IMG/VR virus record: IMGVR_UViG_3300043399_000272
Span: 62,001 to 126,000 of that record
Reading direction: 5' to 3' (one strand)
Length of the DNA stretch: 64,000 bases
In this document: in pieces, positions 1 through 64,000 of the stretch
How positions within the stretch are numbered: the first letter of the stretch is position 1
Layout of the letters: every line of letters starts with the position of its first letter
Notes under the pieces: generated by a model
What the model was told of the DNA's origin: nothing
Databases searched by the model: none
Seen by the model: only the letters and a program-made list of their open reading frames with translations
Made by a program: the position numbers and the translations under genes

Positions 1-456
1 GGTCCAATCACACGTGAACAGTTTGAAAAAGAAGATCACATTTACTGGGAACGTAGATTTGCGAACCAAGCGTTTGACGAAATGGTATCTCACAAGACTG
101 GTATCAGCATCGGTAACATTCACAGTATGCGCCGTGGCACTGCACCTACATTAGTGTCTGATGATGTTAATAGAATTAAAAACGGATATCCTGACCTAGG
201 CAAAGCTCTGTTGGGTGATCCATCTGAGTTACTACTAGGACTACAGGAAAAAGTAATGCAAGGTATTGAAGAAGTTACTGGAACTAGTCTTGCTCTAGGC
301 AATGAATCTATCACACAACGATTAGATAATATGCATTCAGATCAAGTAAAACCTTCATTTGGTTCTGATGGTCAGCAATCAACTATGTCACCTAAAACTG
401 TTCAGCAGTCTATTCCATCACCCAAAAAATTGTTTAACTCTGAATACAAAAAATAA
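1..456 (+). CDS. 3' part of a hypothetical phage protein (begins before the window)
   Basis: The frame is open from base 1 (GPITREQFEKEDHIYWERRFANQAFDEM...) and continues into track ORF 82..456; no recognisable catalytic motif. Confidence 0.7.
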   Translation, partial: GPITREQFEKEDHIYWERRFANQAFDEMVSHKTGISIGNIHSMRRGTAPTLVSDDVNRIKNGYPDLGKALLGDPSELLLGLQEKVMQGIEEVTGTSLALGNESITQRLDNMHSDQVKPSFGSDGQQSTMSPKTVQQSIPSPKKLFNSEYKK

Positions 457-470
457 TTTGAAAGACTTTG

Positions 471-1130
471 ATGAAAGATAACTTACTATCCAATATTTTA
501 ATTAAGCCCAATGTCATTTCTAAAGAGGGTCTTGCCTTTATCACAGATTATGTTAGACAACAAAACAAAATTGATCTGTCTGTGTTTGATCCTGAAGAAA
601 CTAACAAGTCAGGGAAGACTTCGTTCACGGTTGACAAAAAAGTACGTGATACACAAATGATAGATATTTCTGGCATCATGGATACTATCGTAGACTTATA
701 TAGAGACATTGTTTTTAATATCATCAATCCAGCATATGATTTTGAGATTAGGGATTCTGAAGCTCCGCAGTTATTATCTTATTCAGTAGGCGGACATTAC
801 TTGCCGCACGTAGACGGTCAATCATTATGGAAAGCTCCTGACGGAGAAGTATTATGGAGGAAATCAACAGATCGTGACTTGAGTACTGTTCTTTTTCTAA
901 ACGATGATTTTGAAGGGGGTGATTTTGTATTCCCAGAACTTAGAGTCAGAATTCGTCCTGAGCCTGGTATGCTAGTATGCTTCCCTTCAACTTTTAGTTA
1001 TTTACATGGTGTAGAACCAGTAACTAAAGGACATCGTTTATCTATGGTAAATTGGATGACTGTCAAGGGTTTCACGACACTAGATGAAGAAACTAAGATT
1101 ATTAACGATAAATATAATATCAAAGGATAA
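471..1130 (+). CDS. 2OG-Fe(II) oxygenase, prolyl-4-hydroxylase-like
   Basis: HxD (PHVDG), STVLFLNDDFEGGDF, distal His and Arg (YLHGVEPVTKGHR); ATG at 471 (track starts at TTG 468). Confidence 0.9.
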   Translation: MKDNLLSNILIKPNVISKEGLAFITDYVRQQNKIDLSVFDPEETNKSGKTSFTVDKKVRDTQMIDISGIMDTIVDLYRDIVFNIINPAYDFEIRDSEAPQLLSYSVGGHYLPHVDGQSLWKAPDGEVLWRKSTDRDLSTVLFLNDDFEGGDFVFPELRVRIRPEPGMLVCFPSTFSYLHGVEPVTKGHRLSMVNWMTVKGFTTLDEETKIINDKYNIKG

Positions 1131-1135
1131 TAATT

Positions 1136-1501
1136 ATGCAATATTTAAAACACTACTACGTTGACAGCAGCAATCCATCAATATATTTAACTGAGAGCAA
1201 CATAGCACCGAACGGAAAAACACATCCGTTGATAGATGGGTTAGATGTAAAGATTTGGATCAATGAGCCACAATCAACAGTAGATTACTGTTTATCTGTA
1301 TGTCCAGATACTACTACTGTTACAGTAGTAACAGGCATTGAAGTATTAACATTTGATCAATGGGCAGATCAAGCAGAATCTCACTTCAATGAAGTCAAAG
1401 GTGATAGTTCCATAGTAATGAATAAGTCTAGTTTAGAAACAGTCATGCAGGCTTACTATGATTTAGCTGTTGAAAACGCTCCAGATATACCGCAACCATA
1501 A
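1136..1501 (+). CDS. hypothetical protein
   Basis: 121-aa ORF tightly packed between co-oriented genes. Confidence 0.7.
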   Translation: MQYLKHYYVDSSNPSIYLTESNIAPNGKTHPLIDGLDVKIWINEPQSTVDYCLSVCPDTTTVTVVTGIEVLTFDQWADQAESHFNEVKGDSSIVMNKSSLETVMQAYYDLAVENAPDIPQP

Positions 1502-1506
1502 AAAAT

Positions 1507-2124
1507 ATGAAGTTCAAGTATGCAGTTGTAGATGATTTCTACAATAATCCATATGATATAAGAAAATACGCACTGTCATTAGATTACCCCGAACCTTTTG
1601 AGGGATATACATATCCGGGAAGGAACTCTACGAAAAGTGTATATGACCAATCACTGCATAACGAGATAGAAAAAATTTGCGGTAGTAAACTTAGATATCC
1701 TAAATCTGATACGGAGGCGGGATATTTTAGACTTTCAACAGAAAACGACACGTTTGAACAATATATTCACGTTGATCCTGGTTGGGATATTGCTGGGGTA
1801 TTGTATTTAAATCCACCAAATCAGTGCGAAATTGAAGGTGGTACTAGTTTTTGGATGCACAAAAAATTAGGAATTGAGCATTGTCCTAGAAACCCTGAAG
1901 AAGCCGCACTATTAGGTTATGATACGTATCATAGTATTCGTGAAAACTTAATTTACGGGGACGGATTAGATGACACTAAATGGTTAAAGTACTTAATGGT
2001 TCCCATGAAGTTCAATCGTTTAGTGTTGTTCGATTCTCTTTTATGGCATAGTCACAATGCAAACTTTGGTGATAAAAAAGAAAACGCACGTTTAGTGCAG
2101 TTGTTCTTCTTAAAATACGCATAA
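1507..2124 (+). CDS. 2OG-Fe(II) oxygenase-like protein (DUF6445-like)
   Basis: HxD (YIHVDP), AGVLYLNP, GGTSFW, KFNRLVLFDSLLWHS. Confidence 0.8.
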   Translation: MKFKYAVVDDFYNNPYDIRKYALSLDYPEPFEGYTYPGRNSTKSVYDQSLHNEIEKICGSKLRYPKSDTEAGYFRLSTENDTFEQYIHVDPGWDIAGVLYLNPPNQCEIEGGTSFWMHKKLGIEHCPRNPEEAALLGYDTYHSIRENLIYGDGLDDTKWLKYLMVPMKFNRLVLFDSLLWHSHNANFGDKKENARLVQLFFLKYA

Positions 2125-2127
2125 ATA
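2120..2127 (+). promoter_or_regulatory. T4-type late promoter-like motif (CATAAATA)
   Basis: Close match to the TATAAATA late -10 element; about 50 nt upstream of ATG 2176; gp55-like sigma is encoded in the window. Confidence 0.55.
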
Positions 2128-2175
2128 CTATATTCATTAGTCGTTCTTAGTGCGGCTACCTCAGGATATAGATAT

Positions 2176-3121
2176 ATGAGTCAAATAACAGATGTTTTCA
2201 CATTAAATGAAGTATATGAATTAATGTTAGATGGGGTATGGCCTACTACGTATTATCAAGTAGTATGGTGATAGGGGTACTTTTGGTGGCGGTGATACAG
2301 GGTCAAAAACAAACGGTATTGACTACATAACAATTTCTACAACTGGTAATGCTACTAGTTTTGGTACTTTGACTAGTTCTAGAGATGGTGTTCGTGCGTG
2401 TTCTAATGGAACACGAGGTGTGTTTGCAGGAGGCTGGATTACATCAGCTCAAAACACAATAGATTATATAACTATTGCTACAACAGGTAATGCTACTAAT
2501 TTTGGCACTCTAGTTACAGCTAGGCAATCGGTCGGTGCCTGCTCTAACGGAATTAGGGGTGTATTTGGGGGCGGTTCTACAGCTACTAAAACTAGTGCAA
2601 TAGATTATATAACAATTGCTACAACTGGTAATGCTACTAGTTTTGGTACTTTAACAGTTGCTAGAACTAGTTTAGCTTCTTGTGCTAATAGTACCCGTGG
2701 TATATTTGCTGGTGGAGACCTTCAAGGAGCCTATAGTGATGTTATCGATTATATAACTATTGACACTACGGGTAATGCTACTAACTTTGGTACTTTAACT
2801 GTAAGTAGAGGTTGGATTAACGGCTGCTCGGATACAACACGAGGTGTATTTGCGGGTGGTTACGCTGGAAGTTTTAGTAATGTTATTGACTATATAACAA
2901 TTGCTACAACTGGTAATGCTACGTATTTCGGCGATTTAAGTTCTACTAATCATGATCTTGGTGCATGCTCAAATGGTACTAGGGGAGTATTTGCTGGCGG
3001 TAGTAATGGAACTAGATTTAATAAAATAGAATATATCGTTATACAGACATTAGGCAATGCTGTAAATTTTGGCACATTAACAGTAGCCAAATCAAATTTT
3101 GGTGCGTGTTCAGGAACCTAA
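2176..3121 (+). CDS. six-repeat beta-propeller-like virion protein split by a +1 frameshift near 2260-2271 (programmed frameshift, pseudogene or assembly error)
   Basis: SD-like AGGA plus ATG 2176 gives MSQITDVFTLNEVYELMLDGVWPTTYYQVVW* (stop 2269-2271). The next frame is open from 2264 (YGDRGTFGGG...) and holds six ~47-aa repeats (RGxFxGG...IDYITIxTTGNATxFGxL). The track start at 2369 cuts the first repeat. Confidence 0.75.
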
Positions 3122-3138
3122 AAATAATTTTTCATCTT

Positions 3139-3176
3139 AATAAAGGATTGATATATAAAAGTATCAATCCTTTATT
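3139..3176 (+). terminator. 15-bp perfect hairpin, probable intrinsic terminator or regulatory stem
   Basis: AATAAAGGATTGATA / TATCAATCCTTTATT with an 8-nt loop (TATAAAAG), ending in a T-rich tract. Confidence 0.6.
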
Positions 3177-3182
3177 TTATCC

Positions 3183-3827
3183 ATGAAAAAAATTTTAATA
3201 GCCACGCCCTGCCTAGATCAAAAAGTTGACGCATACTTTGTACACAGCTTATGTGAATCCATCAAGTTAGGTTTAAAACACGACCTAGATATTAAATGTG
3301 TGTTTCTAGCTAATGAGAGTATTCTACCGATGGCTAGGAATGAACTTTTTGCATTAGCTTACAATGAAAAATATGACACAGTTGTGTTCATTGACGATGA
3401 CGAATATTGGAATCCACAGGTTCTTATAGACATAATTCAATCTGATAAGGATGTAATTTCAGTACCTGTCGTTAATAAATCTGACAACAAACCAACTACA
3501 TTTAACGTTTGGATAGATCCTCAAATTGTAATAGATACTGACGGATACGTAAAAATTAACAAATGTGGCACAGGATTTTTAAAACTTTCTCAAAAAGTAC
3601 TTAATGATCTTTGGGATTCTAATACAGAGTTAGTGTTTAGAAACAAGAAGTTAAAAAACATTTGCGAGTATACATACGTCAACGGCGACTTTGTTGGTGA
3701 AGACATTACGTTATCCAACAAAATTAAAGAACTAGGTTATGACATTTGGCTTAACCCAAATCATACAGTATCCCACATTGGTAATAAAATGTATGTCGGT
3801 GACTTTAAACAGCAACATAAACTATGA
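3183..3827 (+). CDS. glycosyltransferase, GT-A fold (GT2-like)
   Basis: KILIATP N-terminal strand, ILPMARN, DxD-like FIDDD, GTGFL, GEDI and VSHIG motifs. Confidence 0.75.
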   Translation: MKKILIATPCLDQKVDAYFVHSLCESIKLGLKHDLDIKCVFLANESILPMARNELFALAYNEKYDTVVFIDDDEYWNPQVLIDIIQSDKDVISVPVVNKSDNKPTTFNVWIDPQIVIDTDGYVKINKCGTGFLKLSQKVLNDLWDSNTELVFRNKKLKNICEYTYVNGDFVGEDITLSNKIKELGYDIWLNPNHTVSHIGNKMYVGDFKQQHKL

Positions 3828-5107
3828 TCGACATAATCATTCCAACATTATGGATGTCCAGTGACTTTGAAAAGTCGTTAGAAATGTATGTTGAGCAAGC
3901 ACTAGTTAACAAAGTCATTATCATAGACAATGCTATTAATAACAGACCTGACTTCAACGTATTGAAGAATCCTAAAATAGAGTTGATATCATATGGAAGA
4001 AACATCTACGTAAATCCTGCATGGAATGAAGGTGTTTTAAGAGCTACATCAAAAATCATTGGAATAATAAATGATGATATCAAAGTAGACAGTACTGTTT
4101 TTCAGTTAATCACAGATTTCAATTTGTCTCAGGGTGATATCATAGGTGTGAATCTTAGAGGATATCAAAACAATTACAAAATCGATGATTACATCGATAC
4201 CAAAGAAGAAATAGTAAAACTAAACTACAACGAGAATCAACCAATCGGCGGTCAAGCATGGGCGTTTGGTATTTGTATGTTTATGTTGCGTGAATCTTAT
4301 ACCCCTATACCTTCACTATATCAAGTATGGTACGGTGATGATTACTTAGCTCAACGTGCAAAAACTGTATATGCATTGAACTCTAACAAGATAAAAGGTA
4401 AGATTTCTGAAACGCTTACTAAGTTCAATGATCCAAATAGTGATGTGTCAAAAAGAATTGAATTAGACTCAAAAAACCTAATCAAATTCAATCATTTTAA
4501 GAACAGTAATAATTGGGACATTCCCCATAATATGATTAAGATGTATGCCCAACAGCGTAATCAAACACATAACTCTATATTTGAGATGGAATACCAAAAC
4601 GCAAGAAATACACCAAGTGACATTAATGAAAACGTTCACGAACTATATGAACTGGCTAAAGAATGTAAAACAGTAGTAGAAATGGGCGTTAGAACAGGTG
4701 TCAGTACAAGAGCATTCTTGAATACTGATGTTTCATTGATTTCATATGATATAGTTTTGAATTCAAACGTGCAAAGACTGTTTAATGAAGCTAAAAGAGT
4801 GGGCAAACAGGTTCAATACATAAAAGCCAATGTATTAGAGATTGAAATAGGTAACGTTGATTTGTTGTTTATTGACACATTGCACACTTACGATCAATTA
4901 AAACAAGAATTAAAACTACACGGGAACAAAGCCAATAAATATATTGCATTTCACGATACCCACACGTTTGGATTGCGGGATGAAGTCGGTAACGACAACA
5001 AAGGGCTTCTATCAGCTATTATAGAATTTTTGATGGAAAATTCTCATTGGACTTTCTACAAATACAAAACAAATAACAATGGATTAACTATCCTTAAAAG
5101 GACATAA
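3824..5107 (+). CDS. fusion of a GT2-like glycosyltransferase and a class I SAM methyltransferase (Methyltransf_24-like)
   Basis: N-terminal IIIPT, IIIDN, VNPAWN, INDD; C-terminal VVEMGVRTGVST and DLLFIDTLHTYDQL...IAFHDT. Confidence 0.75.
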   Translation: MIDIIIPTLWMSSDFEKSLEMYVEQALVNKVIIIDNAINNRPDFNVLKNPKIELISYGRNIYVNPAWNEGVLRATSKIIGIINDDIKVDSTVFQLITDFNLSQGDIIGVNLRGYQNNYKIDDYIDTKEEIVKLNYNENQPIGGQAWAFGICMFMLRESYTPIPSLYQVWYGDDYLAQRAKTVYALNSNKIKGKISETLTKFNDPNSDVSKRIELDSKNLIKFNHFKNSNNWDIPHNMIKMYAQQRNQTHNSIFEMEYQNARNTPSDINENVHELYELAKECKTVVEMGVRTGVSTRAFLNTDVSLISYDIVLNSNVQRLFNEAKRVGKQVQYIKANVLEIEIGNVDLLFIDTLHTYDQLKQELKLHGNKANKYIAFHDTHTFGLRDEVGNDNKGLLSAIIEFLMENSHWTFYKYKTNNNGLTILKRT

Positions 5108-5110
5108 TAA

Positions 5111-6010
5111 ATGAAATATAGTATTTTTCATCTACAAGGTGGAATTGGGAAACACATCGCAGCAACGGCTGTTGCCAAAGTTATTAAAAACAATCACCCT
5201 GATCGAAAACTCATAGTTGTATGTGCATATCCTGATATTTTTAACAACTTAGATTTTGTAGATAGAGTGTACCAGTTAGGTAATACCAGTTATTTTTACC
5301 AAAACTACGTACAAGACAAAGATTCTTTACTATTTCATCACGAGCCATATTACACTACAGACCATATTCACAAGAAACTACCGTTGATCCAAAACTGGTG
5401 TAAGATGTACGGTCTTACTTATAACGGTGAGAAACCTGTAATCAAGTTTAACAAACTTCAATATGATCTTTCTAAAAGATATTGGGTCAAAGGTAGTAAA
5501 CCTATCATGGTTATTCACACTAATGGTGGCATGATGACTACTGATGCGAAACCTTATGCATGGACTCGTGACATGCCGGAATCAATTGCACAAGAATTAG
5601 TTAATCACTACAAAGCAGATTACATGATCTATCAAGTTACAAAAATTAACTCACCTAAATTAAAAGGTGCTAATCATGTTTTTGCTACACAACAACAAGC
5701 ATTATCGTTGATGGAATTCTTCAGTTTAATGCTACACAGTGAAAAAAGAATTCTAATAGATTCTTCGCTTCAACACGCTGCTGCTGCATTAAATAAACCT
5801 TCAACTGTATTATGGAATGGCACAAGTCCAACTGTTTTTGGTTATGACTTACATGACAACATAACTACAAAGATTCCATACAACTTTAAACTTCCAGGAA
5901 GTTACTTGTTTGACTTTGATTTTAATGGTAATGAAATTGAATATCCATTTACTGAAGATCAAAATCTTTTTGATATAAACGAAATCATTGCGTCGGTAGA
6001 CAAACAATAA
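5111..6010 (+). CDS. glycosyltransferase, GT-B fold (GT9/heptosyltransferase-like)
   Basis: GGIGKHI, LIVV..YPDIF, ILIDSSLQHAAAAL.KPSTVLW, typical of GT9-like proteins. Confidence 0.75.
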   Translation: MKYSIFHLQGGIGKHIAATAVAKVIKNNHPDRKLIVVCAYPDIFNNLDFVDRVYQLGNTSYFYQNYVQDKDSLLFHHEPYYTTDHIHKKLPLIQNWCKMYGLTYNGEKPVIKFNKLQYDLSKRYWVKGSKPIMVIHTNGGMMTTDAKPYAWTRDMPESIAQELVNHYKADYMIYQVTKINSPKLKGANHVFATQQQALSLMEFFSLMLHSEKRILIDSSLQHAAAALNKPSTVLWNGTSPTVFGYDLHDNITTKIPYNFKLPGSYLFDFDFNGNEIEYPFTEDQNLFDINEIIASVDKQ

Positions 6011-6020
6011 GGAACAAATT

Positions 6021-6941
6021 ATGACTAAGAAAAAATATTATTTTATGGCTGGACTACCTAGAAGCGGTAGTACTATGCTATCAGCTATTTTAAATCAAAA
6101 CCCTAGATTTTATTCAGGACCTAGTTCTCCTGTAATACCTACAATGCTAGCGATAGAGAATTCTTTAAGCAATGATGAATTGTTCTTGGCTTATCCTAAA
6201 ATAGACTTTGGGAAGAATCTGATAGCTTCTGTTATGGATCATTACTACGCAGATGTAGATAAGCCAATTGTATTTGAGAAGAACCGTAGCTGGGTTAATA
6301 GAATGGAGTATATCAAAGGTTATTTTGGAATTGAACACCCTAAAGTATTGTACCCAGTACGAGATGTTTCTGAAATCTTAGCTTCATTTATATCTATGAT
6401 TAATAGAAACCCGCATATTATTAACGACCGCATCAACTTCATTGACCAGGCACTTGTTCAACAAGGCATACCAATCAATGATGTTACTCGCTGCCAAGCT
6501 ATTGCCGGTCCCGGTATCTTGGGTCAATCGTTTGATGGACTAAAGAAGGCGTTAGCTGAAGGATATAGAGCAAATATTCATTTCATTGAGTACAAAGACT
6601 TAGTTAATAATCCACGTGAAACAATGAAGAAAGTGTATGAATTCTTAGGTGAACCGGAATATCATCACGATTTTAAGAATCTAAAGAACTTGCACAGAGA
6701 AGACGATGTAAAAATCTATGGTTTTATTGACATGCACGAAGTCAGACCCGAAGTCAAATCAACAGCACTTTATCCAGAAGATGTATTACCTGCTAGTGTA
6801 TTAGACAGTGTACGTGGTGCAGAATTCTGGCGTGAAATAGATGATGTACCACTTAGTGATAGCACTGATACTGAAATTAAGCCACAACAGAGCTTTTTTG
6901 GACAAGTAATCAATGATGATAGTGATACTAAGCTAATCTAA
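6021..6941 (+). CDS. PAPS-dependent sulfotransferase family protein
   Basis: 5'-PSB loop GLPRSGSTML; 3'-PB motif VRDVSEILASF; IEYKDLV.NP. Confidence 0.85.
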   Translation: MTKKKYYFMAGLPRSGSTMLSAILNQNPRFYSGPSSPVIPTMLAIENSLSNDELFLAYPKIDFGKNLIASVMDHYYADVDKPIVFEKNRSWVNRMEYIKGYFGIEHPKVLYPVRDVSEILASFISMINRNPHIINDRINFIDQALVQQGIPINDVTRCQAIAGPGILGQSFDGLKKALAEGYRANIHFIEYKDLVNNPRETMKKVYEFLGEPEYHHDFKNLKNLHREDDVKIYGFIDMHEVRPEVKSTALYPEDVLPASVLDSVRGAEFWREIDDVPLSDSTDTEIKPQQSFFGQVINDDSDTKLI

Positions 6942-6943
6942 AC

Positions 6944-6975
6944 ATAAAGGTCTCTAAACGAGGCCTTTATTTTTT
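6944..6975 (+). terminator. intrinsic terminator
   Basis: ATAAAGGTCTC-TAAAC-GAGGCCTTTAT stem (one G-U pair) followed by a T run. Confidence 0.75.
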
Positions 6976-7041
6976 CCTACCTTTTTTTGTACATTCTTTG
7001 TTTAGGCATAAATTATAATATACATTTTATAAAGGTAAACC

Positions 7042-7266
7042 ATGGAACATCCAATTTTCAACATTCAACTTACACTTGATCAAGTAAACCTAATTCTAGC
7101 TACTGTAGGTAAATTACCATACGAGTCAATTGCCCCATTGATGAATTCTATTCAAGTTCAAGCTAGTACACAAATGCAGCAGTATAATGCTGCCACCGCA
7201 CAACAAGCAGAAGCAGAATCACAAGCATCACAAGCATCAGAAGATACAGGCAATATTATTCAATAA
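7042..7266 (+). CDS. small hypothetical protein
   Basis: 74 aa, AAAGG SD upstream, helical sequence. Confidence 0.7.
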   Translation: MEHPIFNIQLTLDQVNLILATVGKLPYESIAPLMNSIQVQASTQMQQYNAATAQQAEAESQASQASEDTGNIIQ

Positions 7267-7275
7267 GGAATAAAG

Positions 7276-8070
7276 ATGGTACAGCGTATACTAGTTATGG
7301 GTTTACCTGGTGCAGGCAAAACTTACCTGTCTCAACACATCTTAGAGCATTTACAGATCAACGGTAAAAAAGTAGGTTGGTTAAATGCGGATGATGTTCG
7401 CAAGAAGTATAACGACTGGGATTTCAGCAAGGAAGGACGTATCCGTCAAAGTTTACGCATGCGTGAACTTGCTGATTCTATGGTTGATATGGACTTTGTA
7501 ATCTGTGATTTTGTTGCACCATTGATTGAAATGCGTAACAACTTTAAAGCAGATTGGACTATTTGGGTCGACACCATAGATAAAGGTCGTTTTGAAGATA
7601 CAAACAAAGTTTTTATACCACCTGAAGTCTATGATTTCAGAATCACTGAACAAAAATCAGAATGGTGGGGTGAATTTATTGCTGCACATATGATTGATAA
7701 TCGTAGACGCCCTACTTTTGACTGGAAAAAAGAAACAGTTCAAATGTTAGGTCGTTGGCAACCATGGCACGAAGGGCATCGTGCATTGTTTGATCGTGCA
7801 ATTGCTAAAACTGGGCAAGTTGTGATTCAAATTCGTGACTGTCAAGGTTGGCAAGGTTCTAATCCTTTTGCGATTGAACAAGTCAAACACTATATCAAGC
7901 GTGATTTAGATCCTCTATATCAAGGTCAATATGAAATTCAAGTTGTTCCTAACATCGTAAACATTACATATGGGCGTGATGTTGGTTACAAGATTGAACA
8001 AGAAGTTTTTGATGATGCCATTCATTCTATTAGCGCAACGAAGATTCGTAAATCATTGGGCCTAAAGTGA
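7276..8070 (+). CDS. cysC: adenylylsulfate kinase-like domain fused to an HxGH nucleotidyltransferase domain
   Basis: P-loop GLPGAGKT, LNADDVR, DWDFSKEGRIRQ; C-terminal GRWQPWHEGH and ISATKIR. Confidence 0.75.
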   Translation: MVQRILVMGLPGAGKTYLSQHILEHLQINGKKVGWLNADDVRKKYNDWDFSKEGRIRQSLRMRELADSMVDMDFVICDFVAPLIEMRNNFKADWTIWVDTIDKGRFEDTNKVFIPPEVYDFRITEQKSEWWGEFIAAHMIDNRRRPTFDWKKETVQMLGRWQPWHEGHRALFDRAIAKTGQVVIQIRDCQGWQGSNPFAIEQVKHYIKRDLDPLYQGQYEIQVVPNIVNITYGRDVGYKIEQEVFDDAIHSISATKIRKSLGLK

Positions 8071-8291
8071 ATAAGTATCATGTTCGTTTCAATACTAAAC
8101 ACAACGGTAGTGATTTAGTTTGGAGAATTTTTGAAAATGGTGTAGAACATTTAGCAACAGATGTTCGCATCATTGGAGAAACTTACACCGAATGCACACA
8201 CGAACACGGTGAAACCAAATGGAACATAGCCTGCAATGGGCGTATAATTTGGGTTGACAAAGTTGCCGTTATAGTAACTGGGAAAGATTGA
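8067..8291 (+). CDS. small hypothetical protein
   Basis: 74 aa; overlaps both neighbours (translational coupling). Confidence 0.65.
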   Translation: MNKYHVRFNTKHNGSDLVWRIFENGVEHLATDVRIIGETYTECTHEHGETKWNIACNGRIIWVDKVAVIVTGKD

Positions 8292-8497
8292 TGAAAGAAA
8301 CATCGCTACGTAGCTTAGCGAAAACTATTAGTTGGCGCTTGACTGGTTCTAGCGCCACTTTTCTTATTAGTTACCTTATATCACACAATCTTAGTGTAGC
8401 AGGTACTATTGCAATAGTACAGTTGACCGCTAATACGATTCTATACTACATTCATGAAAGAGTATGGAATCGTATTAAGTGGGGTTCCTATAGATAG
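8291..8497 (+). CDS. DUF2061-like small membrane protein
   Basis: RSLAKTISWR and YYIHERVWNRIKWG with hydrophobic helices; TGATG overlap with the previous gene. Confidence 0.8.
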   Translation: MKETSLRSLAKTISWRLTGSSATFLISYLISHNLSVAGTIAIVQLTANTILYYIHERVWNRIKWGSYR

Positions 8498-8499
8498 TA

Positions 8500-9600
8500 T
8501 TACAAGCTGGGTAACGCCTCATAATCGATTGCATCACTCATAACACCAATAACATAGTTAGTAGATTCATTCTCTTGTAACGCAGTTTGCTTTTTACTAG
8601 TATCAGAATGTTTGTTAAACCAAGGAATAGGTGTTGTCTTTGGGTGAGGTTCTGTGTACTTAATACCGATTTCTTTCAATGCACTAACCGCAGTGTAATC
8701 AACAAAATCTTTAAGAACAGTCGCATTTAGACCAATAACTGGTCCTTTTTGAAACAAGTAATCTGCCCATTCTTTTTCTTCACGAATTACATCTAAGTAA
8801 ATTTTATAAACTTCGTCTTTAGTTTCTTCTGCAATTTTAGCAAAACGTGAGTCTTCTTTAACAACTTGGTTAATTAAGAAAGCAGTCCAACCTTTGTGTA
8901 ATAGTTCGTCTTGTAGAATCAAACTGATGATGTTGCCATTACCAATAAAGATTTTGTTTTCTACCATTGCTAGACTTGTCGCAAAAGAAACCATAAATCT
9001 AAATGCTTCTAATGCATAACTAGCGTGTAGTGCTAGATAGATTGCTTTAATGTGTTCATCTTCAGTAACAGTTTCACCTAGTTCTTTGCGACAGTTAATT
9101 TGGTGTAGTGCTTCATAGTAATTACCGACGCTAGAAGCCATACTAACAATTTCTTGTGTATCATGAATAGTGTTGAATACTTCTTTAGGAACATTGTAGA
9201 TGTTACGAATAATATGGCTGTAACTACGACTATGAATGTTTGTTTCAAAGAATGTCCAGTTATAAACTAGTGCTTCTAGTTCAGGTAAACTGATTACAGG
9301 TGTAAAAATCTGACTAGGACCTCTTCCCTGTAAACTATCTAGTGCAGTCTGACGCAATAAATTACTCGTAAAAATATGACGAACAGTTTCACTAGCATCT
9401 TTGAAATCACTAGCATCTTTAGTTAAACTGATTTCTTCCGGGACCCAAAAGAATCCACGTGCAGTTTGTTCAAAATCTGCAATCTTTTTATATTTTACTT
9501 CTTCGAATCGTTGAATAGTTACCGGGCCTTCTGGGTCTAGAAACATTTTGCGACTAAGATAATCTGTTTTTGTGTTTAAGTTATATTGTGCTTGGCTCAT
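8500..9600 (-). CDS. nrdB: ribonucleotide reductase class Ia beta subunit
   Basis: LDSLQGR, ETNIHSRSY, LEAFRF, DELLH iron ligands and radical Tyr; C-terminal NYVIG. Confidence 0.97.
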   Translation of the reverse strand: MSQAQYNLNTKTDYLSRKMFLDPEGPVTIQRFEEVKYKKIADFEQTARGFFWVPEEISLTKDASDFKDASETVRHIFTSNLLRQTALDSLQGRGPSQIFTPVISLPELEALVYNWTFFETNIHSRSYSHIIRNIYNVPKEVFNTIHDTQEIVSMASSVGNYYEALHQINCRKELGETVTEDEHIKAIYLALHASYALEAFRFMVSFATSLAMVENKIFIGNGNIISLILQDELLHKGWTAFLINQVVKEDSRFAKIAEETKDEVYKIYLDVIREEKEWADYLFQKGPVIGLNATVLKDFVDYTAVSALKEIGIKYTEPHPKTTPIPWFNKHSDTSKKQTALQENESTNYVIGVMSDAIDYEALPSL

Positions 9601-10184
9601 TTTTTCTTTACATTTAAAATTATATCAGCGAATGGATCAGGTGCAGCTACTGGGTGCTTAGCACATGCTTTGGGATCTCCTTGACCTGCTTCTGTTAAGA
9701 ATTCAATTCCTTTAGCAATCTGTCCAATTGGGCAGCTACAGTCTGCAACAGTAGTACCGTTAATGGGATCTTTTTTGTATCTACACATCATACCCCAGCA
9801 ATTAGCAGACCCTTGTGCTACGTCTCCTGAGCAAGATTGAACTTTCGCTCTTGTAGCACTCTTTGGAGTTTGTACAAAGTTATTTGCTTCTTGTGGATAA
9901 TGAATGCGAGGAGCAAATAGACTCCATACTTGCGTAGTAGGATCATCTACATTACATGACCCTTTCATTACACCAGCACTTAAATCTGCAATACTAGGAC
10001 CCTCTAGTACTGGACATTTACAAACAACTTCTGGGTATGAAACACCGTTATTAGTTGTAATAGTTTTTCCAGTCTTAGTACAAGTGCTAGCCGCACACAA
10101 TGCATACTTACCATTACAAATAGTAAGATCACCGGCAAATACGGACGTTGCAAAGAATAGAAATAATAGAATAATTTTTTTCAT
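9597..10184 (-). CDS. secreted cysteine-rich hypothetical protein
   Basis: Sec-type signal peptide MKKIILLFLFFATSVFA; 12 Cys in the mature part. Confidence 0.7.
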   Translation of the reverse strand: MKKIILLFLFFATSVFAGDLTICNGKYALCAASTCTKTGKTITTNNGVSYPEVVCKCPVLEGPSIADLSAGVMKGSCNVDDPTTQVWSLFAPRIHYPQEANNFVQTPKSATRAKVQSCSGDVAQGSANCWGMMCRYKKDPINGTTVADCSCPIGQIAKGIEFLTEAGQGDPKACAKHPVAAPDPFADIILNVKKK

Positions 10185-10194
10185 AATTTTTCAC

Positions 10195-11400
10195 TTAAAA
10201 TTGATCTTCTTCAGTTGAATGTTTATTAGCAACTGTAGACTTTGCTCCAACTGCTTCACTAATTAGGTCGAAATATCCAACACCTACTTCACGTTGATGT
10301 TTGACTGTGGTAAAGCCACGGTCTTGTGCAGCAAACTCTCGTTGTTGCATTTCACTGTAACCTGCCATGCCTCTTGCCTTGTAAGCCTCTGCTAGTTCGA
10401 ATGTAGCTAAGTTTACACTATGAAAGCCTGCAAGTGTAATGAATTGGAACTTATAACCCAATTCTCCTAGTTCTCTTTGGAATGTTTCACATTCGTCTTC
10501 ACTCAAAAACTTACGCCAATTAAAACTAGGACTGCAATTATAGGCAAGCATTTGGTCAGGATACTGTGCATGGATGGCGTCAGCGAACTTTCTAGCTTGT
10601 GCGATATCAGGCGTTGAAGTTTCGAACCATAAGAGATCAGCGTAAGGGGCATAAGCAAGACCTCTGCTAATACAAGCATCAATACCGTTTTTAAATTTGT
10701 AAAAACCTTCTTCAGTTCTTTCATTGATTACAAAGTCCTTGTCTAATGGGTCGTGGTCACTAGTAATAAGTGTAGCTGCTTCGGCATCTGTTCGTGCCAT
10801 AATAACAGTATCAACACCTGCAACATCTGCTGCTAGTCGTGCAGCATTCAATGTACGAATCATTTGGCTTGTGGGTACTAGAACTTTACCACCCAAGTGA
10901 CCACATTTCTTTTCACTAGCTAATTGGTCTTCAAAGTGTACACCAGCGGCGCCTGCTTCAATCATTGCTGCCATTAGCTCATATGCATTCAATGCACCAC
11001 CGAACCCAGCTTCTGCATCTGCAACGATAGGCAAGAAATAGTCTGTTTCAACTTTGCCTTCGCTGTGTTCAATTTGGTCTGCACGACGGAAAGCGTTGTT
11101 AATACCTTTAACAACACGAGGTACAGAATCAACAGGATAGAGTGATTGATCCGGGTATGTTTGATTTGAGGTATTGTTTGCACCGGCAACTTGCCATCCT
11201 GACAAGTAAATTGCTTTTAAGCCAGCTTTAGCATGTTGTACTGCCATTTGTCCATTATATGCACCTAGTGTATTGATGTATGGTTCTGTTGCTAGCAATT
11301 CACGTAGTTTTGTCGCTCCGCGTTTCGCTAGTGTGTGTTCAATCTGTACGCTACCTTGTAGCTTTTTAACTGTGTCTTGTGTGTAGTTTCTCTTTTTCAT
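10195..11400 (-). CDS. aceA: isocitrate lyase
   Basis: [25 protein letters not shown], catalytic [27 protein letters not shown]. Confidence 0.97.
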
Positions 11401-11409
11401 TTAGTTTCC

Positions 11410-11733
11410 TTATACTCTAAAACTTTCTCCGCACCCGCATCTATCACGTTCATTCGGGTTCTTAAATTCAAATCCTTCATTCAATCCATTACGTACATAA
11501 TCAATTACGGTGCCATACAAATAAGGTCGATATTTTGGATCCATAAATACTTTGACTCCGTTGCTCTCGTGATGTTCTATGCAATGCGGGTTTTCGTTAT
11601 CTAAAAATTCAAGCACGTAAGCTAGACCACTGCAACCAGTAGTTTTAACACCTATTAGAACACCCAATCCTTTTCCGCGCTTACTGATTTGTTGTTTGAT
11701 TTTTTTAGCAGCAATATCAGTGACTGTTATCAT
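11410..11733 (-). CDS. iscA: A-type Fe-S carrier IscA
   Basis: GVKTTGCSGLAY and C-terminal CGCGESF. Confidence 0.93.
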   Translation of the reverse strand: MITVTDIAAKKIKQQISKRGKGLGVLIGVKTTGCSGLAYVLEFLDNENPHCIEHHESNGVKVFMDPKYRPYLYGTVIDYVRNGLNEGFEFKNPNERDRCGCGESFRV

Positions 11734-12103
11734 GCTTCTTCCTGTAATCTTCTACTGCGGCTTTAATAGCGTCTTCGGCTAAGATTGAACAATGAATTTT
11801 AACAGGGGGCAATGCAAGTTCTTCTGCGATTTGACTATTCTTTAATGCTGCTGCTTCGTCCAACGTTTTGCCTTTGACCCACTCAGTAACAAGACTACTG
11901 GATGCGATGGCAGAGCCACAGCCGTATGTTTTAAACTTTGCATCAGTAATAATACCATCTTCTACTTTTATCTGTAGTTTCATCACATCACCGCAAGCTG
12001 GGGCACCGACCATACCAGTACCTACATCAACGTCATCTTTTGAAAACGATCCTACATTTCTAGGATTTTCATAATGATCTATAACTGCTTCGCTATATGC
12101 CAT
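11717..12103 (-). CDS. iscU: Fe-S scaffold IscU
   Basis: YSEAVIDHYENPRNVG, APACGD, YGCGSAIASSS, LPPVKIHCS; all three Cys intact. Confidence 0.97.
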   Translation of the reverse strand: MAYSEAVIDHYENPRNVGSFSKDDVDVGTGMVGAPACGDVMKLQIKVEDGIITDAKFKTYGCGSAIASSSLVTEWVKGKTLDEAAALKNSQIAEELALPPVKIHCSILAEDAIKAAVEDYRKKHDNSH

Positions 12104-12116
12104 ATCCGTCTCCTAT

Positions 12117-12443
12117 TTAAATTGAAAAGCTACTACCACATCCACATGTAGTTTCTGCATTAGGGTTACTGATACTGAAACTACTGCCCATTAAATCTTC
12201 TTTGTAGTCAATTACTGCACCTGTCAAATATTGCATACTCATTGCATCAACTACAACTTTATATTTCTCGTCAACTGGAAATTCAAAATCATCTTCGTTT
12301 TGTTCAGGGTCAAACGTAAAACCGTACTGAAAACCTGAACACCCGCCACCTTGAACGAATGTCCTAAGTTTTAAATTTGCATCATTTTCTTCATTAAGAA
12401 GGTCAACGATTTTGAACTTTGCTGATTCTGTTATGGTAATCAT
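12117..12443 (-). CDS. erpA: A-type Fe-S carrier ErpA-like
   Basis: [16 protein letters not shown] and CGCGSSF. Confidence 0.9.
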
Positions 12444-14755
12444 AATTTACATGCTTCACAATCTTCTTCTATCAGTTCGATGTTGTTAGGTAAATCTAAA
12501 ACTGCCTCGTCTTTTTGTTTACTTCCTTGTTTATTAATCAATGAGTAATAGAATGTCTTAATACCCCACATCTGAGATTGCATTAGATTCTTAGCAATCA
12601 ATGTTGTCGGTACTTTACGACCTTCAAAATGTGCAGGATTATAGAAAGTATTTGTTGAAATAGATTGGTCAACATATGCTTGCAATACAGCGGCTGTTTT
12701 TAGATACGCATCGCAATCTTTCTGTTCCCACATTAACTGATATTTATTCTTTAACTTATGGTATTCAGGTACAACTTGAGTAAACGATCCTGCTTTACTT
12801 TCTTTGACAGTAATCAAACTCATTGGCATTTCGATACCGTTAGTTGAGTTAATAACAACGCTAGAACTTTCAACAGGTGCAATAGCCATTTGAGTAGCGT
12901 TTCGTACTCCATAAGCTCTCATTTGGGCACGAAGGCCTTCCCAATTTAACTCTGGCGTAAAGTCTGCTAATTCATTGACACCTGGTGCTCTGCGCTCCCA
13001 AGGGAAGATACCTTGACCATAATATGTCTTATCGCTATCAACACATCTACCTCTTTCCTGTGCTAACTCAACACTAGCTTCAGTCAAGTAGAATGCTTGA
13101 TGTTCCATAAAAGATTTTACTTCCTTCAGTGCTTCTTCTGTACCATACTTTAGTCCACGTTTGGCATGCCAGTAAGCTAAGTTAGTAACACCGATACCCA
13201 ATGGGCGGATCTCGTCATTGCTTAATTTACTTTGTATACTCAAGAAATCTTGGTAATCAAGTATATTGTTAAGGCTACGGTGCAAAATACGGCAAGCACG
13301 GCGCATGTCTTCTGGATTACGGAAGGCGCCCCAGTTGATTGATCCGAGTGTGCAAAGAGCGATACGACCAGAATCATCATCCAGACGTTTAAAGGGTTTA
13401 GTAGGAAGAAGTATTTCACAGCAAAGATTACTCTGGTAAATTGTATGATAATCAGGATCAAAAGGACCTTGATTCATTACGTTATCGATAAAAACTAGAT
13501 AGATACGTCCAGTGTCTGTACGCTCTTTAAGGATACCGCCCTTGAAGACTTCCTCAGCACTCATTACTTTCTTTCGAAGGCTCTTATTTTTTTCATACTT
13601 GACATATAATTCTTCAAATAATTCGGTGCTCGAATAGAAAGCCTCATAGAGGTCGGGTACCTCGTTAGGGTCGAAAAATGTGATATTTTCCTTGTTCTTA
13701 AATCTACGCCAAAAGAATGCTGATAGTACCACCCCGTAATCCATGTGTCGTACTCGTGTTTCTTCTGTTCCTTGATTGTTTTTGAGAACAATAAGGTCAT
13801 CAAATTGGTGATGCCATATGGGATAGAAAACTGTAGCACTAGCATTACGAATGCCTCCTTGTGAACAACTACGCAAATCACCGAACCACTTCTTTAAAAA
13901 AGGTATCATCCCAGTGTGCATGATTTCCCCTCCACGAATGGGAGAACCTAATGAACGTAGACGACCAATCTCTAAACCGATGCCAGCACGTTTACTAGCA
14001 TACTTTGCCATCATTTCGCCACTAGCAAAAATGGAGTCTAAATCATCATCACTGCGAATGAGTACACAACTTGAAAACTGCTTGGTAGGAGTACCAAGAC
14101 CAGCTAATACAGGTGTTGCTAATGTAAATAGCCCATCACTAGCAGCATTGTAATATTCTTTGATATAGCGCATTCTTGCGCTGTTAGGTTCTTCTTTATG
14201 AAAAACAGTAGCCGCAGCAATCATGTAACGAACTTGCGGCGTTTCATATGTTTGTTTAGTAGAACGATTGCGAACTAGGTATTTTTCAATCAATTGTTCG
14301 ATTGCAGCATACGAATACTGTTCATCTTTTGAATGGTCTAGCATGTCATCCATCTTGTCCCATTCTTCTTCTGTATACCACTCTAATAGTTCAGGTGTGT
14401 ATAAACCTGTAGCAATATTAGTTTTAACTATTTCGTACAGTCTGGGAGGTGTATAGTCGCCATAGACATCCTTACGTAGCATACTTACACGTTGTTTACC
14501 AGCAACGTATTGGTAGTTTGTGTGACCGATTTCTGGATTTGACTCTACATCGATTAAATCTACGATAGCACGTAGAGTAATTTCATCGATTTCTTTAGTA
14601 GTGATTCCATCATAAAAATGTAACTGCGATTTAATCTCAATCATACTTGAGCTAACATCTGCGATCCCTTTACAAACTTTTGCTACTTGCGCTTGCCATT
14701 TTTCTAGGTTAAGTGGTTCTTTTTTTCCAGAACGCTTAGTTACGTTTATAATCAT
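12440..14755 (-). CDS. nrdA: ribonucleotide reductase class Ia alpha subunit with N-terminal ATP cone
   Basis: VTKRSG ATP cone, QFSSC, SNLCCEI, CTLGSIN, TFYY, C-terminal CEAC. Confidence 0.97.
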
Positions 14756-14873
14756 GTGTTGCCTGTTGTGTTTTTATATTAAATTGTACTGCTTTAAAAA
14801 ATGTTTTAGATTATTACTTATCACGGATCGGACTAGTAATTCAATATATATTTTACGCTGTAGGTATGACTAA

Positions 14874-15027
14874 TAGTATATCATATACTACTCTAGGTAA
14901 CAATAGTAGTTAGAACTGTTTGGATAATCAGACATTGACTAGCTATTAGTTTGGGTAGTCAAATGTAGGAAAGGTTACAAAATTTTGTAACCTTTTTATG
15001 GTATAATATGAATAGTTCATATTATAC
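14874..15027. repeat. cluster of inverted repeats upstream of nrdA
   Basis: 17-bp palindrome 14874-14890; stem 14932-14966; perfect 26-bp palindrome 14970-14995; 12-bp stem with 3-nt loop 15001-15027. Confidence 0.85.
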
Positions 15028-15037
15028 TTATCAACAA

Positions 15038-15682
15038 TCAATCAATGTGTTTAGAAATGTCTTGTTTGATTTTGTCAATTTCCAAATACAAATCTTTGAT
15101 AGCTTCGACTAAAAATGCTGTGATGGCTGCGTAGTTAACGGTTTTCTTTTCGCCATCAGTAACTGCATTTGGCATTACTTTTTCAACTTCTTGAGCAATA
15201 ACACCGTAACTACTACCGGAACCATCTGTCCAATCGAAACTATATCCCGATATTTGTTCTAAGATTTGTCTTACTTTTTCTAACTTGACTAAGTTTGTTT
15301 TAAAGTTTCCGTCAGACAATGAGTTAAAGTCAGTAGCTGCTAGGGCGCCTGTACTTGGATTAAAATACAGTTTAGAACTTGATACGTTTGCTGAGGAAAT
15401 TGTACCTGAAGTTGCAGTAGTTAACGTTGGGTAATAGTTAGCATTAGTAGAGGTGTCATCTGTGATTGAAGTACCAGCTGACACGGTTGACCAACTCAGA
15501 ACCCCTGATCCGTTCGTAGTTAGAACTTGCCCGTTACTTCCTCCGGTGATAGTTACGTTACTGGCAGAACCAAAAATTACATTACCTGTGTTTGCAACTA
15601 CGTTACTTGTAACAGTAACTTTATTAAATGTGAAGTCGCTTGTTTCATCGACTATGTATGGTTTAATTTTTACTAATGCCAT
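15038..15682 (-). CDS. short fibre protein with C-terminal intramolecular chaperone (peptidase S74-like)
   Basis: SDGNFKTN...GYSFDW...GVIAQEVEKVMP...VNY...LVEAIKDL; one ITGGxxGQVLxTxGxGxLSW module. Confidence 0.85.
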   Translation of the reverse strand: MALVKIKPYIVDETSDFTFNKVTVTSNVVANTGNVIFGSASNVTITGGSNGQVLTTNGSGVLSWSTVSAGTSITDDTSTNANYYPTLTTATSGTISSANVSSSKLYFNPSTGALAATDFNSLSDGNFKTNLVKLEKVRQILEQISGYSFDWTDGSGSSYGVIAQEVEKVMPNAVTDGEKKTVNYAAITAFLVEAIKDLYLEIDKIKQDISKHID

Positions 15683-15702
15683 ATTTTTTACCTTTTATTA
15701 TG

Positions 15703-15710
15703 TATTTATT
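15703..15710 (-). promoter_or_regulatory. late promoter-like motif (AATAAATA)
   Basis: About 20 nt upstream of the 15682 start. Confidence 0.5.
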
Positions 15711-17481
15711 ATCCTGGATATCCACCCGCTGCTGCACGGAATCCTTTATCTGCGGTAGACCCTCTTACCGCCATTGTAGTAGTATCTGATGAGTATGTAA
15801 TACGATCTATAACTGTACCAGCAGATGGCCCCCAAACAACCCCTCCCATGAACCACCCGTAATCGATACTACCGGTTGCTCCTATGTATCGTCTACCGCG
15901 AGATATTGGACCACGTGTTGCAGCAGTTCCTGTGTCAGATGCGAAAGTAATTCTATCAACATAAGTCCATACTGTCGGGTATTGACCAAGTCCACCAGCA
16001 AACCATCCATAGTTACTATTTCCAGCAGCACCTATACCGTATCTAGCTGATGATAATGGGCCCCTAGCACTGGCAGTAGTATTATCATTAGCATAGTCAA
16101 CACGGCTGACTCTTGATAACTTGTTCGGGTTAGCACCGCCGCCCCACCATCCGAAGTCACTGTTTCCAGTTGCGGCAACAAAGTATGTAGAGGCTGCTAG
16201 AGGACCTCTAGTCTCACTTGTGTTTAAATCACTAGCATAGGTTATCCTAGTTACAACTGAAACACCAGTAGAAGTTCCGCCGCCGCCACCAAAGTAACCA
16301 TAATTTTGATTACCAGTTGCATATCCTTGATATCTTCCGAACGATAACGGGCCTCGATCTGTAGCGGCAGCATTGTCATTAGAGTAATCTAATCTACATA
16401 TTAATGTCGTATTACTACCGTTTCCAAACCAACCATAACTGCTATTACCGGTAGCCGACATGTATTGGGTGTTGATTGTAGATCCACGTAATGTTGTTGC
16501 AACGTTGTCATTGCTATAATCAATGCGGTCTGATTGAGAAGTAGATGGGCTACTAGTACCTGATGCAAACCAACCATAATTAGCATCAACTGGCAAGGCA
16601 GCTACTGCCCAATTCAATGTTATATTTGCTGTTTTGCTAGTGTTAGTTGCGGTAGCAGTAATTAAACTAGAACTATTACCTGCAGTAGTAAATGTACCAA
16701 ATATATTAGCGGTACCTACACTTAACCCTGCCGGTAGTACATTTGCACTGTATGTTACTGGACTTCCTATTGCACTACTAGCACTTAGTGATACCGAAAA
16801 TACATCATTTACAACATTGCTATAACTTGCACCATTAGCAGGTGTACTCCAAGTAACTACGTCTGGGTTAACTGTAACGCTAAACGATCTACGTGTATCT
16901 TGTAGTTCTGTATCAATTGCATCTACCCCAAATGTGTATGTAGTAGAACTTGATACTGATCCCGCTGTACCTGTAATTGCACCCGTAGAAGAATTTAATG
17001 AACCACCTGACACTAATGTCCCTGTACCAACACTATATGTAATAGTACTATCACTTGTTGCAGACAGAGTATAATTCAATGTTTGTGTTTCGTATAACGT
17101 ACCTAAGCTGCCTGCAGCAGTATTCCAAGTAGGAGTACCACTATATTGCATTCCAGGAATATATATACCAGTACCACCGTCAGAATTAATTACATACAAA
17201 TTATATGATCCGGAAGCTTTTGCAGGACTTATGAACGTGATTGTATTAGAATCTACTACTGAGACAACTCCTATAGTAGAACCGTCAACAGTAACTATTG
17301 CACCAGTTTGAAATCCAGAACCATTAATTGTAATAGTTTGGCCTCCTGCAGTTGACGCTGCGGTATCATCACCTGGATAAGTAATCGAGTTAATTTTTGG
17401 TGATGCAATAGCATCTAACGTAGGTGCTAGAACTTCAGTAAGTGCTTGATTTTGTAATGTAGAGTATGATTGTGTAGTCAT
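15709..17481 (-). CDS. virion protein with IPT/TIG and Ig-like domains plus a C-terminal six-repeat propeller
   Basis: GGQTITINGSGF...ITFISPA (IPT); LPAGLSV (Ig-like); six xGNxxYGWFxGG...DRIxYxxD...RGPL repeats; ATG 17481 overlaps the upstream stop (TAATG). Confidence 0.75.
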   Translation of the reverse strand: MTTQSYSTLQNQALTEVLAPTLDAIASPKINSITYPGDDTAASTAGGQTITINGSGFQTGAIVTVDGSTIGVVSVVDSNTITFISPAKASGSYNLYVINSDGGTGIYIPGMQYSGTPTWNTAAGSLGTLYETQTLNYTLSATSDSTITYSVGTGTLVSGGSLNSSTGAITGTAGSVSSSTTYTFGVDAIDTELQDTRRSFSVTVNPDVVTWSTPANGASYSNVVNDVFSVSLSASSAIGSPVTYSANVLPAGLSVGTANIFGTFTTAGNSSSLITATATNTSKTANITLNWAVAALPVDANYGWFASGTSSPSTSQSDRIDYSNDNVATTLRGSTINTQYMSATGNSSYGWFGNGSNTTLICRLDYSNDNAAATDRGPLSFGRYQGYATGNQNYGYFGGGGGTSTGVSVVTRITYASDLNTSETRGPLAASTYFVAATGNSDFGWWGGGANPNKLSRVSRVDYANDNTTASARGPLSSARYGIGAAGNSNYGWFAGGLGQYPTVWTYVDRITFASDTGTAATRGPISRGRRYIGATGSIDYGWFMGGVVWGPSAGTVIDRITYSSDTTTMAVRGSTADKGFRAAAGGYPG

Positions 17482-19301
17482 TATAGTCCAATTGCCTTCC
17501 ATCCATACGTTACGTTACTGTATATCAACTCTACTGTAGCATTGTCATAATCTACTAGCAAATCTGAAGCAGCTCCTTGAATATTATGCCCATTTCGTAA
17601 TACAGTAATATTATTAGCTGCCGCAGTTCCTGCAAGATCACTTACTTTAACAGTGTCACCTAATGTAGCAACACTAGGTAATGTCACAGAAAGTGCGCCT
17701 GCTGATGTATCAACAAAATATCCATTAAACACTGTCATAGTGACGTTTGAATTAGTCAAGTTCCATGTCAATCCTGTAGGGGGATTAATATTACCAACTG
17801 ATGCAAAACTAGTAACTTCAATAGGTGCTTGATTTGGTGGTGCAGAAGAAAATGTTAATGTATTGCCAGATAATGAATATGTAGTCTTAGGTTGTAATGT
17901 TCCAGCTACACCAACGATTGTATAATTTTCAGAACTAGGTGTTACTGATAAAGTAAAGTTAACGGTAGTACCGTCACCGGTAAATGAATCGACTGCAAGT
18001 TGTGTTGGACCACCGCCTCCTTGTGCCCATGATAAGTTACCTGCACCGTCAGTACTTAATACATAATTAGCTGTTCCACCTGGGATATGTAAGTTAGCTA
18101 TATTGCCTAAACTAACGTTGCTTGCACCAGTAAAGTCTATAGTTCCAGTTGCGGTTAAACCAGTTCCACTAACCACAACAACGTTGGCATTTCCTGCAGC
18201 CTGGAATGTGATGTTACCGTTTTCGATAACATTCATTATGCTATTACCGTTAGTAACGTTTGACACACTAGTAATAATACCAGTTAGTTGGCTACCATTA
18301 CCTTTGAAGTAATCAGCACGAATGTTACCGTAACTAGTAAAAGTTACAACTTCAGAATTAATTGATACTACATCACCGAAACCAAATTCAGCATTACTTA
18401 CATCCCAACCCATAAAAGCCACACGAGCTTGTGTGTCATAATAGTTAAGTGCAGTACCTACATCTTTACCTGAGTTACTTGTAGGAGCAGCAGCGTTTGG
18501 TCCTGTTTGTAATTGAATAATCGGGTCTTCAACTGATAAATCTGAAACATTTACGTAAACCAAATTACCATCTACTGTTAAGTCTCCGCCGACAACTAAG
18601 TTTCCTGAAACACCTAAACTTGTTAAAGTACCAACACTAGTAATATTAGGTTGTGCTGCTGTAGTGACTGTCCCTGCTGTACCGGCAGATGTTGCATTAG
18701 CTACAGTTCCAGTTACATTAGAACCGTTGATCCCAGTCAATGCTTGACCGTTACCGATGATATTTCCTACTTGCACATTACCAGTTGTGGTAATTGTATT
18801 AGATCCAAAACTTGCTAAGAAGGTTGCTACGTTACTGTTATTATATGTTACAGGGGCAGATGCAAATGCACCATTGCCATATAATATGTTACTTGCATTA
18901 CCATCTAAGTTAACAGTAGCAATATTTCCTATTCCACTTACATTTCCAACTGCTACTGAGTTGGCAGTTGTTGCGTATGCTACTGCACCTGTTACGTTAC
19001 CGCCGGGTATACTAGTTAAACCTGCTCCTGAACCATTGAATGTGTTAGCTGTTACGTTACCAGTAACTGACAAAGCGTTAGTAGTATTGTTGAACGTTAA
19101 TGCATTACTACCATCAAGTGACCCATTGTTACTATAATAAATTGCAGTATTAGCGACATTAGGTATAGTTGGGAAAACCGTTACATTTCCGTCAGATTGT
19201 TTTACTACTAGGTCATCGTTAGTATTTAAAAATATAGTACCTTTACCACTACCTGGGGTGGGTACTGCATTTGCGTTTTCCTGTTTTAAAATTAATGACA
19301 T
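17481..19301 (-). CDS. fibre-like virion protein
   Basis: G/N/T/S-rich; one QPNITSVGTL module; FTGDGTTVNFTL domain; C-terminal YFVDTSAG..VTLP...NITV..NG domain. Confidence 0.75.
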   Translation of the reverse strand: MSLILKQENANAVPTPGSGKGTIFLNTNDDLVVKQSDGNVTVFPTIPNVANTAIYYSNNGSLDGSNALTFNNTTNALSVTGNVTANTFNGSGAGLTSIPGGNVTGAVAYATTANSVAVGNVSGIGNIATVNLDGNASNILYGNGAFASAPVTYNNSNVATFLASFGSNTITTTGNVQVGNIIGNGQALTGINGSNVTGTVANATSAGTAGTVTTAAQPNITSVGTLTSLGVSGNLVVGGDLTVDGNLVYVNVSDLSVEDPIIQLQTGPNAAAPTSNSGKDVGTALNYYDTQARVAFMGWDVSNAEFGFGDVVSINSEVVTFTSYGNIRADYFKGNGSQLTGIITSVSNVTNGNSIMNVIENGNITFQAAGNANVVVVSGTGLTATGTIDFTGASNVSLGNIANLHIPGGTANYVLSTDGAGNLSWAQGGGGPTQLAVDSFTGDGTTVNFTLSVTPSSENYTIVGVAGTLQPKTTYSLSGNTLTFSSAPPNQAPIEVTSFASVGNINPPTGLTWNLTNSNVTMTVFNGYFVDTSAGALSVTLPSVATLGDTVKVSDLAGTAAANNITVLRNGHNIQGAASDLLVDYDNATVELIYSNVTYGWKAIGL

Positions 19302-19313
19302 TATTTTTCCTCG

Positions 19314-19928
19314 TTATACTTCTACTAAGATACCTTCAATTTCTAATGTTCCGTCTCCTATATCGATAGGTAAACTGAAAAGACCTTGTCTGTTTGCAGG
19401 AATCAAGTAATGCTCTGACGTATTTATTTGAAACGGCATGTACGCAGCAGTGATTATAGTAGATGATCCTTGTTCGACCCAAGATAAGTTTCCGGCTCCG
19501 TCTGTTGCTAAAACATAACCGTCAATACCACCAGATATGTGTAAATTTTCAACAGCACCTAAATTAGCACTAGATGTAGCTACAAAATTATTTGCGGTAA
19601 GAGTAGTTGTAGTTTTGTCGAAGGTTAGCCCAGCATTTCCGGCAAAAGATCCGCCGTCATTGAATTGAACTTGAGTGTTTGATCCACCAGGTGATCCTGA
19701 ACCGCCTGACTGCGGAACCCAAGACAATGAACCTGATCCGTTAGTGCTAAGTACGTAGTTAGCAGAACCACCGGTTATAGTAACATTTGATACTGAACCA
19801 AGATTTGCAGAACCTGTGACTTGTATATTACCCGAATATGTATTGGCCGTAATACTACTATTACTAGCATTCAATATAATATTACCGGTCGTTAAGCCGT
19901 TCTTAACGTTAAAATATTTTTGTGTCAC
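19314..19928 (-). CDS. short fibre-like virion protein
   Basis: GTG start; KYFNVKxG N-terminus; two TxGxGxLSW modules. Confidence 0.7.
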   Translation of the reverse strand: MTQKYFNVKNGLTTGNIILNASNSSITANTYSGNIQVTGSANLGSVSNVTITGGSANYVLSTNGSGSLSWVPQSGGSGSPGGSNTQVQFNDGGSFAGNAGLTFDKTTTTLTANNFVATSSANLGAVENLHISGGIDGYVLATDGAGNLSWVEQGSSTIITAAYMPFQINTSEHYLIPANRQGLFSLPIDIGDGTLEIEGILVEV

Positions 19929-19981
19929 AGTTCCATATTCCCTGTTGTAAGCAAATTGTAATGTAGAAACCTATATTGCTA

Positions 19982-22981
19982 TTAGATAGCAATGTAAGTA
20001 GCTACTAGTTTAACCTTTGTGTTAGCTCCTGATGCAGTTGCATACAATGCAACGTTTCCTGATACTCCGCTAACATTACTAGAAATTTCAATAATATCAG
20101 CAGTATTATTACTACAGATACTACCGTAAATTGTTACGTATGAATTAACTCCGTCATGTATTAGCAATGTTTCAACAGATTGGTATCCGTCATCACCTTC
20201 AGCACTGATAACATATTTAGCAGTTCTAAAACTAGCGGGAGCAAATTGGTCGATAACAGTGTTAGTTGTTACAGCTACGTTAGCTCTTCCTGAAGTAAAC
20301 GCAGTATTTGCTGCGGAATAGTTAGCCGCTAAATTACCAGAAACATTTAGACTTGTTAGTGTACCTACACTAGTAATATTTGGTTGTGCAGCAGTTGTTA
20401 CTGTACCTGCAGTAGTTGCCGTATTAGCAGTGCCCCATAGATTACCGATGAAGTAATTAGCTGTTGCAGCATTGCCCAAATCAGCATTAGATGCAGTAAT
20501 ATTACCAGTTACTCCTAAGTAGCCAGTTACGTTTGATCCAGTAGCAGTAACAACCATTGTTGTATTACCACCCGCAACAAGATTTACGTTACCATTAGAT
20601 ACTGGGATACTTACATTACTTGTGCCGTTAGATATAGAACTAGAGCTGAGTGTCGCCCACGATAACGTTCCGGTACCATCTGTTTGTAGATATTGACCTG
20701 AAGTACCACCAGTAATACGAACATTACCGACTGGTCCTAAACTTACGTTGCTTGCACCTGTTAGATTTACAGTACCGGTGCTTGTTAAACCAGTTAATGT
20801 ACCAACTGATGTAATATTAGGTTGTGCTGCTGTAGTTACTGTACCCGCAGTAGTTGCTGTGTTAGCAGTACCCCAGAAGTTACCGATGAAGTAATTTGCA
20901 GTTGCTGCATTACCTAAGTTTGCATTATTTGTTACAATATTACCGTTTAGTGTGACAATGTTAGTAGTATCATCAAACGTAAAGTCAGAACTTGCACCAG
21001 CATTACCAGAATTGTTAAACAGTATAGATGTATTTGTACCGGGTACAACAATGTTACCACTGATGTTACCTTGTACGTTACCGATGAAGTACGGTGCAGT
21101 AATGTTACCAGTAGATGTTAATGTACCGTTTGCTCCGCCTACTGTGATAGTGACGTTAGCAGTTGAATTACCGACAACCAATGAAGATAGAGTACCAACA
21201 CTAGTAATATTTGGTTGTGCTGCTGTTGTTAATGTACCAGTTAATAAACTTGCACCGATAGTACCTGAGTTAGCATATACATTACCTGCTGTTACGTTAG
21301 CAGTAACAGATAAACTCGATAGAGTACCAACACTAGTAATATTTGGTTGTGCCGCTGTTGTTAATGTACCAGTTAATAAACTTGCACCGATAGTACCTGA
21401 GTTAGCATAGATATTTGCAGCAGTCACGTTGCCCGTAAATACACCAATATTTGCGCCAATATTACCTACGTTTGCATTACCTGTAATATTTAATGTACCT
21501 GTACCAGTGATGCTTCCTGATTTGAACGGAGCATATGTAGCGTTAGCCCAGTCAATTACCGTAGTTGGCTCTGTAGCAACGCCGTCAAATAGTTTCCAAA
21601 CACCATCTGTGTGGTCACGAACAATACCAGTATGCTCATATGTACCATCGTTATAGCTTGCAACGATACCTAAATCTACGATATTTGCAGTATTATTAGC
21701 ACCAATATAAATTAATGGGTCACCGACTACTAAGTCAGTAACGTTTTGATAATTCAAGTTTCCAGTAACTGTTAAATTGCCTGTAATACCGACATTACCT
21801 GTAAAAGATGCGCCGCCAGCAGCAACAGTCATGCCATTAGAAATATATGCTGAACCATTAGATGATAAATTACCTACTGTTGCATTACCAGTAACACCTA
21901 AACTTGCTAGATCTCCGACACTAGTAATATTAGGTTGTGCTGCTGTTGTTAACGTACCTGTTACGAAATTCGCACTTACTAAATTAGCACCACTCAACTG
22001 AGAGCCTGAGCCACTCATTGTGATGTCACCGTCTGCTACTAAAGTCAAACTTGATAGTGTACCAACACTAGTAATATTTGGTTGTGCCGCTGTTGTTAAT
22101 GTACCAGTTAATAAACTTGCACCAATTGTACCACTATTAGCGTAAACATTACCTGATGTTACGTTACCAGTAACTGATAGTGATGATAATGTACCAACAC
22201 TAGTAATATTTGGTTGAGCCGCAGTTGTTAATGTACCAGTTACAAAGTTTGCGCTTACTAAATTTCCGCCTGATAAAGTTCCTGCACCTTCCATTGTAAC
22301 GTTCTTAACGCCCAATGTATCAGTTGTTTTATCGTATGTAAAGTTTGCATCAGCACCAAATGAACCACCGTCATTAAACTGAACTTGTGTGTTTGAACCT
22401 GCAGTACCTAAACTATTAGGAGAAGCCCAACTTAGAGTACCGGATCCATTTGTACTTAGGACATATCCTGATGTACCACCTGTAATGTGTACATTGCCTA
22501 CAGCACCTAATGCAACATTGCTTGTGCCAGTGAAGTCTACTATTCCAGTGCTGGTTAATCCAGTTAAAGTACCTAAACTAGTAATATTTGGTTGAGCAGC
22601 AGTGACAACATTTCCTGCATATGCAGCATAGTTTGCATTAGCAGTAGTGCCCGTAATATTAGCACCGTTAATACTAGATAATAATGAACCATTACCGCTG
22701 AAGAAATTCGCTGTTACTAAGTTACCTAAGTTAGCGTTTCCTGCAGTTAAATTACCTGTTACGTCTACACTAGATAGTGTACCGACACTGGTAATATTGG
22801 GTTGTGAAGAAGTTGTTAATGTACCAGTAACAAAGTTTGCGGTTGCTAAATTACCTAAGTTAGCAACTCCGCCGGCTTTAACACTAATATTACCTACATT
22901 AGCAATGTTGCCTGAGGCCGCATCTAAAGTAATATTTCCTGTTACAATACCTTGCTTAACGTTAAAATATTTTGTTGTCAT
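19982..22981 (-). CDS. long fibre-like virion protein (999 aa)
   Basis: Nine QPNITSxGxL modules; C-terminal FRTAKY...LLIHDG domain. Confidence 0.8.
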   Translation of the reverse strand: MTTKYFNVKQGIVTGNITLDAASGNIANVGNISVKAGGVANLGNLATANFVTGTLTTSSQPNITSVGTLSSVDVTGNLTAGNANLGNLVTANFFSGNGSLLSSINGANITGTTANANYAAYAGNVVTAAQPNITSLGTLTGLTSTGIVDFTGTSNVALGAVGNVHITGGTSGYVLSTNGSGTLSWASPNSLGTAGSNTQVQFNDGGSFGADANFTYDKTTDTLGVKNVTMEGAGTLSGGNLVSANFVTGTLTTAAQPNITSVGTLSSLSVTGNVTSGNVYANSGTIGASLLTGTLTTAAQPNITSVGTLSSLTLVADGDITMSGSGSQLSGANLVSANFVTGTLTTAAQPNITSVGDLASLGVTGNATVGNLSSNGSAYISNGMTVAAGGASFTGNVGITGNLTVTGNLNYQNVTDLVVGDPLIYIGANNTANIVDLGIVASYNDGTYEHTGIVRDHTDGVWKLFDGVATEPTTVIDWANATYAPFKSGSITGTGTLNITGNANVGNIGANIGVFTGNVTAANIYANSGTIGASLLTGTLTTAAQPNITSVGTLSSLSVTANVTAGNVYANSGTIGASLLTGTLTTAAQPNITSVGTLSSLVVGNSTANVTITVGGANGTLTSTGNITAPYFIGNVQGNISGNIVVPGTNTSILFNNSGNAGASSDFTFDDTTNIVTLNGNIVTNNANLGNAATANYFIGNFWGTANTATTAGTVTTAAQPNITSVGTLTGLTSTGTVNLTGASNVSLGPVGNVRITGGTSGQYLQTDGTGTLSWATLSSSSISNGTSNVSIPVSNGNVNLVAGGNTTMVVTATGSNVTGYLGVTGNITASNADLGNAATANYFIGNLWGTANTATTAGTVTTAAQPNITSVGTLTSLNVSGNLAANYSAANTAFTSGRANVAVTTNTVIDQFAPASFRTAKYVISAEGDDGYQSVETLLIHDGVNSYVTIYGSICSNNTADIIEISSNVSGVSGNVALYATASGANTKVKLVATYIAI
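21186..21409. repeat. near-perfect coding direct repeat (92 nt, period 132 nt; third partial copy at 22053-22123)
   Basis: 21186-21277 vs 21318-21409 match at 91/92 positions; 22053-22123 matches 70/71. Confidence 0.9.
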
Positions 22982-22992
22982 TTTTTATTTCC

Positions 22993-25590
22993 TTATCCTG
23001 TCACATATGTACCAAGTAAATTGATTGTTGTATTCGTTGATGTGGTTGTTGCCAACAATCTTACATTCCCAGAAGTAATATCAGTACTCAAATACACTAT
23101 ATCAGATCCTATAGTTGATAAACTACCATATACAGTAACGTAGCTAGCTGATCCATCGTGTATCAACAAGACTTCAATTGCTTGATAACCGTCATCACTG
23201 TTTGCCCTTATAGTGTATTTAGCTGATCTGTACTTATTTATCGGGAATGAGTCTATTACGGTGCTAGTAGTTACTACCACCGGTGTTCTATTGCTATAAA
23301 AGTCATTAACTTTTAAGTTAGTTATTGTCGCAGTCCCTGAACTAGTTAAGTTGCCAACCGTTGTATTCCCTCGTAAAGTAATATCACCTGTAGTACTTCC
23401 TACAGTCACGTTAGCTGACAATCCGATGTTTACGTTTCCTATAACTGATGTAAAAATACCAGCATCAGTTCCGGTAACTGCAATTAAACCTGAACCCAAA
23501 TTCAAACTGCCTGTAGTTACATTAGCTCCGGTACTAGTAACTACCAATATATTTGCGTTTCCACCAGCACTCAAATTCACATTACCGTTAGCTACTGGAA
23601 TAGATACGTTACTTGTACCGTTTGCTACAGCACTTGTATTAATTGTTTCCCAAGATAAATTACCTGATCCATCTGTTTGTAAATATTGGCCTGCTGCGCC
23701 GCCTGAGATGTGTACATTACCAACTGCGCCTAATGTTACATTAGATGCTGTAGACAAGTTTAATGTACCTGTGCTAGTAATATTAGTTACGCTTAGTACG
23801 TTTGTCGTATCATTAAATGTAAATGCAGCAGAACCTACATAATATGATCCATTGCTGTATGGTATTTGTGAGCTGGTTATAGCAGGTATTACACCATAAA
23901 CAGTTACTTCAATAATAGATCCACTTAGCGGGGCAGTACTAAAGGTAATTTGGTTACTAGATACTGAGTATGTATTAGAAAACTGAGTAATACCATTTAT
24001 GTTTACTGAAACAGCGTCAAGCCCCGAAGGTGTTGTAGTTAATGTAAATGTTGTCTGAGAGCCGTTACCAGTTAATGTATTCTTTACAATATTAACAAAT
24101 CCGCCTGAAGTTCCACCTGCGGGACCCCAAGATAAGTTGCCTGTACCATCGGTAATCAACGCATACCCAGAAGAGCCTCCTGTAATGTGAACGTTACCGA
24201 CAGGACCTAATGCAACATTACTACTACTAGTAAAGTTAACTACTCCGGTACTAGTAACTCCAGAGAGTGTACCAACACTTGTAATGTTAGGTTGTGCGTT
24301 TGTGTATACAGTACCAGCTACCAATGCATTTGATACTTGTCCAGTTACATTGGCTCCATTTAAGCCAGTTAATGCTTGACCATTACCAATGATATTACCA
24401 ACAGTTACATTACCAGTCGTAGTTATTGTGTTTGATCCAAATGATGCTAATAACGAAGTAACATTACTGTTGCTATAATCCGTAACGTCTGCTGCCCAAC
24501 TTAAATTACCTGCACCATCTGTTTTAAGTACATAACCTGCAGAACCACCAGTAATACGAACATTACCGATTGGTCCTAAACTTACGTTGCTTGCATTAGT
24601 TAAGTTAACAGTACCGGTACTAGTAAGACTTGATAAAGTGCCTACACTAGTAATATTAGGTTGAGATGCAGTAGTTAAAGTACCGCTTACAAAATTAGCA
24701 GAAGCTAAGTTACCTAAATTAGCATTTCCAGAAGTAATGTTTCCACTTACATTTAGGTTTGATAATGTACCAACTGATGTGATATTTGGTTGCGCTGCTG
24801 TATAGACAGTCCCGGCTACTAATGCATTTGATACTTGCCCAGTAACGTTAGAACCATTTAGTCCAGTTAATGATTGACCATTACCAATGATATTACCCGC
24901 AGTAATATTACCAGTAGTTGTTATGGTATTAGATCCAAAAGATGCTAGAAGTGAAGTGACGTTAGCGTTACTATAGTCAGTAGTATCTGCTGACCAACTA
25001 AGATTACCTAATCCATCTGTTTTAAGAACTTGTCCTGCGCTGCCACCAGTAATACGAACATTACCGACAGGACCTAAACTTACATTGCTTGCGCCAGTTA
25101 AATTGATTACCCCGGTGCTTGTTAAACCAGTAAGTGTGCCAACTGATGTGATATTTGGTTGCGCTGCTGTATAGACAGTACCTGCAATCAATGCGTTAGC
25201 TACTTGACCGGCTACGTTAGCACCGGTTATGTAGGTAATGCCAGCACCGTTAGCAGTTACGTTGTCAACTGTTAATGTTTTAGAACTATCATTGTATGTT
25301 AAATTTGCACTAGCAGCAAATGATCCACTACCATTATATTGAATCTGTGTATTAGATCCTGCTGGTGAGGCTGTGTCAGTAGCCCAACTTAAATTACCTG
25401 CACCATCAGTTTTTAATACTTGGCCCGATGAGCCACCGGTAATTTTAACATTAGCATTACTACCTAGTTGGCTAGTACCAGTAACAGATAGGTTATTAGC
25501 ATTAACGTTGGCAACATTGTCGATGACTTCAAAAACTACATCGCCACCGACAGAGAACCCAGCCACTGCGTTAAATTTTTTAATTGCCAT
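22993..25590 (-). CDS. long fibre-like virion protein (865 aa)
   Basis: Four QPNITSVGTL modules, five TDGxGNLSW modules, a large internal duplication, C-terminal YRSAKY...LLIHDG domain. Confidence 0.8.
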   Translation of the reverse strand: MAIKKFNAVAGFSVGGDVVFEVIDNVANVNANNLSVTGTSQLGSNANVKITGGSSGQVLKTDGAGNLSWATDTASPAGSNTQIQYNGSGSFAASANLTYNDSSKTLTVDNVTANGAGITYITGANVAGQVANALIAGTVYTAAQPNITSVGTLTGLTSTGVINLTGASNVSLGPVGNVRITGGSAGQVLKTDGLGNLSWSADTTDYSNANVTSLLASFGSNTITTTGNITAGNIIGNGQSLTGLNGSNVTGQVSNALVAGTVYTAAQPNITSVGTLSNLNVSGNITSGNANLGNLASANFVSGTLTTASQPNITSVGTLSSLTSTGTVNLTNASNVSLGPIGNVRITGGSAGYVLKTDGAGNLSWAADVTDYSNSNVTSLLASFGSNTITTTGNVTVGNIIGNGQALTGLNGANVTGQVSNALVAGTVYTNAQPNITSVGTLSGVTSTGVVNFTSSSNVALGPVGNVHITGGSSGYALITDGTGNLSWGPAGGTSGGFVNIVKNTLTGNGSQTTFTLTTTPSGLDAVSVNINGITQFSNTYSVSSNQITFSTAPLSGSIIEVTVYGVIPAITSSQIPYSNGSYYVGSAAFTFNDTTNVLSVTNITSTGTLNLSTASNVTLGAVGNVHISGGAAGQYLQTDGSGNLSWETINTSAVANGTSNVSIPVANGNVNLSAGGNANILVVTSTGANVTTGSLNLGSGLIAVTGTDAGIFTSVIGNVNIGLSANVTVGSTTGDITLRGNTTVGNLTSSGTATITNLKVNDFYSNRTPVVVTTSTVIDSFPINKYRSAKYTIRANSDDGYQAIEVLLIHDGSASYVTVYGSLSTIGSDIVYLSTDITSGNVRLLATTTSTNTTINLLGTYVTG

Positions 25591-25614
25591 AATATATCCT
25601 GTGTTACGGTCTTA

Positions 25615-27795
25615 TTATATTGTTCTATATTGTGTGGTCCAAACAGTTGACGCACTTGTTGCAGGGGTGACTCCTAGTAAAATTTGATTTAATGATATAT
25701 TCACTGCTAATGTTCCAGTTGCTCCACCTAATAATACAGTGCCAGAAACAGAGTAATCTACATTACCAGATCCGTCGTGTACGCAATATACTGTTGCTAC
25801 ACTATATTTTCCGCCAGTTTGATTTTCACCTTTGACATCGAATATAACACCTCTAACACCGGTAGTAGAAACTGCTGCAATAGTTTGATTAGCACCAATA
25901 CTTGAAGTTGTGATAGTTTCGCTGCGTACAGTTGAATTTCCAATCAACAAATTAGCAACAGTAGTGTTGCCTGCTGTTAGTGTATTAGAAATATTTGCGC
26001 TGCCAGTGATTATGACTTGTGGGTTAGCACTTACACCATCTACATTAAGTATATTTGCAACACCATTGCTGCTGACAGTAACGTTTCCGTTTTGATAAAC
26101 AGATATATTGCTATTTCCATTAGCAAGACTACTTGTACTTACTGTAGTCCAAGTTAATGTTCCTGAACCATTTGTTTGTAATACTTGTCCAGCACTACCG
26201 TCGGTTACTGGATAAGACAATCCACTTGCAATCAGAGAATTTAAGTTAGCGGTATTGTTAACTCTTAAATTACCACCAATTGTCAAATTACTCAAAGTAC
26301 CGACTGAGGTAATATTAGGCTGACTTGCTTGTAAAACTGTGCCGTTTAAGTTACCTAAGAATGCTTCACCTCTTATGTTACCGTATGCACTGGCAGTAAC
26401 TACTTCATTAGTGATTGAGCCAACTTGAGAAATTGCCTGGAATTCGTTAGAACCGGTTTTCCAAATGAACGCTTCGTTAATCGGTCCGCTTCCGTTAGCA
26501 TAGTAGTTATGAAGAATCATACCACGGTCTTTACCGTCATATGCTGTTGCATTTGCTCCGTTACCAGAACCACCCATACTAATTAAAGGGTCAGAAATAT
26601 CTAAGTTAGTTACGTTAATATATGTTGTATTTCCACTAACTGTTAGATTTCCTGCAATAGTTGCGTTACCTTGAAACGCTGCATCACCGCGTGAAGTAAA
26701 TGTACCAGTTGATAAATTATTAGCTATATTAGCAGCATCCATCAAAATTACATTAGCACTAGATTTAATGTAAGCTGTTCCAAGGTTAATGTTAGAAACG
26801 TATAAATCTTTCCACTGATTGCTTGAGCTACCTAAATCAAAGTTATTGTTAATACTAGGAATCATTGAGGAAATAACTCTAGCAGTGACATTCAAGTTTG
26901 CGGCGTTAACATTACCACTTACGTTAGCATTTCCAGTAACGTTTAAGCTAGATAATGTACCGATACTAGTAATATTAGGTTGAGCACCAGTAGTTAATGT
27001 ACCACTTACAAAGTTAGCAGATGCTAAGTTACCTAAATTAGCATTTCCAGAAGTAATATTTCCTAAAACGCTTAGTGAACCCAATGTGCCAACTTGTGTT
27101 ATGTTGGGTTGCAATGCAGTAGTTAACGTACCTGAAACATAATTAGCACTTACTACGTTGGCCCCAGAGATACTACCTGCACCGTCTACTACCAAGTTAG
27201 TAAGTGTGCCTACGCTGGTGATGTTAGGTTGCGCTGCTGTTGTTAACGTACCGCTTACAAAATTAGCAGAAGCTAAGTTACCTAAATTAGCATTTCCAGT
27301 AGTAAGGTTACCAACTAGTGCAAGTGAGTTAGCTGAGGCGTTGAACGTTAACCCAGAAGAAACAGTTAATATACCGTTGTTATTGTATGTAACGCCGTTA
27401 GCAGTACCTGATAGTACAGTATTGGCATATATGTTTCCATAGATATTACCATCAATGCGGTTAGCAGTAACATTAGCAGCACTTAATGTGTCTGATATAT
27501 TTGCATTTCCAGTTACTGTTAATAAATTTGTAGATGGGGTGAATTGGAAATTAGCACTAGCACCAAAAGAGCCATCATTATTATATTGAACATAATTATT
27601 TGAACCTGCGGGTAATTGAAAGTCCCACGGCGATCCATTAGCATAAAGTAAGTTATTGGTTAATACGTTACCTGCAGCTACGTTACCAGTAAATGTTGCA
27701 TTTGCGGTAGTAATATCACCGTTAGCCAATATAATCGTGGTTGGGTTTTCTCCTACTGAAAAGCCACCGACTGAGTTAAAGGTTCTAATTGCCAT
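25615..27795 (-). CDS. long fibre-like virion protein (726 aa)
   Basis: FNSVGGFSVG N-terminus; four QPNIT modules; related C-terminal VHDG domain. Confidence 0.8.
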   Translation of the reverse strand: MAIRTFNSVGGFSVGENPTTIILANGDITTANATFTGNVAAGNVLTNNLLYANGSPWDFQLPAGSNNYVQYNNDGSFGASANFQFTPSTNLLTVTGNANISDTLSAANVTANRIDGNIYGNIYANTVLSGTANGVTYNNNGILTVSSGLTFNASANSLALVGNLTTGNANLGNLASANFVSGTLTTAAQPNITSVGTLTNLVVDGAGSISGANVVSANYVSGTLTTALQPNITQVGTLGSLSVLGNITSGNANLGNLASANFVSGTLTTGAQPNITSIGTLSSLNVTGNANVSGNVNAANLNVTARVISSMIPSINNNFDLGSSSNQWKDLYVSNINLGTAYIKSSANVILMDAANIANNLSTGTFTSRGDAAFQGNATIAGNLTVSGNTTYINVTNLDISDPLISMGGSGNGANATAYDGKDRGMILHNYYANGSGPINEAFIWKTGSNEFQAISQVGSITNEVVTASAYGNIRGEAFLGNLNGTVLQASQPNITSVGTLSNLTIGGNLRVNNTANLNSLIASGLSYPVTDGSAGQVLQTNGSGTLTWTTVSTSSLANGNSNISVYQNGNVTVSSNGVANILNVDGVSANPQVIITGSANISNTLTAGNTTVANLLIGNSTVRSETITTSSIGANQTIAAVSTTGVRGVIFDVKGENQTGGKYSVATVYCVHDGSGNVDYSVSGTVLLGGATGTLAVNISLNQILLGVTPATSASTVWTTQYRTI

Positions 27796-27807
27796 TTTTT
27801 ATTTTCC

Positions 27808-28497
27808 TTATTCTTTGTAAGTTGTTATACTCATTTTATATTCAGTTAGATTACTAGTGAGTGGTGTTACTGTTAACTGTAAATTACCTGAATTGTACGA
27901 GAAAGTAAAATCTGCTACACCAGGACTTGAATTGGGTACATCAATGGTACCGTACTCACTGTAGTCAACTTGGTTGTCTAAAATTCCTGCAAACAGCTTA
28001 CTAATCTGTCTATAATTTAATGTGTTATCCGTCGCAATGATCGTAACATCAACTGAAGATATTCCTTCTATAGGAGTAGCATATAATACTTGATTTGATG
28101 CTGTGCTTGCTGTAGTTGCAAATATCACATTAGTACTAGAAAATTCAGATGTGCCTGATCCCAATGCATACGTATTTGCAATAACTTTGTCGGTTACTTG
28201 CAACACACCGGAATTAAAATCAAACTTTAATTTTTCACTAGCATCAGCAAGTCCATTATTGTTAAACAATACCCAAGTATTTTGTCCAGGTACTACAATA
28301 TTTGCTTCAACGTTTCCTTGAAAGGTACCTAAAAACAATTCAGCAGATATAGTACCAGAAGATACTGTATTTCCAGTAATACTTACATTACCTAGTTCTG
28401 CATAACTTGTATAAATGTTGCCGTTGTTATCCGCAAATGGGCGCGGAGGTATACCTATTGTGTACCCGCTTTTACTGTTAAATGGATCTGCAGCCAT
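27808..28497 (-). CDS. short virion protein, first gene of the fibre array
   Basis: FNSKSGYTIG N-terminus; divergent copy of the shared C-terminal domain. Confidence 0.7.
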   Translation of the reverse strand: MAADPFNSKSGYTIGIPPRPFADNNGNIYTSYAELGNVSITGNTVSSGTISAELFLGTFQGNVEANIVVPGQNTWVLFNNNGLADASEKLKFDFNSGVLQVTDKVIANTYALGSGTSEFSSTNVIFATTASTASNQVLYATPIEGISSVDVTIIATDNTLNYRQISKLFAGILDNQVDYSEYGTIDVPNSSPGVADFTFSYNSGNLQLTVTPLTSNLTEYKMSITTYKE

Positions 28498-28525
28498 GAA
28501 TGGTTCCGAATATCATCTTATTACT

Positions 28526-28533
28526 TATTTATC
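28526..28533 (-). promoter_or_regulatory. late promoter-like motif (GATAAATA) for the fibre array
   Basis: Lies between the capsid terminator and the 28497 start. Confidence 0.6.
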
Positions 28534-28562
28534 ATTTTTTCATAATCTTACTCATAGCCAAC

Positions 28563-28586
28563 AAAAAAGCACACCGAAGTGTGCTT
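28563..28586 (-). terminator. intrinsic terminator after the major capsid gene
   Basis: AAGCACAC-TTCG-GTGTGCTT followed by a T run on the - strand (cUUCGg tetraloop). Confidence 0.9.
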
Positions 28587-28617
28587 AATTGTCTTCCCAT
28601 CCCGAAGAAAGATTTGA

Positions 28618-29814
28618 TTATTGGAATGTCAAGTTACTTACAGCGATAGCGCCTAAGTAGTCAGCAGCATTACCGAAGCTGGATGCTGTGTTTGTCAACT
28701 CTACGTAACCATAACGTGTCATGAATGATACGACTGGTTCGAATGTTGTAGGATCTAGAACAACACCAGAACTCATCAATGGGATGTATGGGCAATAGAA
28801 TGCCGCTGCATCAGTCTCAGATGAACCCTTGTAGCCGACTAGAACGTTAGCTGTGTCAGAAGCATATGTGTTAACGAACACACGCATTGCACCGTTCAAT
28901 GTACCAACGAACTTAGTGTTAGTTGGAGCTTCGAATGTACCTTCTGTAGTACGTGCGAATGCAGATGTTGTAGCAGACTGTAGAACAGTCAATGCTGCTG
29001 GAGATACAACTGCCCAGTTACCAGCACCACGGCGTGTGCGTTGTGCGATCAAGTTAGCTGTACGGTTGATTAGAACTGCTAGAGCAGCGTGTTCGTCACC
29101 AACGAATGTAGCTGTACCAGAAACGGTAGCTTGGTTGTATGTGAACTCAGTTGTAGCTAATGTGTTTAGAGACAATAGAATTTCTTGGTCGATTTCAGCA
29201 GTAATTTCTTGTGCTAGAGCGGCCATGATTTCTGCTTCAACGTCAATACCATGCTGGCTTTGTGCGTCTTGAGCAGCTTCGAATGTCCAACGTGCTTGCA
29301 ACTTACGGCTCTTAGCTTCAACAGCTTGACGTAGAATCTGTACAGAAATCTGCTTACCGCCATTACCTTCTAAAGATGCTGTAGGTGCTGCAGTATATGC
29401 GCTAGCTGAAGTAGCAGCGTTAGGTACTGTAGAATAAGCCTGAGCAATCTTGAATGGTGATAGAGCTTCTTCACCTGCTGTTACGCTAGTTTGTGCTGCG
29501 CTGTTGTCTGTTAAAGACTGAGCATAACGTACACGTAGAGTATGGATCTGACCAACTGGGCCAGTCATTGGCTGAACACCAACTAACTCGTTAGCGATAA
29601 CTGTCGGCATTACACGACGGATAACTGGAAGAATAACGCGGTTTAGAGTAGCGATATTACCAGCTGTAGTTGTTCCGGCTGAACTTTCAGACAACAACTG
29701 CTTTTTGGTGTTTTCTAAAATAACACCCATTGTTGAGCGGCGAGTACCTTTAAGACCTTCAAGTAGGGCTTCTTTGGTCTCGTCCCAACGGCTTTCTAAT
29801 AGAACTTGTGACAT
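28618..29814 (-). CDS. gp23: major capsid protein (T4 gp23-like)
   Basis: VGVQPMTGPVGQI, AKSRKLQARWTFEAAQD, EITAEIDQEIL, FYCPYIPL, FMTRYG. Confidence 0.95.
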   Translation of the reverse strand: MSQVLLESRWDETKEALLEGLKGTRRSTMGVILENTKKQLLSESSAGTTTAGNIATLNRVILPVIRRVMPTVIANELVGVQPMTGPVGQIHTLRVRYAQSLTDNSAAQTSVTAGEEALSPFKIAQAYSTVPNAATSASAYTAAPTASLEGNGGKQISVQILRQAVEAKSRKLQARWTFEAAQDAQSQHGIDVEAEIMAALAQEITAEIDQEILLSLNTLATTEFTYNQATVSGTATFVGDEHAALAVLINRTANLIAQRTRRGAGNWAVVSPAALTVLQSATTSAFARTTEGTFEAPTNTKFVGTLNGAMRVFVNTYASDTANVLVGYKGSSETDAAAFYCPYIPLMSSGVVLDPTTFEPVVSFMTRYGYVELTNTASSFGNAADYLGAIAVSNLTFQ

Positions 29815-29846
29815 GTTTATTTTCTCCTAAAATTATGTCTTTATTT

Positions 29847-30956
29847 TTAAAGCCCTGCCAAACGCTTAAAGTCGATTAGGTTATCACCTTCTCCTACTTC
29901 AACATTTTGTTTCACGGCAGTTTTATCCCCAGTTACTGCTTTAACACTTTCTGAAATTACAGTCTTGCTCTTTGGAGCTTCCTTCTTTTCAGTAATATTA
30001 TTCAATACTGCTGGTAGATACTTGTCGAAAGCGGCCTGTAGACGAGGGGTTTGGACGCTTTCTAGTAAGTCTCTCATCACTGTTGCTTTTTCTGCATTTA
30101 ATGTAGATAACAACTCACCCATGACCTTTGTACGTTCATTGGATTCTTTGATGATGCGAACTTCACGTTCTTTGCTTTCAATCAACATCTTAGCGTTGTT
30201 GATTGTTTTAATGGATTCAGATAATTGCTTATCTTTCTCGGCTAATTGTTGCATTAGCTTACGTGCTTCTGCCTTATCATTTAAGTAAGTACCAGAATAT
30301 TCACTTGCGAAAGATTCAAAGATACGGCGACCAAAATCGTTTTCACGAGCAATCTTGATATCTTCTTTCAATTGTCCGATTTCACCCTTTAGATGTTTAG
30401 CTACAGATTCGTTCAATCTCTTAGCACTTTCAGCAACAAAACGTGCCTTTAGTGTTTCAAGTTGTTTACGACCTTCAGCAACTAACTTAACCTTAGCTTC
30501 AACTACAGCCTGTTTGTCTTGTGCAAATTCTTTGATTTCACGAGCAAGAGCAGAAACAACGAATTGTTCTAGCTTTTGTTGGCTTTCTTGTTGTAGCTTG
30601 CGCTCTGAGCGTAGCTCTTTAATTTCTTCACTTAGTTTTTCAACCATGAATTGATTAAATTTAGCTGCACTTTCTTGCAACTTTGCTTTAGCTTTTACGC
30701 GGTCTTCGTTCATTGCTTGACGCTCTTGATTGAATTCTTCAATCTCAGCAGCAAGGCTTTCTGTAACCATTTTATCTAGGGCTTCAACCATTATGTCTTT
30801 GTCATGTTCATAACGTTGTGCGAATTCTTCTCTTAATTCTGCACGAACTTGTTCTCTAGCTTCATTTAACTTGATTTCCCATGCTTCGTTTAAAGCAGTG
30901 GATGTTTCTTCGTTAATAAGTCCAGATTCAAGTAATGGCTTGATTGCGTCTAGCAT
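29847..30956 (-). CDS. prohead core scaffold protein (gp22-like)
   Basis: Long E/K/A-rich coiled coil, GRRIFESF; located between protease and capsid genes. Confidence 0.75.
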   Translation of the reverse strand: MLDAIKPLLESGLINEETSTALNEAWEIKLNEAREQVRAELREEFAQRYEHDKDIMVEALDKMVTESLAAEIEEFNQERQAMNEDRVKAKAKLQESAAKFNQFMVEKLSEEIKELRSERKLQQESQQKLEQFVVSALAREIKEFAQDKQAVVEAKVKLVAEGRKQLETLKARFVAESAKRLNESVAKHLKGEIGQLKEDIKIARENDFGRRIFESFASEYSGTYLNDKAEARKLMQQLAEKDKQLSESIKTINNAKMLIESKEREVRIIKESNERTKVMGELLSTLNAEKATVMRDLLESVQTPRLQAAFDKYLPAVLNNITEKKEAPKSKTVISESVKAVTGDKTAVKQNVEVGEGDNLIDFKRLAGL

Positions 30957-30966
30957 ATCGGTTCCC

Positions 30967-31602
30967 TTATTTTAACTTGAGGTCCTTGATGAGGCGCATT
31001 ACTTCCTCTTTCAAGTATCTCTGTACTTTCATGTCGTTTTGTGCATCTTTTGCAATGTCCAAAGTTCTATGACCATGACGCATATTCATCATCCCTTCAT
31101 AGATTGCTTTAGGATATGCATTAGGCGCACTAGGCTGTGCGACAATATCCACAGTGACTATTTCAAAGTCACTAACCTTTCCTGATGCATCGTCAACGTT
31201 GCCGCTGCCTCTGCTAGAAACTCCTAACTTCACACCACTCTCTAACATAGTAGAAACTAGTTGACCCATCGGTGTTGGAAGTATTTTTAATTTACCAAAA
31301 CCATTTGCACCATCCATCCACATGTTAGTAATCATATGTGATACACGATCCAAATTAATTTTTAAATCATCTGGGTGATCTACTTCACCTAATACAGATA
31401 AACCGTCTGATATTTGCTCATTCAAAGTCTGTACAGCATTTTCAATTTCAGATACAGGATACACACGCTCGTTAGCGTTGCGTACCCCGCCCTGAATGAA
31501 GATCCCTTTCATATAAAGAGACTTCTTGCTACCTTCACCTTCACTTTCAACAACCATTCCTGCGCGGTCGAAAGTAAGATTTTCTTTGAGATACAAAGCC
31601 AT
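30967..31602 (-). CDS. gp21: prohead protease (T4 gp21-like)
   Basis: GIFIQG..RNANERVYP, LGEVDHP, RVSH, GVSSRGSG, DIVAQPSAPNA. Confidence 0.93.
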   Translation of the reverse strand: MALYLKENLTFDRAGMVVESEGEGSKKSLYMKGIFIQGGVRNANERVYPVSEIENAVQTLNEQISDGLSVLGEVDHPDDLKINLDRVSHMITNMWMDGANGFGKLKILPTPMGQLVSTMLESGVKLGVSSRGSGNVDDASGKVSDFEIVTVDIVAQPSAPNAYPKAIYEGMMNMRHGHRTLDIAKDAQNDMKVQRYLKEEVMRLIKDLKLK

Positions 31603-31616
31603 TATCTCAGGTTTCC

Positions 31617-32441
31617 TTATTTAACAATCTTCTTAGCAGACTTTTTAGATTCTGCTACTGGGCTTTTGCTATCAGCGCCATCATCACCATGCTTTGGCTT
31701 TGGTGCTGCTTCGCCCTTTTCGCTAAACTTTGATCCAGGTGCATTCTTGTAGTTACCAGGAATGTCTTTTGGTGTTGGGTTCAATAAACCACCTTGTGTG
31801 CCACCTTTAGTAGCGTCACCGCCTTGACTAAAGTTGATTGGCTTAGCGCCGTTACCAGAAACTTTATTGTTTGCACCTAACGTAGGGCTCTTGGTATTCT
31901 GACCATCGTCACCCATCTTTGCTGTAGGTACTTTCTGTAGTTGAACAGATTCTTCTAGAGTCTCTTCACCTTCTTCTTCGTCATCTTCTTCTGAAGATTC
32001 CATCATTTCTTCGTCTTCGCCGCCAAAGTCTTCGTCGCCTTCTTCATCAGAAGCGCCGCCTTCGTCAGCCATCAATTCTTCAAATTCGGCCATTAATTGA
32101 TCTAGTTTATCTTCTAGATCAACAACACGGTCTTCTAATTCTTCTTCACCTTCTTCGCCGCCCATTTCGTCAGCGTCTAATTCAACTTCTCCGTCGATTT
32201 CTTCGCCGTCGTCTGCAACGTCAATGTCAGCTAATTCTTCTTCTTCGGTCATGCCTTCTTCTTCAGCAGAAATCTCATCTAAAAGACCTTCTACTGGACT
32301 GTCGGTCATTTCCTCGTCCATCATTGATTCATAAATTTCACGGCTTTTTTCAACCACGATATCGTGGAATAAAGCACGTGCTTGTTCCTCGCTCTCATTG
32401 ATAATTAGGTCAATGAGTTGTTCAAACTTTTTGTTATCCAT
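31617..32441 (-). CDS. highly acidic prohead core/scaffold-like protein
   Basis: D/E-rich N-terminal two-thirds and a K/G/P-rich tail; located between portal and protease. Confidence 0.6.
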   Translation of the reverse strand: MDNKKFEQLIDLIINESEEQARALFHDIVVEKSREIYESMMDEEMTDSPVEGLLDEISAEEEGMTEEEELADIDVADDGEEIDGEVELDADEMGGEEGEEELEDRVVDLEDKLDQLMAEFEELMADEGGASDEEGDEDFGGEDEEMMESSEEDDEEEGEETLEESVQLQKVPTAKMGDDGQNTKSPTLGANNKVSGNGAKPINFSQGGDATKGGTQGGLLNPTPKDIPGNYKNAPGSKFSEKGEAAPKPKHGDDGADSKSPVAESKKSAKKIVK

Positions 32442-32480
32442 TATTGTGTTCTCCTGAAATAGAAATGGCTTGTGTAGAAA

Positions 32481-32487
32481 TATTTAG
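32481..32487 (-). promoter_or_regulatory. late promoter-like motif (CTAAATA)
   Basis: About 40 nt upstream of the 32441 start, which has an AGGAG SD. Confidence 0.55.
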
Positions 32488-32548
32488 TGAGTAGCTGTGA
32501 AAAGTACTCAATAAGTGCATATTTTTTGCACTTTTAGCAATGATATGC

Positions 32549-32773
32549 TTATAAAGCTGGAGTTTCTTGTGAAACTGGTTCGTATTGCTTGCGAACCTTC
32601 TTTAAATTTTTACTGTACTCATAGTTACGAACATCCAGCATTTTTCTTAACTTTCGTATTTGACGTAAAGTTAATTTTGTTTTTCTGGTCTCAGTCCACT
32701 TGTAGCGGCTGTTATCATCAGCAGGATCCTGGTATCCTTTGACTGGTTGATCGTACATTTCGTAGAGCTTCAT
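32549..32773 (-). CDS. small conserved-looking head-module protein
   Basis: 74 aa, RKTKLTLRQIRKLRKM; GATAAATA at 32779-32786 just upstream. Confidence 0.65.
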   Translation of the reverse strand: MKLYEMYDQPVKGYQDPADDNSRYKWTETRKTKLTLRQIRKLRKMLDVRNYEYSKNLKKVRKQYEPVSQETPAL

Positions 32774-32787
32774 ATTTTTATTTATCT

Positions 32788-34563
32788 TTAAACTGGTGCC
32801 GCGCCGCCTGGCGCTGGGGCGCCTGCTGCAGGTAATGCTTCAGGTCCTGCAACTGCTGGTCCTATTTCAGGTGGCATTTGTTCAGCAGCTTGATTTTCGT
32901 CCGGTAAGTTTTCTGCTGTCTCTGCATCCTGATCGATATCACCTGGACTTATACCGATACTACGTAAGTCATTACCTTTAGATTCGGATTTTTCAGGCTC
33001 TTCTCTTTCTTCAAACCAAAGTTTACTGTTTTCTTCGATTTCTTCTTCTGTTAAGCCCAAGAAACGTTGCATAGCAAAACGCTTACTTATATACGGGAAT
33101 GCTTCCATAGTTTGGAATACCGTAACTCTAGCAGTATCCAATTCACTTTGACGATATGCTGCAAAGTTTTGTGGGCTATTGAACTTAATGTCAAACAAGC
33201 TACTATCGATATTCAAGCCTCTCCAACGCATGAATAACTTGAATTCATCATTCAACTTTTGACTTACATAATTCTGCAATCTCATGCAGTATTGGTTAAA
33301 TCTAAATTCCTGAATCATAGCAGTACCAACTCGTCCATCGCTCAATGGTGTTGGGTTATCTTCTGGTCCTGTAGGTAAGTAACTACTTGGTACACGCAAT
33401 CCCCTTGCTAATCTGTTGTTGAAGTACCGTAAGTCATCAATCTCGCCTAAGTTTTGTCCGCCCTGTAATGTAGTAACGTCACTACCTCGACCATCAGCAG
33501 TGACAGGGAAAAAATAATCCTCGTTGATACTTAATGGGTTATAAGTAGCGTCCAATACTGACTGTCCGCCTTGTACACTTGGAATTCTGCGTTGGTGAAT
33601 TTCGTTTTTAATTCTATCCACAAACGCCATTGCCATGTGACTTGGCATATTACCTACATCAATTTTGAATATTCTACGCTCTGGTGCACGGCTAATACGA
33701 TAAATCAAAATTGCATCTTCTAACAATTCTTTTTGTTTGTAGACTTTGAAGATGTTTTCCAAAATACTTTGACCGAAGGGCCAATATCTGTCAAGACCTT
33801 CGGTTAGACTAAGATGCACGATATGTTTAGCGTCTATCGCAGATTCATTCAAACCCAAACTAAAACGTGATCCTGTAGTACCGTAAGGTTCATTAGGAAC
33901 AGTATATGAATATGGTGCTGAATAACCCGCTGTAGGCGGTTGTGCTTGAAAATCTGTAGTTGTTTTTTCTGCTATGCTTAAGTTTTGTAAGTTAGGGTTA
34001 ATGTCTTTAACAACATATTGTTCAGGTTTCTTACCTTCACTTTCATTAACAATAACTTTACTTACTTTAGTCATATCTACCCAGTATAACTTAAAGTTCT
34101 CTGGGTCTCGTATGAATACTTGATCACCGTACTTTATAGAATTTCTAAAAATCTTAAAAATTCTAGTCTCGAATTCATTTAGTTTGCACCATTGCTGTAA
34201 TTGCTTTTTAACAATCTCAACTTCGTGTGGAGTTGGTTCCTCATGGAATGTAATTTCAAAAGGAGTATTGTTGTGTTCGTTCTTTTGTGTGCTGAATTCT
34301 GCAATAATATCTAAACATGCATTGATTTCAGCATCCACATCCATCATTTCATATTGATTGTAACGTTCAATACGGTTTGGGTGTCCTGTATAGACTTCTG
34401 GTAATCTACTTTGATAATTTTTATATCCAAAATCGGTGTTATTCCAACCGCCTGTGGGGCCATTGTTCATACCCGGGCCATTCCATGCGCCAGTGTTTTG
34501 GTTGAATCCAGATATAGGACTCATCTGACCTGTTAAGTTGGAGAAACGCTTTTTATAAGACAT
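32788..34563 (-). CDS. gp20: portal protein (T4 gp20-like)
   Basis: YKQKELLEDAILIYRISRAPERRIFKIDVGNMP, EDYFFP, FNNRLARGLRVP; ATG at 34563 lies 5 nt after GATAAATA (34569-34576). Confidence 0.95.
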   Translation of the reverse strand: MSYKKRFSNLTGQMSPISGFNQNTGAWNGPGMNNGPTGGWNNTDFGYKNYQSRLPEVYTGHPNRIERYNQYEMMDVDAEINACLDIIAEFSTQKNEHNNTPFEITFHEEPTPHEVEIVKKQLQQWCKLNEFETRIFKIFRNSIKYGDQVFIRDPENFKLYWVDMTKVSKVIVNESEGKKPEQYVVKDINPNLQNLSIAEKTTTDFQAQPPTAGYSAPYSYTVPNEPYGTTGSRFSLGLNESAIDAKHIVHLSLTEGLDRYWPFGQSILENIFKVYKQKELLEDAILIYRISRAPERRIFKIDVGNMPSHMAMAFVDRIKNEIHQRRIPSVQGGQSVLDATYNPLSINEDYFFPVTADGRGSDVTTLQGGQNLGEIDDLRYFNNRLARGLRVPSSYLPTGPEDNPTPLSDGRVGTAMIQEFRFNQYCMRLQNYVSQKLNDEFKLFMRWRGLNIDSSLFDIKFNSPQNFAAYRQSELDTARVTVFQTMEAFPYISKRFAMQRFLGLTEEEIEENSKLWFEEREEPEKSESKGNDLRSIGISPGDIDQDAETAENLPDENQAAEQMPPEIGPAVAGPEALPAAGAPAPGGAAPV

Positions 34564-34596
34564 AGTGATATTTATCAATCATTGGCGAGTTGTTAG

Positions 34597-37380
34597 TTAA
34601 TTTGTACGCAGTGCAACAAGCATTTCTTCTTGCAGCAACCTAGACTTATACAACTCATTTAGCATCAATCGGCTGTTATCGTCGGTCATAGAGATTAAGT
34701 CAGCTAGTAATTTACCAGCATTTGGTTGCGAACTTAACGGGTTTATAGATGAAATGGGCTGTTTAGAAACTTCATTTCTATAGTTAGTTAAGCTGTTTGC
34801 TGCATCTGATAACAATGCTTGATATGACGCAGCACTTGTAGCTACTTCGTTTTTATGAAGCATTACAGGGTATCCTGAATTAGGACCACTGAATACTCCA
34901 CCGTATCTTGCTTCTTCAAAATGCACAGGGTCTCTAGGTACTGTTTGCTTCAAGCCCTGTGCGTTAAACGCCGTTACTAATTTTGGATCAGTATAGTTTT
35001 GGACATCGATTGCTTTGCCCATTTCATGCTTACTGGAACCAGGAGGAGCTACAGGCATTCCTGTTTTGCCTCTAGCTAAGTAGTCAGCATAAAGTTGTCT
35101 TTGTTTTTCACTATCCCTAAAAGAACTGTTAACTTGTACTTTCTTACCAGTTAATGCGAAATAATCAGTAGCAGCAGAAACAACTTTCTCCTTAAAAGCA
35201 GGATTTAAGTTATCAAAATTAGTTCTTGATCCTGAAGCTCCACCAAAGGATAAAATCTTATCTACTTGTCCAGGTGCTGCGGGCGCAGCTGGGGCTTCAA
35301 CTGAAGGGACTGAAGGTCTTTTACCTCCTACTGCTTTACTGAATTCATCTACTGCCTTTTTAAATGTGTCAGTTGCCCCTTTGTGAATATTAGTCGAAAT
35401 GTTAAATGCTTTAACAACACCATCCATTAACATTGCGGCACCTTGCTGCTTTCGACCAGCATCGATCATATTTTCAGTGTCTTTGTCTCCGCGTTGTGCC
35501 ATTTCAGCTAGTCTACGAGCGACTGCTTGTTGTAGGTCTAAACCTTCAACTAAATTTGAATTTAATTTTTGTTGGGTGTCTAACAATCCTGCAAACTTAC
35601 CTGGTATAATACCCTGAACAGCTTCTGAACCACCAAATCTAACAGTAGGTGCTACTCTTAATAACGCCTCCCTCAAATCAACTGCTATGCTTCCTAATAA
35701 TTGATTAGCTTTTTGACCACTTTCTAATCCTTGTATAAGTCTAGGCATTGACTGCAATACTGCTGCGGCTTCTGCTGATGCTGGACCTCCAGCACCGTAT
35801 TGTGCAATACCTTTAGCTAATTGAGACTGACCCATAGCTTGCATACTAACCGCAGCTTCATAGTATTGTCTTAATCTTTCTAATTCAGCTTGCGGTGCTC
35901 CTCTAGCTTCTGCTTCTAAAATAGATGCTCTTAGCTCGTCTACAGCCATTATAGCTTCACGTGCTTCTTCTTGTTCTTTTCTAGTAGCACCAGTTAATTC
36001 TTGAAGTAGAACCAACTCTTTGATATATGCTTCTGACCCTTTAATTAACTGACTTTCAGTTTTGAGCCTTGACATCCCAAGTCTAGTTTCTTGGGCCATG
36101 TATTTTAAGGTAAGTTCTCGTTGCTCGTTTGCAACAATACCCAATGCTTCTAATTCTTTTCCGGCGCCGCTTTTGAATAGTTCTCCAGCAACTCGAATAT
36201 ACTGTCTAGCTCCTTCGCTAGTTGTAGCCCCAAAATACTTTAAATCTTTTGCACTTTGGGCTAGAATTCTATTGAATTCTTCAATCTCAGCTACAGTCAT
36301 CCCCAATGTCTGCATCTGTTCAAAAACATCAGACATGCCACCGGATAACAAAATACCCGAACGGGATAGATCGTTGAATGACTTAAATAATTTGTCTGAC
36401 TGTATAGCAGCTACTTCGTTTGCTTCACCTGCTTTCTTTATAGCAGTACCACCGATTGCAAGTGCGGCCCCAAATCCCCTTAGTACCCAACGTAATGCGC
36501 CCATTCCAGGTATTAACATCATTGCAATACCTATTGCTTGGGTTGCTGTTCCCAATTCATCAGTAAACTCTTTGACTGCTCTAGCAGAAACAGCGGCACC
36601 CCTAGCACCGTTGTATACTTCTTTAGTCATCTTAGCAGTTGCATTGTATAATCCTGTACCAACAGCAGTTAGTAGAATCCAACCTGCGCTAAGTGTTGCG
36701 CTCTTTCCAATTAAATCAAAGACTTTATTGTTTAAATCTGCTAGGAATGAACCACCTGTTTTATATTTGTCAGTAAGTTCTTTGAGTACGTTCCCGCTTT
36801 CTTCTTTCATTCGGTCACGTAAATCTTCTTTTTTATCTTCAACTGCTTTGCGCTTGTTTTCTTTCTCGATAAGTTTTAAATTTTCTTTTTGCTCTTTTGA
36901 TAAGATATTAACAATGTTTCCATAAGTGTCAATTTTCTTACCTAAGGATTGAAGTCTTATTTCATATTCACTCTGCTTAAAAGTACCACCAGCTTCGCCG
37001 GTTCCGGCTACTTTTACTTTTGTTAACTTGCTTAATGTTTTACCTAACTCGTTGAATTGAGTTATCAATCCCTGAGTTGCTTTTGACAGACTCTTAAAGT
37101 CTTTACCTAATGACTTGCTAGAATCAGATACGGCTCCAAACCCTCGGGTTGCATTATCGCTAGTTTTCTTAGCAGCAGAAGTAGTGGTATTGAGTTCAGT
37201 TGTTTTCTTTAACAACTTATCCAATTCTTTGTTCAACTTAGCTACAGTTGACTTTGTAGTATCAGTAGTAGTATTGAATTTACCAAACCCAGAATCCAAT
37301 CCAGTGGTAGAGTCTGTTAATTCTCGGATACTCTCCGACAATCTTCTAATTTCTTCTGGGTCTATATTATTGTCAGCCAT
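34597..37380 (-). CDS. tape-measure-like protein with a C-terminal M15 (D,D-peptidase-like) domain
   Basis: Long amphipathic helical body with a hydrophobic segment; VNSSFRD..KQRQLY, APPGSSKHEMGKAIDV, DPVHF zinc-peptidase motifs. Confidence 0.75.
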   Translation of the reverse strand: MADNNIDPEEIRRLSESIRELTDSTTGLDSGFGKFNTTTDTTKSTVAKLNKELDKLLKKTTELNTTTSAAKKTSDNATRGFGAVSDSSKSLGKDFKSLSKATQGLITQFNELGKTLSKLTKVKVAGTGEAGGTFKQSEYEIRLQSLGKKIDTYGNIVNILSKEQKENLKLIEKENKRKAVEDKKEDLRDRMKEESGNVLKELTDKYKTGGSFLADLNNKVFDLIGKSATLSAGWILLTAVGTGLYNATAKMTKEVYNGARGAAVSARAVKEFTDELGTATQAIGIAMMLIPGMGALRWVLRGFGAALAIGGTAIKKAGEANEVAAIQSDKLFKSFNDLSRSGILLSGGMSDVFEQMQTLGMTVAEIEEFNRILAQSAKDLKYFGATTSEGARQYIRVAGELFKSGAGKELEALGIVANEQRELTLKYMAQETRLGMSRLKTESQLIKGSEAYIKELVLLQELTGATRKEQEEAREAIMAVDELRASILEAEARGAPQAELERLRQYYEAAVSMQAMGQSQLAKGIAQYGAGGPASAEAAAVLQSMPRLIQGLESGQKANQLLGSIAVDLREALLRVAPTVRFGGSEAVQGIIPGKFAGLLDTQQKLNSNLVEGLDLQQAVARRLAEMAQRGDKDTENMIDAGRKQQGAAMLMDGVVKAFNISTNIHKGATDTFKKAVDEFSKAVGGKRPSVPSVEAPAAPAAPGQVDKILSFGGASGSRTNFDNLNPAFKEKVVSAATDYFALTGKKVQVNSSFRDSEKQRQLYADYLARGKTGMPVAPPGSSKHEMGKAIDVQNYTDPKLVTAFNAQGLKQTVPRDPVHFEEARYGGVFSGPNSGYPVMLHKNEVATSAASYQALLSDAANSLTNYRNEVSKQPISSINPLSSQPNAGKLLADLISMTDDNSRLMLNELYKSRLLQEEMLVALRTN

Positions 37381-37390
37381 TTTTTAGTGA

Positions 37391-37414
37391 TTAAATAATT
37401 CTAATGTATTTATG
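37391..37414. promoter_or_regulatory. pair of opposed late promoter-like motifs
   Basis: TTAAATA at 37391-37397 (+) and CATAAATA at 37407-37414 (-), between divergent genes. Confidence 0.55.
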
Positions 37415-38464
37415 ACCGAAAAAACTGTGTCTACACCAGCCTTCAGAAAACCTGCATTATACTTTAAACTTCCCAGCAACGGTAAATTTTACCCAGAAAA
37501 TAGTTTAAAGTTGCCACCTAACAACGAGTTACCGGTGTATCCCACTACGGGTTTAGATGAAATCACTATAAAAACAGTAGACGCATTGTTTAACGGTTCG
37601 GCAATAGTTGAAGTTATCAGAAGCTGTGTACCCGATATTCCTGATCCTTGGGAAATACCCGTAGTAGATTTAGACCCACTATTGGTTGCAATCAAGTTAG
37701 CATCATTCGGAAACGGCATGGACATTGATTCAACTTGTCCTGAATGCAACGAATCTAGTAAGTACGGGTTAAATTTAACTAACATATTGAATAACTTAAA
37801 ATTAGGTGATTACGACTCTGAATTAGAAGTTGACGGTATCTACGTTAAGTTTCGTCCATTAAAGTACAAAGATTACAACAGATTCAATATCCAAGAGTTT
37901 GAGTTTCAAAAGATTATCAATTCAATTGATATGATAAAAGATGAAAAACTAAAAGAAAAGAAGAATATAGATGCCATCATGGCTTCGCTTGAGATGCACA
38001 TAGAACGCATAACTGCAAGTATAGAATACATTAAAACTTCGGATAACTTAGTTAACAACGCAGACTTTATAAGAGAGTTCCTAGAAAACTGTAATGTTGA
38101 TTATTACCGAAAAATCAGAGAGCGTTATACAACTCTTAAAGAGTCTACACAAACCAAACCACTGGTTATAAAATGCACTCACTGTTCACATGAGTATGAG
38201 CAACTACTAATGCTAAACTATTGCGAATATTTTCGGGTTAGACTATTGTATATGCAACCGGAAGAAATTCAAGAATGGTTAACTAGTATGGAAAAGGATG
38301 CATTAGAAATTAAGAATAGTGCATTGAAAATGTCCTGGTATATGCGTGGAGGTATATCATTCAATGAAATACTGCATTTGTCAGACAGAGAACGAGAAAC
38401 GATTAACGAAATCATTAAAGAAAACTTAGAGACAACTAAAAAGACGCAGTTACCATTCTTCTAA
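37412..38464 (+). CDS. gp26: baseplate hub assembly protein (gp26-like), long form with a C-terminal ~75-aa extension
   Basis: RKPAL..KLPS, DEI..KT...L.NG, SC.PDI.DPW, two CxxC pairs; extension ...SWYMRGG...KENLETTKKTQLPFF. Confidence 0.75.
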   Translation: MTEKTVSTPAFRKPALYFKLPSNGKFYPENSLKLPPNNELPVYPTTGLDEITIKTVDALFNGSAIVEVIRSCVPDIPDPWEIPVVDLDPLLVAIKLASFGNGMDIDSTCPECNESSKYGLNLTNILNNLKLGDYDSELEVDGIYVKFRPLKYKDYNRFNIQEFEFQKIINSIDMIKDEKLKEKKNIDAIMASLEMHIERITASIEYIKTSDNLVNNADFIREFLENCNVDYYRKIRERYTTLKESTQTKPLVIKCTHCSHEYEQLLMLNYCEYFRVRLLYMQPEEIQEWLTSMEKDALEIKNSALKMSWYMRGGISFNEILHLSDRERETINEIIKENLETTKKTQLPFF

Positions 38465-38488
38465 AAAGTACAACTCGTTTTTTTGGTC

Positions 38489-38496
38489 TATAAATA
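38489..38496 (+). promoter_or_regulatory. perfect T4 late promoter TATAAATA
   Basis: Exact consensus, followed by a GGAG SD (38507-38510) and ATG 38516. Confidence 0.8.
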
Positions 38497-38515
38497 CACG
38501 AATATTGGAGATATC

Positions 38516-39334
38516 ATGTCAAACAACCCATTGAAAAATTATTTTCGCAAGCCTGCATTAACAATAAAACTACCTAGCGGTGGTCAAGGTTACAAAGAAG
38601 GTGCATTACAATTGCCTGAATCAGGTGAGTTGTCTATATACCCAATGACGGCAATGGATGAGATCAATGTAAAGACTCCTGAAAATCTAACGAACGGAAA
38701 TGCAGTTGTTGGTTTAGTTCGTAGTTGTATCCCTGATATCAAAGACCCTTGGGAAATTTTAAGTACTGATTTAGATACCCTATTATTGGGTATTAGAATT
38801 GCTACTACTGGTAAGATGCTAAAAGTCGAAACCGAATGCCCAAACTGTAGCGCAGAAAACAAACATGATATTAACGTATATGATATGCTTGCAGCTATTG
38901 GTAATAGCGGCTACGACCAATTGTTATCTTTGAATGGATTGTCAATCAAGTTCAAACCACTGAACTATAGACAAATCATGAAGGCAAATGAATCCCAAAC
39001 ACAGATTCAACGAAAGATTGATTCAATTGATGAACAAACATCAGAAGAAGCAAAACTTAAAATTTCAGCAGAAGTTATTAAAGAACTGAACAACATGTCA
39101 TTTGTATTAGTCGGGGAAGCAGTTGAATATATAAAGACCCCTGACAATGTAGTGTTTGAAAAGGAATTTATTCGTGAATTCCTAGAAAATTGCGACAAAG
39201 ATACATTCGATAAAATCAAGCAAACAAATTTGGATTTACGTGCTGCCACCGATATTAAACCAGTGAATCTCACTTGCACATCATGTAATCATGAATATGA
39301 GTTCTCTTTGGATATCAATGTGAACTCAATCTAA
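38516..39334 (+). CDS. gp26: baseplate hub assembly protein (gp26-like), short paralogue
   Basis: 48 of the first 87 aligned residues are identical to 37412..38464 (by-eye alignment); two CxxC pairs; no extension. Confidence 0.75.
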   Translation: MSNNPLKNYFRKPALTIKLPSGGQGYKEGALQLPESGELSIYPMTAMDEINVKTPENLTNGNAVVGLVRSCIPDIKDPWEILSTDLDTLLLGIRIATTGKMLKVETECPNCSAENKHDINVYDMLAAIGNSGYDQLLSLNGLSIKFKPLNYRQIMKANESQTQIQRKIDSIDEQTSEEAKLKISAEVIKELNNMSFVLVGEAVEYIKTPDNVVFEKEFIREFLENCDKDTFDKIKQTNLDLRAATDIKPVNLTCTSCNHEYEFSLDINVNSI

Positions 39335-39387
39335 GTCCATAGTTACTCATTTATCCTAAACTACACTATCTTACTTTTATCTTTAGT

Positions 39388-39437
39388 AGATGACCTTCGG
39401 TCATCTTACCTTCACAATGTTCACTTCGTTCACATTG
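39388..39437. terminator. two hairpins at the convergence of + and - transcription units
   Basis: AGATGACC-TTC-GGTCATCT (39388-39406); CAATGT...ACATTG (39415-39437). Confidence 0.5.
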
Positions 39438-39499
39438 CTTGGTATACTGATTTATTCTAATTAATTCTTTTTGATTCTAATACTAATCTTTATTAGGGG

Positions 39500-39870
39500 G
39501 ATATATACTGCCGCTTTGAAGCCATGGTAGTGCTATTTTAGCACTACCAATGGATAAACTATGCCATGCCCGTCATCCTTTGCCGTCTGTTCCCCAGCTA
39601 GACGCCCTGTACTGACTCTAGCTGCGATCGGTTGCCCTGTAAATTGTTATGGGACTGTAGTGAGCCTATTGTACTTAGAAACATTCATACAACGACTCGG
39701 CAACGCATGTTACATATCCGCAAGACAGAATTAGATATGTACTCATTGAGGGTTCCCTAATAGATTGCCCTCTCGATCTCCCAAGCAGTATCACTACTAC
39801 TTGCATACTCCAGATCCATCAGCTATCTTTCAAGCATCTTCAAGGAGGTCCTACAAACTAGGACGACTAA
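39500..39870 (-). ncRNA. candidate large structured non-coding RNA (family not recognised; ends approximate)
   Basis: No ORF of 60 aa or more; about 46% GC (137/300 over 39541-39840) in an AT-rich context; at least five stems; GUGA tetraloop and G-U pairs read correctly on the - strand. Confidence 0.55.
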
Positions 39871-39886
39871 TTTTTATGTTAATAAA

Positions 39887-40438
39887 TTAAGTTTGTGATT
39901 TTAAATTTGACGTGGTGTCTGTTGTTGAACCTGAATATAATTTTACTAAGTCTTTGTTATGTTTGAAAAAGCTGTCAAACTCTGTGATCAACCAATCACC
40001 GTATGTTTTACTAGAATAAAAAGTATAACTGTCTATTCTCCAAGTTAGTTTTGGTTGAACTGCAACGAATTGTCCGATACGATTAAACTTCATAAAAAGA
40101 ATGTTTAAATCACCTTCGTCCTCAACGTCTAAAAGTTGATCCAGCCACGAATCAAGTTGTTTGCAGCTTCCGGTAAGCAGTAAGTGAAACGGGAAGTCTT
40201 TATAGAATTTGCATTCTGCATTCATTTTACTGAAGGAGTGCCCCGGAACAATGTCGCCCTTAAAAGAACGAATTTGTCCCTCATGAAGCACTTCTTTACG
40301 GACTTGATTCTTGCCACCTACATATGCGCCGGATCCAGGTGCACGAATGAATGATTCATTGTACAACTCTGATAAAAATTTAGCGACTGTGCGCTCGTAT
40401 CCTGATCCTTTTGCTTTTTGCGGTGATGGCATATTCAT
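39887..40438 (-). CDS. PD-(D/E)xK nuclease, Holliday-junction-resolvase-like
   Basis: KAKGSGYER.VA..L, RAPGSGA, GDIVP, ECKFY; start may be 40432. Confidence 0.75.
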   Translation of the reverse strand: MNMPSPQKAKGSGYERTVAKFLSELYNESFIRAPGSGAYVGGKNQVRKEVLHEGQIRSFKGDIVPGHSFSKMNAECKFYKDFPFHLLLTGSCKQLDSWLDQLLDVEDEGDLNILFMKFNRIGQFVAVQPKLTWRIDSYTFYSSKTYGDWLITEFDSFFKHNKDLVKLYSGSTTDTTSNLKSQT

Positions 40439-40459
40439 ACTTATGTCCGTGTAAACAAA

Positions 40460-40936
40460 TTACAAATTTTTTAGTCTAAAAATGGTATTTTCATACAAAT
40501 CGTGCAATATTCCAATACCGCCGACTCTATTCCACTCATCAATATTCTGTATTCTATCATCAATGAGTATGTCTCCTTGTTTACAATGAAACTGTTTATC
40601 TTTACTAAAAGGACCGAAATGTACAGGAACATCAGGGAAATACGTTTGTCCCCACATGACCTTGTCATAAAATGCCCAATGAAGTTTGTTTGATTTTGGA
40701 ACTGCTGTTAAAAAGTAAAGTTCCATGTTTCTATCTTTAGCAAATGTTCTGCAAAAATTTACCAAATCATCCGCATACGGTGTTTTCTTTAAATCTCTGT
40801 ATAGTCTAGGGTTTCGTGCAATTTGATTCCATAAATTATCGGGATACTCAACTTCCGAACCAAACCCATGCACACGAAATGCATATTCATTGAAGTCTGC
40901 TACGACTCCATCCATATCTAGGTATATCGTATTCAT
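40460..40936 (-). CDS. HAD-family 5'(3')-deoxyribonucleotidase-like protein
   Basis: IYLDMDGVVADF, FLTA.P, K..W, ILIDDR..NIDEW...GG.GILH. Confidence 0.85.
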   Translation of the reverse strand: MNTIYLDMDGVVADFNEYAFRVHGFGSEVEYPDNLWNQIARNPRLYRDLKKTPYADDLVNFCRTFAKDRNMELYFLTAVPKSNKLHWAFYDKVMWGQTYFPDVPVHFGPFSKDKQFHCKQGDILIDDRIQNIDEWNRVGGIGILHDLYENTIFRLKNL

Positions 40937-43005
40937 TCTACTTCTACTGATGTATTATATGACGTAAATCCGCCTTCTTTAATAACTTTCAAAACGTTAG
41001 GTACACGTCCTGCAAGTTCCTCGCGGTGAGACACAAGCCAAATAGATTTGTGTCGCCGGCGACTCATATCTTTTAGAATCGCTAGACTATTCTCTACACC
41101 CATAGTGTCAAGACCACTATCGATTAATTCGTCAATGAATAATGTATTGACTGGAGCATACAAGTTCTCCCATACATCACGGAAAGCAAAACTCAAACCA
41201 AGAATCAGTCTGTTGCGTTCACCACGACTTAAGTTATCAAAGTCAAGTTCACGACCCAACTCAGTTATTTCAACTGAGAGATCGTTTTTAAAGATAACAC
41301 TGTGGGGAAGTCCGATTTTATCTAAGTAGTGAGTTAGTCGTGCGTTTAGATAACTCAAGTTTTGATCGATGATCTTTTTACGAACAAAACTGTCCTTGCT
41401 AGTCAATAAGTCAAGCAAGAACTTTTGGTGTTCCATTGCTTTTGTAATTTCGTTTATCTTGTCAAACTTTACCTCTTGAAGTGCTTGGGCCTCCATGTCT
41501 TGAATTTGGTCTTGATACGGATCCATTTCCGCCGCCTTTGCCTCAATCTGTGATAATAGAGATGATACCTTTGTTCTATGTTCAACGGCTTGTGACTCTG
41601 TATCATAATGAGTAGATGGACATGGGCCAAGAGTGACGCTAGGCGTATCAAAAAGTTGTTCACTAAAGGGGTTATTCTCGCTGGATTTTTCGTCAATCTG
41701 CTTTTTGATGTTATCAATTTCCGTTGACTGACGAACTGCCTCAGCCTCTGTCTTATAATGTGTTGAAGGTTTTTCATTTACAATTATTGGGTTAGCAACT
41801 AACTCATCCAGCTGGAACTTTAAATCATCTAAATGACTTTTGCTAGCATTCCACAAATCAATCTTGTTATTCAAAACCGTAGTATGCTGGTCATCATGGA
41901 AGTCTTGCCCACACGCATAACACTTGTGTTCTTGTAATGTTTTAACTTCTTGCTCTAGCTTTTTGTGGTTTTTATCTTCTTTTACAAATTCTTTACGCAG
42001 ACTTTCAACTTTACCTTCATACGCAGCTTTTAACTGAACCTGTTGATTGTATGTAATCAAGTCTTTATGGGACTGTAGCTCTACTGCAAAATCAATATGA
42101 CTCAACACATCCATTTTGTCTTGGAGTAACTTAATGTCTTTGTCGTGCTTTTGTTGCCAAGCAATTTGCCGCGCAACTAACGCATCATGGGCTTCTTGCT
42201 GACGCTTCTTCTCATTCCAAATTACTAATTCTTTGTGCGCTAGTAATTCATTGTCAATGTCAATTTTACTTAATTCATCATACGTGGACACAAGTGAAGC
42301 GAGGTCTTCGTCATGTTTTTTTTGCCAAAGCATTTGTCTACGTTTAATAGCATCAATTTGTTCTTTGACACGCTTGTTAGCTTCTTCAACTGCTTTAATT
42401 CTAAATTCTTCTTGTTGAATATCATCTTTACTTTGCCGAATCAAATCTTTAACAACTTCTGCTTTCTCAGATAGTAACGTAATACCCAGTAGCTGTTCAA
42501 TGATTTCTCGTTGTTCATTGTTTTTCAAAGCAAGGAATGGTTCGGAATATGTATTCAACACAACAATGTGTTTAAACATTTCCGGAGTCATATTCAACAC
42601 ACGCTCAATTGCAACTTGTGTTTCTTTGTTTTCACCTTGTTGATCTTCAGTTGCCTTTTGCTGGACATCGTTAACATAAAATTTAAGGATGTTGGGTTTA
42701 CGACCACGCTCAATCTTGTAATCAGTACCATTGACTGTAAACTCAAGCGTAACCATCATACCTTTTCCATTAGTACGATTAACTAAGTTATCTTTGCGAA
42801 TTGAGTTGATGGGTTGACCAAACAATGCATATGACAAGCCCTGAATCAGCGTGGTTTTGCCGGTACCATTACGAGCACCGTCACCGCCTAAGTCTAAGTT
42901 CTCACCTAGAATTAGCGTGATATCCTTCTTGTCAAAGTCAACTGCTTGAGTTACGTTACCGATACTTAAAAAATTCCGAAGAGTGATATTTTTAATTGTT
43001 ATCAT
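40933..43005 (-). CDS. gp46: recombination endonuclease ATPase subunit (T4 gp46/Rad50-like)
   Basis: NFLSIGN, Walker A NGTGKT, zinc hook CYAC, signature LSRGE, Walker B FIDELIDSGLD, SHR. Confidence 0.95.
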   Translation of the reverse strand: MITIKNITLRNFLSIGNVTQAVDFDKKDITLILGENLDLGGDGARNGTGKTTLIQGLSYALFGQPINSIRKDNLVNRTNGKGMMVTLEFTVNGTDYKIERGRKPNILKFYVNDVQQKATEDQQGENKETQVAIERVLNMTPEMFKHIVVLNTYSEPFLALKNNEQREIIEQLLGITLLSEKAEVVKDLIRQSKDDIQQEEFRIKAVEEANKRVKEQIDAIKRRQMLWQKKHDEDLASLVSTYDELSKIDIDNELLAHKELVIWNEKKRQQEAHDALVARQIAWQQKHDKDIKLLQDKMDVLSHIDFAVELQSHKDLITYNQQVQLKAAYEGKVESLRKEFVKEDKNHKKLEQEVKTLQEHKCYACGQDFHDDQHTTVLNNKIDLWNASKSHLDDLKFQLDELVANPIIVNEKPSTHYKTEAEAVRQSTEIDNIKKQIDEKSSENNPFSEQLFDTPSVTLGPCPSTHYDTESQAVEHRTKVSSLLSQIEAKAAEMDPYQDQIQDMEAQALQEVKFDKINEITKAMEHQKFLLDLLTSKDSFVRKKIIDQNLSYLNARLTHYLDKIGLPHSVIFKNDLSVEITELGRELDFDNLSRGERNRLILGLSFAFRDVWENLYAPVNTLFIDELIDSGLDTMGVENSLAILKDMSRRRHKSIWLVSHREELAGRVPNVLKVIKEGGFTSYNTSVEVE

Positions 43006-44018
43006 AGATTGTTATAGATGTCCAAAAGAATTTTCTTGTCGAAGTTTTTGCTTTCGATTGCGTTGATTTGGTCAATTACGATTTGATCAACCGACTCAAA
43101 CTTGAGTCCATCTGCGTTTTGTCCTTGCTCAATGCCCTCACCTTTGATAGGAATAAGAGTCATTTCACGTAATTTGTATTCTGGGATAAAAGTTTCTCTC
43201 AAAAAGTTAGCCTCTTCATAGCTAATTTCAATGTCTAAATGAACACGTACATGACTGTCAATTAATAGATGACCTTCAGGGTTTTCTAAAATTTCTGACA
43301 ATTTGTATACACGATAAATCGGTTGTCTTGGCCAAGATTTGAAAACAGGTTCTTGACCCCATTCTAAAATCATCATACCACGAGCATCGTCACCGGCATC
43401 TGCATAGTTATGAGGGAAAGCATTACCAACATACCATACGTTACCTTTAGCCTGACGTTTGTGAAAATGTCCGCTGAATACTTTATCAAATCCAGTCATG
43501 TGTGTAACGTTTAGTTCACCGTGATCTGGCATTTCTACCATGGCATTCATGAAAAAGTTGGGTAGTTCAAAATGACCAAACAAGTACTTACCCGACATTT
43601 TTTGAAGTTTTTTATAGTCTTCACCTACTAACCACGGCGCAATAACGACTTGTCCTTCATTGAAGAAATCATTAATAATTTTAACGTTGGTGAGATGTTT
43701 CGCCCATTCAACGCTATGAATGTCGCGGCGGTCACGATAGTACAAATCGTGATTGCCAGGGATAAAGTAGACAGTATCGAATGCAGCATTTAATTTCTCC
43801 AGTGCTTGTAGACCAAATTGAAGTGTTTGTATATTGATACTTGATCGGTGATGATTCCAATCACCCAAAAAGAAACAAGTTTCACAACCTTCTTTCTTTG
43901 CGGTTGTGATAAACCAATCTACAAAATTAGCACAATCTTGGTTATGTTGTATGCTGTTGCTTTTAAGGCCAAAGTGAATGTCAGTCATCACTGCTGCCTT
44001 TTTAAATAAATTACTCAT
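43002..44018 (-). CDS. gp47: recombination endonuclease nuclease subunit (T4 gp47/Mre11-like)
   Basis: TDIHFG, FLGDWNH, PGNHD, GHFE, FSGHFH. Confidence 0.95.
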   Translation of the reverse strand: MSNLFKKAAVMTDIHFGLKSNSIQHNQDCANFVDWFITTAKKEGCETCFFLGDWNHHRSSINIQTLQFGLQALEKLNAAFDTVYFIPGNHDLYYRDRRDIHSVEWAKHLTNVKIINDFFNEGQVVIAPWLVGEDYKKLQKMSGKYLFGHFELPNFFMNAMVEMPDHGELNVTHMTGFDKVFSGHFHKRQAKGNVWYVGNAFPHNYADAGDDARGMMILEWGQEPVFKSWPRQPIYRVYKLSEILENPEGHLLIDSHVRVHLDIEISYEEANFLRETFIPEYKLREMTLIPIKGEGIEQGQNADGLKFESVDQIVIDQINAIESKNFDKKILLDIYNNL

Positions 44019-44024
44019 CTATGT

Positions 44025-44054
44025 AGTATATGAAAATATTAGTGGGTGACGCAA
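44025..44054 (-). promoter_or_regulatory. sigma70-type promoter upstream of gp47 (probably leaderless)
   Basis: TTGCGT-N18-TATACT; only 6 nt between the -10 box and the ATG. Confidence 0.6.
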
Positions 44055-44068
44055 TGCTGTTGGTTAAA

Positions 44069-44968
44069 TTATTCTTCGTAAGATCCTGAACTGATACCTT
44101 GTCTGGACCAACTAGGATTCAACCCGTTCAATTCTAAAATGTCATCACGTATGTTTTGGTTACGTTTCTCAGTGTTTAAAACACGACAGAAACTATTAGT
44201 AATCGCAGCCGTATAATAAGCAAATGGGTTGGCTGACTTGGCTTCGTTGAATCGTAAACCAACATATGTTAATTGTAGAATAGCTGAGTTACGCATTTCA
44301 TCGTTGTAGGTGTAGCCTCGCCAATTGTACTTCATTGCATATTTTTCACACATCATAATATACATTTTGGCTAATTTGTTCGTGATTTGACCATGATCTT
44401 TGCTGAACTCCCCGTCAATCAGATCACCTTTCCAATGACTCTTGCCCACACAAATTAAAGATCCATTATTATCTATTTTGTAATGTTGGAAAGGGGGGAA
44501 ATTAACTTTGACATGAACCATATCATCAATTTCTTTCGCAGTAGTTGGGTCTTCCAAGTCTTCAAAAATTTCGTCAATGTCGTCTTCAAATTCAAATATA
44601 TCTTTGGCAGTTTTCTTTTTATCTACTTTTCTAGGTTGTTTGGGTGCTACTGGAACATGCTCCCAAGTCATAACTCTAAAAACAAGATCGGTTATTGGAA
44701 TAGACAATGGCTCAATCGAACCCTTGGACAAACCCTGCTCAGCTTCTAACCTAGCTGCTTGGTTTTCTCTGGCTTCCTGTAAAATTTCTGGTTTAAGAAT
44801 GTATTCAAACGATTTTTCTAATGATTCTTCTGGCATGTCTACGATGAAATCGTATCTATGATCTTCAGGGGTTCTATATTTACAATATGTGTTTTTACTA
44901 GAATGTATCTCTTTAAGAATATCTTTGTTATTTAAATAATTGACTGGTTTTTTAGAAGGTAGGCTCAT
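44069..44968 (-). CDS. gp55: late-transcription sigma factor (T4 gp55-like) with an insertion
   Basis: VNYLNNKDILKEI; KYNWRGYTYNDEM; RFNEAKSANPFAYYT..I.NSF.R. Confidence 0.85.
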   Translation of the reverse strand: MSLPSKKPVNYLNNKDILKEIHSSKNTYCKYRTPEDHRYDFIVDMPEESLEKSFEYILKPEILQEARENQAARLEAEQGLSKGSIEPLSIPITDLVFRVMTWEHVPVAPKQPRKVDKKKTAKDIFEFEDDIDEIFEDLEDPTTAKEIDDMVHVKVNFPPFQHYKIDNNGSLICVGKSHWKGDLIDGEFSKDHGQITNKLAKMYIMMCEKYAMKYNWRGYTYNDEMRNSAILQLTYVGLRFNEAKSANPFAYYTAAITNSFCRVLNTEKRNQNIRDDILELNGLNPSWSRQGISSGSYEE

Positions 44969-44993
44969 AATTTTCCGTAGTTATGTTGTGATT

Positions 44994-45023
44994 ATTGTAA
45001 TACTTTTATGTGCAGAATTGCAA
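44994..45023 (-). promoter_or_regulatory. sigma70-type promoter upstream of gp55
   Basis: TTGCAA-N18-TACAAT. Confidence 0.6.
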
Positions 45024-45055
45024 GTATTGTGGTAAAAAACGGGTGTTTTTGATAC

Positions 45056-45063
45056 GATAAATA
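45056..45063 (+). promoter_or_regulatory. late promoter-like motif (GATAAATA) for the baseplate cluster
   Basis: 20 nt upstream of ATG 45084; preceded by an AAAAAC-N4-GTTTTT inverted repeat. Confidence 0.65.
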
Positions 45064-45083
45064 TATTTAGTAAAGGTACATTT

Positions 45084-46133
45084 ATGGCAGAACCATTAAC
45101 AAATCCACCAGAAGTAACTAATGACCCGGAGTATGGGAACCTAGACCAAGCCATAGAAGAACAACAAGAGTTAAATGCTATAGCTGAAACTAGAAAGACA
45201 CCACGAGAAATTGACAACGAAATTGAAGCAGTCACCGCATTTGACGAAGAATCGAGGTTAGCAGCAGAAGCTGCTTTTAACGAAACAGATGGTCCCACAA
45301 TAAGTGACGGCATAACGTCTGTGAATCAAGTAAGATCCCGAGGTGGTGAATCACAAGCTAGCAATACTAGAGCCCAAGAAGACTGGAGACTAAGACTGAA
45401 ACTGGCAAAAAATGCAAATTATTTTTATGCTAATGCTACGAGTACCGACTTACTATGGCCACTAAGAAACACCGACGGTGTTGTGTTTCCCTATACGCCT
45501 AGTATATCTTTGAACTACCGATCTAATTATGAAGTTAGTGATCTAGTCCATACAAACTATAAACAATATTTCTATAAAAATAGTTCAGTTGAAGAAATTT
45601 CTATAACTGCTGACTTTACCGCACAAGACACCGCCGAAGCCAATTATTTGCTTGCGGTAATCCACTTCTTCAAAACAGTTACTAAAATGTTTTATGGGAA
45701 AGACACTAACCCACTCAATGGCACTCCTCCCCCACTTTGTTATTTGCTAGGATATGGTCAGTTTCAATTCAGTGACCACCCTGTTTTAATATCAGGGTTT
45801 CAATACACATTACCCAATGATGTTGATTATATACGAGCCGGAAGTGTTGCTACAATTCAGGGTACTAACTTATCACCATTCAAGCAAAAGCCTTCATTTC
45901 TATCTACATTGGCACCTAGTTTAAATAGGTTATTTGGTAGCAACTTATCTAAGGGAGGTGGACCAACTACACCCGCCTTCAATCCATTGAGTAATCCTGC
46001 AGCAACATATGTACCCACAAAGATTCAGTTGATTATAAATGCTATACCGATAGTAACTAGAGGTGATATTGCAGATAACTTTAGTCTGTCTGAATATGCT
46101 AAAGGTAATTTAGTTAAGAAAGGTTATTGGTAA
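45084..46133 (+). CDS. baseplate/tail-tube initiator-like protein
   Basis: DGVVFPYTP, ISITADFTAQ, HFFKTVTKMFYG, GTPPP; first gene of the baseplate cluster. Confidence 0.6.
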   Translation: MAEPLTNPPEVTNDPEYGNLDQAIEEQQELNAIAETRKTPREIDNEIEAVTAFDEESRLAAEAAFNETDGPTISDGITSVNQVRSRGGESQASNTRAQEDWRLRLKLAKNANYFYANATSTDLLWPLRNTDGVVFPYTPSISLNYRSNYEVSDLVHTNYKQYFYKNSSVEEISITADFTAQDTAEANYLLAVIHFFKTVTKMFYGKDTNPLNGTPPPLCYLLGYGQFQFSDHPVLISGFQYTLPNDVDYIRAGSVATIQGTNLSPFKQKPSFLSTLAPSLNRLFGSNLSKGGGPTTPAFNPLSNPAATYVPTKIQLIINAIPIVTRGDIADNFSLSEYAKGNLVKKGYW

Positions 46134-46432
46134 TGGAATACCCTGCAACTAGTCCGTATTATTTTACAGAAACTTTTAGAAATCAATTTCTGGATATAAT
46201 GATAAATCGTCCTATCACAATGAATCCATTAGATGAATTATGGGTCATAACTAGCACATATAATTTAAGACCTGATCTGCTGGCCTATGACTTATATGAT
46301 GATAGTAAATTATGGTGGGTTTTCGCACAGAGAAATCCAAATACATTAGTCGATCCTTTGTTCGACTTTGTGACCGGGAAACAAATTTATATTCCGCAGA
46401 TACAAACATTGCGTACTGATTTAGGATTCTAA
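46133..46432 (+). CDS. gp53: baseplate wedge protein (gp53/LysM-like)
   Basis: RPDLLAYDLY.D..LWWVF..N; TAATG overlap with the previous gene. Confidence 0.75.
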   Translation: MEYPATSPYYFTETFRNQFLDIMINRPITMNPLDELWVITSTYNLRPDLLAYDLYDDSKLWWVFAQRNPNTLVDPLFDFVTGKQIYIPQIQTLRTDLGF

Positions 46433-46433
46433 T

Positions 46434-48704
46434 ATGGCACAGGCTGATAATAAAGTTTCCGACGACTCAGGTATAGACAAAAGAAATCAATCTGCATCCA
46501 ATGATTTAGGAGAAGTAGTAGTTACGGCTTCACGTATTAAACCCCCACGACAGATTGATAGTGAGGCTGCTAATAGGAGATCATTTAACCCACTTAGAAA
46601 TTATAGTAGCGTTACGTACATCGTTAGTTTATATGCATTGCCACCAAAAGCTCTTGCTGACTTTAACAGAATGGGTAAGTGGGATACTTCTAAAATGGAA
46701 TTATTGATACAAACTGGCGGTATAAATCCTGAAAAAGGTCAAGTCAGAAACAGATTTTTTAATTATGATTTTACGATTGATGATTTAGAGATACACACTC
46801 TAATCAACACAAAAGAAACACAATACGCCTCTAATGCCATCGACTTTAAATTTAAAGTGTATGAACCATATTCTATGACTTTTGTTACACGTTTAGCTGA
46901 AGTTCAGAAACAACTTAGTGCAGAATTAGGATTGCAAATTGAACAACCAACCAAGGCGCTAGCGGCACCGTTGTTACTAGTTGTGAAATTTTACGGGTAT
47001 GATAAAGATGGTAACATAGTTAACACATCCGGAACTACATCGGCTCCACTTGCTACTAATTCTGGCAACGGTGCATTTGAAAGAGCGTTCCCAATTTTTA
47101 TAAACAAACTAACATTTAAACTAGAAAACAGAACTACAGTATACGATATCAATGCTAAAAGTGTTAATATGCAAACAGCGTTTGGTTTAAAGCGCGGTAT
47201 TATAGACGGTGATACTGATATAAACGCCGAGACGGTTGAAGATGCAGTTAAACAATTACTTGAAACTTTTAATAAAAAACAACAAGAACTTAGTTCAGGC
47301 CCAAACAGAAAACAAGAAATACCCGACGAATACAGTTATAAAATTTTGAGTCCATTGATTGCTGAAGCATTTGTTACGGATCAAGGAGAAGTTAAATCAA
47401 GAACTGGTATGCTACCTGTAAAAAGTTCCGTAGACTCAAATGTTAAAAACAGTGCTAAATCATATCCTGTTAATCGTGCTAAACGAAACATACACTTTGC
47501 CTCCGGTACACCTATATTAAAAGCGTTAGATGCGATTATTGCACAAAGTACTTTTATTGGGGATAGTTTAGTTGTGATTGACGAAGAAGCAGATCCTGCA
47601 CAAGAAGGTGACAAAACTGCGTATACCAATCCTAATCCAAAACAACTATACTGGTATAACATCACACCTCAAGTTATTATGAAGGAACAACATGATAACA
47701 TCAGAAATGATTACGCATACAAAGTTGAGTACATTATCCAACCATATAGAATCCCATATGTAAAAACAGTCAGTGCAAATAATTTCACAAGTTATCCAGG
47801 ACCACACAAAGAATATAATTATTTCTACACAGGAGAAAACACTGAAATTATAAACTATGAGCAACAGTATAATTTGTTATATTATTTGGCTGCAAGTAGT
47901 ACAACTGATGCTCCTATAAAAAATAATGATCCTGCAGTTAGCTCTGCTGCTAAACCAGTAACCGGTGCATCTCCGTTAGCTAAAGAATCTAATAAGAATG
48001 AAGTTGTAGGTAATATTATGACCTTCTTGTACAGCCCAGGAGATCAGATAAAAGCACAAATAAGAATTTTAGGTGACCCTGATTATTTGATGCCATCTAT
48101 TGCTACGCCCTCTATTATCACTGAAGCTGACAGATTTTACGGACCCGATTTCACAATCAATCCTAATTCAGGGCAAGTTTTTATAGAGATCGAATTTAAT
48201 CAAGTGGAAGATTACGGGTCTATTCCTGATGGTAGATTAGGTAGAGAAAAAATTAATGATGGATTATTGAATCCAAACGGTGATATACAGTTTTGGGATT
48301 ATCCCAGAGATGTTAAATCACTGGCTCAAAATAAAGTAATTTATATTGTTACTCAAGTAATTAGTAAATTTAGTAGGGGCACTTTCACACAGGATTTAAA
48401 AACTATTTTACCTAGTTTCCCGTCACTCAATTCTAGTCCCAATAAAGTTGATACCCAACGAGAAGTGACTGCGAGTGCCACCGCTAGACCTATAACCAGT
48501 GCAGAATTTCAAAGAACTGATAAAGATACTAGACCTGTACCATTACCCGGCAAATTATTAAGTGGTAAACCTAATTTAGCTCCGGCATCTCCCGATGACC
48601 CTGGGCAGAGAAGGCTAGTGGATATAGTAAATAACGAGGGAAGACCTGTATTGTTTAACCCAAATGATGTGGACCCGAGAACGTTGTTACCGAGAAGAAG
48701 ATAA
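46434..48704 (+). CDS. baseplate hub-like protein (gp27-like position)
   Basis: Located between gp53-like and gp5-like genes; QIRILGDP and VISKFSRGTFTQDL resemble hub C-termini. Confidence 0.55.
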   Translation: MAQADNKVSDDSGIDKRNQSASNDLGEVVVTASRIKPPRQIDSEAANRRSFNPLRNYSSVTYIVSLYALPPKALADFNRMGKWDTSKMELLIQTGGINPEKGQVRNRFFNYDFTIDDLEIHTLINTKETQYASNAIDFKFKVYEPYSMTFVTRLAEVQKQLSAELGLQIEQPTKALAAPLLLVVKFYGYDKDGNIVNTSGTTSAPLATNSGNGAFERAFPIFINKLTFKLENRTTVYDINAKSVNMQTAFGLKRGIIDGDTDINAETVEDAVKQLLETFNKKQQELSSGPNRKQEIPDEYSYKILSPLIAEAFVTDQGEVKSRTGMLPVKSSVDSNVKNSAKSYPVNRAKRNIHFASGTPILKALDAIIAQSTFIGDSLVVIDEEADPAQEGDKTAYTNPNPKQLYWYNITPQVIMKEQHDNIRNDYAYKVEYIIQPYRIPYVKTVSANNFTSYPGPHKEYNYFYTGENTEIINYEQQYNLLYYLAASSTTDAPIKNNDPAVSSAAKPVTGASPLAKESNKNEVVGNIMTFLYSPGDQIKAQIRILGDPDYLMPSIATPSIITEADRFYGPDFTINPNSGQVFIEIEFNQVEDYGSIPDGRLGREKINDGLLNPNGDIQFWDYPRDVKSLAQNKVIYIVTQVISKFSRGTFTQDLKTILPSFPSLNSSPNKVDTQREVTASATARPITSAEFQRTDKDTRPVPLPGKLLSGKPNLAPASPDDPGQRRLVDIVNNEGRPVLFNPNDVDPRTLLPRRR

Positions 48705-48718
48705 ACTGAGTAGATACA

Positions 48719-51661
48719 ATGAGTGAAGACTATATTAATCAAAGTGGAAAAGTAAAAACTTATGCAGATGACCGCGGTGGTTCGACTCTGTATTCCAATC
48801 CTATAATAGGCATAGTTAAAAACAATATTGACTTATTGAAGTCAGGTAAGATTCAAGTTTATCTAAAACGTCAAAACTTACCCAATCAAGACAATCCGTC
48901 GTATTGGACTACTGTTAGCTACATGAGCCCTTTCTTTGGATATACCCCAAATACAGGTAGTCCTAATGCGCCAGGTGATTACGTAGGCAACCCGAACAGT
49001 TATGGCTTTTGGGCCACCCCGCCTGATATTGGAACTGAAGTTGTATGTATTTTTATTAACGGTGACCCTAACTTTGGTTATTATATCGGGTGCATTCCGC
49101 AACCTGCATTAACTCATATGGTTCCTGCTACTGCTCCCGGAAGTAAAAATGTCATACCCAATGAAGGCGAATCAGTGGGTTACGGTGGCGCCAGTGTATT
49201 ACCAGTAACTGAGTTTAATAACGCAAATGCAGAACAAGACAACAGTCCGGTAGTAACACAATCGCCTAGACCAATACACAGTTACCAAGCAGCTATATTA
49301 AATGCGCAGGGCTTAATTCGTGACACTGATCGAGGAGTAATCAGTAGTTCTAGCATGAGAGAAAGTCCAAGTAGAGTTTTTGGTATGAGCACTCCAGGAA
49401 GACCCATTTATGAAGGTGGTTATTCTGACGAAACTATTTCTAATGCTGTTTCCGCAGAAGGTCAAGCACAAAATTATAAAGTAATAGGTAGACGAGGCGG
49501 CCATAGTATTGTTTTAGATGATGGTGATTTAGAAGGAAGAGATCAGTTAACAAGGATAAGAACAGCGGGCGGTCATATGATAATGATGAACGATTATGCA
49601 CAAACGTTGTTCATCATTCATGCTAACGGTTCTAGCTATATTGAATTAGGTAAAGAGGGTACGATTGACATGTACTCAACTAACTCAGTTAATATTCGCA
49701 CACAAGGTGACTTGAACCTACATGCAGACAACAATATCAATATCAACGCAGCAAAAGATTTAAACATATCTGGAAAGAACGTTCATATTGAAAGTTTAGA
49801 AGAAACAACACAATATGTGGGTAAAGATTTTAAACAAAACACTCAAGGTAATCATGGAGTTAAAGTTGACGGCAAAATGTCATTTGCTAGCGCAGGCGAT
49901 AGCATGATTAAGAGTGGTGGTTCAAACTATTTAAAAGGTGGCCCGAACATTTATCTCAATACAGGGGAAAGCTCACTGCAACCCGAAAAAGTAAAACAGC
50001 TTCCGATAGTAGCTCATACCGACACACTACGAGATCAAGAAAAGGGATATATACCCGCACCTGGTAAATTACCAAGTATTGTGACGAGAGCTCCTGCACA
50101 TATGCCATGGTTAAATGCAAATCAGGGTGTAGATGTTAAAACTAATTTAAGTGCAGATGCAAATTTACCCGCAGCTCCATCTAGAAATCTACAACAGACA
50201 AATAATTCTGTTAGTACAACTAACATCACACCTACAACCCCTGCACTAACAGCAACTGTACCACAAAGTGTTAACTCTGATAGTGAGAGTGGAACAAGTG
50301 CGTTAGTTTCTCAAGCTGCTGTAGCTGCATCTGTGGGACCGGCTGCTACAGCAGTCGCTTCAGGAGCAGGCATTGTGTCAGTAAATGGCATTAATACTGC
50401 ATCTATAGGTTCTTTGGGTTTGAATCCAGCCCAACTAGAAAAAGCAGGCATAATCAAAGCAGGAAGTTCTGTTGCAGTAAATGCGTTGATTCAACAAGGT
50501 AAACCGTTATCAGCAGCTTTACCAAACAATGTGTTTACTGGTAAGGATGGCATCAGAACATTAAGTCAATTTGTTGGTAGTTCAGATGCACAAGCAAAAA
50601 CTATGGAATCGTTGTTAGACCAGGGAAAAACTGACTTAGTTAATGCTAACTTAATTTCCGGAAAAGAAAGTTTAACACAAACAGGCGGAGTTATTTTAGC
50701 CTCTGCAATGAAAGGTACTGCAGCAGTAGCAGAGTTTATGAAACAAACATCATCTGGTGCAGTTAATGTTCCAAATGTGACGACAGCCGCAGCTAATTTA
50801 AACAATACAATAAGCGGGTCGATAGAATCGTTAGTCAAGTCCGGTAACTTTGCAGCAAATCTATCTGATAAAGCAACCGGAACTTTAGGTGGTGTTGATG
50901 TAGGTGATAGCCTTAAAGGCGCCGCTGCAGGAGCATTTGCGAAAATTAAAGACACTTATAAAAACCTCAAAGCAAATGTACCTCAAATACTTTCAGGTCC
51001 TGCTACTTCGTCTGATGTTGCACAAGAATCTGATTCTAGGCTTCCGATACCCGGCGGTGAAGGTGCAGTTTCTAATATAGTAAAAGCAGGCGGGGAAAGC
51101 ATTTCAGGTGCGTTGGGTTCTAAGACTCTTTCTGACAGTATTAAGAATATTGCTTCAGGCATCAGCGCAGGACTCAATGGAATAAAATCTAAACTAACAG
51201 CAATTACGCCATCATTAACTAGTAAAGGAGATCTTACTAGTTCAGTAACTTCGGGGCTACCTAAGAATATTTCTTCTGATTTACAGGGTGCAATTGCTTC
51301 TTTAGGCTCAGGTGGAAATATTAAAGCACCTACTGTTGCGTTAGATACAAATGATATCGGTGGCCTAATAGAGCAAAGTAAAAATCTATTAGGAAATCCA
51401 AAGATTCCACCGTTGAACTTCGGTAAATCAAGTGTAGTGAGTGCAAACAGTGCTACCGCACAAGAATATGATACTTTAAGTAGACAATTGGCTGAGTTAG
51501 ACGATGCTAAATTTGATGAAAGAAGAAAATATCTAGATGCAATTCGAGAATTTGGCAAAGACGCTGGAGAAACACTGACAGCAAAGGCCACTTACGAAAA
51601 TACGCTAAAAGAAATAGAAATTTTACGTGAGAAGTTGGCTACATTAGCAACAAGTAGCTAA
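48719..51661 (+). CDS. gp5: central spike protein (gp5/VgrG-like) with a long low-complexity C-terminal extension
   Basis: GIVKNNID...G.IQVY, PPDIGTEVVC.F (OB fold); GGHSIVLDD, RIRTAGGH.I.M.D, IELGKEG.ID beta-helix entry; no lysozyme motif recognised. Confidence 0.75.
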   Translation: MSEDYINQSGKVKTYADDRGGSTLYSNPIIGIVKNNIDLLKSGKIQVYLKRQNLPNQDNPSYWTTVSYMSPFFGYTPNTGSPNAPGDYVGNPNSYGFWATPPDIGTEVVCIFINGDPNFGYYIGCIPQPALTHMVPATAPGSKNVIPNEGESVGYGGASVLPVTEFNNANAEQDNSPVVTQSPRPIHSYQAAILNAQGLIRDTDRGVISSSSMRESPSRVFGMSTPGRPIYEGGYSDETISNAVSAEGQAQNYKVIGRRGGHSIVLDDGDLEGRDQLTRIRTAGGHMIMMNDYAQTLFIIHANGSSYIELGKEGTIDMYSTNSVNIRTQGDLNLHADNNININAAKDLNISGKNVHIESLEETTQYVGKDFKQNTQGNHGVKVDGKMSFASAGDSMIKSGGSNYLKGGPNIYLNTGESSLQPEKVKQLPIVAHTDTLRDQEKGYIPAPGKLPSIVTRAPAHMPWLNANQGVDVKTNLSADANLPAAPSRNLQQTNNSVSTTNITPTTPALTATVPQSVNSDSESGTSALVSQAAVAASVGPAATAVASGAGIVSVNGINTASIGSLGLNPAQLEKAGIIKAGSSVAVNALIQQGKPLSAALPNNVFTGKDGIRTLSQFVGSSDAQAKTMESLLDQGKTDLVNANLISGKESLTQTGGVILASAMKGTAAVAEFMKQTSSGAVNVPNVTTAAANLNNTISGSIESLVKSGNFAANLSDKATGTLGGVDVGDSLKGAAAGAFAKIKDTYKNLKANVPQILSGPATSSDVAQESDSRLPIPGGEGAVSNIVKAGGESISGALGSKTLSDSIKNIASGISAGLNGIKSKLTAITPSLTSKGDLTSSVTSGLPKNISSDLQGAIASLGSGGNIKAPTVALDTNDIGGLIEQSKNLLGNPKIPPLNFGKSSVVSANSATAQEYDTLSRQLAELDDAKFDERRKYLDAIREFGKDAGETLTAKATYENTLKEIEILREKLATLATSS

Positions 51662-51664
51662 ATA
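51658..51664 (+). promoter_or_regulatory. late promoter-like motif (CTAAATA)
   Basis: Overlaps the gp5 stop; AGGTG SD and ATG 51680 follow. Confidence 0.5.
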
Positions 51665-51679
51665 TTATTAGGTGAACTT

Positions 51680-52129
51680 ATGGCAAAATATATTGGTTTT
51701 AGTACACAAGGGTTAGATGAAGTACGTAGGACTCAGACTACCTCGGGTGTTGATGGCGGAGCAGGTTCTATCACAAATCCTGTAAATCCTACGAGAAAGT
51801 TCAGATTACTAGACCAAGAACTAGTTATACGTGACCTTCTAAATGCATTGAACACCCCACAAGGGCAGTTACCTGGAAAACCTGAATATGGTACTAACAT
51901 TTGGAACTTTATATTCGAACCAAACGTTTTTGACGTTCAAACACAATTAGAAGAAGAACTCAAAAGAGTAATAAGTTTAGATCCTAGATTGATATTAAAC
52001 TATGTCACTTGTTACCCTACAGAAAATGGAATTCTAATCGAATTAGAAATTGCTGTGTCATTGTTCAACGATCCTATACAACTTTCAATACTGTTTGATA
52101 AGACAACTTCAACCGCACTCTCATCTTAA
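51680..52129 (+). CDS. gp25: baseplate wedge subunit (gp25-like)
   Basis: DLLNALNTPQGQLPGKPEYGTNIWNFIFEP...DPR. Confidence 0.85.
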   Translation: MAKYIGFSTQGLDEVRRTQTTSGVDGGAGSITNPVNPTRKFRLLDQELVIRDLLNALNTPQGQLPGKPEYGTNIWNFIFEPNVFDVQTQLEEELKRVISLDPRLILNYVTCYPTENGILIELEIAVSLFNDPIQLSILFDKTTSTALSS

Positions 52130-52148
52130 AAACACGGTTTTTTCTTGT

Positions 52149-52156
52149 GATAAATA
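52149..52156 (+). promoter_or_regulatory. late promoter-like motif (GATAAATA)
   Basis: Preceded by AAAAAC-N3-GTTTTT; ATG 52177 downstream. Confidence 0.65.
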
Positions 52157-52176
52157 CATTATTGAGAGATAATAGT

Positions 52177-55100
52177 ATGGCCACAAGTTCAAGACAAACA
52201 AATATTTTTGGTGTAAACGATTGGAAAACAATCTACAAAAACTATAGTCAAGCTGACTTTCAGAGTTATGATTTTGAAACTATCAGAAAAACTTTTGTAG
52301 ATTACCTTCGAACCTACTATCCAGAAACGTTTAACGATTATATCGAGTCTAGCGAATATGTAGCACTCTTAGACGTAATTGCCTATATGGGGCAAGCGTT
52401 AGCGTTCCGCGGAGACTTAAACACCCGTGAAAATTTCATCGATACTGCTGAGCGTAGAGATTCTGTTATCAAGTTAGCTAATTTAGTTGGTTATACCCCT
52501 AAAAGAAATATTGCAGGCCAAGGATATTTGAAAGTATCTAGCATCTCTACAACTGAACAAATTAGAGACATTAACAATCTCAATTTAAGTAATCTTACTA
52601 TTCTCTGGAATGATCCTGCAAATCCAAATTGGCAACAGCAATTCAACACCATTATTAATGCAGCATTAATCGACTCTCAAAAATTCGGTAGTCCCGGCAA
52701 CACTAAGACAGTATTAGGTGTAAAGACTGACGAATATAGCATTGCTTTACCTGCAGGAGCTTCTCCTACAGTTCCATTTACTGCGACTGTTGACAATATT
52801 CCCATGTCATTTGAGGGAGTCAGTGTAACTACGGTTGACAGCGAAGATGTTCGTGAAGTAAGTCCAGGTATCGCTACTACGTTTAATTTATTATATAGAA
52901 ATGATAAGTTGGGGTTTGGAAGTCCAAATACAGGATTTTTTATGTACTTTAAACAAGGTACATTACAAACTTTTGATTTCTTACTAGAAGAACAAATATC
53001 AAATCAATCGGTCGCTATCAATATTGAAGGTATCAACAACACAGATACTTGGTTATATCAAACTAATAGCACAACCGGTGAGTTTATTGAATGGATAAAA
53101 GTTGACAGTGTTTATGCTAGCTCTAACTTACAAAGACTAACATCAAACAAAAAATTATTCAGCGTCAATTCAAGATCCAACGATCAAGTAAGTTATATTT
53201 TTGGTGACGGTGTTTTTAGTGAAATTCCTGTAGGAAGCTTCACATCGTATGTACGCTCTAGTAACGGGCTATCATATGTAATTGACCCTAGTGAATTCCA
53301 AAATCTAATAGTTAATCTAAACTATGTTAGCAGAAGAGGCAGAGTAGAAACATTAACTATGGCATTAACACTAGAATTACCTGTTTCAACAGCACAGGCA
53401 CGAGAAAGTTTAGCTGATATTAAACTTCGTGCTCCGCAAAGATATTACACACAAAACAGAATGGTCAACGGTGAAGACTATAATAACTTCCCGTTTACTT
53501 TGTATAGTTCTATTATAAAATCTAAAGCAATAAATCGCACTAGTATAGGAGTAAGTCGCAATTATGATTTACTTGATCCCAGCGGAAAGTATTCTAGTAC
53601 AAATGATTTTGCAGACGATGGTGCCTTATACCAAGAGTTGAATGATGGTTTCACGTTTTTTGTAGCAAATACGACAAATGATATTATTAACTTTTTAAGT
53701 GAATATCTACCAAACGTGTTGGGCGACAACCGCTCATATCAATACTATACTCAATTTTATTCTAGAAAATTAATAAATGACGCAAGCGGCGACGGCACAA
53801 TCACGTGGAATCAATCTACGAATGACGGTGGACAAAGTACTGGTTATTTTTATAACACATCAAACATTCCAGTAAACATTGGTATTTATGGTTCTAATAA
53901 CTTGAGATATGTAACAGTTGGTTCTATGATTTCGTTTACAGCGCCACCTGGGTATTACTTTGATCCAGTTGATAATCGTCTTATTGCAGGCTTACCTACA
54001 TCTAGTGATGTAACATCAATATGGACAACTGTGTCTGAAGTTATAGGCGATGGGTCTAATTCAGGTGAGGGCAATTTAAGTAACGACTCTGGTCCTGTTA
54101 TTTTAAACAATACTATACCTGACGGTGCAATTCTAACCGTAGTGATTCCTAGTTTTAGTAATACTCTAAGCAACGCATTAGTACAAGAATGCACAACTAA
54201 AATAAGACTAAATCAAAATTTCTCTTTGGTCTACAATAATTCTTTACTGATTAATCAAGAACGTTGGTCAACCAGTTCGTATTCTGATCTACAATATTTT
54301 GTAAAATTTCAAAGTGTAGGCATAGGCAGGTACTTAGTATCTTGGAGAAAGCTAACATATTACTTTGGTAGTGTAAGTGACGTTAGATTCTCATTTGATA
54401 GAGACAAAATCATTTATGATCCAGCATCCGGTAAGTTGATGCAAGATTATATTTCTGTATTGAAATCAAACTCACAACCTTCTAGTAATAGTCCATTGCC
54501 TAAAGACTTTAGGCTAAGTGTAGTTGGGCAGCTATTAGAATCTGATGGATATGTTGATGACTATTCTGTTGAGGTAAGTAATGGATACATAACCGATGTA
54601 GGAACTTTCAAAGATCCTGATTTCTTTTTAAATTTAGTTGGTTATGTAAACAATACTCGAAACACCAAATATTTTACTTTCTTTAGAAAATTAACAGACG
54701 CTAATTTATTGACTCGTTTCGAAATTGTTCCTACGAATGACATTGTGTATGGATACGGGACTCAAGCAGATATTGCGTTAGTAAAATACGAATATAGAGT
54801 AGGTCAGGTATTTTATGCAGTGCTTGAAAATAATTTCTATAGATCAGTTAATGATGCTACATCTGCAAATATAGTAAATTTAGAATTGTTAAATAACTAT
54901 GTAGCTAGAACAGGTAGACAAGGGTTCTATTTCCAGTACAAACATATTTCAAGCGAAACAACTCGTATTGATCCTGGAACTACAAACATTATTGATTTAT
55001 ATATTTTGACATCTGCATATTATACTCAATATACTAACTGGTTACGTGACGCAACCGGTACAGTTGCGGAACCTGCAAAACCAACTATTAATGAATTAAC

Positions 55101-55542
55101 GCAAACATATTATAAAGTCAATGAGTATAAAATGTTGAGCGATAGTTTAGTTGTCAATAGCGCAAAGTTCAAACCGTTATTTGGTGATAAAGCGCCACCT
55201 GAGCTACAAGCAACGATTAAGGTAATCAAATCAAGTACTACCACTGCTAGCGACAATGAAATACGTAGCGCAGTGTTAACAGAAATTAACAATTACTTTA
55301 GTATAGATAATTGGGATTTTGGTGACACGTTCTATTTTAGTGAATTAGCAGCATATCTTCACAATCAAATCGGAGATTTGATTAGCTCTGCTGTTTTAGT
55401 ACCCAACGATCCTCAACTATCTTTCGGTGATTTATACGAAATACATTCTACCCCTTATGAAATTTTTGCAAGTGCAGCACAAGGGTCAGACATTGTAGTA
55501 ATCGCAGCATTGACTCCCGCAGAGTTACAACCAAACAGTTAA
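52177..55542 (+). CDS. gp6: baseplate wedge protein (gp6-like), extended
   Basis: DFETIRKTFVDYLR, FNDY.ESSE, DTAERRDSV.KLA..VGY.P, QNRMV..EDY. Confidence 0.85.
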   Translation: MATSSRQTNIFGVNDWKTIYKNYSQADFQSYDFETIRKTFVDYLRTYYPETFNDYIESSEYVALLDVIAYMGQALAFRGDLNTRENFIDTAERRDSVIKLANLVGYTPKRNIAGQGYLKVSSISTTEQIRDINNLNLSNLTILWNDPANPNWQQQFNTIINAALIDSQKFGSPGNTKTVLGVKTDEYSIALPAGASPTVPFTATVDNIPMSFEGVSVTTVDSEDVREVSPGIATTFNLLYRNDKLGFGSPNTGFFMYFKQGTLQTFDFLLEEQISNQSVAINIEGINNTDTWLYQTNSTTGEFIEWIKVDSVYASSNLQRLTSNKKLFSVNSRSNDQVSYIFGDGVFSEIPVGSFTSYVRSSNGLSYVIDPSEFQNLIVNLNYVSRRGRVETLTMALTLELPVSTAQARESLADIKLRAPQRYYTQNRMVNGEDYNNFPFTLYSSIIKSKAINRTSIGVSRNYDLLDPSGKYSSTNDFADDGALYQELNDGFTFFVANTTNDIINFLSEYLPNVLGDNRSYQYYTQFYSRKLINDASGDGTITWNQSTNDGGQSTGYFYNTSNIPVNIGIYGSNNLRYVTVGSMISFTAPPGYYFDPVDNRLIAGLPTSSDVTSIWTTVSEVIGDGSNSGEGNLSNDSGPVILNNTIPDGAILTVVIPSFSNTLSNALVQECTTKIRLNQNFSLVYNNSLLINQERWSTSSYSDLQYFVKFQSVGIGRYLVSWRKLTYYFGSVSDVRFSFDRDKIIYDPASGKLMQDYISVLKSNSQPSSNSPLPKDFRLSVVGQLLESDGYVDDYSVEVSNGYITDVGTFKDPDFFLNLVGYVNNTRNTKYFTFFRKLTDANLLTRFEIVPTNDIVYGYGTQADIALVKYEYRVGQVFYAVLENNFYRSVNDATSANIVNLELLNNYVARTGRQGFYFQYKHISSETTRIDPGTTNIIDLYILTSAYYTQYTNWLRDATGTVAEPAKPTINELTQTYYKVNEYKMLSDSLVVNSAKFKPLFGDKAPPELQATIKVIKSSTTTASDNEIRSAVLTEINNYFSIDNWDFGDTFYFSELAAYLHNQIGDLISSAVLVPNDPQLSFGDLYEIHSTPYEIFASAAQGSDIVVIAALTPAELQPNS

Positions 55543-55558
55543 ATTATAGGCATAACAA

Positions 55559-58500
55559 ATGGTAACAAGAGTTCGAACAATTGATTTTCTTCCAGAAGTT
55601 TTTAAGACAAAATCAAACAGTCAATTTTTAAAGGGGTCGCTAGATCAACTAGTTCAGCAGCCTGACTTTAAAAGAATTCAAGGATACATAGGCAGTAAAT
55701 TCGGTTATGGAATTAATGCACGTGACAAATATCTAGTTGAACCTACGAAAGTGCGTTCAGATTATCAACTAGAACCTGCAGTAATATTTAAAAAGACCAA
55801 TACAAATACTGCTGTAGATTTACTAACTTATCCTGGATTGACAGATACTCTAACATTGCAGGGTTCAAATGTAACAAATGATTCAGAATTGTTTAATAAT
55901 GAATTTTATTCTTGGGATAGTTTTGTAAATCTAGATACATTGGTTAACTACGCACAGTATTATTGGTTACCAAACGGACCTGATGCAGTTCAAGTTACTA
56001 ATACTAGTTTCTTTGATAGATTAAGTCTTATAGTGACGCAAGGTTCTGCGGGATATGTAATTACTAGTCCTACGACAGTAATTGAAGGTGTCAACCCTAC
56101 TCTTACTTTAATTAGAGGTGGCACATATACATTTGCAGTTAATCAAACTGATGATTTTTGGATTCAATCAGAACCCGGCACGTCTGGCAAAAACATAACA
56201 CGATCTAATTTTAGTACAAGAGAAGTTTTAGGAGTTGAAAACAATGGCATCTCTGAAGGAACAATTACTTTTACAGTTCCAATGTCAACAGCTCAAGATA
56301 CTTGGTTGTTCCCTAATTCAATTGATATCGACTTAGCAACTACTTTAAAATGGGAAGAATTACAGGGCCTTCCTATAACCAGTAATACAAAAATCGACGG
56401 GTTAGCAGTTCAATCACTAATCGGTAAAACTGTTATATTTTACGGCACAACACCTGGTACATTAGGTGCATATAATGATTTCTACGGTGATAGTTATGAT
56501 GATGACGATTACTCAGAAACAACTTACACCGATATTACAAAACATTATTATACTATCACTGCTGCAGGTAACGTTGATTCACCTGTACTGAACCTAACAG
56601 AAACAGGTTTAATACCAGACAACACTTCTTTAAATATATTGTATGGCACAGAATACAGTGGTAGACAGTTTGTAAAAAACTCATATGCAGAAATAGTTTT
56701 AATACCTTACTTAACTGCACCATTAGATGTATTGTGGTATCAAAGTAGTAATAATCCTAACCTAGTAGGTAGAATTGAATTAGTTGATCCTATAACATTG
56801 CCTATTATTAATATCTTAGACATTTTAGGTAAAAAAACATACGTTAGCCCTAATAATGTAACATTTACTAATGGGCTAAAAGTCACATTTGTCGGTAACA
56901 TTGTTCCCGTAGAATATGCAACAGGTAGCTATTATGTTGAGGGAGTGGGATCTGCTATTGAGTTAATACCTACTGAATTCTTCGATAATCCTCCTATTAC
57001 AGAAGCTACAACACCGGACTACATCACTATTGCACGAAATAGTTTTGATAAAAATGAATGGTCACGTAGCAATCGTTGGTTCCATATCGATGTATTGAAT
57101 GCAACAATTGCATATAATGTTACTAGTCCTATTGCTTTAGAGGCTTTGGGTAATGTAAACAATCGTGCCAAGAGACCTATAATTGAATTTTATCCAAATT
57201 TAAAACTTTACAATTCTGGAACACTAAATCGTGAAAACGTGAAGTACATTAATTTTACTGTAACTGATGCATTTACGCAAGTAGCAGGAACTACAAGTTT
57301 TTATCCTGACGGTAGCACTGCACTAGTCAGTGGAGACACTATTATTTTTGCAGGTGACAATTCTGTTGATGTAAGAAATAAAATTTATGTAGCGCAAGTA
57401 TCAACAGTATCACCATCTACTCCTCCAGTGATCACCTTGAGTGAGTCACCTAACGGACAAGTTCAATTCGATCAACAAGTAACTGTTACGTCTGGTACAA
57501 CATACAAACAAAAATCATTTTATTTTGATGGGTTGAATTGGAAGCAAAGTCAAACAAAAGAAAGAAAAAATCAACCGCCTTTGTTTGATGTTTTCGACAA
57601 AAACAATAACAGTTTTGGAGATACTGAGTATTATCCTAGTACAACATTCAATGGATGTACACTGTTTGAGTATGCAACGGGATCAGGTGCAGATGATGCC
57701 GTTTTGGGATTCCCTATTAAGTACACATCAGGCAATCAGTTTGGTGACATTGTTTTCAATGCGTCACTCAATACACAAACTTTTGAATATTTAGATAACT
57801 TTACTGATACTACTTTAAATGTTGGTTCTGGTTTTGTTTTCAAATATGAAACTAGAGATAAGTTCACACGCAACATCGGATGGCAAACAACAGTTGATGA
57901 AAGTTTTCAATATCAAGTTTTCAACAAAGTTTCTACAGAGATTTCTAACTCACGATTTATTTGTGATGTTAAAGTAAATGATCCACAATCTACTGCTTGG
58001 CCAACTATTGTAGTTTATGCAAATAATTCTAGATTAGATTCATCTAAGTATACCGTTTCTACATCTACTAATAGTACAACTATAACTCTCGTGGATGACA
58101 TTGTTCTTGGATCACCTGTTGATATTTTAATTTATAGTGATCAAGTAAGCTCTGAGGGTTATTACCAAGTACCGTTTAACCTAGATCGCAACCCATTCAA
58201 TGGTGAAATCGAACAAATTCCTTTAGGTGACATTCGTGGTCATTACAAGAGTATTTTAAACAATGCTCCTGGTGTAACTGGTATAGCGTTTGGAGCCAAC
58301 AATTATAGAGATTTAGGTAATCTAATTCCTTATGGTACAAAAATAATTCAAAATAGTGCAAGCATCGTAAGTTCTGGTATGTTCTTACGAAACATATACA
58401 ATTTCTTTGATAGCTTGGCTTATAATTCTGTTCAATATACACAGTTTAAAACATTATTAGTAGACTTAGTTGTCACCAATGATTATACAAGTATGGATAG

Positions 58501-61500
58501 TACAGAGTTTGTACTAGACGACATTTTAGAAAAAGTAGCTAGTGTCAAATCAGATACAAATCCGTTTTTCTGGAGTGACATGATTCCTAATAAGGATTCA
58601 TTCTCTACAAAAAGTTACGTATTCAAATCATCAATTGATAATAGTAGATTTACACTTTCTCGTGTATATGATTTTACATCAGCAAACTACTACGGAGTGT
58701 TAGTTTACTTAACCCGCCGCGTGAATGGCCTCATGCAGCAGACACAGTTATTGAAGGATATAGATTATACTATTTCATCTACTGAAAATATTCTTACAGT
58801 CACAAAAGATTTACAATCCGGTGATTTAATTACGATTAAAGAATATGATCAAACGTATGGAAGCTATGTTCCAAATACCCCAACTAAATTAGGTTTATAT
58901 CCCAAGTATATTCCTGAAGTGATCTATGATGATTCTTATAGATATCCTACATACTTCATTCAAGGACACGATGGCTCCTTTAATAAATTATACGGTACTT
59001 ATGAAAATGGAGTACTAAATGATTTACGTGATCGTGTTTTGTTAGAGTTTGAGAAACGAGTATTCAACAACTTGAAAACTAGTAATGCGATTCCTTTAAC
59101 TTATGACGAAATCGTTCCTGGTCAATTTAGAAACGTTGGGTACACATTAGAGGAATACAACACAATGTATTCTAGTATGTTCTTAAATTGGGCTGGCGCT
59201 AACCGTATCGATTATCAAGAACATGACTATCAATCTACTAATCCATATACATTTAACTACAGGGGAGCTTCCTACAAATTCAACTCCAAAAAAATAGCTC
59301 AAGGTAGCTGGAGAGGAATATACTTGTGGCTATATGACACTATATATCCAGACACAAAACCATGGGAAATGTTAGGGTTCACTATTAAACCAGAATGGTG
59401 GGATACAAGATATGGTGTTGCTCCTTATACTAGTGGTAACACGTTCATGTGGCAAGACATTGAGAATGGATACGTTTGGAACAACGGTAACCCTTATATT
59501 AACACTCAAAGAACAAGACCGGGTTTATTGTCGATATTGCCAGTAGATAGTAACGGAGATTTAAAGTCACCGTTCGATTTTCTAATAGGAAGTTATGATG
59601 CTGATAACTTCGGTAATCCATGGATTTTGGGCGATGACGGTCCAGCCGAATACAGTTATTTAAAGAGTAGTACATGGCCATTTGATTTGATGCGCCTTGC
59701 TGCTTTAACTAATCCAGCTAAGTTTTTTGCTTTGGGAATCGATGTAGACAAATACAAATATGACAGTGAGTTCGGACAATATTTGTTTAATGGTCGATAC
59801 AGAGATTACTTGTCACTAACATCTATCTACGGTAACGGTGTCGCTGCACATAGTTACATGAATTGGTTCATTGATTACGTAAATCAGTATGAAGTAAATG
59901 GCACTGACTATGTTACTAATTTAATTGGAAACTTAGATGTTAGATTAACATATCGTCTAGCTGGATTTAGTGATAAAGATTTATTAGATTTCTTTGTTGA
60001 GAAGGGAAGTACATTAAGTAGCAATAATTCTCTATTGATTCCAGAAGATAATTACTCGATACTATTGTATGATAACCAGCCTACCGATACTATCATTTAT
60101 AGTTCTATAATAGTTCAAAAAACAACTAATGGCTATCGTGTATACGGCAACAGCCAAACAAAAACTTACTTCAAATCCTTTATTCCAAGCAGTAACGGGA
60201 TGACAACTGAGTTTACAGTAAACAATAATACAATTTATGTACCTAAGAATTACGTTGATAAAAGTGTTATTATTCCTTATGGTCACGAATTCAGTAATGT
60301 TACTGAGTTAGCTACTTTTATTAGAGGGTATGGTTTATACTTAGCGTCACAAGGACTTAAATTCACTGATATTGAAAACGGTATAGAATTATCATGGGAT
60401 CAAATGATCTATGAAACGTATTATTGGACATTAACAGGATGGGAAGTAGGAAGTACAATAAATGTCAACCCATCAGCTAGAAATATTATTATTGACAAAG
60501 AAAGTCACGTTGTTCAACCATTAACGATTGCAAAAGACAATTTTGTACTAAATCAAAACTTGTTACCAATCAACTTAAATGATCTTTATGTTTATCGTGA
60601 CGGTACTTACTTCAACGTTAAATCGTTGAATCAAGGTGATAGTCTATCATTTATCACTGCAAACACTAGTACCATTGAACACGTTGTCGTATTTGACAAT
60701 GAAACTATTTTCAATGACGTAATTTATAACCTTACCACCGGTCTAAGACAACAGCGTATGTATGTTAAAGGATCTAAAACCGCTGAATGGAATGGTACAG
60801 TTAATGCTGCAGGTTTTATCATTAACCAAGATAACATCCAAGAATGGCAACAAAATACAAAATACACTAAAGGTACTATTGTTAAATTCAAGAATGATTA
60901 CTATATCGCTAACGAAGTGGTAATTATCCCTAGTCCTACTTTTGATTATACTAAGTGGTTAAAAACTTCTTACGACATGATTCAAAAGGGCTTATTGCCT
61001 AATCCAAGTACACGTGCATATGAAAGCACATTGTACTATGACACAACTAACCCCAATTTAGAATCAGATGCTGATTTATTAGCATTTTCTTTGATTGGTT
61101 TTAGACCTAGACAATATTTTGCTCAAGCTAACCTAGACGATGCAACACAGGTAAACTTGTACAAGAATATGATTGAGGTTAAAGGAACTGTTAGCGGAGT
61201 AACGCAGCTTGAAGGAATTAATCTACAAGAAAATACATTAAATTATGATGTACACGAAAACTGGGCTATTAAAGTTACTGAGTTTGGCGGTATATTGAAT
61301 CAAAACTTCATAGAAATCACACTTGATGAAACTGCATTAACTGGCAACCCTAGTATTGCTTCTATAGTTGATAGAAATACAGTAGAAGGAACACAACAAG
61401 CTATACCATTATATAATATCAAAAATTATGGCAGACCAGTAACATCAGTAGATATCCTTCCTACTATCCCACAAGGACGTAATACTAGATTACCCTCAGC

Positions 61501-64000
61501 AGGTTATGTGAACCTAAACGATATTACTCAATATGGATACAATGTAAGTAATTTACCAGATGCATTAATTAACGAAGTATATAGAAATGATTACTTGTAT
61601 GTTGCCGACAAAGGCAGTACCTGGCAAGTCTATACTCCGGTATCAACTAACGCACAAGTAATCAGTGTAGTTAATAATTTGAATGGCACTGTTACTGTTG
61701 AGTTTGATAAAAACCATAACTTATACAAAAATCAAGTTATGGGTATACTAGGATTCGATAGTCGAATTGATGGATATCATACTGTTATAGATGTAATTGG
61801 TTTACAGTCATTGACTGTTTCATTGACACTTGATCCGGGCGTTACTGTTATAAACGGTGCAGGTATAAGTTTCTTGTTACAAAGTCAGAGAGTTGTTACA
61901 GCTAGAGATATTCCTAGTCTACCGCTTTTAAATTCAGAGTATTCTACAAATAAAGTATGGGTAGATAGTAACGTTGACGGTAATTGGACAGTTTATGAAA
62001 AAACTAACAATTACGCAAATGTGCCATTTGCTAAATCAGGAGGAATGATAACAGAAACATTTGGAACAAGTGTTGCGTATATTCCTGACTTTGGATATCT
62101 AGTAGGTGATAGTGCTGCTGGAAAAGTTTATGTGTTTGTACAGGCTGATAACGGAAGTTTCTTCTTAAAAGATACTATGTCATATCCTGGTACTACATTT
62201 GGCACAGTAATTGCATACAGTGAACAATTGGTTGTAATTACTGCACCGGGTCCAGCCCTAGGGATCAGTCAAATTTATATTTACAGAATACCAACTACCA
62301 ACAGTATCAATGGTTTGACACTACAACAAGTAATTACATTTGGTGGCACTATAGGTAAGAGTGTAACTATCTCACAAGATAGTAACTTATTGTATTTAGG
62401 AAGTGAAGATAACAACCTAGTTGTAATATTCCAATTAGATCGTGTTCCAACTCACACTGGTTCAGGACTTAGTTTAGCGGCGGCTACTCAGGTCAGAAGC
62501 AAACAGTTTATATGTTCCGGTAATGTAGGTAACTTAATAACTGAAGGACAGCGTGTAAGTTTCTCAACAGCTTATACTAATTTAGGAGTAACAACTTATT
62601 ACCCTATAACTGAATTCATGAATGAATTTAAAGTCTTGGGTAACCAAACAGGATTATTATCCTATGGTGATCAAGTGACGTTTAATACATCTGGAACCGG
62701 TAGCACAATTGCATACACAATTGGTTCTTTCTATGTTGATGAAGGTCTAACATTAAATATCACCGGCGCTGCAGGCAATGGCACCTTTGCTGCGGTATCT
62801 TATGCAGCACAAGCAGTTGCACCTTTCCAAATAGGAGAGAAAATTATAATCTCCGGTATGACACCGGCAGCGTACAATGGAACTCATACCGTAGTAGCTT
62901 GTACTACAACTCAAGTCACCTTTGCATCAACTGCGACTGGACCAATGACAGTTGCAGGCACGGTGTCAGCACCTACAATAACTGTATTCAGTACTATAGA
63001 AAACTTTGCTACAGGAACTAATATTAATGTAGGTAACCCAATTTACAAGATTACTTTTAGCCAAGATGATGTGCATACTGTTGTAACGAGCACCTATAAT
63101 TCGTCTACAAATAAAACTACTTTCTTGTTGCAAGATGAAATTAGTTATTCTACTCCATCTGGATCTAATATCTTTATAGTGTCAGATGCATTTAGTATTG
63201 GTGGTATACTATCATCAGTATTAGCCGCAGAAGACGACAAGTATGGTTTTAGCCTAACTACCAATTACGATGGTAGTAAATTGTTTGTTGGAGCACCGTA
63301 CACTGATTTTAGCGAAAGTCTAACAGATACAGGTGTCGTGTTCGCATATGACAGATTGATCATAAATGTAGAAGTACAGTATGATCAAAAAGAAGGTCAA
63401 CCATTCGTTATTCGTCCTCCATTCACACCTACAGACCAAACTAGAGTACTGTTAAACGGTGTATTGTTACAGAGTAATCAATATATTGTTATATTTGGTG
63501 TAATATTTATTGATGATATTGGAATGGTTGCAGGAGATATCTTAACAGTTAACAGCATTAATTTTGTGCTAACATCACAATTGTTCAGCCAAGACAATTT
63601 AAGTGATTTGCGTCAAGGTGAGTTGTTCGGGTACAGTCTTTCTTCTAACAAGTATGGTAGTGAGTTATTAGTGGGTGTACCGTTCGATGTGTCGAATAAT
63701 ACACAAAAAGAGGGTTCTGTAATACGTTTTACAAATGCAGGAAAGCGTTTTGGAAGAATACAAGGTGTAATAGAATGCAACCTATATGAACCGACTTACT
63801 TATTACTAAACGGTCAGATTGTTAATGCATTCTCTGAAACACCATTGCTAGCTACTATAAGTACAGGTGCAACAACATGTACTATTAGTGCATTAGCAGC
63901 CTCATACTTACCTAACTCAGGTGTTATCTCGTTTACGAATACGTTAACTGGTAGCATACAGTCAATTGCTTATACTAGTGTAAACGCTACAACAGGTGTA
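55559..64000 (+). CDS. giant virion structural protein, at least 2,814 aa, truncated by the window end (absent from the ORF track)
   Basis: ATG 55559 (MVTRVRTIDFLPEVFKT...); same frame is open wherever checked (60002, 62042, 63242, 63602, 63962); FG-GAP-like repeats near 62050-62420 and 63230-63720. Confidence 0.85.
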   Translation, partial: MVTRVRTIDFLPEVFKTKSNSQFLKGSLDQLVQQPDFKRIQGYIGSKFGYGINARDKYLVEPTKVRSDYQLEPAVIFKKTNTNTAVDLLTYPGLTDTLTLQGSNVTNDSELFNNEFYSWDSFVNLDTLVNYAQYYWLPNGPDAVQVTNTSFFDRLSLIVTQGSAGYVITSPTTVIEGVNPTLTLIRGGTYTFAVNQTDDFWIQSEPGTSGKNITRSNFSTREVLGVENNGISEGTITFTVPMSTAQDTWLFPNSIDIDLATTLKWEELQGLPITSNTKIDGLAVQSLIGKTVIFYGTTPGTLGAYNDFYGDSYDDDDYSETTYTDITKHYYTITAAGNVDSPVLNLTETGLIPDNTSLNILYGTEYSGRQFVKNSYAEIVLIPYLTAPLDVLWYQSSNNPNLVGRIELVDPITLPIINILDILGKKTYVSPNNVTFTNGLKVTFVGNIVPVEYATGSYYVEGVGSAIELIPTEFFDNPPITEATTPDYITIARNSFDKNEWSRSNRWFHIDVLNATIAYNVTSPIALEALGNVNNRAKRPIIEFYPNLKLYNSGTLNRENVKYINFTVTDAFTQVAGTTSFYPDGSTALVSGDTIIFAGDNSVDVRNKIYVAQVSTVSPSTPPVITLSESPNGQVQFDQQVTVTSGTTYKQKSFYFDGLNWKQSQTKERKNQPPLFDVFDKNNNSFGDTEYYPSTTFNGCTLFEYATGSGADDAVLGFPIKYTSGNQFGDIVFNASLNTQTFEYLDNFTDTTLNVGSGFVFKYETRDKFTRNIGWQTTVDESFQYQVFNKVSTEISNSRFICDVKVNDPQSTAWPTIVVYANNSRLDSSKYTVSTSTNSTTITLVDDIVLGSPVDILIYSDQVSSEGYYQVPFNLDRNPFNGEIEQIPLGDIRGHYKSILNNAPGVTGIAFGANNYRDLGNLIPYGTKIIQNSASIVSSGMFLRNIYNFFDSLAYNSVQYTQFKTLLVDLVVTNDYTSMDSTEFVLDDILEKVASVKSDTNPFFWSDMIPNKDSFSTKSYVFKSSIDNSRFTLSRVYDFTSANYYGVLVYLTRRVNGLMQQTQLLKDIDYTISSTENILTVTKDLQSGDLITIKEYDQTYGSYVPNTPTKLGLYPKYIPEVIYDDSYRYPTYFIQGHDGSFNKLYGTYENGVLNDLRDRVLLEFEKRVFNNLKTSNAIPLTYDEIVPGQFRNVGYTLEEYNTMYSSMFLNWAGANRIDYQEHDYQSTNPYTFNYRGASYKFNSKKIAQGSWRGIYLWLYDTIYPDTKPWEMLGFTIKPEWWDTRYGVAPYTSGNTFMWQDIENGYVWNNGNPYINTQRTRPGLLSILPVDSNGDLKSPFDFLIGSYDADNFGNPWILGDDGPAEYSYLKSSTWPFDLMRLAALTNPAKFFALGIDVDKYKYDSEFGQYLFNGRYRDYLSLTSIYGNGVAAHSYMNWFIDYVNQYEVNGTDYVTNLIGNLDVRLTYRLAGFSDKDLLDFFVEKGSTLSSNNSLLIPEDNYSILLYDNQPTDTIIYSSIIVQKTTNGYRVYGNSQTKTYFKSFIPSSNGMTTEFTVNNNTIYVPKNYVDKSVIIPYGHEFSNVTELATFIRGYGLYLASQGLKFTDIENGIELSWDQMIYETYYWTLTGWEVGSTINVNPSARNIIIDKESHVVQPLTIAKDNFVLNQNLLPINLNDLYVYRDGTYFNVKSLNQGDSLSFITANTSTIEHVVVFDNETIFNDVIYNLTTGLRQQRMYVKGSKTAEWNGTVNAAGFIINQDNIQEWQQNTKYTKGTIVKFKNDYYIANEVVIIPSPTFDYTKWLKTSYDMIQKGLLPNPSTRAYESTLYYDTTNPNLESDADLLAFSLIGFRPRQYFAQANLDDATQVNLYKNMIEVKGTVSGVTQLEGINLQENTLNYDVHENWAIKVTEFGGILNQNFIEITLDETALTGNPSIASIVDRNTVEGTQQAIPLYNIKNYGRPVTSVDILPTIPQGRNTRLPSAGYVNLNDITQYGYNVSNLPDALINEVYRNDYLYVADKGSTWQVYTPVSTNAQVISVVNNLNGTVTVEFDKNHNLYKNQVMGILGFDSRIDGYHTVIDVIGLQSLTVSLTLDPGVTVINGAGISFLLQSQRVVTARDIPSLPLLNSEYSTNKVWVDSNVDGNWTVYEKTNNYANVPFAKSGGMITETFGTSVAYIPDFGYLVGDSAAGKVYVFVQADNGSFFLKDTMSYPGTTFGTVIAYSEQLVVITAPGPALGISQIYIYRIPTTNSINGLTLQQVITFGGTIGKSVTISQDSNLLYLGSEDNNLVVIFQLDRVPTHTGSGLSLAAATQVRSKQFICSGNVGNLITEGQRVSFSTAYTNLGVTTYYPITEFMNEFKVLGNQTGLLSYGDQVTFNTSGTGSTIAYTIGSFYVDEGLTLNITGAAGNGTFAAVSYAAQAVAPFQIGEKIIISGMTPAAYNGTHTVVACTTTQVTFASTATGPMTVAGTVSAPTITVFSTIENFATGTNINVGNPIYKITFSQDDVHTVVTSTYNSSTNKTTFLLQDEISYSTPSGSNIFIVSDAFSIGGILSSVLAAEDDKYGFSLTTNYDGSKLFVGAPYTDFSESLTDTGVVFAYDRLIINVEVQYDQKEGQPFVIRPPFTPTDQTRVLLNGVLLQSNQYIVIFGVIFIDDIGMVAGDILTVNSINFVLTSQLFSQDNLSDLRQGELFGYSLSSNKYGSELLVGVPFDVSNNTQKEGSVIRFTNAGKRFGRIQGVIECNLYEPTYLLLNGQIVNAFSETPLLATISTGATTCTISALAASYLPNSGVISFTNTLTGSIQSIAYTSVNATTGV

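What the first reader, a model, noticed from the sequence alone, without database searches (positions are those of the whole stretch)
468..8497. Accessory island that could build and install a sulfated, methylated glycan
Seen: two 2OG-Fe(II) oxygenases, two GT-A genes (one fused to a methyltransferase), a GT9-like gene, a sulfotransferase, an APS-kinase fusion and DUF2061, all co-oriented and interleaved with a virion-type propeller gene. Established: sulfotransferases need PAPS, and hydroxylation followed by glycosylation is a known protein-modification route (e.g. Skp1 in Dictyostelium). Inference: the phage may decorate its own virion, or remodel host LPS for superinfection exclusion.
Basis: partly seen in the sequence, partly recalled or inferred. 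Interest (0 to 1): 0.6.

Follow-up and report, generated by a model that had tools for sequence, protein, structure and literature searches.

The report
Phage tail-fibre glycosylation and sulfation island
An uncultured marine jumbo phage keeps nearly all its sugar-adding, hydroxylating, methylating and sulfating enzymes in one block among its tail-fibre genes; these enzyme sets travel with fibre genes in hundreds of other phages, so they probably decorate the phage's own fibres, or else alter the host surface.

Summary

The island is larger than reported, about 19 kb. It starts 11.8 kb before the window and ends at a strong terminator at 6944-6970. It has two enzyme modules.
- Module A: small GT-A, GT4, prolyl-hydroxylase-like 2OG oxygenase, DUF6445, p121 and a sulfotransferase. 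It travels with 'RGPL'-type beta-propeller proteins.
- Module B: small GT-A, GT-A/methyltransferase fusion, GT9-fold enzyme and a second sulfotransferase. It sits just after a 1395-aa repeat tail fibre.

In 65 non-redundant viral loci with the module-B sulfotransferase, the GT9-like gene is adjacent in 59. The genes therefore do not assort independently.

The 'APS-kinase fusion', p74b and DUF2061 form a separate unit and are widespread core genes, not part of the island. The kinase domain is structurally an APS kinase, so a PAPS-supply role is plausible but unproven.

Best reading (about 0.4): cytoplasmic decoration of the phage's own fibre and propeller proteins before assembly. Main rival (about 0.3): remodelling of the host surface receptor. 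The sulfate acceptor may be protein rather than glycan, because the closest solved relatives are tyrosine sulfotransferases. Nothing here is tested biochemically.

The parts
1..456 (+). C-terminal end of a 608-aa GT4-type (GT-B) glycosyltransferase that starts upstream of the window at L005:15630. Module A.
   Evidence: Glycos_transf_1 scores 34.6 bits against a cut-off of 26.4, and it matches phrog_2170 'glycosyltransferase'. An E-x7-E motif is visible in the sequence. It is the only GT1/4 hit in the record.
468..1130 (+). Prolyl-hydroxylase-like 2OG-Fe(II) oxygenase (2OG220). Module A.
   Evidence: PF13640 scores 58.7 bits. The best solved relatives are collagen prolyl 3-hydroxylase P3H1 (1.8e-8), Bacillus anthracis P4H and PiuC. 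H114-x-D116, H180 and R190 are present. Tet_JBP scores only 17 bits against a cut-off of 34.9.
1108..1114 (+). ATAAATA late-promoter-like motif, 22 nt before the p121 start codon.
   Evidence: The motif is 18.5-fold enriched upstream of genes. 42 of its 97 copies lie within 40 nt of a same-strand start. Of 10 genes tested downstream of the motif, 5 are 'virion structural protein' PHROGs.
1136..1501 (+). p121, a 121-aa protein of unknown function that follows the oxygenase. Module A.
   Evidence: No family hit. Homologues of 40-44% identity follow the oxygenase in L184, L186 and L196.
1507..2124 (+). DUF6445, a second 2OG-oxygenase-like protein. Module A.
   Evidence: DUF6445 scores 48 bits against a cut-off of 24; PF13640 is weak. 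An H88-x-D90 ... H181/H183 pattern is present. It matches phrog_1644.
2177..3121 (+). B-type beta-propeller gene (repeats 'IDYITI..GNAT.FG.L'), interrupted by a frameshift near 2262-2270. The called ORF is 2369-3121.
   Evidence: It matches phrog_19111. The N-terminal 30 residues are read in another frame and match paralogue L005:13102-14058.
3183..3827 (+). Small GT-A glycosyltransferase (phrog_1574). Module B.
   Evidence: A family profile hits the STIV A197 viral glycosyltransferase at 6.2e-8. D71-x-D73, E173-D174 and H198 are invariant. It is conserved at 62-83% identity in relatives.
3824..5107 (+). GT-A glycosyltransferase fused to a class I SAM methyltransferase. Module B.
   Evidence: Methyltransf_24 scores 26.7 bits against 26.3; GT2 is weak. 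The invariant residues include N83-D84-D85 and the methyltransferase motif I (E286-x-G288). Its start overlaps the previous gene by 4 nt.
5111..6010 (+). GT9-fold (heptosyltransferase-like) GT-B protein, the most constant partner of the sulfotransferase. Module B.
   Evidence: The model has pLDDT 83.7. The Foldseek top hits are WaaF (1psw), a GT9 enzyme (3tov), TibC (4rb4/4rap) and WaaC. It is adjacent to the sulfotransferase in 59 of 65 non-redundant loci.
6021..6941 (+). PAPS-dependent sulfotransferase (ST306, phrog_27463). Module B.
   Evidence: Sulfotransfer_3 scores 59.6 bits and Sulfotransfer_1 54.5 bits. The GLPRSG 5'-phosphosulfate loop and R114...S122 are invariant. A profile best matches TPST1 and TPST2 at 5e-12 to 2e-9.
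6944..6970 (+). Intrinsic-terminator-like hairpin (11-bp stem followed by TTTTTT) that ends the enzyme operon.
   Evidence: It is the strongest terminator-like site in the scan of window 1-9000 (12 sites found, 3.6 expected).
7042..7266 (+). p74a, a small protein of unknown function.
   Evidence: No family hit. It is 90% conserved in L006.
7276..8070 (+). Fusion of an APS-kinase-like P-loop kinase (residues 1-145) with an NMNAT/PPAT-like HIGH nucleotidyltransferase (residues 151-264). A core gene and candidate PAPS supplier.
   Evidence: Pfam APS_kinase scores 43.6 bits. The model has pLDDT 94.7. APS kinases match at Z 15.5-18.2, the next kinase family at 14.6, and the C-domain matches PPAT and NMNAT at Z about 10.5. 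K15, R42, F50, R55, Q58, GRFQPxHxGH and ISATxIR are conserved.
8067..8291 (+). p74b, a small conserved protein that travels with the kinase fusion.
   Evidence: It is 83-91% identical in relatives, including loci without the island.
8288..8497 (+). DUF2061 small membrane protein. A core neighbour of the kinase, not part of the enzyme island.
   Evidence: PF09834 scores 74 bits. It is present in 18 of 80 kinase-centred loci.
15709..17502 (-). 597-aa paralogue of the A-type propeller with N-terminal Ig/IPT-like domains, lying beside tail-fibre genes.
   Evidence: It matches phrog_19111 at 3.4e-37, and its neighbours hit tail-fibre PHROGs. The sequence is shown.

Best explanation
The region is the right-hand half of a tail-fibre island of about 19 kb, probably transcribed late, in an uncultured jumbo myovirus. 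The island holds two sets of soluble enzymes.

Module A would act on the adjacent 'RGPL'-type beta-propeller proteins. The prolyl-hydroxylase-like oxygenase, perhaps with DUF6445, would hydroxylate them. The GT4 and a small GT-A would add sugars, and sulfotransferase ST279 would add sulfate.

Module B would act on the 1395-aa repeat fibre just upstream. A small GT-A, the GT-A/methyltransferase fusion and the GT9-fold enzyme would build a short methylated glycan, and sulfotransferase ST306 would sulfate the glycan or the protein itself.

All of this would happen in the cytoplasm before virion assembly, giving charged, glycosylated host-recognition fibres.

The neighbouring kinase fusion, a separate transcription unit and a core gene, most plausibly turns host APS into PAPS for the sulfotransferases.

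Shown here: gene identities, folds, conserved catalytic motifs, co-inheritance of each module with one fibre family, and a promoter-like motif shared with structural genes. Inferred: the substrates, the order of the steps, the timing of expression and the PAPS role.
For: 1. Each module is tied to one fibre family.
- In 65 non-redundant loci with an ST306-type sulfotransferase, the GT9-like gene is present in 59.
- Of 35 such loci with at least 8 kb of upstream sequence, 28 carry the repeat fibre, always on the same strand. In 18 it ends within 1.5 kb of the first enzyme gene.
- The prolyl-hydroxylase-like oxygenase occurs in 12 of 30 loci with A-type propellers against 1 of 43 with B-type (Fisher p = 4e-5). 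The GT4 accompanies it in 10 of 13.
- Module A recurs with propellers on unrelated backbones: Kyanoviridae virus AG-345-L05, siphovirus S-SKS1 and other jumbo contigs.

2. The enzymes resemble protein-directed enzymes.
- The oxygenase is closest to collagen P3H1 and a bacterial P4H.
- The sulfotransferase profile is closest to tyrosylprotein sulfotransferases.
- The small GT-A is homologous to the viral glycosyltransferase A197.
- The GT9-fold enzyme matches TibC about as well as it matches the LPS enzymes. TibC heptosylates repeat beta-helix adhesins (PMC4358343).

3. A T4-late-like motif, xATAAATA, precedes ST279, a propeller gene, p270 and p121. Elsewhere in the genome it precedes virion structural genes.

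4. No enzyme has a membrane segment.

5. The kinase domain is an APS-kinase fold with the APS-binding positions kept. 23 of 80 kinase-centred loci carry a sulfotransferase within 10 kb. Most of these belong to another subfamily, and seven are the gene immediately upstream.

6. There is precedent: phage-encoded glycosyltransferases glycosylate mycobacteriophage virions (cited in PMC12582341; PMC11256854).
Against: - There is no direct evidence of any modification, and no sulfated or hydroxylated phage virion protein is known.
- Most loci with propellers (about 50 of 65) lack the enzymes, and repeat fibres occur in small marine phages, so the fibres do not need them.
- Linkage between a fibre and an enzyme set is equally expected if the enzymes alter the receptor that the fibre binds.
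- Tail-fibre regions are recombination hot spots that collect accessory genes.
- GT9, GT4 and GT2 enzymes, methyltransferases and sulfotransferases are typical of LPS and exopolysaccharide pathways.
- The late-promoter assignment rests on a motif, not on transcripts.
- The kinase fusion also occurs in complete phage genomes without any sulfotransferase. In this window a terminator separates it from ST306.
- The co-occurrence counts come from the best 80 loci per search, with redundancy only partly removed and relatedness not corrected.
Confidence: 0.4

Rival explanations
1. Host-surface remodelling. The enzymes act at the inner face of the host membrane on LPS-core, O-antigen or exopolysaccharide intermediates. 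They add heptose or hexose, methyl and sulfate groups, so that infected cells or debris no longer bind this or competing phages. The enzymes travel with the fibre genes because receptor-binding protein and receptor-modifying enzyme must match.
For: - The GT9 fold is that of the LPS heptosyltransferases WaaC and WaaF.
- GT4 and GT2 enzymes with a methyltransferase and a sulfotransferase are a typical polysaccharide-modification set.
- Clusters of this kind in cyanophages and jumbo phages have been read as surface-polysaccharide modification that pre-empts attachment of other phages (PMC7824862).
- In cyanophage S-SRM01 the homologous sulfotransferase sits with a glycosyltransferase and a nucleotide-sugar epimerase.
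- A relative carries an HldE-domain-II-like adenylyltransferase fused to a cupin inside the cassette.
Against: - No flippase, polymerase, priming transferase, ABC exporter or Gtr-type membrane protein was detected, and none of the enzymes has a membrane segment.
- A prolyl-hydroxylase-like oxygenase and a TPST-like sulfotransferase fit a protein target better.
- The late-promoter-like motif implies expression at assembly time.
- The host and its envelope are unknown.
Confidence: 0.3
2. No common pathway. The genes are unrelated accessory genes that accumulated at a recombination hot spot next to the tail-fibre genes. The kinase fusion has a nucleotide or cofactor role unrelated to sulfation, for example an NAD- or CoA-type 'adenylylate then phosphorylate' reaction.
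For: - The kinase fusion is a core gene with more than 8000 near-identical sequence clusters. It occurs next to NADAR, MazG and topoisomerase genes, or ligase genes, in Xylella and Stenotrophomonas phages that have no sulfotransferase.
- Its C-domain matches NMNAT and PPAT best.
- The make-up of the island varies between close relatives.
Against: - The gene sets are conserved in order and content across distant backbones.
- Overlapping or closely spaced starts indicate operons.
- The record has no Nampt.
- Sulfotransferases of at least three subfamilies recur beside the kinase.
Confidence: 0.15
3. DNA hypermodification. The oxygenase hydroxylates a base, and the transferases then glycosylate or sulfate phage DNA, as in phages with TET-like oxygenases and DNA glycosyltransferases.
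For: - The oxygenase has a weak Tet_JBP hit of 17 bits.
- The island lies next to ribonucleotide reductase genes.
- Virus glycosyltransferases are known to hypermodify DNA (10.1101/2023.12.21.572611).
Against: - The Tet_JBP score is far below its cut-off of 34.9, and the protein is clearly P4H-type.
- That paper does not mention sulfotransferases or kinases.
- The modules track fibre genes, not replication genes.
Confidence: 0.03

Closest known systems
Virion glycosylation in mycobacteriophages (Freeman et al. 2023, cited in PMC12582341; PMC11256854)
   Same: Phage-encoded soluble glycosyltransferases lie near structural genes and are thought to decorate the phage's own virion proteins.
   Different: Here the presumed targets are tail-fibre and propeller proteins rather than capsid and tail tube. 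The set also includes a prolyl-hydroxylase-like oxygenase, a methyltransferase, two sulfotransferases and a possible PAPS supplier. Nothing has been shown experimentally.
'LPS' or capsular-polysaccharide modification clusters of cyanophages and jumbo phages, such as P-SSM2 (PMC7824862)
   Same: These are variable clusters of several glycosyltransferase families with sugar-modifying enzymes in large marine phages, close to tail-fibre genes.
   Different: This island has no epimerases/dehydratases or PfkB sugar kinases (none detected). It has sulfotransferases and a P4H-like oxygenase, and each module is tied to a particular fibre family.
TibC/AAH autotransporter heptosyltransferases, which modify TibA and AIDA-I (PMC4358343)
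   Same: The enzyme has a GT9 fold and sits next to a long imperfect-repeat, beta-helix-like adhesin or fibre. The reaction would be cytoplasmic protein glycosylation.
   Different: The phage protein is 299 aa against about 400 for TibC. The iron-finger and dodecamer features were not tested. It matches the LPS enzymes WaaF and WaaC equally well. The donor sugar is unknown.
Bifunctional PAPS synthases and CysC APS kinases (PDB 2gks, 1x6v, 4rfv)
   Same: The N-domain has the APS-kinase fold (Z 15.5-18.2) and keeps the P-loop and the Arg/Phe/Arg positions of the LDGDxxR and FSxEDR motifs. It is also fused to a nucleotidyltransferase-fold domain.
   Different: The kinase domain is shortened (about 145 aa, Pfam profile positions 5-94 of 152) and scores far below the NCBIfam cut-offs. 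The partner domain is a 113-aa NMNAT/PPAT-like module, not an ATP sulfurylase (PF01747 is absent).
Tyrosylprotein sulfotransferases TPST1 and TPST2
   Same: They are the best solved relatives of the phage sulfotransferase family (5e-12 to 2e-9 over about 200 residues), and they share the 5'-PSB and 3'-PB motifs.
   Different: The similarity is distant and the acceptor site cannot be compared. Bacterial members of the same Pfam family also sulfate sugars and lipids (my own knowledge).
Virus-encoded virion glycan machinery of archaeal and giant viruses: STIV A197 (PDB 2c0n); chlorovirus A064R and mimivirus L230 (my own knowledge)
   Same: The minimal viral GT-A is homologous to A197. A glycosyltransferase-methyltransferase fusion and a hydroxylase paired with a glycosyltransferase have counterparts in A064R and L230.
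   Different: Homology to A064R and L230 was not tested here. Those viruses infect archaea or eukaryotes, and none is known to sulfate its virion.

Membership tests
PAPS-dependent sulfotransferases (Pfam Sulfotransfer_1 and Sulfotransfer_3) | Family score above the curated cut-off | tested here: met
   ST306 scores 59.6 and 54.5 bits. ST279 scores 57.5 and 32.4 bits. The cut-offs are 27 and 22.
PAPS-dependent sulfotransferases (Pfam Sulfotransfer_1 and Sulfotransfer_3) | 5'-phosphosulfate-binding loop and 3'-phosphate-binding Arg...Ser | tested here: met
   GLPRSG(S/G)T, R114 and S122 are invariant in 8 diverse sequences.
PAPS-dependent sulfotransferases (Pfam Sulfotransfer_1 and Sulfotransfer_3) | Acceptor class: glycan, protein tyrosine or lipid | not testable with these tools
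   The nearest solved relatives are TPST1 and TPST2. This is only a lead.
APS kinase (CysC) | APS-kinase fold | tested here: met
   All of the top 45 Foldseek hits are APS kinases. VIA-align gives Z 15.5-18.2 at rmsd 1.8-2.6 A over 130-143 residues, against 14.6 for the next family.
APS kinase (CysC) | P-loop and the substrate motifs LDGDxxR and FSxEDRxEN | tested here: inconclusive
   K15, D39, R42, F50, R55 and Q58 are conserved and align to these motifs, but the first Asp is Asn, Gly is Ala and Asn is Gln.
APS kinase (CysC) | Full-length match above the curated equivalog cut-off | tested here: not met
   TIGR00455 scores 33.1 bits against 138.7 and PRK05541 41.1 against 127. Only Pfam profile positions 5-94 of 152 are covered.
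APS kinase (CysC) | Converts APS plus ATP into PAPS | not testable with these tools
   This needs an enzyme assay.
Bifunctional PAPS synthase | ATP sulfurylase domain (PF01747) or CysD/CysN | tested here: not met
   The 260-kb record has no PF01747 or PF01507 match. The fused domain is NMNAT/PPAT-like.
Glycosyltransferase family 9 (heptosyltransferases) | GT-B fold closest to GT9 structures | tested here: met
   1psw, 3tov, 4rb4/4rap, 6dfe and 2h1f match at E 5e-10 to 2e-7 with TM 0.55-0.64.
Glycosyltransferase family 9 (heptosyltransferases) | Pfam or NCBIfam score above the cut-off | tested here: not met
   PF01075 scores 17.8 bits against 22. TIGR02193 scores 15.4 against 185.
Glycosyltransferase family 9 (heptosyltransferases) | Catalytic residues and ADP-heptose donor | not tested
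   The N-terminal motif reads GGxGK in the phage family. The record has an HldE-domain-II-like adenylyltransferase elsewhere but no GmhA or PfkB kinase.
TibC/AAH autotransporter heptosyltransferases | Iron-finger motif, dodecamer and about 400 aa | not tested
   Only fold similarity was seen. The phage protein has 299 aa.
Prolyl-4-hydroxylase-type 2OG-Fe(II) oxygenases (PF13640) | Family score above the cut-off, plus HxD...H and the 2OG-binding Arg | tested here: met
   It scores 58.7 bits against 27. H114, D116, H180 and R190 are present. P3H1 and P4H are the best solved relatives.
TET/JBP nucleic-acid oxygenases | Pfam Tet_JBP score above the cut-off | tested here: not met
   It scores 17.2-17.4 bits against 34.9, and this is the only hit in the record.
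GT-A glycosyltransferases (GT2-like) | DxD motif and homology to a solved GT-A | tested here: met
   D71-x-D73 is invariant, and a profile hits A197 (2c0n) at 6.2e-8. The Pfam GT2 scores themselves are below the cut-off.
Class I SAM methyltransferases (Methyltransf_24) | Family score above the cut-off and motif I | tested here: met
   It scores 26.7 bits against 26.3, which is marginal. E286-x-G288-x-x-x-G292 and D351 are invariant in 20 sequences.
Phage seroconversion or LPS-modification systems (Gtr, Wzx/Wzy, O-acetylase types) | Membrane-embedded flippase, polymerase or bactoprenol-linked transferase | tested here: not met
   No such Pfam family was found, and no hydrophobic segment occurs in any island enzyme.
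Phage virion-glycosylation systems | Glycosyltransferase genes linked to the structural genes they modify | tested here: met
   Each module is linked to one fibre family.
Phage virion-glycosylation systems | Virion proteins carry the glycan | not testable with these tools
   This needs mass spectrometry of virions or of co-expressed proteins.

The most novel reading that the evidence does not exclude
Abundant uncultured aquatic jumbo phages make tail fibres and propeller receptor-binding proteins that are hydroxylated, glycosylated, methylated and sulfated by phage enzymes. The PAPS for this comes from a 264-aa minimal 'PAPS synthase', in which an NMNAT-type nucleotidyltransferase does the job of ATP sulfurylase next to a shortened APS kinase. 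That would be the first sulfated phage virion and a new route to PAPS.
Probability: 0.1. Interest if true: 0.85.

Novelty: new variant of a known kind. Interest (0 to 1): 0.6.

Why it matters
Tail fibres set phage host range. If widespread marine and freshwater jumbo phages chemically decorate their fibres, then host recognition, virion charge and stickiness cannot be read from the protein sequence alone.

These modules are common. They would also be a source of protein- or glycan-modifying enzymes.

If the enzymes instead alter the host envelope, the island links each receptor-binding protein to the enzyme that edits its receptor.

Either way, the kinase fusion is one of the most conserved genes of this phage group and its function is unknown. 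One enzyme assay would say whether phages supply their own activated sulfate.

Tried and rejected
- **Near-identical DNA in cultured phages.** Megablast of the region against 50,697 phage records found nothing.
- **The phage as a cyanomyovirus.** Rejected. The capsid protein is 65-69% identical to that of jumbo myoviruses such as Vibrio phage 2.275.O and PA5oct.
- **The many N-x-S/T triplets in the fibre (NTTG) and propeller (GNAT) repeats as glycosylation sequons.** Set aside. The same repeats are common in tail fibres of small marine phages, so they are probably structural.
- **DNA hypermodification.** Rejected as unlikely.
- **The kinase fusion as part of NAD salvage.** The record has no Nampt. 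NMNAT-type motifs remain, so this is not excluded.
- **The kinase fusion as an HldE-like ADP-heptose enzyme.** Unlikely. It goes with sulfotransferases (23 of 80 loci), not with the GT9-like gene (1 of 80). The record has no GmhA or PfkB kinase.
- **The exact T4 late promoter TATAAATA.** Found once against 9.4 expected. The shorter ATAAATA is the enriched form.
- **Host inference from the isocitrate lyase.** The closest cellular homologues are Streptomyces and Aquimarina at about 65% identity, which is uninformative.
- **DUF2061 in the literature.** Nothing useful.
- **The 'atlas' fold library.** Not available.
- **Complex prediction.** Not used, because enzyme-substrate contacts are not a binding claim I make.

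No alternative genetic code was used. No contig looked human.

Full report
**Where the window lies.** The window is bases 62,001-126,000 of a 260,148-bp IMG/VR virus record, estimated 74% complete. The major capsid protein (window 28618-29814, minus strand) is 65-69% identical to that of jumbo myoviruses (Vibrio phage 2.275.O, PA5oct, Phosso). The virus is therefore a jumbo relative of the T4 superfamily, not a cyanomyovirus. Its host could not be inferred. No cultured phage shares the region at the DNA level.

**Checking the observation.**
- Strong family matches: the 2OG oxygenase at 468-1130, DUF6445 at 1507-2124, the sulfotransferase at 6021-6941, the N-terminal APS-kinase domain at 7276-8070, and DUF2061 at 8288-8497.
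- The three glycosyltransferase calls are weak in Pfam, so I tested them further.
  - A profile of the small GT-A family hits the solved viral glycosyltransferase A197 (6e-8), and its DxD motif is invariant.
  - The fusion protein keeps an NDD motif and methyltransferase motif I in 20 sequences.
  - An AlphaFold model of the GT9-like protein (pLDDT 83.7) best matches WaaF, a GT9 enzyme, TibC and WaaC.
- The clustering is not chance. Both sulfotransferases, both 2OG oxygenases, the only GT4 and three of four weak GT2 hits of the whole record lie within 13 kb.

**True extent of the island.** The co-oriented block begins 11.8 kb before the window. The gene order is:
1. a 1395-aa fibre made of about 20-residue '..AG..NTTG..N.F.G..' repeats;
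2. a two-blade mini-propeller;
3. an A-type propeller;
4. p89;
5. sulfotransferase ST279;
6. an A-type propeller;
7. a B-type propeller;
8. p270;
9. a small GT-A;
10. a 608-aa GT4, which ends at window 456;
11. the genes of the finding.

Other structural details:
- The propeller gene in the window starts at 2177 and is frameshifted near 2262-2270.
- A strong terminator hairpin at 6944-6970 follows the ST306 stop codon.
- p74a, the kinase fusion, p74b and DUF2061 form a separate unit. It abuts ribonucleotide reductase, isocitrate lyase and IscA/IscU genes on the other strand.

- I collected 86 viral loci around homologues of ST306 (48-80% identity), which reduce to 65 non-redundant loci.
  - The GT9-like gene is adjacent in 59 of the 65.
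  - The GT-A/methyltransferase fusion is present in 32, the small GT-A in 29 and p89 in 30.
  - Many loci are cut by contig ends, so these are lower bounds.
  - Of 35 loci with at least 8 kb of upstream sequence, 28 carry the repeat fibre, always on the same strand. In 18 it ends within 1.5 kb of the first enzyme gene.
- The second set (GT4, P4H-like oxygenase, DUF6445, p121, ST279-type sulfotransferase, a different small GT-A) is absent from most of those loci. It recurs together with propellers in Kyanoviridae virus AG-345-L05, partly in siphovirus S-SKS1, and in other large contigs including one of 348 kb.
- In 65 propeller-centred loci most have no enzymes.
- Across all fetched loci that carry a propeller, the oxygenase is found in 12 of 30 A-type loci (blades with 'DRIDY...RGPL') and in 1 of 43 B-type loci (Fisher p = 4e-5). 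This p value is not corrected for relatedness. Within the propeller-centred set alone the counts are 4 of 22 and 1 of 43.
- B-type propellers instead travel with p270 (21 of 43 against 0 of 30).

The genes therefore do not assort independently. There are two modules, each tied to one fibre family.

**What the enzymes look like.**
- The oxygenase has an intact H-x-D...H...R set. Its nearest solved relatives are collagen prolyl 3-hydroxylase and bacterial prolyl 4-hydroxylase. The Tet_JBP hit is far below its cut-off.
- The sulfotransferases keep both PAPS-binding motifs. Their profile is closest to tyrosylprotein sulfotransferases (5e-12 to 2e-9), ahead of polyketide and cytosolic sulfotransferases. 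The sulfate may therefore go on protein rather than on a glycan.
- The GT9-fold protein resembles LPS heptosyltransferases and the protein heptosyltransferase TibC about equally. TibC modifies repeat beta-helix adhesins (PMC4358343).
- No island enzyme has a membrane segment, and no flippase, polymerase or priming transferase was detected.

**Timing of expression.** The heptamer ATAAATA, one base short of the T4 late promoter, is 18.5-fold enriched upstream of genes. 42 of its 97 copies lie within 40 nt of a same-strand start codon. Of ten downstream genes tested, five match 'virion structural protein' families, none matches an early function and the other five have no match. In the island it precedes ST279, a propeller gene, p270 and p121. 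This suggests late transcription, but it is an inference from a motif.

**The kinase fusion.**
- It is extraordinarily conserved and common. The word search returned 8000 sequence clusters (its scoring limit), and the 120 best listed are all at least 82% identical to it. The exhaustive search found 2169 representatives at the 50%-identity level.
- The AlphaFold model (pLDDT 94.7) has two domains.
  - Residues 1-145 match APS kinases at Z 15.5-18.2, against 14.6 for the next kinase family.
  - Residues 151-264 match PPAT and NMNAT at Z about 10.5.
- Conserved positions align with the P-loop, with the Asp and Arg of LDGDxxR and with the Phe/Arg/Asn of FSxEDRxEN in APS kinases. The C-domain has GRFQPxHxGH and ISATxIR.
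- The kinase domain is shortened and falls far below the curated cut-offs.
- The record has no ATP sulfurylase or CysD.
- Context is mixed.
  - Close relatives carry the gene with p74b in neighbourhoods that have no sulfotransferase.
  - Complete genomes of Xylella phage Bacata and Stenotrophomonas phage DLP6 have it but no sulfotransferase.
  - Yet 23 of 80 kinase-centred loci hold a sulfotransferase within 10 kb. Most belong to a different subfamily (28-34% identity), and seven sit immediately upstream. Four of those were read at ORF level and their stop codons overlap the kinase start. Three were confirmed by Pfam.
  - Overlapping stop and start codons are common in compact phage genomes. 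The kinase also often borders the fibre island. This linkage is therefore suggestive, not decisive.
- I judge APS-kinase activity about even odds, and a PAPS-supply role for the phage sulfotransferases somewhat less likely than that.

**Weighing the explanations.**
- Several features favour modification of the phage's own fibre and propeller proteins: the pairing of each module with one fibre family, the protein-type relatives of the oxygenase and the sulfotransferase, soluble enzymes without export machinery, and the late-type motif. Mycobacteriophages provide a precedent for virion glycosylation (PMC12582341, PMC11256854).
- However, linkage between fibre and module is equally expected if the enzymes edit the host receptor that the fibre recognises. 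The enzyme families are classic LPS and exopolysaccharide families, and such clusters in large phages have been interpreted that way (PMC7824862).
- I put decoration of the phage's own proteins at about 0.4, host-surface remodelling at 0.3, no common pathway at 0.15 and DNA modification at 0.03.

**Limits of this work.**
- Only the best 80 loci of each collection scan were analysed, while the scans reported more than 500 matches each.
- Redundancy was only partly removed and relatedness was not corrected.
- L012 and L182 are the same sequence as the window, so they give no independent check.
- The costly representative search was used once, for the kinase fusion, because the family scans left it open.
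- No alternative genetic code was used.
- The frameshifted propeller gene was only described.

Noticed in passing
window 2177-2270: The B-type propeller gene has its first 30 codons (MSQITDVFTLNEVYEL...) in a different frame from the rest, with stop codons at the junction near 2262-2270. This could be a real frameshift or pseudogene, or an assembly error. The only other copy available is the identical sequence.
   Followed up: partly
window 8500-14755, minus strand: The island is followed by a block of host-like metabolic genes: ribonucleotide reductase small and large subunits, a 401-aa isocitrate lyase, IscA and IscU. In relative L006 the same genes lie on the other strand relative to the kinase. 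There the reductase large subunit is split by an inserted ORF, and a GIY-YIG endonuclease sits next to the kinase.
   Followed up: partly
window 7276-8070: The kinase/nucleotidyltransferase fusion is very strongly conserved in metagenomes (the 120 best of 8000 matching sequence clusters are all at least 82% identical to it). It also occurs at 36-40% identity in Xylella, Xanthomonas, Stenotrophomonas and Clavibacter phages, in Bacata directly after a NADAR (COG3236) gene. Stand-alone versions of each domain also exist.
   Followed up: partly
whole record; for example window 1108-1114, 38489-38496: The exact T4 late-promoter octamer TATAAATA is depleted in the window (1 copy against 9.4 expected). 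The heptamer ATAAATA is strongly enriched just upstream of genes, many of them structural.
   Followed up: partly
L005:9422-9811 (upstream of the window): This is a 129-aa 'mini-propeller' with the usual N-terminal segment but only two blades. It might form a six-bladed ring as a trimer, as some two-blade lectins do, or it may be a remnant.
   Followed up: no
L005:14113-14925 (p270): A 270-aa helical protein with no family match follows B-type propeller genes in 36 of 65 propeller loci, at up to 71% identity, and never accompanies A-type ones. It may be a chaperone or adaptor for that propeller type.
   Followed up: partly
L005:5222-9409 (1395-aa fibre): The fibre contains a long internal duplication: a stretch of about 70 residues around '...LIIGSYAG.AGLSNTIRLQAGTQCLQVSGGSLTVNGAAVGG...' occurs twice. 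It is also unusually rich in cysteine.
   Followed up: no
window 9597-10184, minus strand: This 195-aa ORF of unknown function has a strongly hydrophobic N-terminus (signal-peptide-like). It lies between the reductase small subunit and the isocitrate lyase and is absent from relative L006.
   Followed up: no
G000:C1:201909-202442 (outside the window; L333:1435-1968): A stand-alone 177-aa nucleotidyltransferase best matches domain II of HldE (heptose 1-phosphate adenylyltransferase, 2.4e-18, below the cut-off). Relative L006 carries a similar domain fused to a mannose-6-phosphate-isomerase-type cupin inside the enzyme cassette. This hints at an ADP-activated sugar donor for the GT9-like enzyme.
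   Followed up: partly
window 55559-64000: A very large ORF of more than 2814 aa runs off the end of the window. It follows ORFs of 756, 980 and 1131 aa on the same strand. I did not examine them.
   Followed up: no
L012 and L182: A second IMG/VR record (147,572 bp, sample 3300047548) is 100% identical to the window over 16,938 bases, so the same phage genome is deposited twice at different lengths.
   Followed up: yes

Follow-up and report, generated by a model that had tools for sequence, protein, structure and literature searches.

Whether a virus can activate sulfate with a single very small polypeptide is the question raised by a 264-residue protein encoded in a 260 kb jumbo-phage contig (IMG/VR record IMGVR_UViG_3300043399_000272), of which a 64,000-nucleotide stretch (the window) was analyzed. 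The first-pass annotation had proposed a miniature one-polypeptide PAPS synthase, in which an APS-kinase-like domain is fused to a small HxGH nucleotidyltransferase (NT) that may make APS, while allowing for an NMN or sugar-phosphate nucleotidyltransferase. No enzyme of this family has been assayed and the substrates and both activities are inferred, but several independent lines of comparative evidence support the proposal, making this protein a probable minimal PAPS synthase. One correction is needed: by sequence and fold the small domain is closest to archaeal and NadM-type NMNATs and is better read as a separate recruitment of the HxGH fold for sulfate adenylylation than as a shrunken Sat.

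The reading frame is real. It starts at an ATG with an AAGGA Shine-Dalgarno sequence 5 nt upstream, and the motifs named in the first-pass annotation are all present, including the P-loop GLPGAGKT (residues 9-16) (Table 1). The two-domain architecture is not a chance feature, as it recurs in thousands of metagenomic proteins (8000 scored candidates, all at E <= 0.001; 2169 representatives at E <= 1e-3 in a further search). A megablast search of the region against phage records gave no match. A search with the C-terminal domain alone returned fragments of the same family and no distant stand-alone relatives, but it revealed split-gene forms; single divergent members were used as queries instead. 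The sulfotransferase gene upstream had already been noted in the first-pass annotation, but the 334 nt gap between the two genes also holds a strong terminator-like hairpin and a short ORF, so the two genes are probably not co-transcribed.

Table 1. Features of the candidate sulfate-activation locus (positions are those of the window).
Position	Strand	Feature	Supporting observations
3183..6010	+	Glycan-modification genes: a GT2-like gene, a GT2-plus-methyltransferase gene and a GT9-like gene; probably build the substrate for sulfation	Weak Pfam and PHROG hits; same cluster in the closest relative (locus L011)
6021..6941	+	Sulfotransferase (306 aa), likely consumer of PAPS	Sulfotransfer_3 E 7e-16; Sulfotransfer_1 E 1.4e-14; phrog_27463
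6944..6970	+	Terminator-like hairpin with a T-run, separating the sulfotransferase from the transcription unit of the fusion gene	11 bp stem
7042..7266	+	74-aa ORF just upstream of the fusion gene, poorly conserved	No family hit; homologues in only 3 of 80 related loci
7276..8070	+	Two-domain gene (264 aa), proposed minimal PAPS synthase	phrog_10255 over its full length, E 3e-47; AF2 model pLDDT 94.3
7276..7695	+	APS-kinase-like domain (residues 1-140), short lid; P-loop K15/T16	PF01583 over residues 5-92, 43.6 bits (gathering score 21.1)
7717..8067	+	Minimal HxGH nucleotidyltransferase domain (residues 148-264), proposed sulfate adenylyltransferase; GRWQPWHEGH at 159-168 (WHEGH at 164-168), YGRDVGY at 232-238, ISATKIR at 252-258	Invariant G159, R160, Q162, H165, H168, G233, R234, G237 and R258; AF2 model pLDDT 93.3
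7969..7989	+	YGRDVGY loop, specific to this family	G, R and G invariant, D in 42 of 49 members
8067..8291	+	74-aa ORF between the fusion gene and the DUF2061 gene, overlapping both	Homologues in 10 of 80 related loci; also in loci L011 and L012
8288..8497	+	DUF2061 small membrane protein (69 aa)	PF09834, E 1.3e-20

The N-terminal domain is an APS-kinase homologue. A family profile retrieved APS kinases from the PDB at E 3e-17 to 1e-13, against about 1e-5 for other kinases, and the AF2 model of the full protein matches APS kinases and the kinase domains of PAPS synthases. The APS contacts of Mycobacterium tuberculosis CysC, D480, R483, F492 and R497 (PMC4373884), map to D39, R42, F50 and R55, which comprise the catalytic Asp, the Arg pair that clamps the phosphosulfate and the Phe that stacks on the adenine, and which are present in 46-49 of 49 family members. 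Nonetheless, the domain departs from canonical enzymes in several respects. It scores only 33-41 bits against NCBIfam equivalog cut-offs of 127-139, and its lid lacks about 20 of about 30 residues, including the segment carrying the canonical Arg and Lys that contact ATP, although an aromatic residue at position 106 (48 of 49 members) may stand in for the lid Phe, the second Phe that stacks on the adenine. Furthermore, the first Asp of the DGDN motif is Asn here (N37) and in 31 of 49 members, with Asp in 15, and the D87A substitution at this position abolishes human APS-kinase activity (PMC8528679).

The C-terminal domain of about 115 residues shares with archaeal NMNAT (PDB profile E 4e-12) and NadM (E 1e-10) the GR(F/W)QP(F/W)HxGH signature, the following helix-strand elements, the NPF motif and the S-x-T-x-x-R motif. 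These alignments cover only its first two thirds, ending at profile position 80, and the NCBIfam NMNAT scores of 22-25 bits lie far below the cut-offs of 127-181. The segment where NMNATs, at about 170 residues, bind the nicotinamide moiety is replaced by PNI...YGRDVGY with its invariant Arg, and a further near-invariant Arg (R187) is present. Structural comparison of the predicted fold gave VIA Z scores of 10.1-9.2 for PPAT, NMNAT, NadM and NadR and 8.7 for Thermus thermophilus ATP sulfurylase, the latter aligning over 112 of 117 residues. Sat is thus a structural neighbor that ranks below PPAT and the NMNATs, and it is not a sequence match: there is no Pfam hit, and no Sat chain appeared in the PDB profile search even at E <= 10. 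The YGRDVGY motif resembles the GRD loop of Sat (PMC3779200), but the resemblance rests on the motif only and may be coincidence.

The association of this NT domain with APS is supported by cellular genomes. The same domain is fused to a canonical full-length CysC (PF01583, 212-220 bits) in real bacterial genes, namely one protein (P0347) found on 4 contigs and two loci (L097 and L098) in ordinary chromosomal context. Of the genomes carrying this NT-CysC fusion, the single-cell genome is 1.2 Mb and incomplete, while the MAG has CysD, CysNC and CysH but carries the fusion on a 5.5 kb contig sharing synteny with an alphaproteobacterium, so its binning is doubtful. The domain order is permutable, the two halves can be separate genes, and all 11 alphaproteobacterial genomes with the NT domain have an APS-kinase-type domain fused or adjacent to it. 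In one order of small alphaproteobacteria, the NT domain occurs in 10 of 11 species genomes, and a cysH-DUF2061-kinase-NT operon is present in 9 of 9 loci not cut by a contig end. In one genome (G325), and syntenically in another (G193), this operon is preceded by sulfite reductase and a siroheme-type methyltransferase. Notably, none of the 11 genomes of this order was found to have CysD and only 1 has Sat. Five further genomes without Sat or CysD carry the kinase-NT pair, and four of them have sulfotransferases, including one located 12 nt downstream of the pair (G157). As most of these cellular genomes are incomplete MAGs or SAGs, the absence of Sat or CysD is not proven, and among the carriers G193 has a Sat and three others (G246, G404 and G250) have CysD. 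Class-wide, CysD was found in 3 of 11 NT carriers against 218 of 401 background genomes, a trend in the expected direction that is not significant alone. The protein encoded in the window is 59% (NT) and 45% (kinase) identical to the operon-encoded pair.

The phage context points in the same direction. Sulfotransferase-like ORFs lie within 10 kb of the gene in 32 of 80 close and 4 of 80 divergent relatives, falling into 17 lineages that are less than 60% identical to each other; all are on the same strand as the fusion gene, and several directly abut it. Canonical cysC in cellular genomes has the same two neighbors, sulfotransferases and DUF2061. Profile searches of the window's genome found no Sat, no CysD or CysH and no other APS kinase, whereas a second sulfotransferase was found about 12 kb upstream, outside the window. 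On the other hand, many carriers have no recognizable PAPS consumer, including the Sano-like and DLP_6 phages and two relatives that are 94-97% complete (G001 and G002), which have no clear sulfotransferase and no PAPS reductase. An SSF transporter found upstream of the gene in clade-B phages returned only a generic sodium:solute symporter or pantothenate-permease label, with no link to sulfate.

Taken together, these observations are best explained by a compact bifunctional enzyme in which the NT domain transfers AMP from ATP to sulfate, giving APS and pyrophosphate, and the short-lid kinase then phosphorylates the 3'-OH of APS to give PAPS. In this phage, PAPS most likely feeds the two sulfotransferases, both of which belong to a glycan-modification cluster, while in relatives without sulfotransferases the product presumably enters host sulfur metabolism. 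The nearest functional counterpart is the metazoan bifunctional PAPS synthase (PAPSS1/2), with the same domain order and the same proposed net reaction; in human PAPSS1 (1x6v), the kinase matches at about residues 55-143 and the sulfurylase domain at about 407-597. PAPSS, however, has about 620 residues, and its sulfurylase domain is a Sat-type domain with a PUA-like module, an RNP loop and a GRDHAG loop. Compared with Sat-type homo-oligomeric ATP sulfurylase (PF01747), the NT domain belongs to the same nucleotidyltransferase superfamily and has, in the same order, a histidine motif after strand 1 and a G-R-D-containing loop that may correspond to those of Sat, but it has GRWQP where Sat has QTRNP, lacks a PUA-like N-terminal domain and is roughly half the size of the catalytic domain of about 200 residues. 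In CysNC and the Sat-CysC fusions of bacteria and fungi, sulfurylase and APS kinase are likewise joined in one protein or operon, even in organisms that reduce APS directly, but those sulfurylase modules are CysD/CysN or Sat.

An NMN or sugar-phosphate nucleotidyltransferase remains possible but fits the context much less well. The NT domain could be a trimmed NMN adenylyltransferase that supports phage NAD(P) supply alongside an APS kinase or another adenosine-nucleotide 3'-kinase, as its closest sequence and fold relatives, weak NCBIfam hits and the annotation of some family members by JGI as NMNAT or nicotinamide riboside kinase would suggest; in Sano-like phages, moreover, the start of the gene overlaps the end of a COG3236/NADAR-type gene. 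This appears unlikely given the replaced acceptor-binding segment, the constant company of an APS-kinase-type domain, the placement in a cysI-cysH operon in genomes that largely lack a known sulfurylase and the absence of NADAR from the window's genome. Equally unlikely is a protein that makes APS while its kinase domain is catalytically weak or purely regulatory or APS-binding, like the APS-kinase-like allosteric domain of fungal ATP sulfurylase. N37 and the truncated lid support this view, and the operon-encoded CysH carries the CC...CxxC signature of APS reductases, so the kinase step is not needed for assimilation there. Conservation of the P-loop Lys and Thr and of the APS contacts nevertheless argues that catalysis is maintained, sulfotransferases need PAPS, and in G157 and the window's genome the only APS-kinase-type hits other than this domain are two weak ones in G157, at about 22 bits.

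Least likely is an HldE-like activation of a sugar, polyol or other phosphorylated precursor for the neighboring glycosyltransferases, with only an indirect link to sulfotransferases. The glycosyltransferase and methyltransferase cluster lies beside the gene in the window, and the most frequent neighbor in related phages is a stand-alone CTP_transf_like gene, often with a small cupin, the two being fused in L011. However, the kinase keeps the residues that clamp the phosphosulfate and sandwich the adenine of APS, the cellular contexts are sulfur-specific and not glycan-related, and fusion to a canonical CysC has no rationale under this model. A CoA-synthase-like reading (PPAT plus dephospho-CoA kinase) and a link to riboflavin or 7-deazaguanine pathways were suggested by neighbors in Sano-like phages and in one further locus (L093), but neither association recurs across the family.

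Only two kinds of ATP sulfurylase are recognized, Sat and CysDN, and no description of this NT domain was found in the literature. It is somewhat more likely than not that the domain represents a third class, recruited independently of both, and that with the short-lid kinase and DUF2061 it forms a minimal sulfate-activation module that is the sole sulfurylase of some streamlined bacteria and has been spread widely by phages as an auxiliary metabolic gene. If so, the protein would be the smallest known sulfate-activating enzyme, and lineages now called unable to activate sulfate because they lack sat and cysDN, including small planktonic bacteria, may not be. A very abundant auxiliary gene of phages from lakes and other waters, until now counted at most as "CysC" or "kinase", would likewise be recast as a complete sulfate-activation unit, which bears on the idea that viruses reprogram sulfur metabolism in sulfur-poor lakes (bioRxiv 10.1101/655167). 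A 264-residue PAPS synthase would also be an attractive part for regenerating PAPS in enzymatic sulfation.

DUF2061 is a third, recurrent component of the module. It is found downstream of the fusion gene in 30 related viral loci and, beyond the cysH-DUF2061-kinase-NT operon, is fused to the kinase half in two proteins (P0271 and P0339) and to the NT half in another (P0321), as well as fused or adjacent to canonical cysC in three loci (L134, L162 and L105).

The open reading frame carrying the motifs described in the first-pass annotation (the P-loop GLPGAGKT, WHEGH, and ISATKIR) is open and encodes 264 residues, with an AAGGA ribosome-binding site located 5 nt upstream of its ATG. The upstream gene is a sulfotransferase (Pfam Sulfotransfer_3 and Sulfotransfer_1). 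Notably, the 334-nt spacer between the two genes holds a strong terminator-like hairpin with a T-run and a poorly conserved 74-aa ORF. The gene is therefore more likely co-transcribed with the genes downstream of it, a 74-aa ORF and DUF2061, both with overlapping start and stop codons, than with the sulfotransferase. The window is part of a 260 kb IMG/VR viral contig that is about 74% complete, representing a jumbo phage with ribonucleotide reductase and glycan-modification genes nearby.

Coordinates of the gene, its neighbors, and notable genes at related loci (locations without a prefix are in the window; L numbers denote loci of related genes)
Location	Strand	Feature
6021-6941		Sulfotransferase
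6944-6970		Terminator-like hairpin with a T-run
7276-8070	+	Kinase-nucleotidyltransferase fusion (264 aa)
8288-8497		DUF2061 small membrane protein
8500-9600	-	Ribonucleotide reductase small subunit, directly after DUF2061
10195-11400	-	401-aa ORF
52147-55542	+	1131-aa ORF preceding the very large ORF, which is also preceded by a 980-aa ORF
55559-64000	+	Very large ORF (more than 2814 aa), running off the end of the window
L209:5427-5867, L055:5458-5820, L011:6973-7743		CTP_transf_like protein (146 aa) and the 120-aa cupin that often accompanies it; fused in L011 (256 aa)
L242:6565-8004		Sodium:solute symporter family transporter (479 aa)
L093:4653-9145		Separate, overlapping kinase and nucleotidyltransferase genes in what looks like a 7-deazaguanine-type cluster
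L001:5565-6008, L003:4565-5008		COG3236/NADAR-type protein in Sano/Salvo-like siphophages
L011:8783-9427, L012:878-1522		GIY-YIG/NUMOD3-type homing-endonuclease-like gene

In the kinase half, Pfam APS_kinase matches residues 5-92 above its gathering score. A profile constructed from 47 family N-terminal domains retrieved APS kinases from PDB at E 3e-17 to 1e-13, while other P-loop kinases appeared only near 1e-5. The AF2 model has a pLDDT of 94.3, and Foldseek matched it to APS kinases and the kinase domains of PAPS synthases. The APS contacts of Mycobacterium tuberculosis CysC are known from its structure (PMC4373884): D480 of the LDGD motif contacts the ribose, R483 and R497 bind the phosphosulfate, and F492 together with the lid residue F576 sandwiches the adenine. 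Through the HMMER alignments, D480, R483, R497, and F492 map to D39, R42, R55, and F50, which are invariant or nearly so in a 49-member alignment spanning 32-89% identity. Two features depart from canonical enzymes. The first Asp of DGDN is Asn here and in 31 of 49 members, and D87A abolishes the human enzyme (PMC8528679). In addition, about 20 lid residues are missing, including the positions of the canonical lid Arg and Lys, although an aromatic residue at position 106 (48 of 49 members) may replace the lid Phe.

No Pfam family passes threshold for the nucleotidyltransferase (NT) half. A profile of 51 C-terminal domains identified archaeal NMNAT (1f9a, E 4e-12) and NadM (2qjt, E 1e-10), but only over profile positions 7-80, and no Sat was found at E <= 10. 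The domain folded alone has a pLDDT of 93.3, and its core superposes on NadM, PPAT, and archaeal NMNAT at about 2 A over 75-80 residues. A structural search independent of Foldseek aligned nearly the whole domain, with PPAT, NMNAT, NadM, and NadR scoring Z 10.1-9.2, T. thermophilus ATP sulfurylase with APS bound (1v47) scoring Z 8.7 over 112 residues, and other Sat domains scoring Z 5.6-6.5. The predicted fold therefore places the domain in the HxGH superfamily, which includes Sat, but cannot assign its acceptor. The family-specific features are an invariant YGRDVGY loop (G233, R234, G237) in the place of the NMNAT nicotinamide-binding segment and a near-invariant R187. At the level of motifs alone, the order of a His motif followed by a G-R-D loop and then I-S-x-T-x-x-R parallels the RNP/HxxH and GRD loops that define Sat (PMC3779200), a resemblance that may be coincidence.

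The fusion is extremely common in metagenomes, with a search of representatives finding 2169 proteins at E <= 1e-3 and 127 at E <= 1e-30. Among cultured phages, it occurs in the Sano/Salvo-like Xylella, Xanthomonas, and Stenotrophomonas siphophages and in DLP_6, where it is annotated as "kinase" or hypothetical protein. Classification of the 150 best representatives with domain HMMs built for this purpose yielded 72 kinase-NT, 50 kinase only, 16 NT only, 3 NT-kinase, 2 kinase-DUF2061, and 2 DUF2061-NT architectures. The protein P0402 joins the mini-NT to a fragment of chorismate synthase and is probably an assembly or gene-calling chimera. At two loci, L093 and L290, the halves are separate, overlapping genes. 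In L093, a 189 kb contig, they are embedded between GTP cyclohydrolase I, a PTPS/QueD-like gene, a phosphoribosyltransferase, an HhH-GPD glycosylase, and a radical-SAM-like gene.

The exact neighborhood of the window is kept only in the closest relatives (loci L011, L013, and L017), and in many 84%-identical orthologues the neighbors are unrelated genes. Even so, an HMM search identified sulfotransferase-like ORFs within the flanks of 32 of 80 close relatives and 4 of 80 divergent relatives. These fall into 17 lineages that are less than 60% identical to each other; all lie on the strand of the kinase-NT gene, 0-9 kb away, and several directly abut it on either side. Sulfotransferases are the third most frequent neighbor family. 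The window's own genome has two sulfotransferases, both within about 13 kb of the gene in 260 kb, and has no Sat, no CysD or CysH, and no second APS kinase. There are counter-examples: the near-complete relatives G001 and G002, as well as Sano, Bacata, and DLP_6, have no clear sulfotransferase and no PAPS reductase, and cyanophages that do carry sulfotransferases lack this gene. In the Sano/Salvo-like siphophages, the end of the COG3236/NADAR-type gene overlaps the start of the kinase-NT gene, and a MazG-like pyrophosphatase and a gene annotated as cysteine dioxygenase lie nearby.

Other neighbors also recur in related phages. The most frequent (38 loci) is the stand-alone CTP_transf_like protein, which, like its accompanying cupin, is absent from the window. 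The sodium:solute symporter family transporter lies directly upstream of the gene in 22 divergent relatives (clade-B viral loci, among them L242), and the Protein Atlas returned only generic SSF or pantothenate-permease labels for it. In the closest relatives, including L011 and L012, the homing-endonuclease-like gene is inserted between the kinase-NT gene and the 74-aa ORF, and the ribonucleotide reductase large subunit there appears to be split by an inserted ORF.

Links to genuine sulfate activation were found in cells. The protein P0347 joins the mini-NT to a canonical full-length CysC (212 bits) and is encoded identically on four contigs. It occurs full-length in ordinary chromosomal context in an OCS116-cluster single-cell genome and in a second contig with the same synteny. 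The 5.5 kb contig L098, binned in a gammaproteobacterial MAG (G006), shares its synteny with an alphaproteobacterial single-cell genome (L097) and is probably mis-binned. Among 80 canonical cysC loci from cellular genomes, DUF2061 is fused or adjacent to cysC in three (L134, L162, and L105), and sulfotransferase-like genes lie directly downstream of cysC in about eight Thermoplasmata. The two signature neighbors of the phage gene are thus also neighbors of true cysC. DUF2061, an uncharacterized small membrane protein, is in addition fused to either half of this family (P0271, P0339, and P0321), and may anchor the enzyme to the membrane, deliver sulfate, or act in regulation.

A scan of 401 alphaproteobacterial genomes with the mini-NT profile identified 11 strong carriers, in every one of which an APS-kinase-type domain is fused or adjacent; seven of the 11 have neither Sat nor CysD. 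In two of these genomes, G325 and G193, the kinase and NT genes close a same-strand gene string that runs from a siroheme-type methyltransferase through sulfite reductase (NF010029, 698 bits), CysH, and DUF2061 to the kinase and then the NT. That whole order comprises 11 species genomes (0.6-1.2 Mb assemblies; the two sequenced loci have about 26% GC), with the NT present in 10 of them and the cysH-DUF2061-kinase-NT arrangement present in all 9 loci not cut by a contig end. Each genome has exactly one strong CysH hit, only one has Sat, and none has CysD, which the same PF01507 search would detect, as it did in G006, although most of the cellular genomes are incomplete MAGs or SAGs. The CysH carries the CC...CxxC cysteines, which probably mark Fe-S APS reductases; if so, the one indispensable activity missing from the pathway is sulfate adenylylation. 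Of five further carriers without Sat or CysD, none has a CysH-type reductase, but four have sulfotransferases, one of which lies 12 nt downstream of the fused kinase-NT gene on a 2.06 Mb contig in genome G157 and another about 9 kb away in genome G151. The window's protein is 59% (NT) and 45% (kinase) identical to the operon-encoded pair, so the inference carries over.

The simplest reading is that the NT domain is a sulfate adenylyltransferase and the kinase domain an APS kinase, which would make this a minimal PAPS synthase with the same domain order as metazoan PAPSS. In human 1x6v, the kinase matches at about residues 55-143 and the sulfurylase domain at about 407-597. The module appears in two settings, reductive assimilation and sulfation; both need APS, and the NT domain is the only candidate common to both. 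In this phage, PAPS would feed the phage's sulfotransferases acting on a phage-directed glycan, while in relatives without sulfotransferases it would feed host pathways. This fits the observation that dominant freshwater hosts lack complete sulfate assimilation (bioRxiv 10.1101/655167; PMC6018831). Everything here is computational, the kinase deviates from the canonical active site, and many phage carriers have no recognizable PAPS consumer. We accordingly regard the bifunctional PAPS-synthase reading as probable rather than established, with somewhat more confidence that the NT domain makes APS than that the kinase is fully active. Freshwater viral "CysC family" genes have been counted before (bioRxiv 10.1101/655167), but we found no paper that notices the NT domain or proposes a third kind of ATP sulfurylase.

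Alternatively, the protein could be an NMNAT, an APS-only enzyme with a regulatory kinase domain, or a sugar-activating kinase plus nucleotidyltransferase. None of these explains the fusion to a canonical CysC together with the cysH operon in genomes without a known sulfurylase.

Many alphaproteobacterial genomes also give CysD-model hits that cover only positions 1-205 at about 215-235 bits, on ORFs of roughly 265-430 aa and below the curated cut-off, which may represent a distinct family related to CysD. Within the window, the 401-aa ORF lies in the place matching that of an isocitrate-lyase/PEP-mutase family protein of about 402 aa in L011, where it is the gene beyond the ribonucleotide reductase small subunit.

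What the first reader, a model, noticed from the sequence alone, without database searches (positions are those of the whole stretch)
8500..14755. RNR operon split by an Fe-S assembly module and a glyoxylate-shunt enzyme (nrdA-erpA-iscU-iscA-aceA-secreted protein-nrdB)
Seen: five genes inserted between the RNR subunits, all on one strand, with overlaps or gaps of 13 nt or less, implying a single transcript. Established: class Ia NrdB needs a di-iron/tyrosyl cofactor; in E. coli its maintenance involves the [2Fe-2S] ferredoxin YfaE encoded next to nrdB; ICL bypasses the CO2-releasing TCA steps, and its substrate comes from Fe-S-dependent aconitase. Inference: a coordinated iron and carbon rewiring cassette that keeps dNTP synthesis and anaplerosis running under iron or oxidative stress. 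I do not know of this gene order being described.
Basis: partly seen in the sequence, partly recalled or inferred. Interest (0 to 1): 0.85.

Follow-up and report, generated by a model that had tools for sequence, protein, structure and literature searches.

The report
Phage RNR operon carrying metabolic cargo genes
A jumbo phage has isocitrate lyase, three iron-sulfur assembly genes and an unknown secreted protein wedged between the two genes of its DNA-precursor enzyme; related phages show this gap is a general drop-in site for accessory genes, not a fixed purpose-built cassette.

Summary
Seven intact minus-strand genes lie at 8500-14755: nrdA, an ErpA-type carrier, iscU, an IscA-like carrier, isocitrate lyase (ICL), a secreted Cys-rich ORF and nrdB. 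Junctions are -4, +13, -17, +9, +10 and -4 nt, with no terminator-like site inside.

The window is a T4-like jumbo myovirus. The inserted genes have phage-like codon GC, and the same neighbourhood occurs on a second contig, so a chimera is unlikely.

About 160 related viral loci change the interpretation.
- The nearest cultured phages, and 42 of 116 related loci, have contiguous nrdA-nrdB(-grx).
- Elsewhere the gap holds ICL, a class II aldolase, Fe-S genes, Fe/Mn superoxide dismutase, a 2OG-Fe(II) oxygenase, an HD-domain protein or a homing-endonuclease-like ORF.
- On the NrdB tree, ICL needs at least 11 gains or losses and Fe-S genes at least 24.
- The exact seven-gene order occurs only in this phage.

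So this is a cargo hot spot, not a conserved cassette. An iron/redox theme still recurs. ICL also sits beside iscU in other contexts without RNR and lies near it in the C48C1 lineage.

Phage ICL and phage IscU/A-type carriers are already published. The arrangement and the hot spot appear undescribed. Function is untested.

The parts
14756..15037 (-). 282-nt non-coding stretch upstream of nrdA. It holds a 20-nt perfect palindrome (14973-14992), promoter-like hexamers, and at about 14771-14886 a decayed remnant of the 3' end of the gene ('c6') that precedes nrdA in related phages.
   Evidence: Sequence and promoter scan. The remnant is 78.5% identical over 121 nt to the c6 3' end in L286/L291, E 5e-20. 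I read an in-frame stop in the window copy by eye from the alignment. This marks a rearrangement scar.
12440..14755 (-). nrdA, class Ia ribonucleotide reductase alpha subunit (771 aa) with an ATP cone
   Evidence: NCBIfam PRK09103 833.5 bits (cutoff 813); Pfam ATP-cone, Ribonuc_red_lgN and lgC. Catalytic Cys/Asn/Glu, the YY pair and a C-terminal CxxC are visible in the translation.
12117..12443 (-). ErpA-type A-type Fe-S carrier (108 aa); its start overlaps the nrdA stop (ATGA)
   Evidence: NCBIfam ErpA equivalog 153.8 bits (cutoff 117); Pfam Fe-S_biosyn. The Cys...CGC ligands are present.
11717..12103 (-). iscU Fe-S scaffold (128 aa)
   Evidence: TIGR01999 224.4 bits (cutoff 192.4). Three Cys, Asp, His and the LPPVK chaperone-binding motif are present. 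A Shine-Dalgarno-like AGGAG lies upstream.
11410..11733 (-). IscA-like A-type Fe-S carrier (107 aa); overlaps iscU by 17 nt
   Evidence: The best match is IscA, but below the equivalog cutoffs (135.5 against 150.6). It passes the A-type carrier subfamily model TIGR00049 (99.9 against 58.8). The Cys...CGC ligands are present.
10195..11400 (-). aceA, isocitrate lyase (401 aa), a member of a virus-specific ICL clade that lacks the cellular N-terminal segment
   Evidence: NCBIfam PRK15063 690.6 bits (cutoff 562). The KKCGH loop, DAEAGFGG and NCSPSFNW are invariant in alignment A1. In the tree, 152 of 153 viral ICLs sit on one side of a branch with support 99. N-terminal truncation.
9597..10184 (-). 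orf195, a predicted secreted Cys-rich protein of unknown function from a virus-only family; its stop overlaps the nrdB start (ATGA)
   Evidence: Translation. The family has 322 clusters and no Pfam match. The protein atlas places it with viral clusters only. The AF2 model is confident (pLDDT 86.5, pTM 0.80), has no PDB match and matches only uncharacterised viral proteins.
8500..9600 (-). nrdB, class I RNR beta subunit (366 aa) with a non-canonical E-T-N-I-H metal motif
   Evidence: Pfam Ribonuc_red_sm 142 bits. It is below the class Ia beta equivalog cutoff (295.7 against 346). The alignment to E. coli R2 is. Asp, Glu, Glu/His, the radical Tyr and the C-terminal Tyr are present.
8431..8477 (.). 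17-nt-arm inverted repeat just past the nrdB stop, inside the 3' end of the convergent DUF2061 gene (8288-8497). It is a possible hairpin at the end of both transcription units but has no T-run.
   Evidence: the repeat finder pair I3, 94% complementary; sequence.

Best explanation
This is a real, intact and probably co-transcribed block in a T4-like jumbo myovirus.

Its core is the phage's own class Ia RNR operon. The ancestral form is nrdA-nrdB-glutaredoxin. In this phage lineage the gap between nrdA and nrdB, and the stretch after the glutaredoxin gene, act as landing pads for accessory genes.

In this genome the gap has collected three things:
- an ISC-type Fe-S trio (ErpA-type carrier, IscU scaffold, IscA-like carrier);
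- a virus-clade isocitrate lyase;
- a secreted Cys-rich protein of unknown function.

The cargo sits inside the RNR operon, so it is probably made together with RNR while DNA precursors are being synthesised (inferred).

Inferred mechanism:
- The Fe-S trio would raise the cell's capacity to build and deliver Fe-S clusters. It would rely on the host's cysteine desulfurase and chaperones.
- ICL would divert isocitrate to succinate and glyoxylate. The host would supply malate synthase.

The seven-gene combination is not a fixed unit. Each part has been gained, lost or moved many times among close relatives, probably helped by the homing endonucleases that frequent RNR genes.
For: Phage identity:
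- T4-type major head protein and portal.
- The capsid protein is 65-69% identical to those of jumbo phages such as Vibrio phage 2.275.O and PA5oct.
- A gp55-like late sigma factor, SbcCD and baseplate hub proteins are present.

Gene identities and intact active sites.

Operon layout.

Ancestral contiguity:
- Xanthomonas phage X1 and Stenotrophomonas phage Mendera have adjacent nrdA and nrdB, followed in X1 by a glutaredoxin two genes on.
- 42 of 116 related loci have less than 300 nt between nrdA and nrdB.

Variable cargo in the gap:
- ICL in 38 loci, class II aldolase in 21, Fe-S genes in 7.
- Also Fe/Mn SOD, a 2OG-Fe(II) oxygenase, an HD-domain protein, a methyltransferase-like ORF and a NUMOD3 endonuclease-like ORF.

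Repeated gain and loss on the NrdB tree: ICL at least 11 changes, Fe-S at least 24, aldolase at least 12.

Mobile elements nearby: the closest relative, L045, has nrdA split by a 235-aa ORF and carries a GIY-YIG/NUMOD3 endonuclease close by.

This locus was itself rearranged:
- A remnant of gene c6 lies upstream of nrdA.
- No glutaredoxin follows nrdB.
- The flanks are unlike those of every other locus.

Not a chimera:
- GC3 of the cargo is 0.21-0.30, against 0.20-0.31 for the phage structural genes.
- The same protein and neighbourhood occur on a second, 260-kb contig.
- Similar arrangements occur in independent metagenomes, for example nrdA-carrier-iscU-ICL-nrdB in L012, L028 and L029.
Against: - There is no expression data. 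Co-transcription and timing are inferred from spacing alone.
- The true promoter is unknown, because the upstream region is a rearrangement scar.
- The 160 loci were chosen by similarity to ICL or NrdB, and a few are duplicates, so the counts are not unbiased frequencies.
- All loci belong to one phage lineage. Shared synteny by descent could inflate the apparent linkage of RNR with Fe-S genes and ICL.
- A hot-spot model does not by itself explain why iron- and redox-related genes are so common among the cargo.
Confidence: 0.7

Rival explanations
1. A selected iron/redox support module.

On this view the Fe-S trio, ICL and neighbouring redox genes are kept next to RNR because they work together. 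They would:
- keep the oxygen- and iron-dependent di-iron/tyrosyl RNR charged;
- keep Fe-S aconitase feeding isocitrate to ICL;
- lower NADH and ROS production when the host is iron-limited or oxidatively stressed.
For: - Fe-S genes lie within about 9 kb of the RNR genes in 38 of 91 loci with enough flank, in three different relative positions.
- A CPYC glutaredoxin follows nrdB in nearly all relatives.
- Fe/Mn SOD and a 2OG-Fe(II) oxygenase occupy the same gap in other relatives.
- ICL lies directly beside Fe-S genes in differing permutations, with RNR (the window; L012, L028, L029; L023) and without it (iscU-ICL-carrier in L069; ICL-iscU-carrier-aldolase in L241/L242).
- In the unrelated T4-like C48C1 lineage, iscU lies 2-7 kb from ICL in about 17 of 80 loci. 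C48C1 is the only genuine GenBank phage record with ICL and one of very few with IscU.
- Iron limitation induces the glyoxylate shunt in bacteria, and aconitase is the iron-containing enzyme feeding ICL (PMC6618146).
- The E. coli RNR cofactor is maintained by the [2Fe-2S] ferredoxin YfaE (Wu et al. 2007, as listed in PMC8463856).
Against: - The parts are gained and lost independently.
- The share of loci with Fe-S genes looks similar, roughly a third or more, in the ICL-selected and the NrdB-selected sets. This is my reading of the lists, not a formal test.
- ICL sits with a fatty-acid desaturase and no RNR in 20 loci.
- The same gap holds cargo with no iron link: aldolase, HD domain, PGDYG, methyltransferase-like, orf195.
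- No YfaE-like ferredoxin, IscS, HscBA or malate synthase is in the window.
- NrdB uses a di-iron centre, not an Fe-S cluster.
- AMGs cluster in variable islands anyway.
Confidence: 0.3
2. ICL is placed in the nucleotide operon mainly to supply carbon skeletons for nucleotide synthesis.
- Glyoxylate would be converted to glycine for purines.
- Succinate and malate would be converted to oxaloacetate and aspartate for purines and pyrimidines.

On this view iron stress is not the reason for its position.
For: - ICL is the commonest cargo inside or right after the RNR operon in the ICL-selected loci (56 of 80).
- A deoxyribonucleotidase is also encoded in the window.
- The pathway logic comes from general biochemistry and was not tested here.
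Against: - No aminotransferase or malate synthase accompanies ICL.
- ICL also occurs next to a desaturase or next to Fe-S genes without RNR.
- Only 3 of the 80 nearest NrdB loci carry ICL.
Confidence: 0.12
3. The locus is an assembly chimera or recent host-DNA contamination that joins bacterial isc and aceA genes to phage RNR genes.
For: - The genes are of bacterial type.
- The exact order is seen in only one phage genotype.
Against: - GC3 of the cargo matches the phage genes.
- The best sampled cellular ICL is at most 67% identical, whereas 182 viral contigs encode relatives, the 80 fetched being 88-100% identical.
- The viral ICL clade shares an N-terminal truncation that is absent from cellular ICLs.
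- Gene junctions are translationally coupled overlaps.
- Partial versions of the arrangement recur in independent metagenomes.
- The same neighbourhood is on a second contig.
Confidence: 0.02

Closest known systems
E. coli nrdAB-yfaE operon (class Ia RNR with a [2Fe-2S] ferredoxin gene)
   Same: Class Ia RNR subunit genes are transcribed together with an iron-sulfur-related helper gene. This is the established precedent that Fe-S proteins serve the di-iron/tyrosyl cofactor.
   Different: - No ferredoxin is present here.
- The helpers are Fe-S assembly proteins (a scaffold and two carriers).
- They sit between the subunit genes, are accompanied by ICL and an unknown secreted protein, and are optional among close relatives.
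Homing-endonuclease-invaded RNR loci of T4-type phages (T4 mobE between nrdA and nrdB; the split nrdA of Aeromonas phage Aeh1). These examples are from my own knowledge.
   Same: - The nrdA-nrdB region is a recurrent target for inserted DNA.
- Relatives here show a split nrdA (L045) and NUMOD3 or GIY-YIG endonuclease-like ORFs in or near the gap.
   Different: The inserted material in this window is metabolic cargo, not an endonuclease.
Published phage isocitrate lyases: ocean viromes (PMC4053976), the aceBA operon in a 179-kb T4-like environmental genome (PMC5332604), and 98 ICLs in huge phages (bioRxiv 10.1101/2025.02.27.640493)
   Same: - ICL acts as a phage auxiliary metabolic gene.
- The preprint reports that huge phages from freshwater carry ICL without malate synthase, and no malate synthase is found in this window either.
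   Different: - Those reports do not mention ICL embedded in the RNR operon or next to Fe-S genes.
- They also do not mention a virus-specific ICL clade or the N-terminal truncation.
Published viral Fe-S assembly AMGs: IscU and A-type carriers in marine environmental genomes and HMO-2011-type phages (PMC5332604, PMC9038755)
   Same: Phage-borne IscU, ErpA-type and other A-type carrier genes are present without the rest of the isc operon.
   Different: Here all three are adjacent, inside an RNR operon and beside ICL.
Bacterial iscRSUA-hscBA-fdx operon and aceBAK glyoxylate-shunt operon
   Same: IscU, IscA-type carrier and AceA homologues with intact catalytic and ligand residues.
   Different: Only fragments of each pathway are present. 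IscR, IscS, HscBA, Fdx, AceB and AceK are all absent from the window.

Membership tests
Class Ia ribonucleotide reductase, alpha subunit (NrdA) | Scores above the curated class Ia alpha model; ATP cone; catalytic Cys/Asn/Glu; the YY pair; C-terminal Cys pair | tested here: met
   PRK09103 833.5 bits against a cutoff of 813; Pfam ATP-cone plus the lgN and lgC domains. The residues were read from the translation.
Class Ia ribonucleotide reductase, beta subunit (NrdB) | Scores above the curated class Ia beta model | tested here: not met
   NF006576 scores 295.7 bits against a cutoff of 346. The protein does pass Pfam Ribonuc_red_sm. Its best solved relatives are E. coli R2 structures, E 2e-73.
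Class Ia ribonucleotide reductase, beta subunit (NrdB) | Canonical di-iron ligands (Asp, E-x-x-H, Glu, E-x-x-H) and the radical tyrosine | tested here: inconclusive
   Asp, the radical Tyr, the third Glu and the second E-x-x-H are present. The first motif is E-T-N-I-H, with one extra residue between Glu and His. The extra residue is conserved in 52 of 53 related phage NrdBs and in the cultured phages X1 and Mendera. The metal content is unknown.
Isocitrate lyase (AceA) | Scores above the curated ICL model; KKCGH catalytic loop and Mg-binding residues | tested here: met
   PRK15063 690.6 bits against a cutoff of 562. The motifs are invariant in alignment A1. Enzyme activity was not tested.
Complete glyoxylate shunt (aceB/glcB with aceA) | Malate synthase encoded alongside ICL | tested here: not met
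   No malate synthase was found among the window's called genes or larger ORFs, nor next to ICL in the related loci whose neighbours were annotated.
IscU Fe-S scaffold | Scores above the curated model; three Cys, Asp and His ligands; the LPPVK motif | tested here: met
   TIGR01999 224.4 bits against a cutoff of 192.4. The residues were read from the translation.
ErpA (A-type carrier) | Scores above the ErpA equivalog model; the Cys...CGC ligands | tested here: met
   NF010147 153.8 bits against a cutoff of 117. The Cys residues are present.
IscA proper | Scores above the IscA equivalog models | tested here: not met
   TIGR02011 scores 135.5 against 150.6, and NF007049 scores 126.8 against 181. 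The protein does pass the generic A-type carrier subfamily model. It is therefore called IscA-like.
Bacterial isc operon | IscS cysteine desulfurase, the HscBA chaperones and ferredoxin encoded with IscU and IscA | tested here: not met
   None of these is among the annotated window genes. The rest of the phage genome lies outside the window and was not examined.
nrdAB-yfaE type operon | A small [2Fe-2S] ferredoxin gene adjacent to nrdB | tested here: not met
   nrdB is followed 2 nt later by the end of a convergent DUF2061 gene. No ferredoxin domain was found in the block.

The most novel reading that the evidence does not exclude
In a large, abundant group of jumbo phages the RNR operon may serve as a selected 'iron and redox island'. 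Its recurring members would be glutaredoxin, IscU and A-type carriers, Fe/Mn SOD, a 2OG-Fe(II) oxygenase and ICL.

Within that island, ICL and ISC-type Fe-S assembly genes may form a functional pair that recurs in unrelated phage lineages.

The pair would keep host aconitase, and so the supply of isocitrate to ICL, running during infection of iron-poor or oxidatively stressed cells. It would also keep the di-iron RNR working.
Probability: 0.25. Interest if true: 0.6.

Novelty: new variant of a known kind. Interest (0 to 1): 0.4.

Why it matters
Phage-borne ICL and Fe-S assembly genes are each known, so the parts are not new. Three things appear to be undescribed.
- In a very abundant environmental jumbo-phage lineage the gap inside the RNR operon is a recurrent docking site for accessory genes. 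More than 600 viral stretches matched NrdB patterns, and 182 viral contigs encode ICL relatives.
- Much of the cargo in that gap concerns iron or oxidative stress.
- ICL repeatedly lies beside or near iscU in different genomic contexts.

If the linkage is functional, it would point to iron and redox state as a bottleneck for DNA-precursor synthesis during infection in natural waters. It would also offer a concrete, testable set of genes.

If it is only a hot spot, it is still a useful marker locus for following gene flux among these phages.

Tried and rejected
- Chimera or host contamination: rejected on codon GC, the virus-specific ICL clade, recurrence in independent assemblies and coupled gene junctions.
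- A conserved seven-gene cassette: rejected. The exact order was not found in any of about 160 related loci other than the contig the window comes from.
- Flanking direct or inverted repeats that might mark a cassette: only short matches of the kind expected by chance.
- An NrdR-box-like operator upstream of nrdA: I compared the two palindromes by eye with the consensus as I remember it. The match and the spacing are poor, so I dropped the idea.
- Function of orf195: there is no Pfam, PHROG or NCBIfam match. A confident fold model matches nothing in the PDB and only uncharacterised viral proteins in BFVD. The function remains unknown.
- A cellular donor for ICL: the best of the sampled cellular ICLs are 62-67% identical and are spread over many phyla.
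- Habitat metadata: the sample identifiers were not found in the paper library. A freshwater origin is only hinted at by an orf195 homologue binned with a 'Candidatus Nanopelagicus' MAG.
- tRNAs as a clue to the host: none are present in the window.
- Literature on 'C48C1': nothing relevant was found.

Full report
**What is there**

The minus strand between 8500 and 14755 carries seven back-to-back ORFs.
- nrdA: 771 aa, above the class Ia alpha equivalog cutoff, with an ATP cone.
- An ErpA-type A-type carrier: 108 aa, above the ErpA cutoff.
- iscU: 128 aa, above cutoff.
- A second A-type carrier: 107 aa. Its best match is IscA, but it passes only the generic carrier subfamily model.
- Isocitrate lyase (ICL): 401 aa, 690.6 bits against a cutoff of 562.
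- orf195: 195 aa, no family match.
- nrdB: 366 aa. It passes the Pfam small-chain model but falls below the class Ia beta equivalog cutoff.

Ligand and catalytic residues are intact.
- ICL has the KKCGH loop.
- IscU has its three Cys, Asp, His and the LPPVK motif.
- Both carriers have the Cys...CGC ligands.
- NrdA has its catalytic residues.

The junctions are ATGA overlaps at nrdA/erpA and orf195/nrdB, a 17-nt overlap at iscU/iscA, and gaps of 13, 9 and 10 nt. No terminator-like site lies on the minus strand inside the block, and promoter-like hits are at chance level.

**Whose genome it is**

The window is a T4-like jumbo myovirus.
- It has a T4-type major head protein and portal.
- Its capsid protein is 65-69% identical to those of 280-470 kb phages such as Vibrio phage 2.275.O, PA5oct and Rak2-like phages.
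- It has a gp55-like late sigma factor, SbcCD, baseplate hub proteins and a deoxyribonucleotidase.

The window matches IMG/VR contig 3300047548_000628, which is 147.6 kb long. The same ICL and orf195 proteins are also recorded on a 260-kb contig with a similar neighbourhood.

Upstream of the block are tail-fibre genes on the same strand. Downstream, in convergent orientation, are genes for a DUF2061 protein, an APS kinase, a sulfotransferase, a methyltransferase-like protein, a 2OG-Fe(II) oxygenase and a glycosyltransferase.

**Not a chimera**

- Third-position GC of the five inserted genes is 0.21-0.30. That is the same range as the capsid, portal and fibre genes, 0.20-0.31.
- 182 viral contigs encode a relative of this ICL. 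The 80 that were fetched are 88-100% identical to it.
- The best of the sampled cellular ICLs are only 62-67% identical and are spread across many phyla.
- In a tree of 234 ICLs, 152 of 153 viral sequences lie on one side of a branch with support 99. The exception, L245, groups with a Bacteroidota MAG.
- Viral ICLs also lack the conserved N-terminal segment of cellular ICLs. The W..RW motif is present upstream in 59 of 81 cellular genes and in 0 of 80 of the jumbo-phage set.

**What the relatives show**

I fetched 80 loci by ICL similarity, 80 by similarity to the ICL of phage C48C1, and 80 by NrdB similarity.

The nearest cultured phages by NrdB have adjacent nrdA and nrdB. These are Xanthomonas phage X1 (61%) and Stenotrophomonas phage Mendera (56%). 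In X1 a glutaredoxin gene follows two genes further on.

In the environmental lineage the usual frame is as follows:
- upstream of nrdA: a PD-(D/E)XK nuclease, a beta-helix protein and gene c6;
- then nrdA, any cargo, and nrdB;
- downstream of nrdB: a CPYC glutaredoxin, c4, a PAAR-like protein, c8 and a cell-wall hydrolase.

The 116 loci that contain both subunit genes divide as follows.

| Content of the nrdA-nrdB gap | Loci |
|---|---|
| Nothing (under 300 nt) | 42 |
| ICL | 38 |
| Class II aldolase | 21 |
| Fe-S genes | 7 |
| Other cargo only | 13 |

Loci with mixed cargo are counted in more than one row.

The 'other cargo' includes a NUMOD3 endonuclease-like ORF, Fe/Mn superoxide dismutase (four loci), a 2OG-Fe(II) oxygenase, an HD-domain protein, a PGDYG protein and a methyltransferase-like protein.

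Only 3 of the 80 closest NrdB relatives carry ICL.

On the NrdB tree the minimum numbers of state changes are 11 for ICL (5 forced by well-supported branches), 24 for Fe-S genes and 12 for the aldolase.

ICL is also found right after nrdB (10 loci). In 20 loci it sits next to a DesA-type fatty-acid desaturase with no RNR nearby.

The exact order in the window occurs in no other locus.

**This locus has itself been rearranged**

- Positions about 14771-14886 are 78.5% identical over 121 nt to the 3' end of gene c6, which normally abuts nrdA. By my reading of the alignment, the window copy has an in-frame stop.
- The glutaredoxin gene that follows nrdB in nearly every relative is missing. The nrdB stop lies 2 nt from the end of a convergent gene.
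- In the closest relative, L045 (NrdB 91%), the APS kinase and DUF2061 genes lie upstream of c6-nrdA in the same orientation. There nrdA is split by a 235-aa ORF, ICL follows nrdB, and a GIY-YIG/NUMOD3 endonuclease lies nearby.

Homing endonucleases at RNR genes are well known in T4-type phages (my own knowledge). They give a plausible engine for this turnover.

**Interpretation**

The best-supported reading is an RNR operon used as a landing pad for accessory genes. The cargo is probably expressed with RNR, but it is not a co-evolved unit.

- Fe-S genes lie within about 9 kb of RNR in 38 of 91 loci with enough flank. They sit upstream, inside or downstream of the operon.
- Glutaredoxin, SOD and a 2OG-Fe(II) oxygenase share the neighbourhood.
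- ICL lies directly beside Fe-S genes in differing permutations. Some are in the RNR gap (the window; L012, L028, L029; L023). Others lack RNR: iscU-ICL-carrier in L069, and ICL-iscU-carrier-aldolase in L241 and L242, whose ICL belongs to the sister clade.
- In the unrelated T4-like C48C1 lineage, iscU lies 2-7 kb from ICL in about 17 of 80 loci.
- Among 50,697 GenBank phage records, C48C1 is the only genuine phage with ICL and one of very few with IscU.
- Published work shows that iron limitation induces the glyoxylate shunt, and that aconitase is the iron-containing enzyme that feeds ICL (PMC6618146).
- The E. coli RNR cofactor depends on the ferredoxin YfaE (reference listed in PMC8463856).

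Other evidence weighs against a dedicated module.
- The parts vary independently.
- The gap also takes cargo with no link to iron.
- No ferredoxin, IscS, chaperones or malate synthase is in the window.
- All counts come from similarity-selected loci of one lineage.

**orf195**

This is a virus-only family of 322 clusters, with a signal-peptide-like N-terminus and 14 invariant cysteines. The AF2 model is confident (pLDDT 86.5) but matches nothing in the PDB and only uncharacterised viral proteins in BFVD. In other phages its homologues lie in early or nucleotide-metabolism regions, for example upstream of thyX-nrdA-nrdB. Its function is unknown.

**What was already known**

- Phage ICL has been reported in ocean viromes (PMC4053976).
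- It occurs as an aceBA operon in a marine environmental genome (PMC5332604).
- It was found in 98 huge phages, where those from freshwater lacked malate synthase (bioRxiv 10.1101/2025.02.27.640493).
- Viral IscU and A-type carriers are also published (PMC5332604; PMC9038755).

None of the passages I read mentions a link to RNR or an ICL-IscU adjacency. I did not find such a description in the library.

**Verdict**

- This is a new variant of a known kind: an operon loaded with auxiliary metabolic genes.
- Interest is moderate. The parts are known and no function has been tested. The hot spot, its iron/redox flavour and the recurrent ICL-IscU pairing are concrete and testable.

Noticed in passing
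window 9232-9246 (NrdB residues 119-123): The first metal-binding motif of NrdB reads E-T-N-I-H instead of the canonical E-x-x-H, with one extra residue between Glu and His. The extra residue is conserved in 52 of 53 related phage NrdBs and in the cultured phages X1 and Mendera. The protein also scores below the class Ia beta equivalog cutoff. The metal cofactor may be unusual.
   Followed up: partly
window 10195-11400; loci L002-L081 and L166-L244: Viral ICLs form one clade across two unrelated phage groups, the jumbo phages and the T4-like C48C1 group. All lack the roughly 26-residue N-terminal segment that is conserved in cellular ICLs.
   Followed up: partly
L001 7398-8639 (phage C48C1, OQ984149, protein WJE87928.1): The only ICL in a genuine GenBank phage record is annotated as 'hypothetical protein'. 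An IscU gene lies 3 kb away in the same genome.
   Followed up: partly
L260, L265, L273, L280 (for example L265 6469-7020): In sister phages a Fe/Mn superoxide dismutase gene occupies the nrdA-nrdB gap. From the translations, its N-terminal motif reads YHYGK where I would expect a His-rich motif (from memory), so activity is uncertain.
   Followed up: partly
L045 5697-8879 and 4131-4775: In the closest relative, nrdA is split into 506-aa and 323-aa ORFs by a 235-aa ORF with no Pfam match. A GIY-YIG/NUMOD3 SegE-like endonuclease gene lies just upstream.
   Followed up: partly
L013, L046, L058, L063, L075-L080 and others: In 20 loci ICL is followed by a DesA-family fatty-acid desaturase, often with a class II aldolase in between, and no RNR is nearby. 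The desaturase is another di-iron, oxygen-dependent enzyme.
   Followed up: partly
window 9597-10184: orf195 gives a confident predicted fold with no match in the PDB. It belongs to a large virus-only family with a signal-peptide-like N-terminus and 14 invariant Cys. One weak structural match is to a Marseillevirus protein.
   Followed up: yes
window 82-8497 (+ strand): A run of sulfur- and sugar-modification genes converges on nrdB: glycosyltransferase, 2OG-Fe(II) oxygenase, DUF6445, methyltransferase-like, sulfotransferase, APS kinase and DUF2061.
   Followed up: no
window about 55556-64000 (+ strand): An open reading frame of at least 2815 codons runs off the 3' end of the window. It is probably a giant structural or fibre protein.
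   Followed up: no
window 14973-14992 and 14875-14889: Two perfect palindromes lie in the non-coding stretch upstream of nrdA: a 20-nt one just after the tail-fibre gene, and a 15-nt AGTATATGATATACT. Their role as terminator or operator is unknown.
   Followed up: partly
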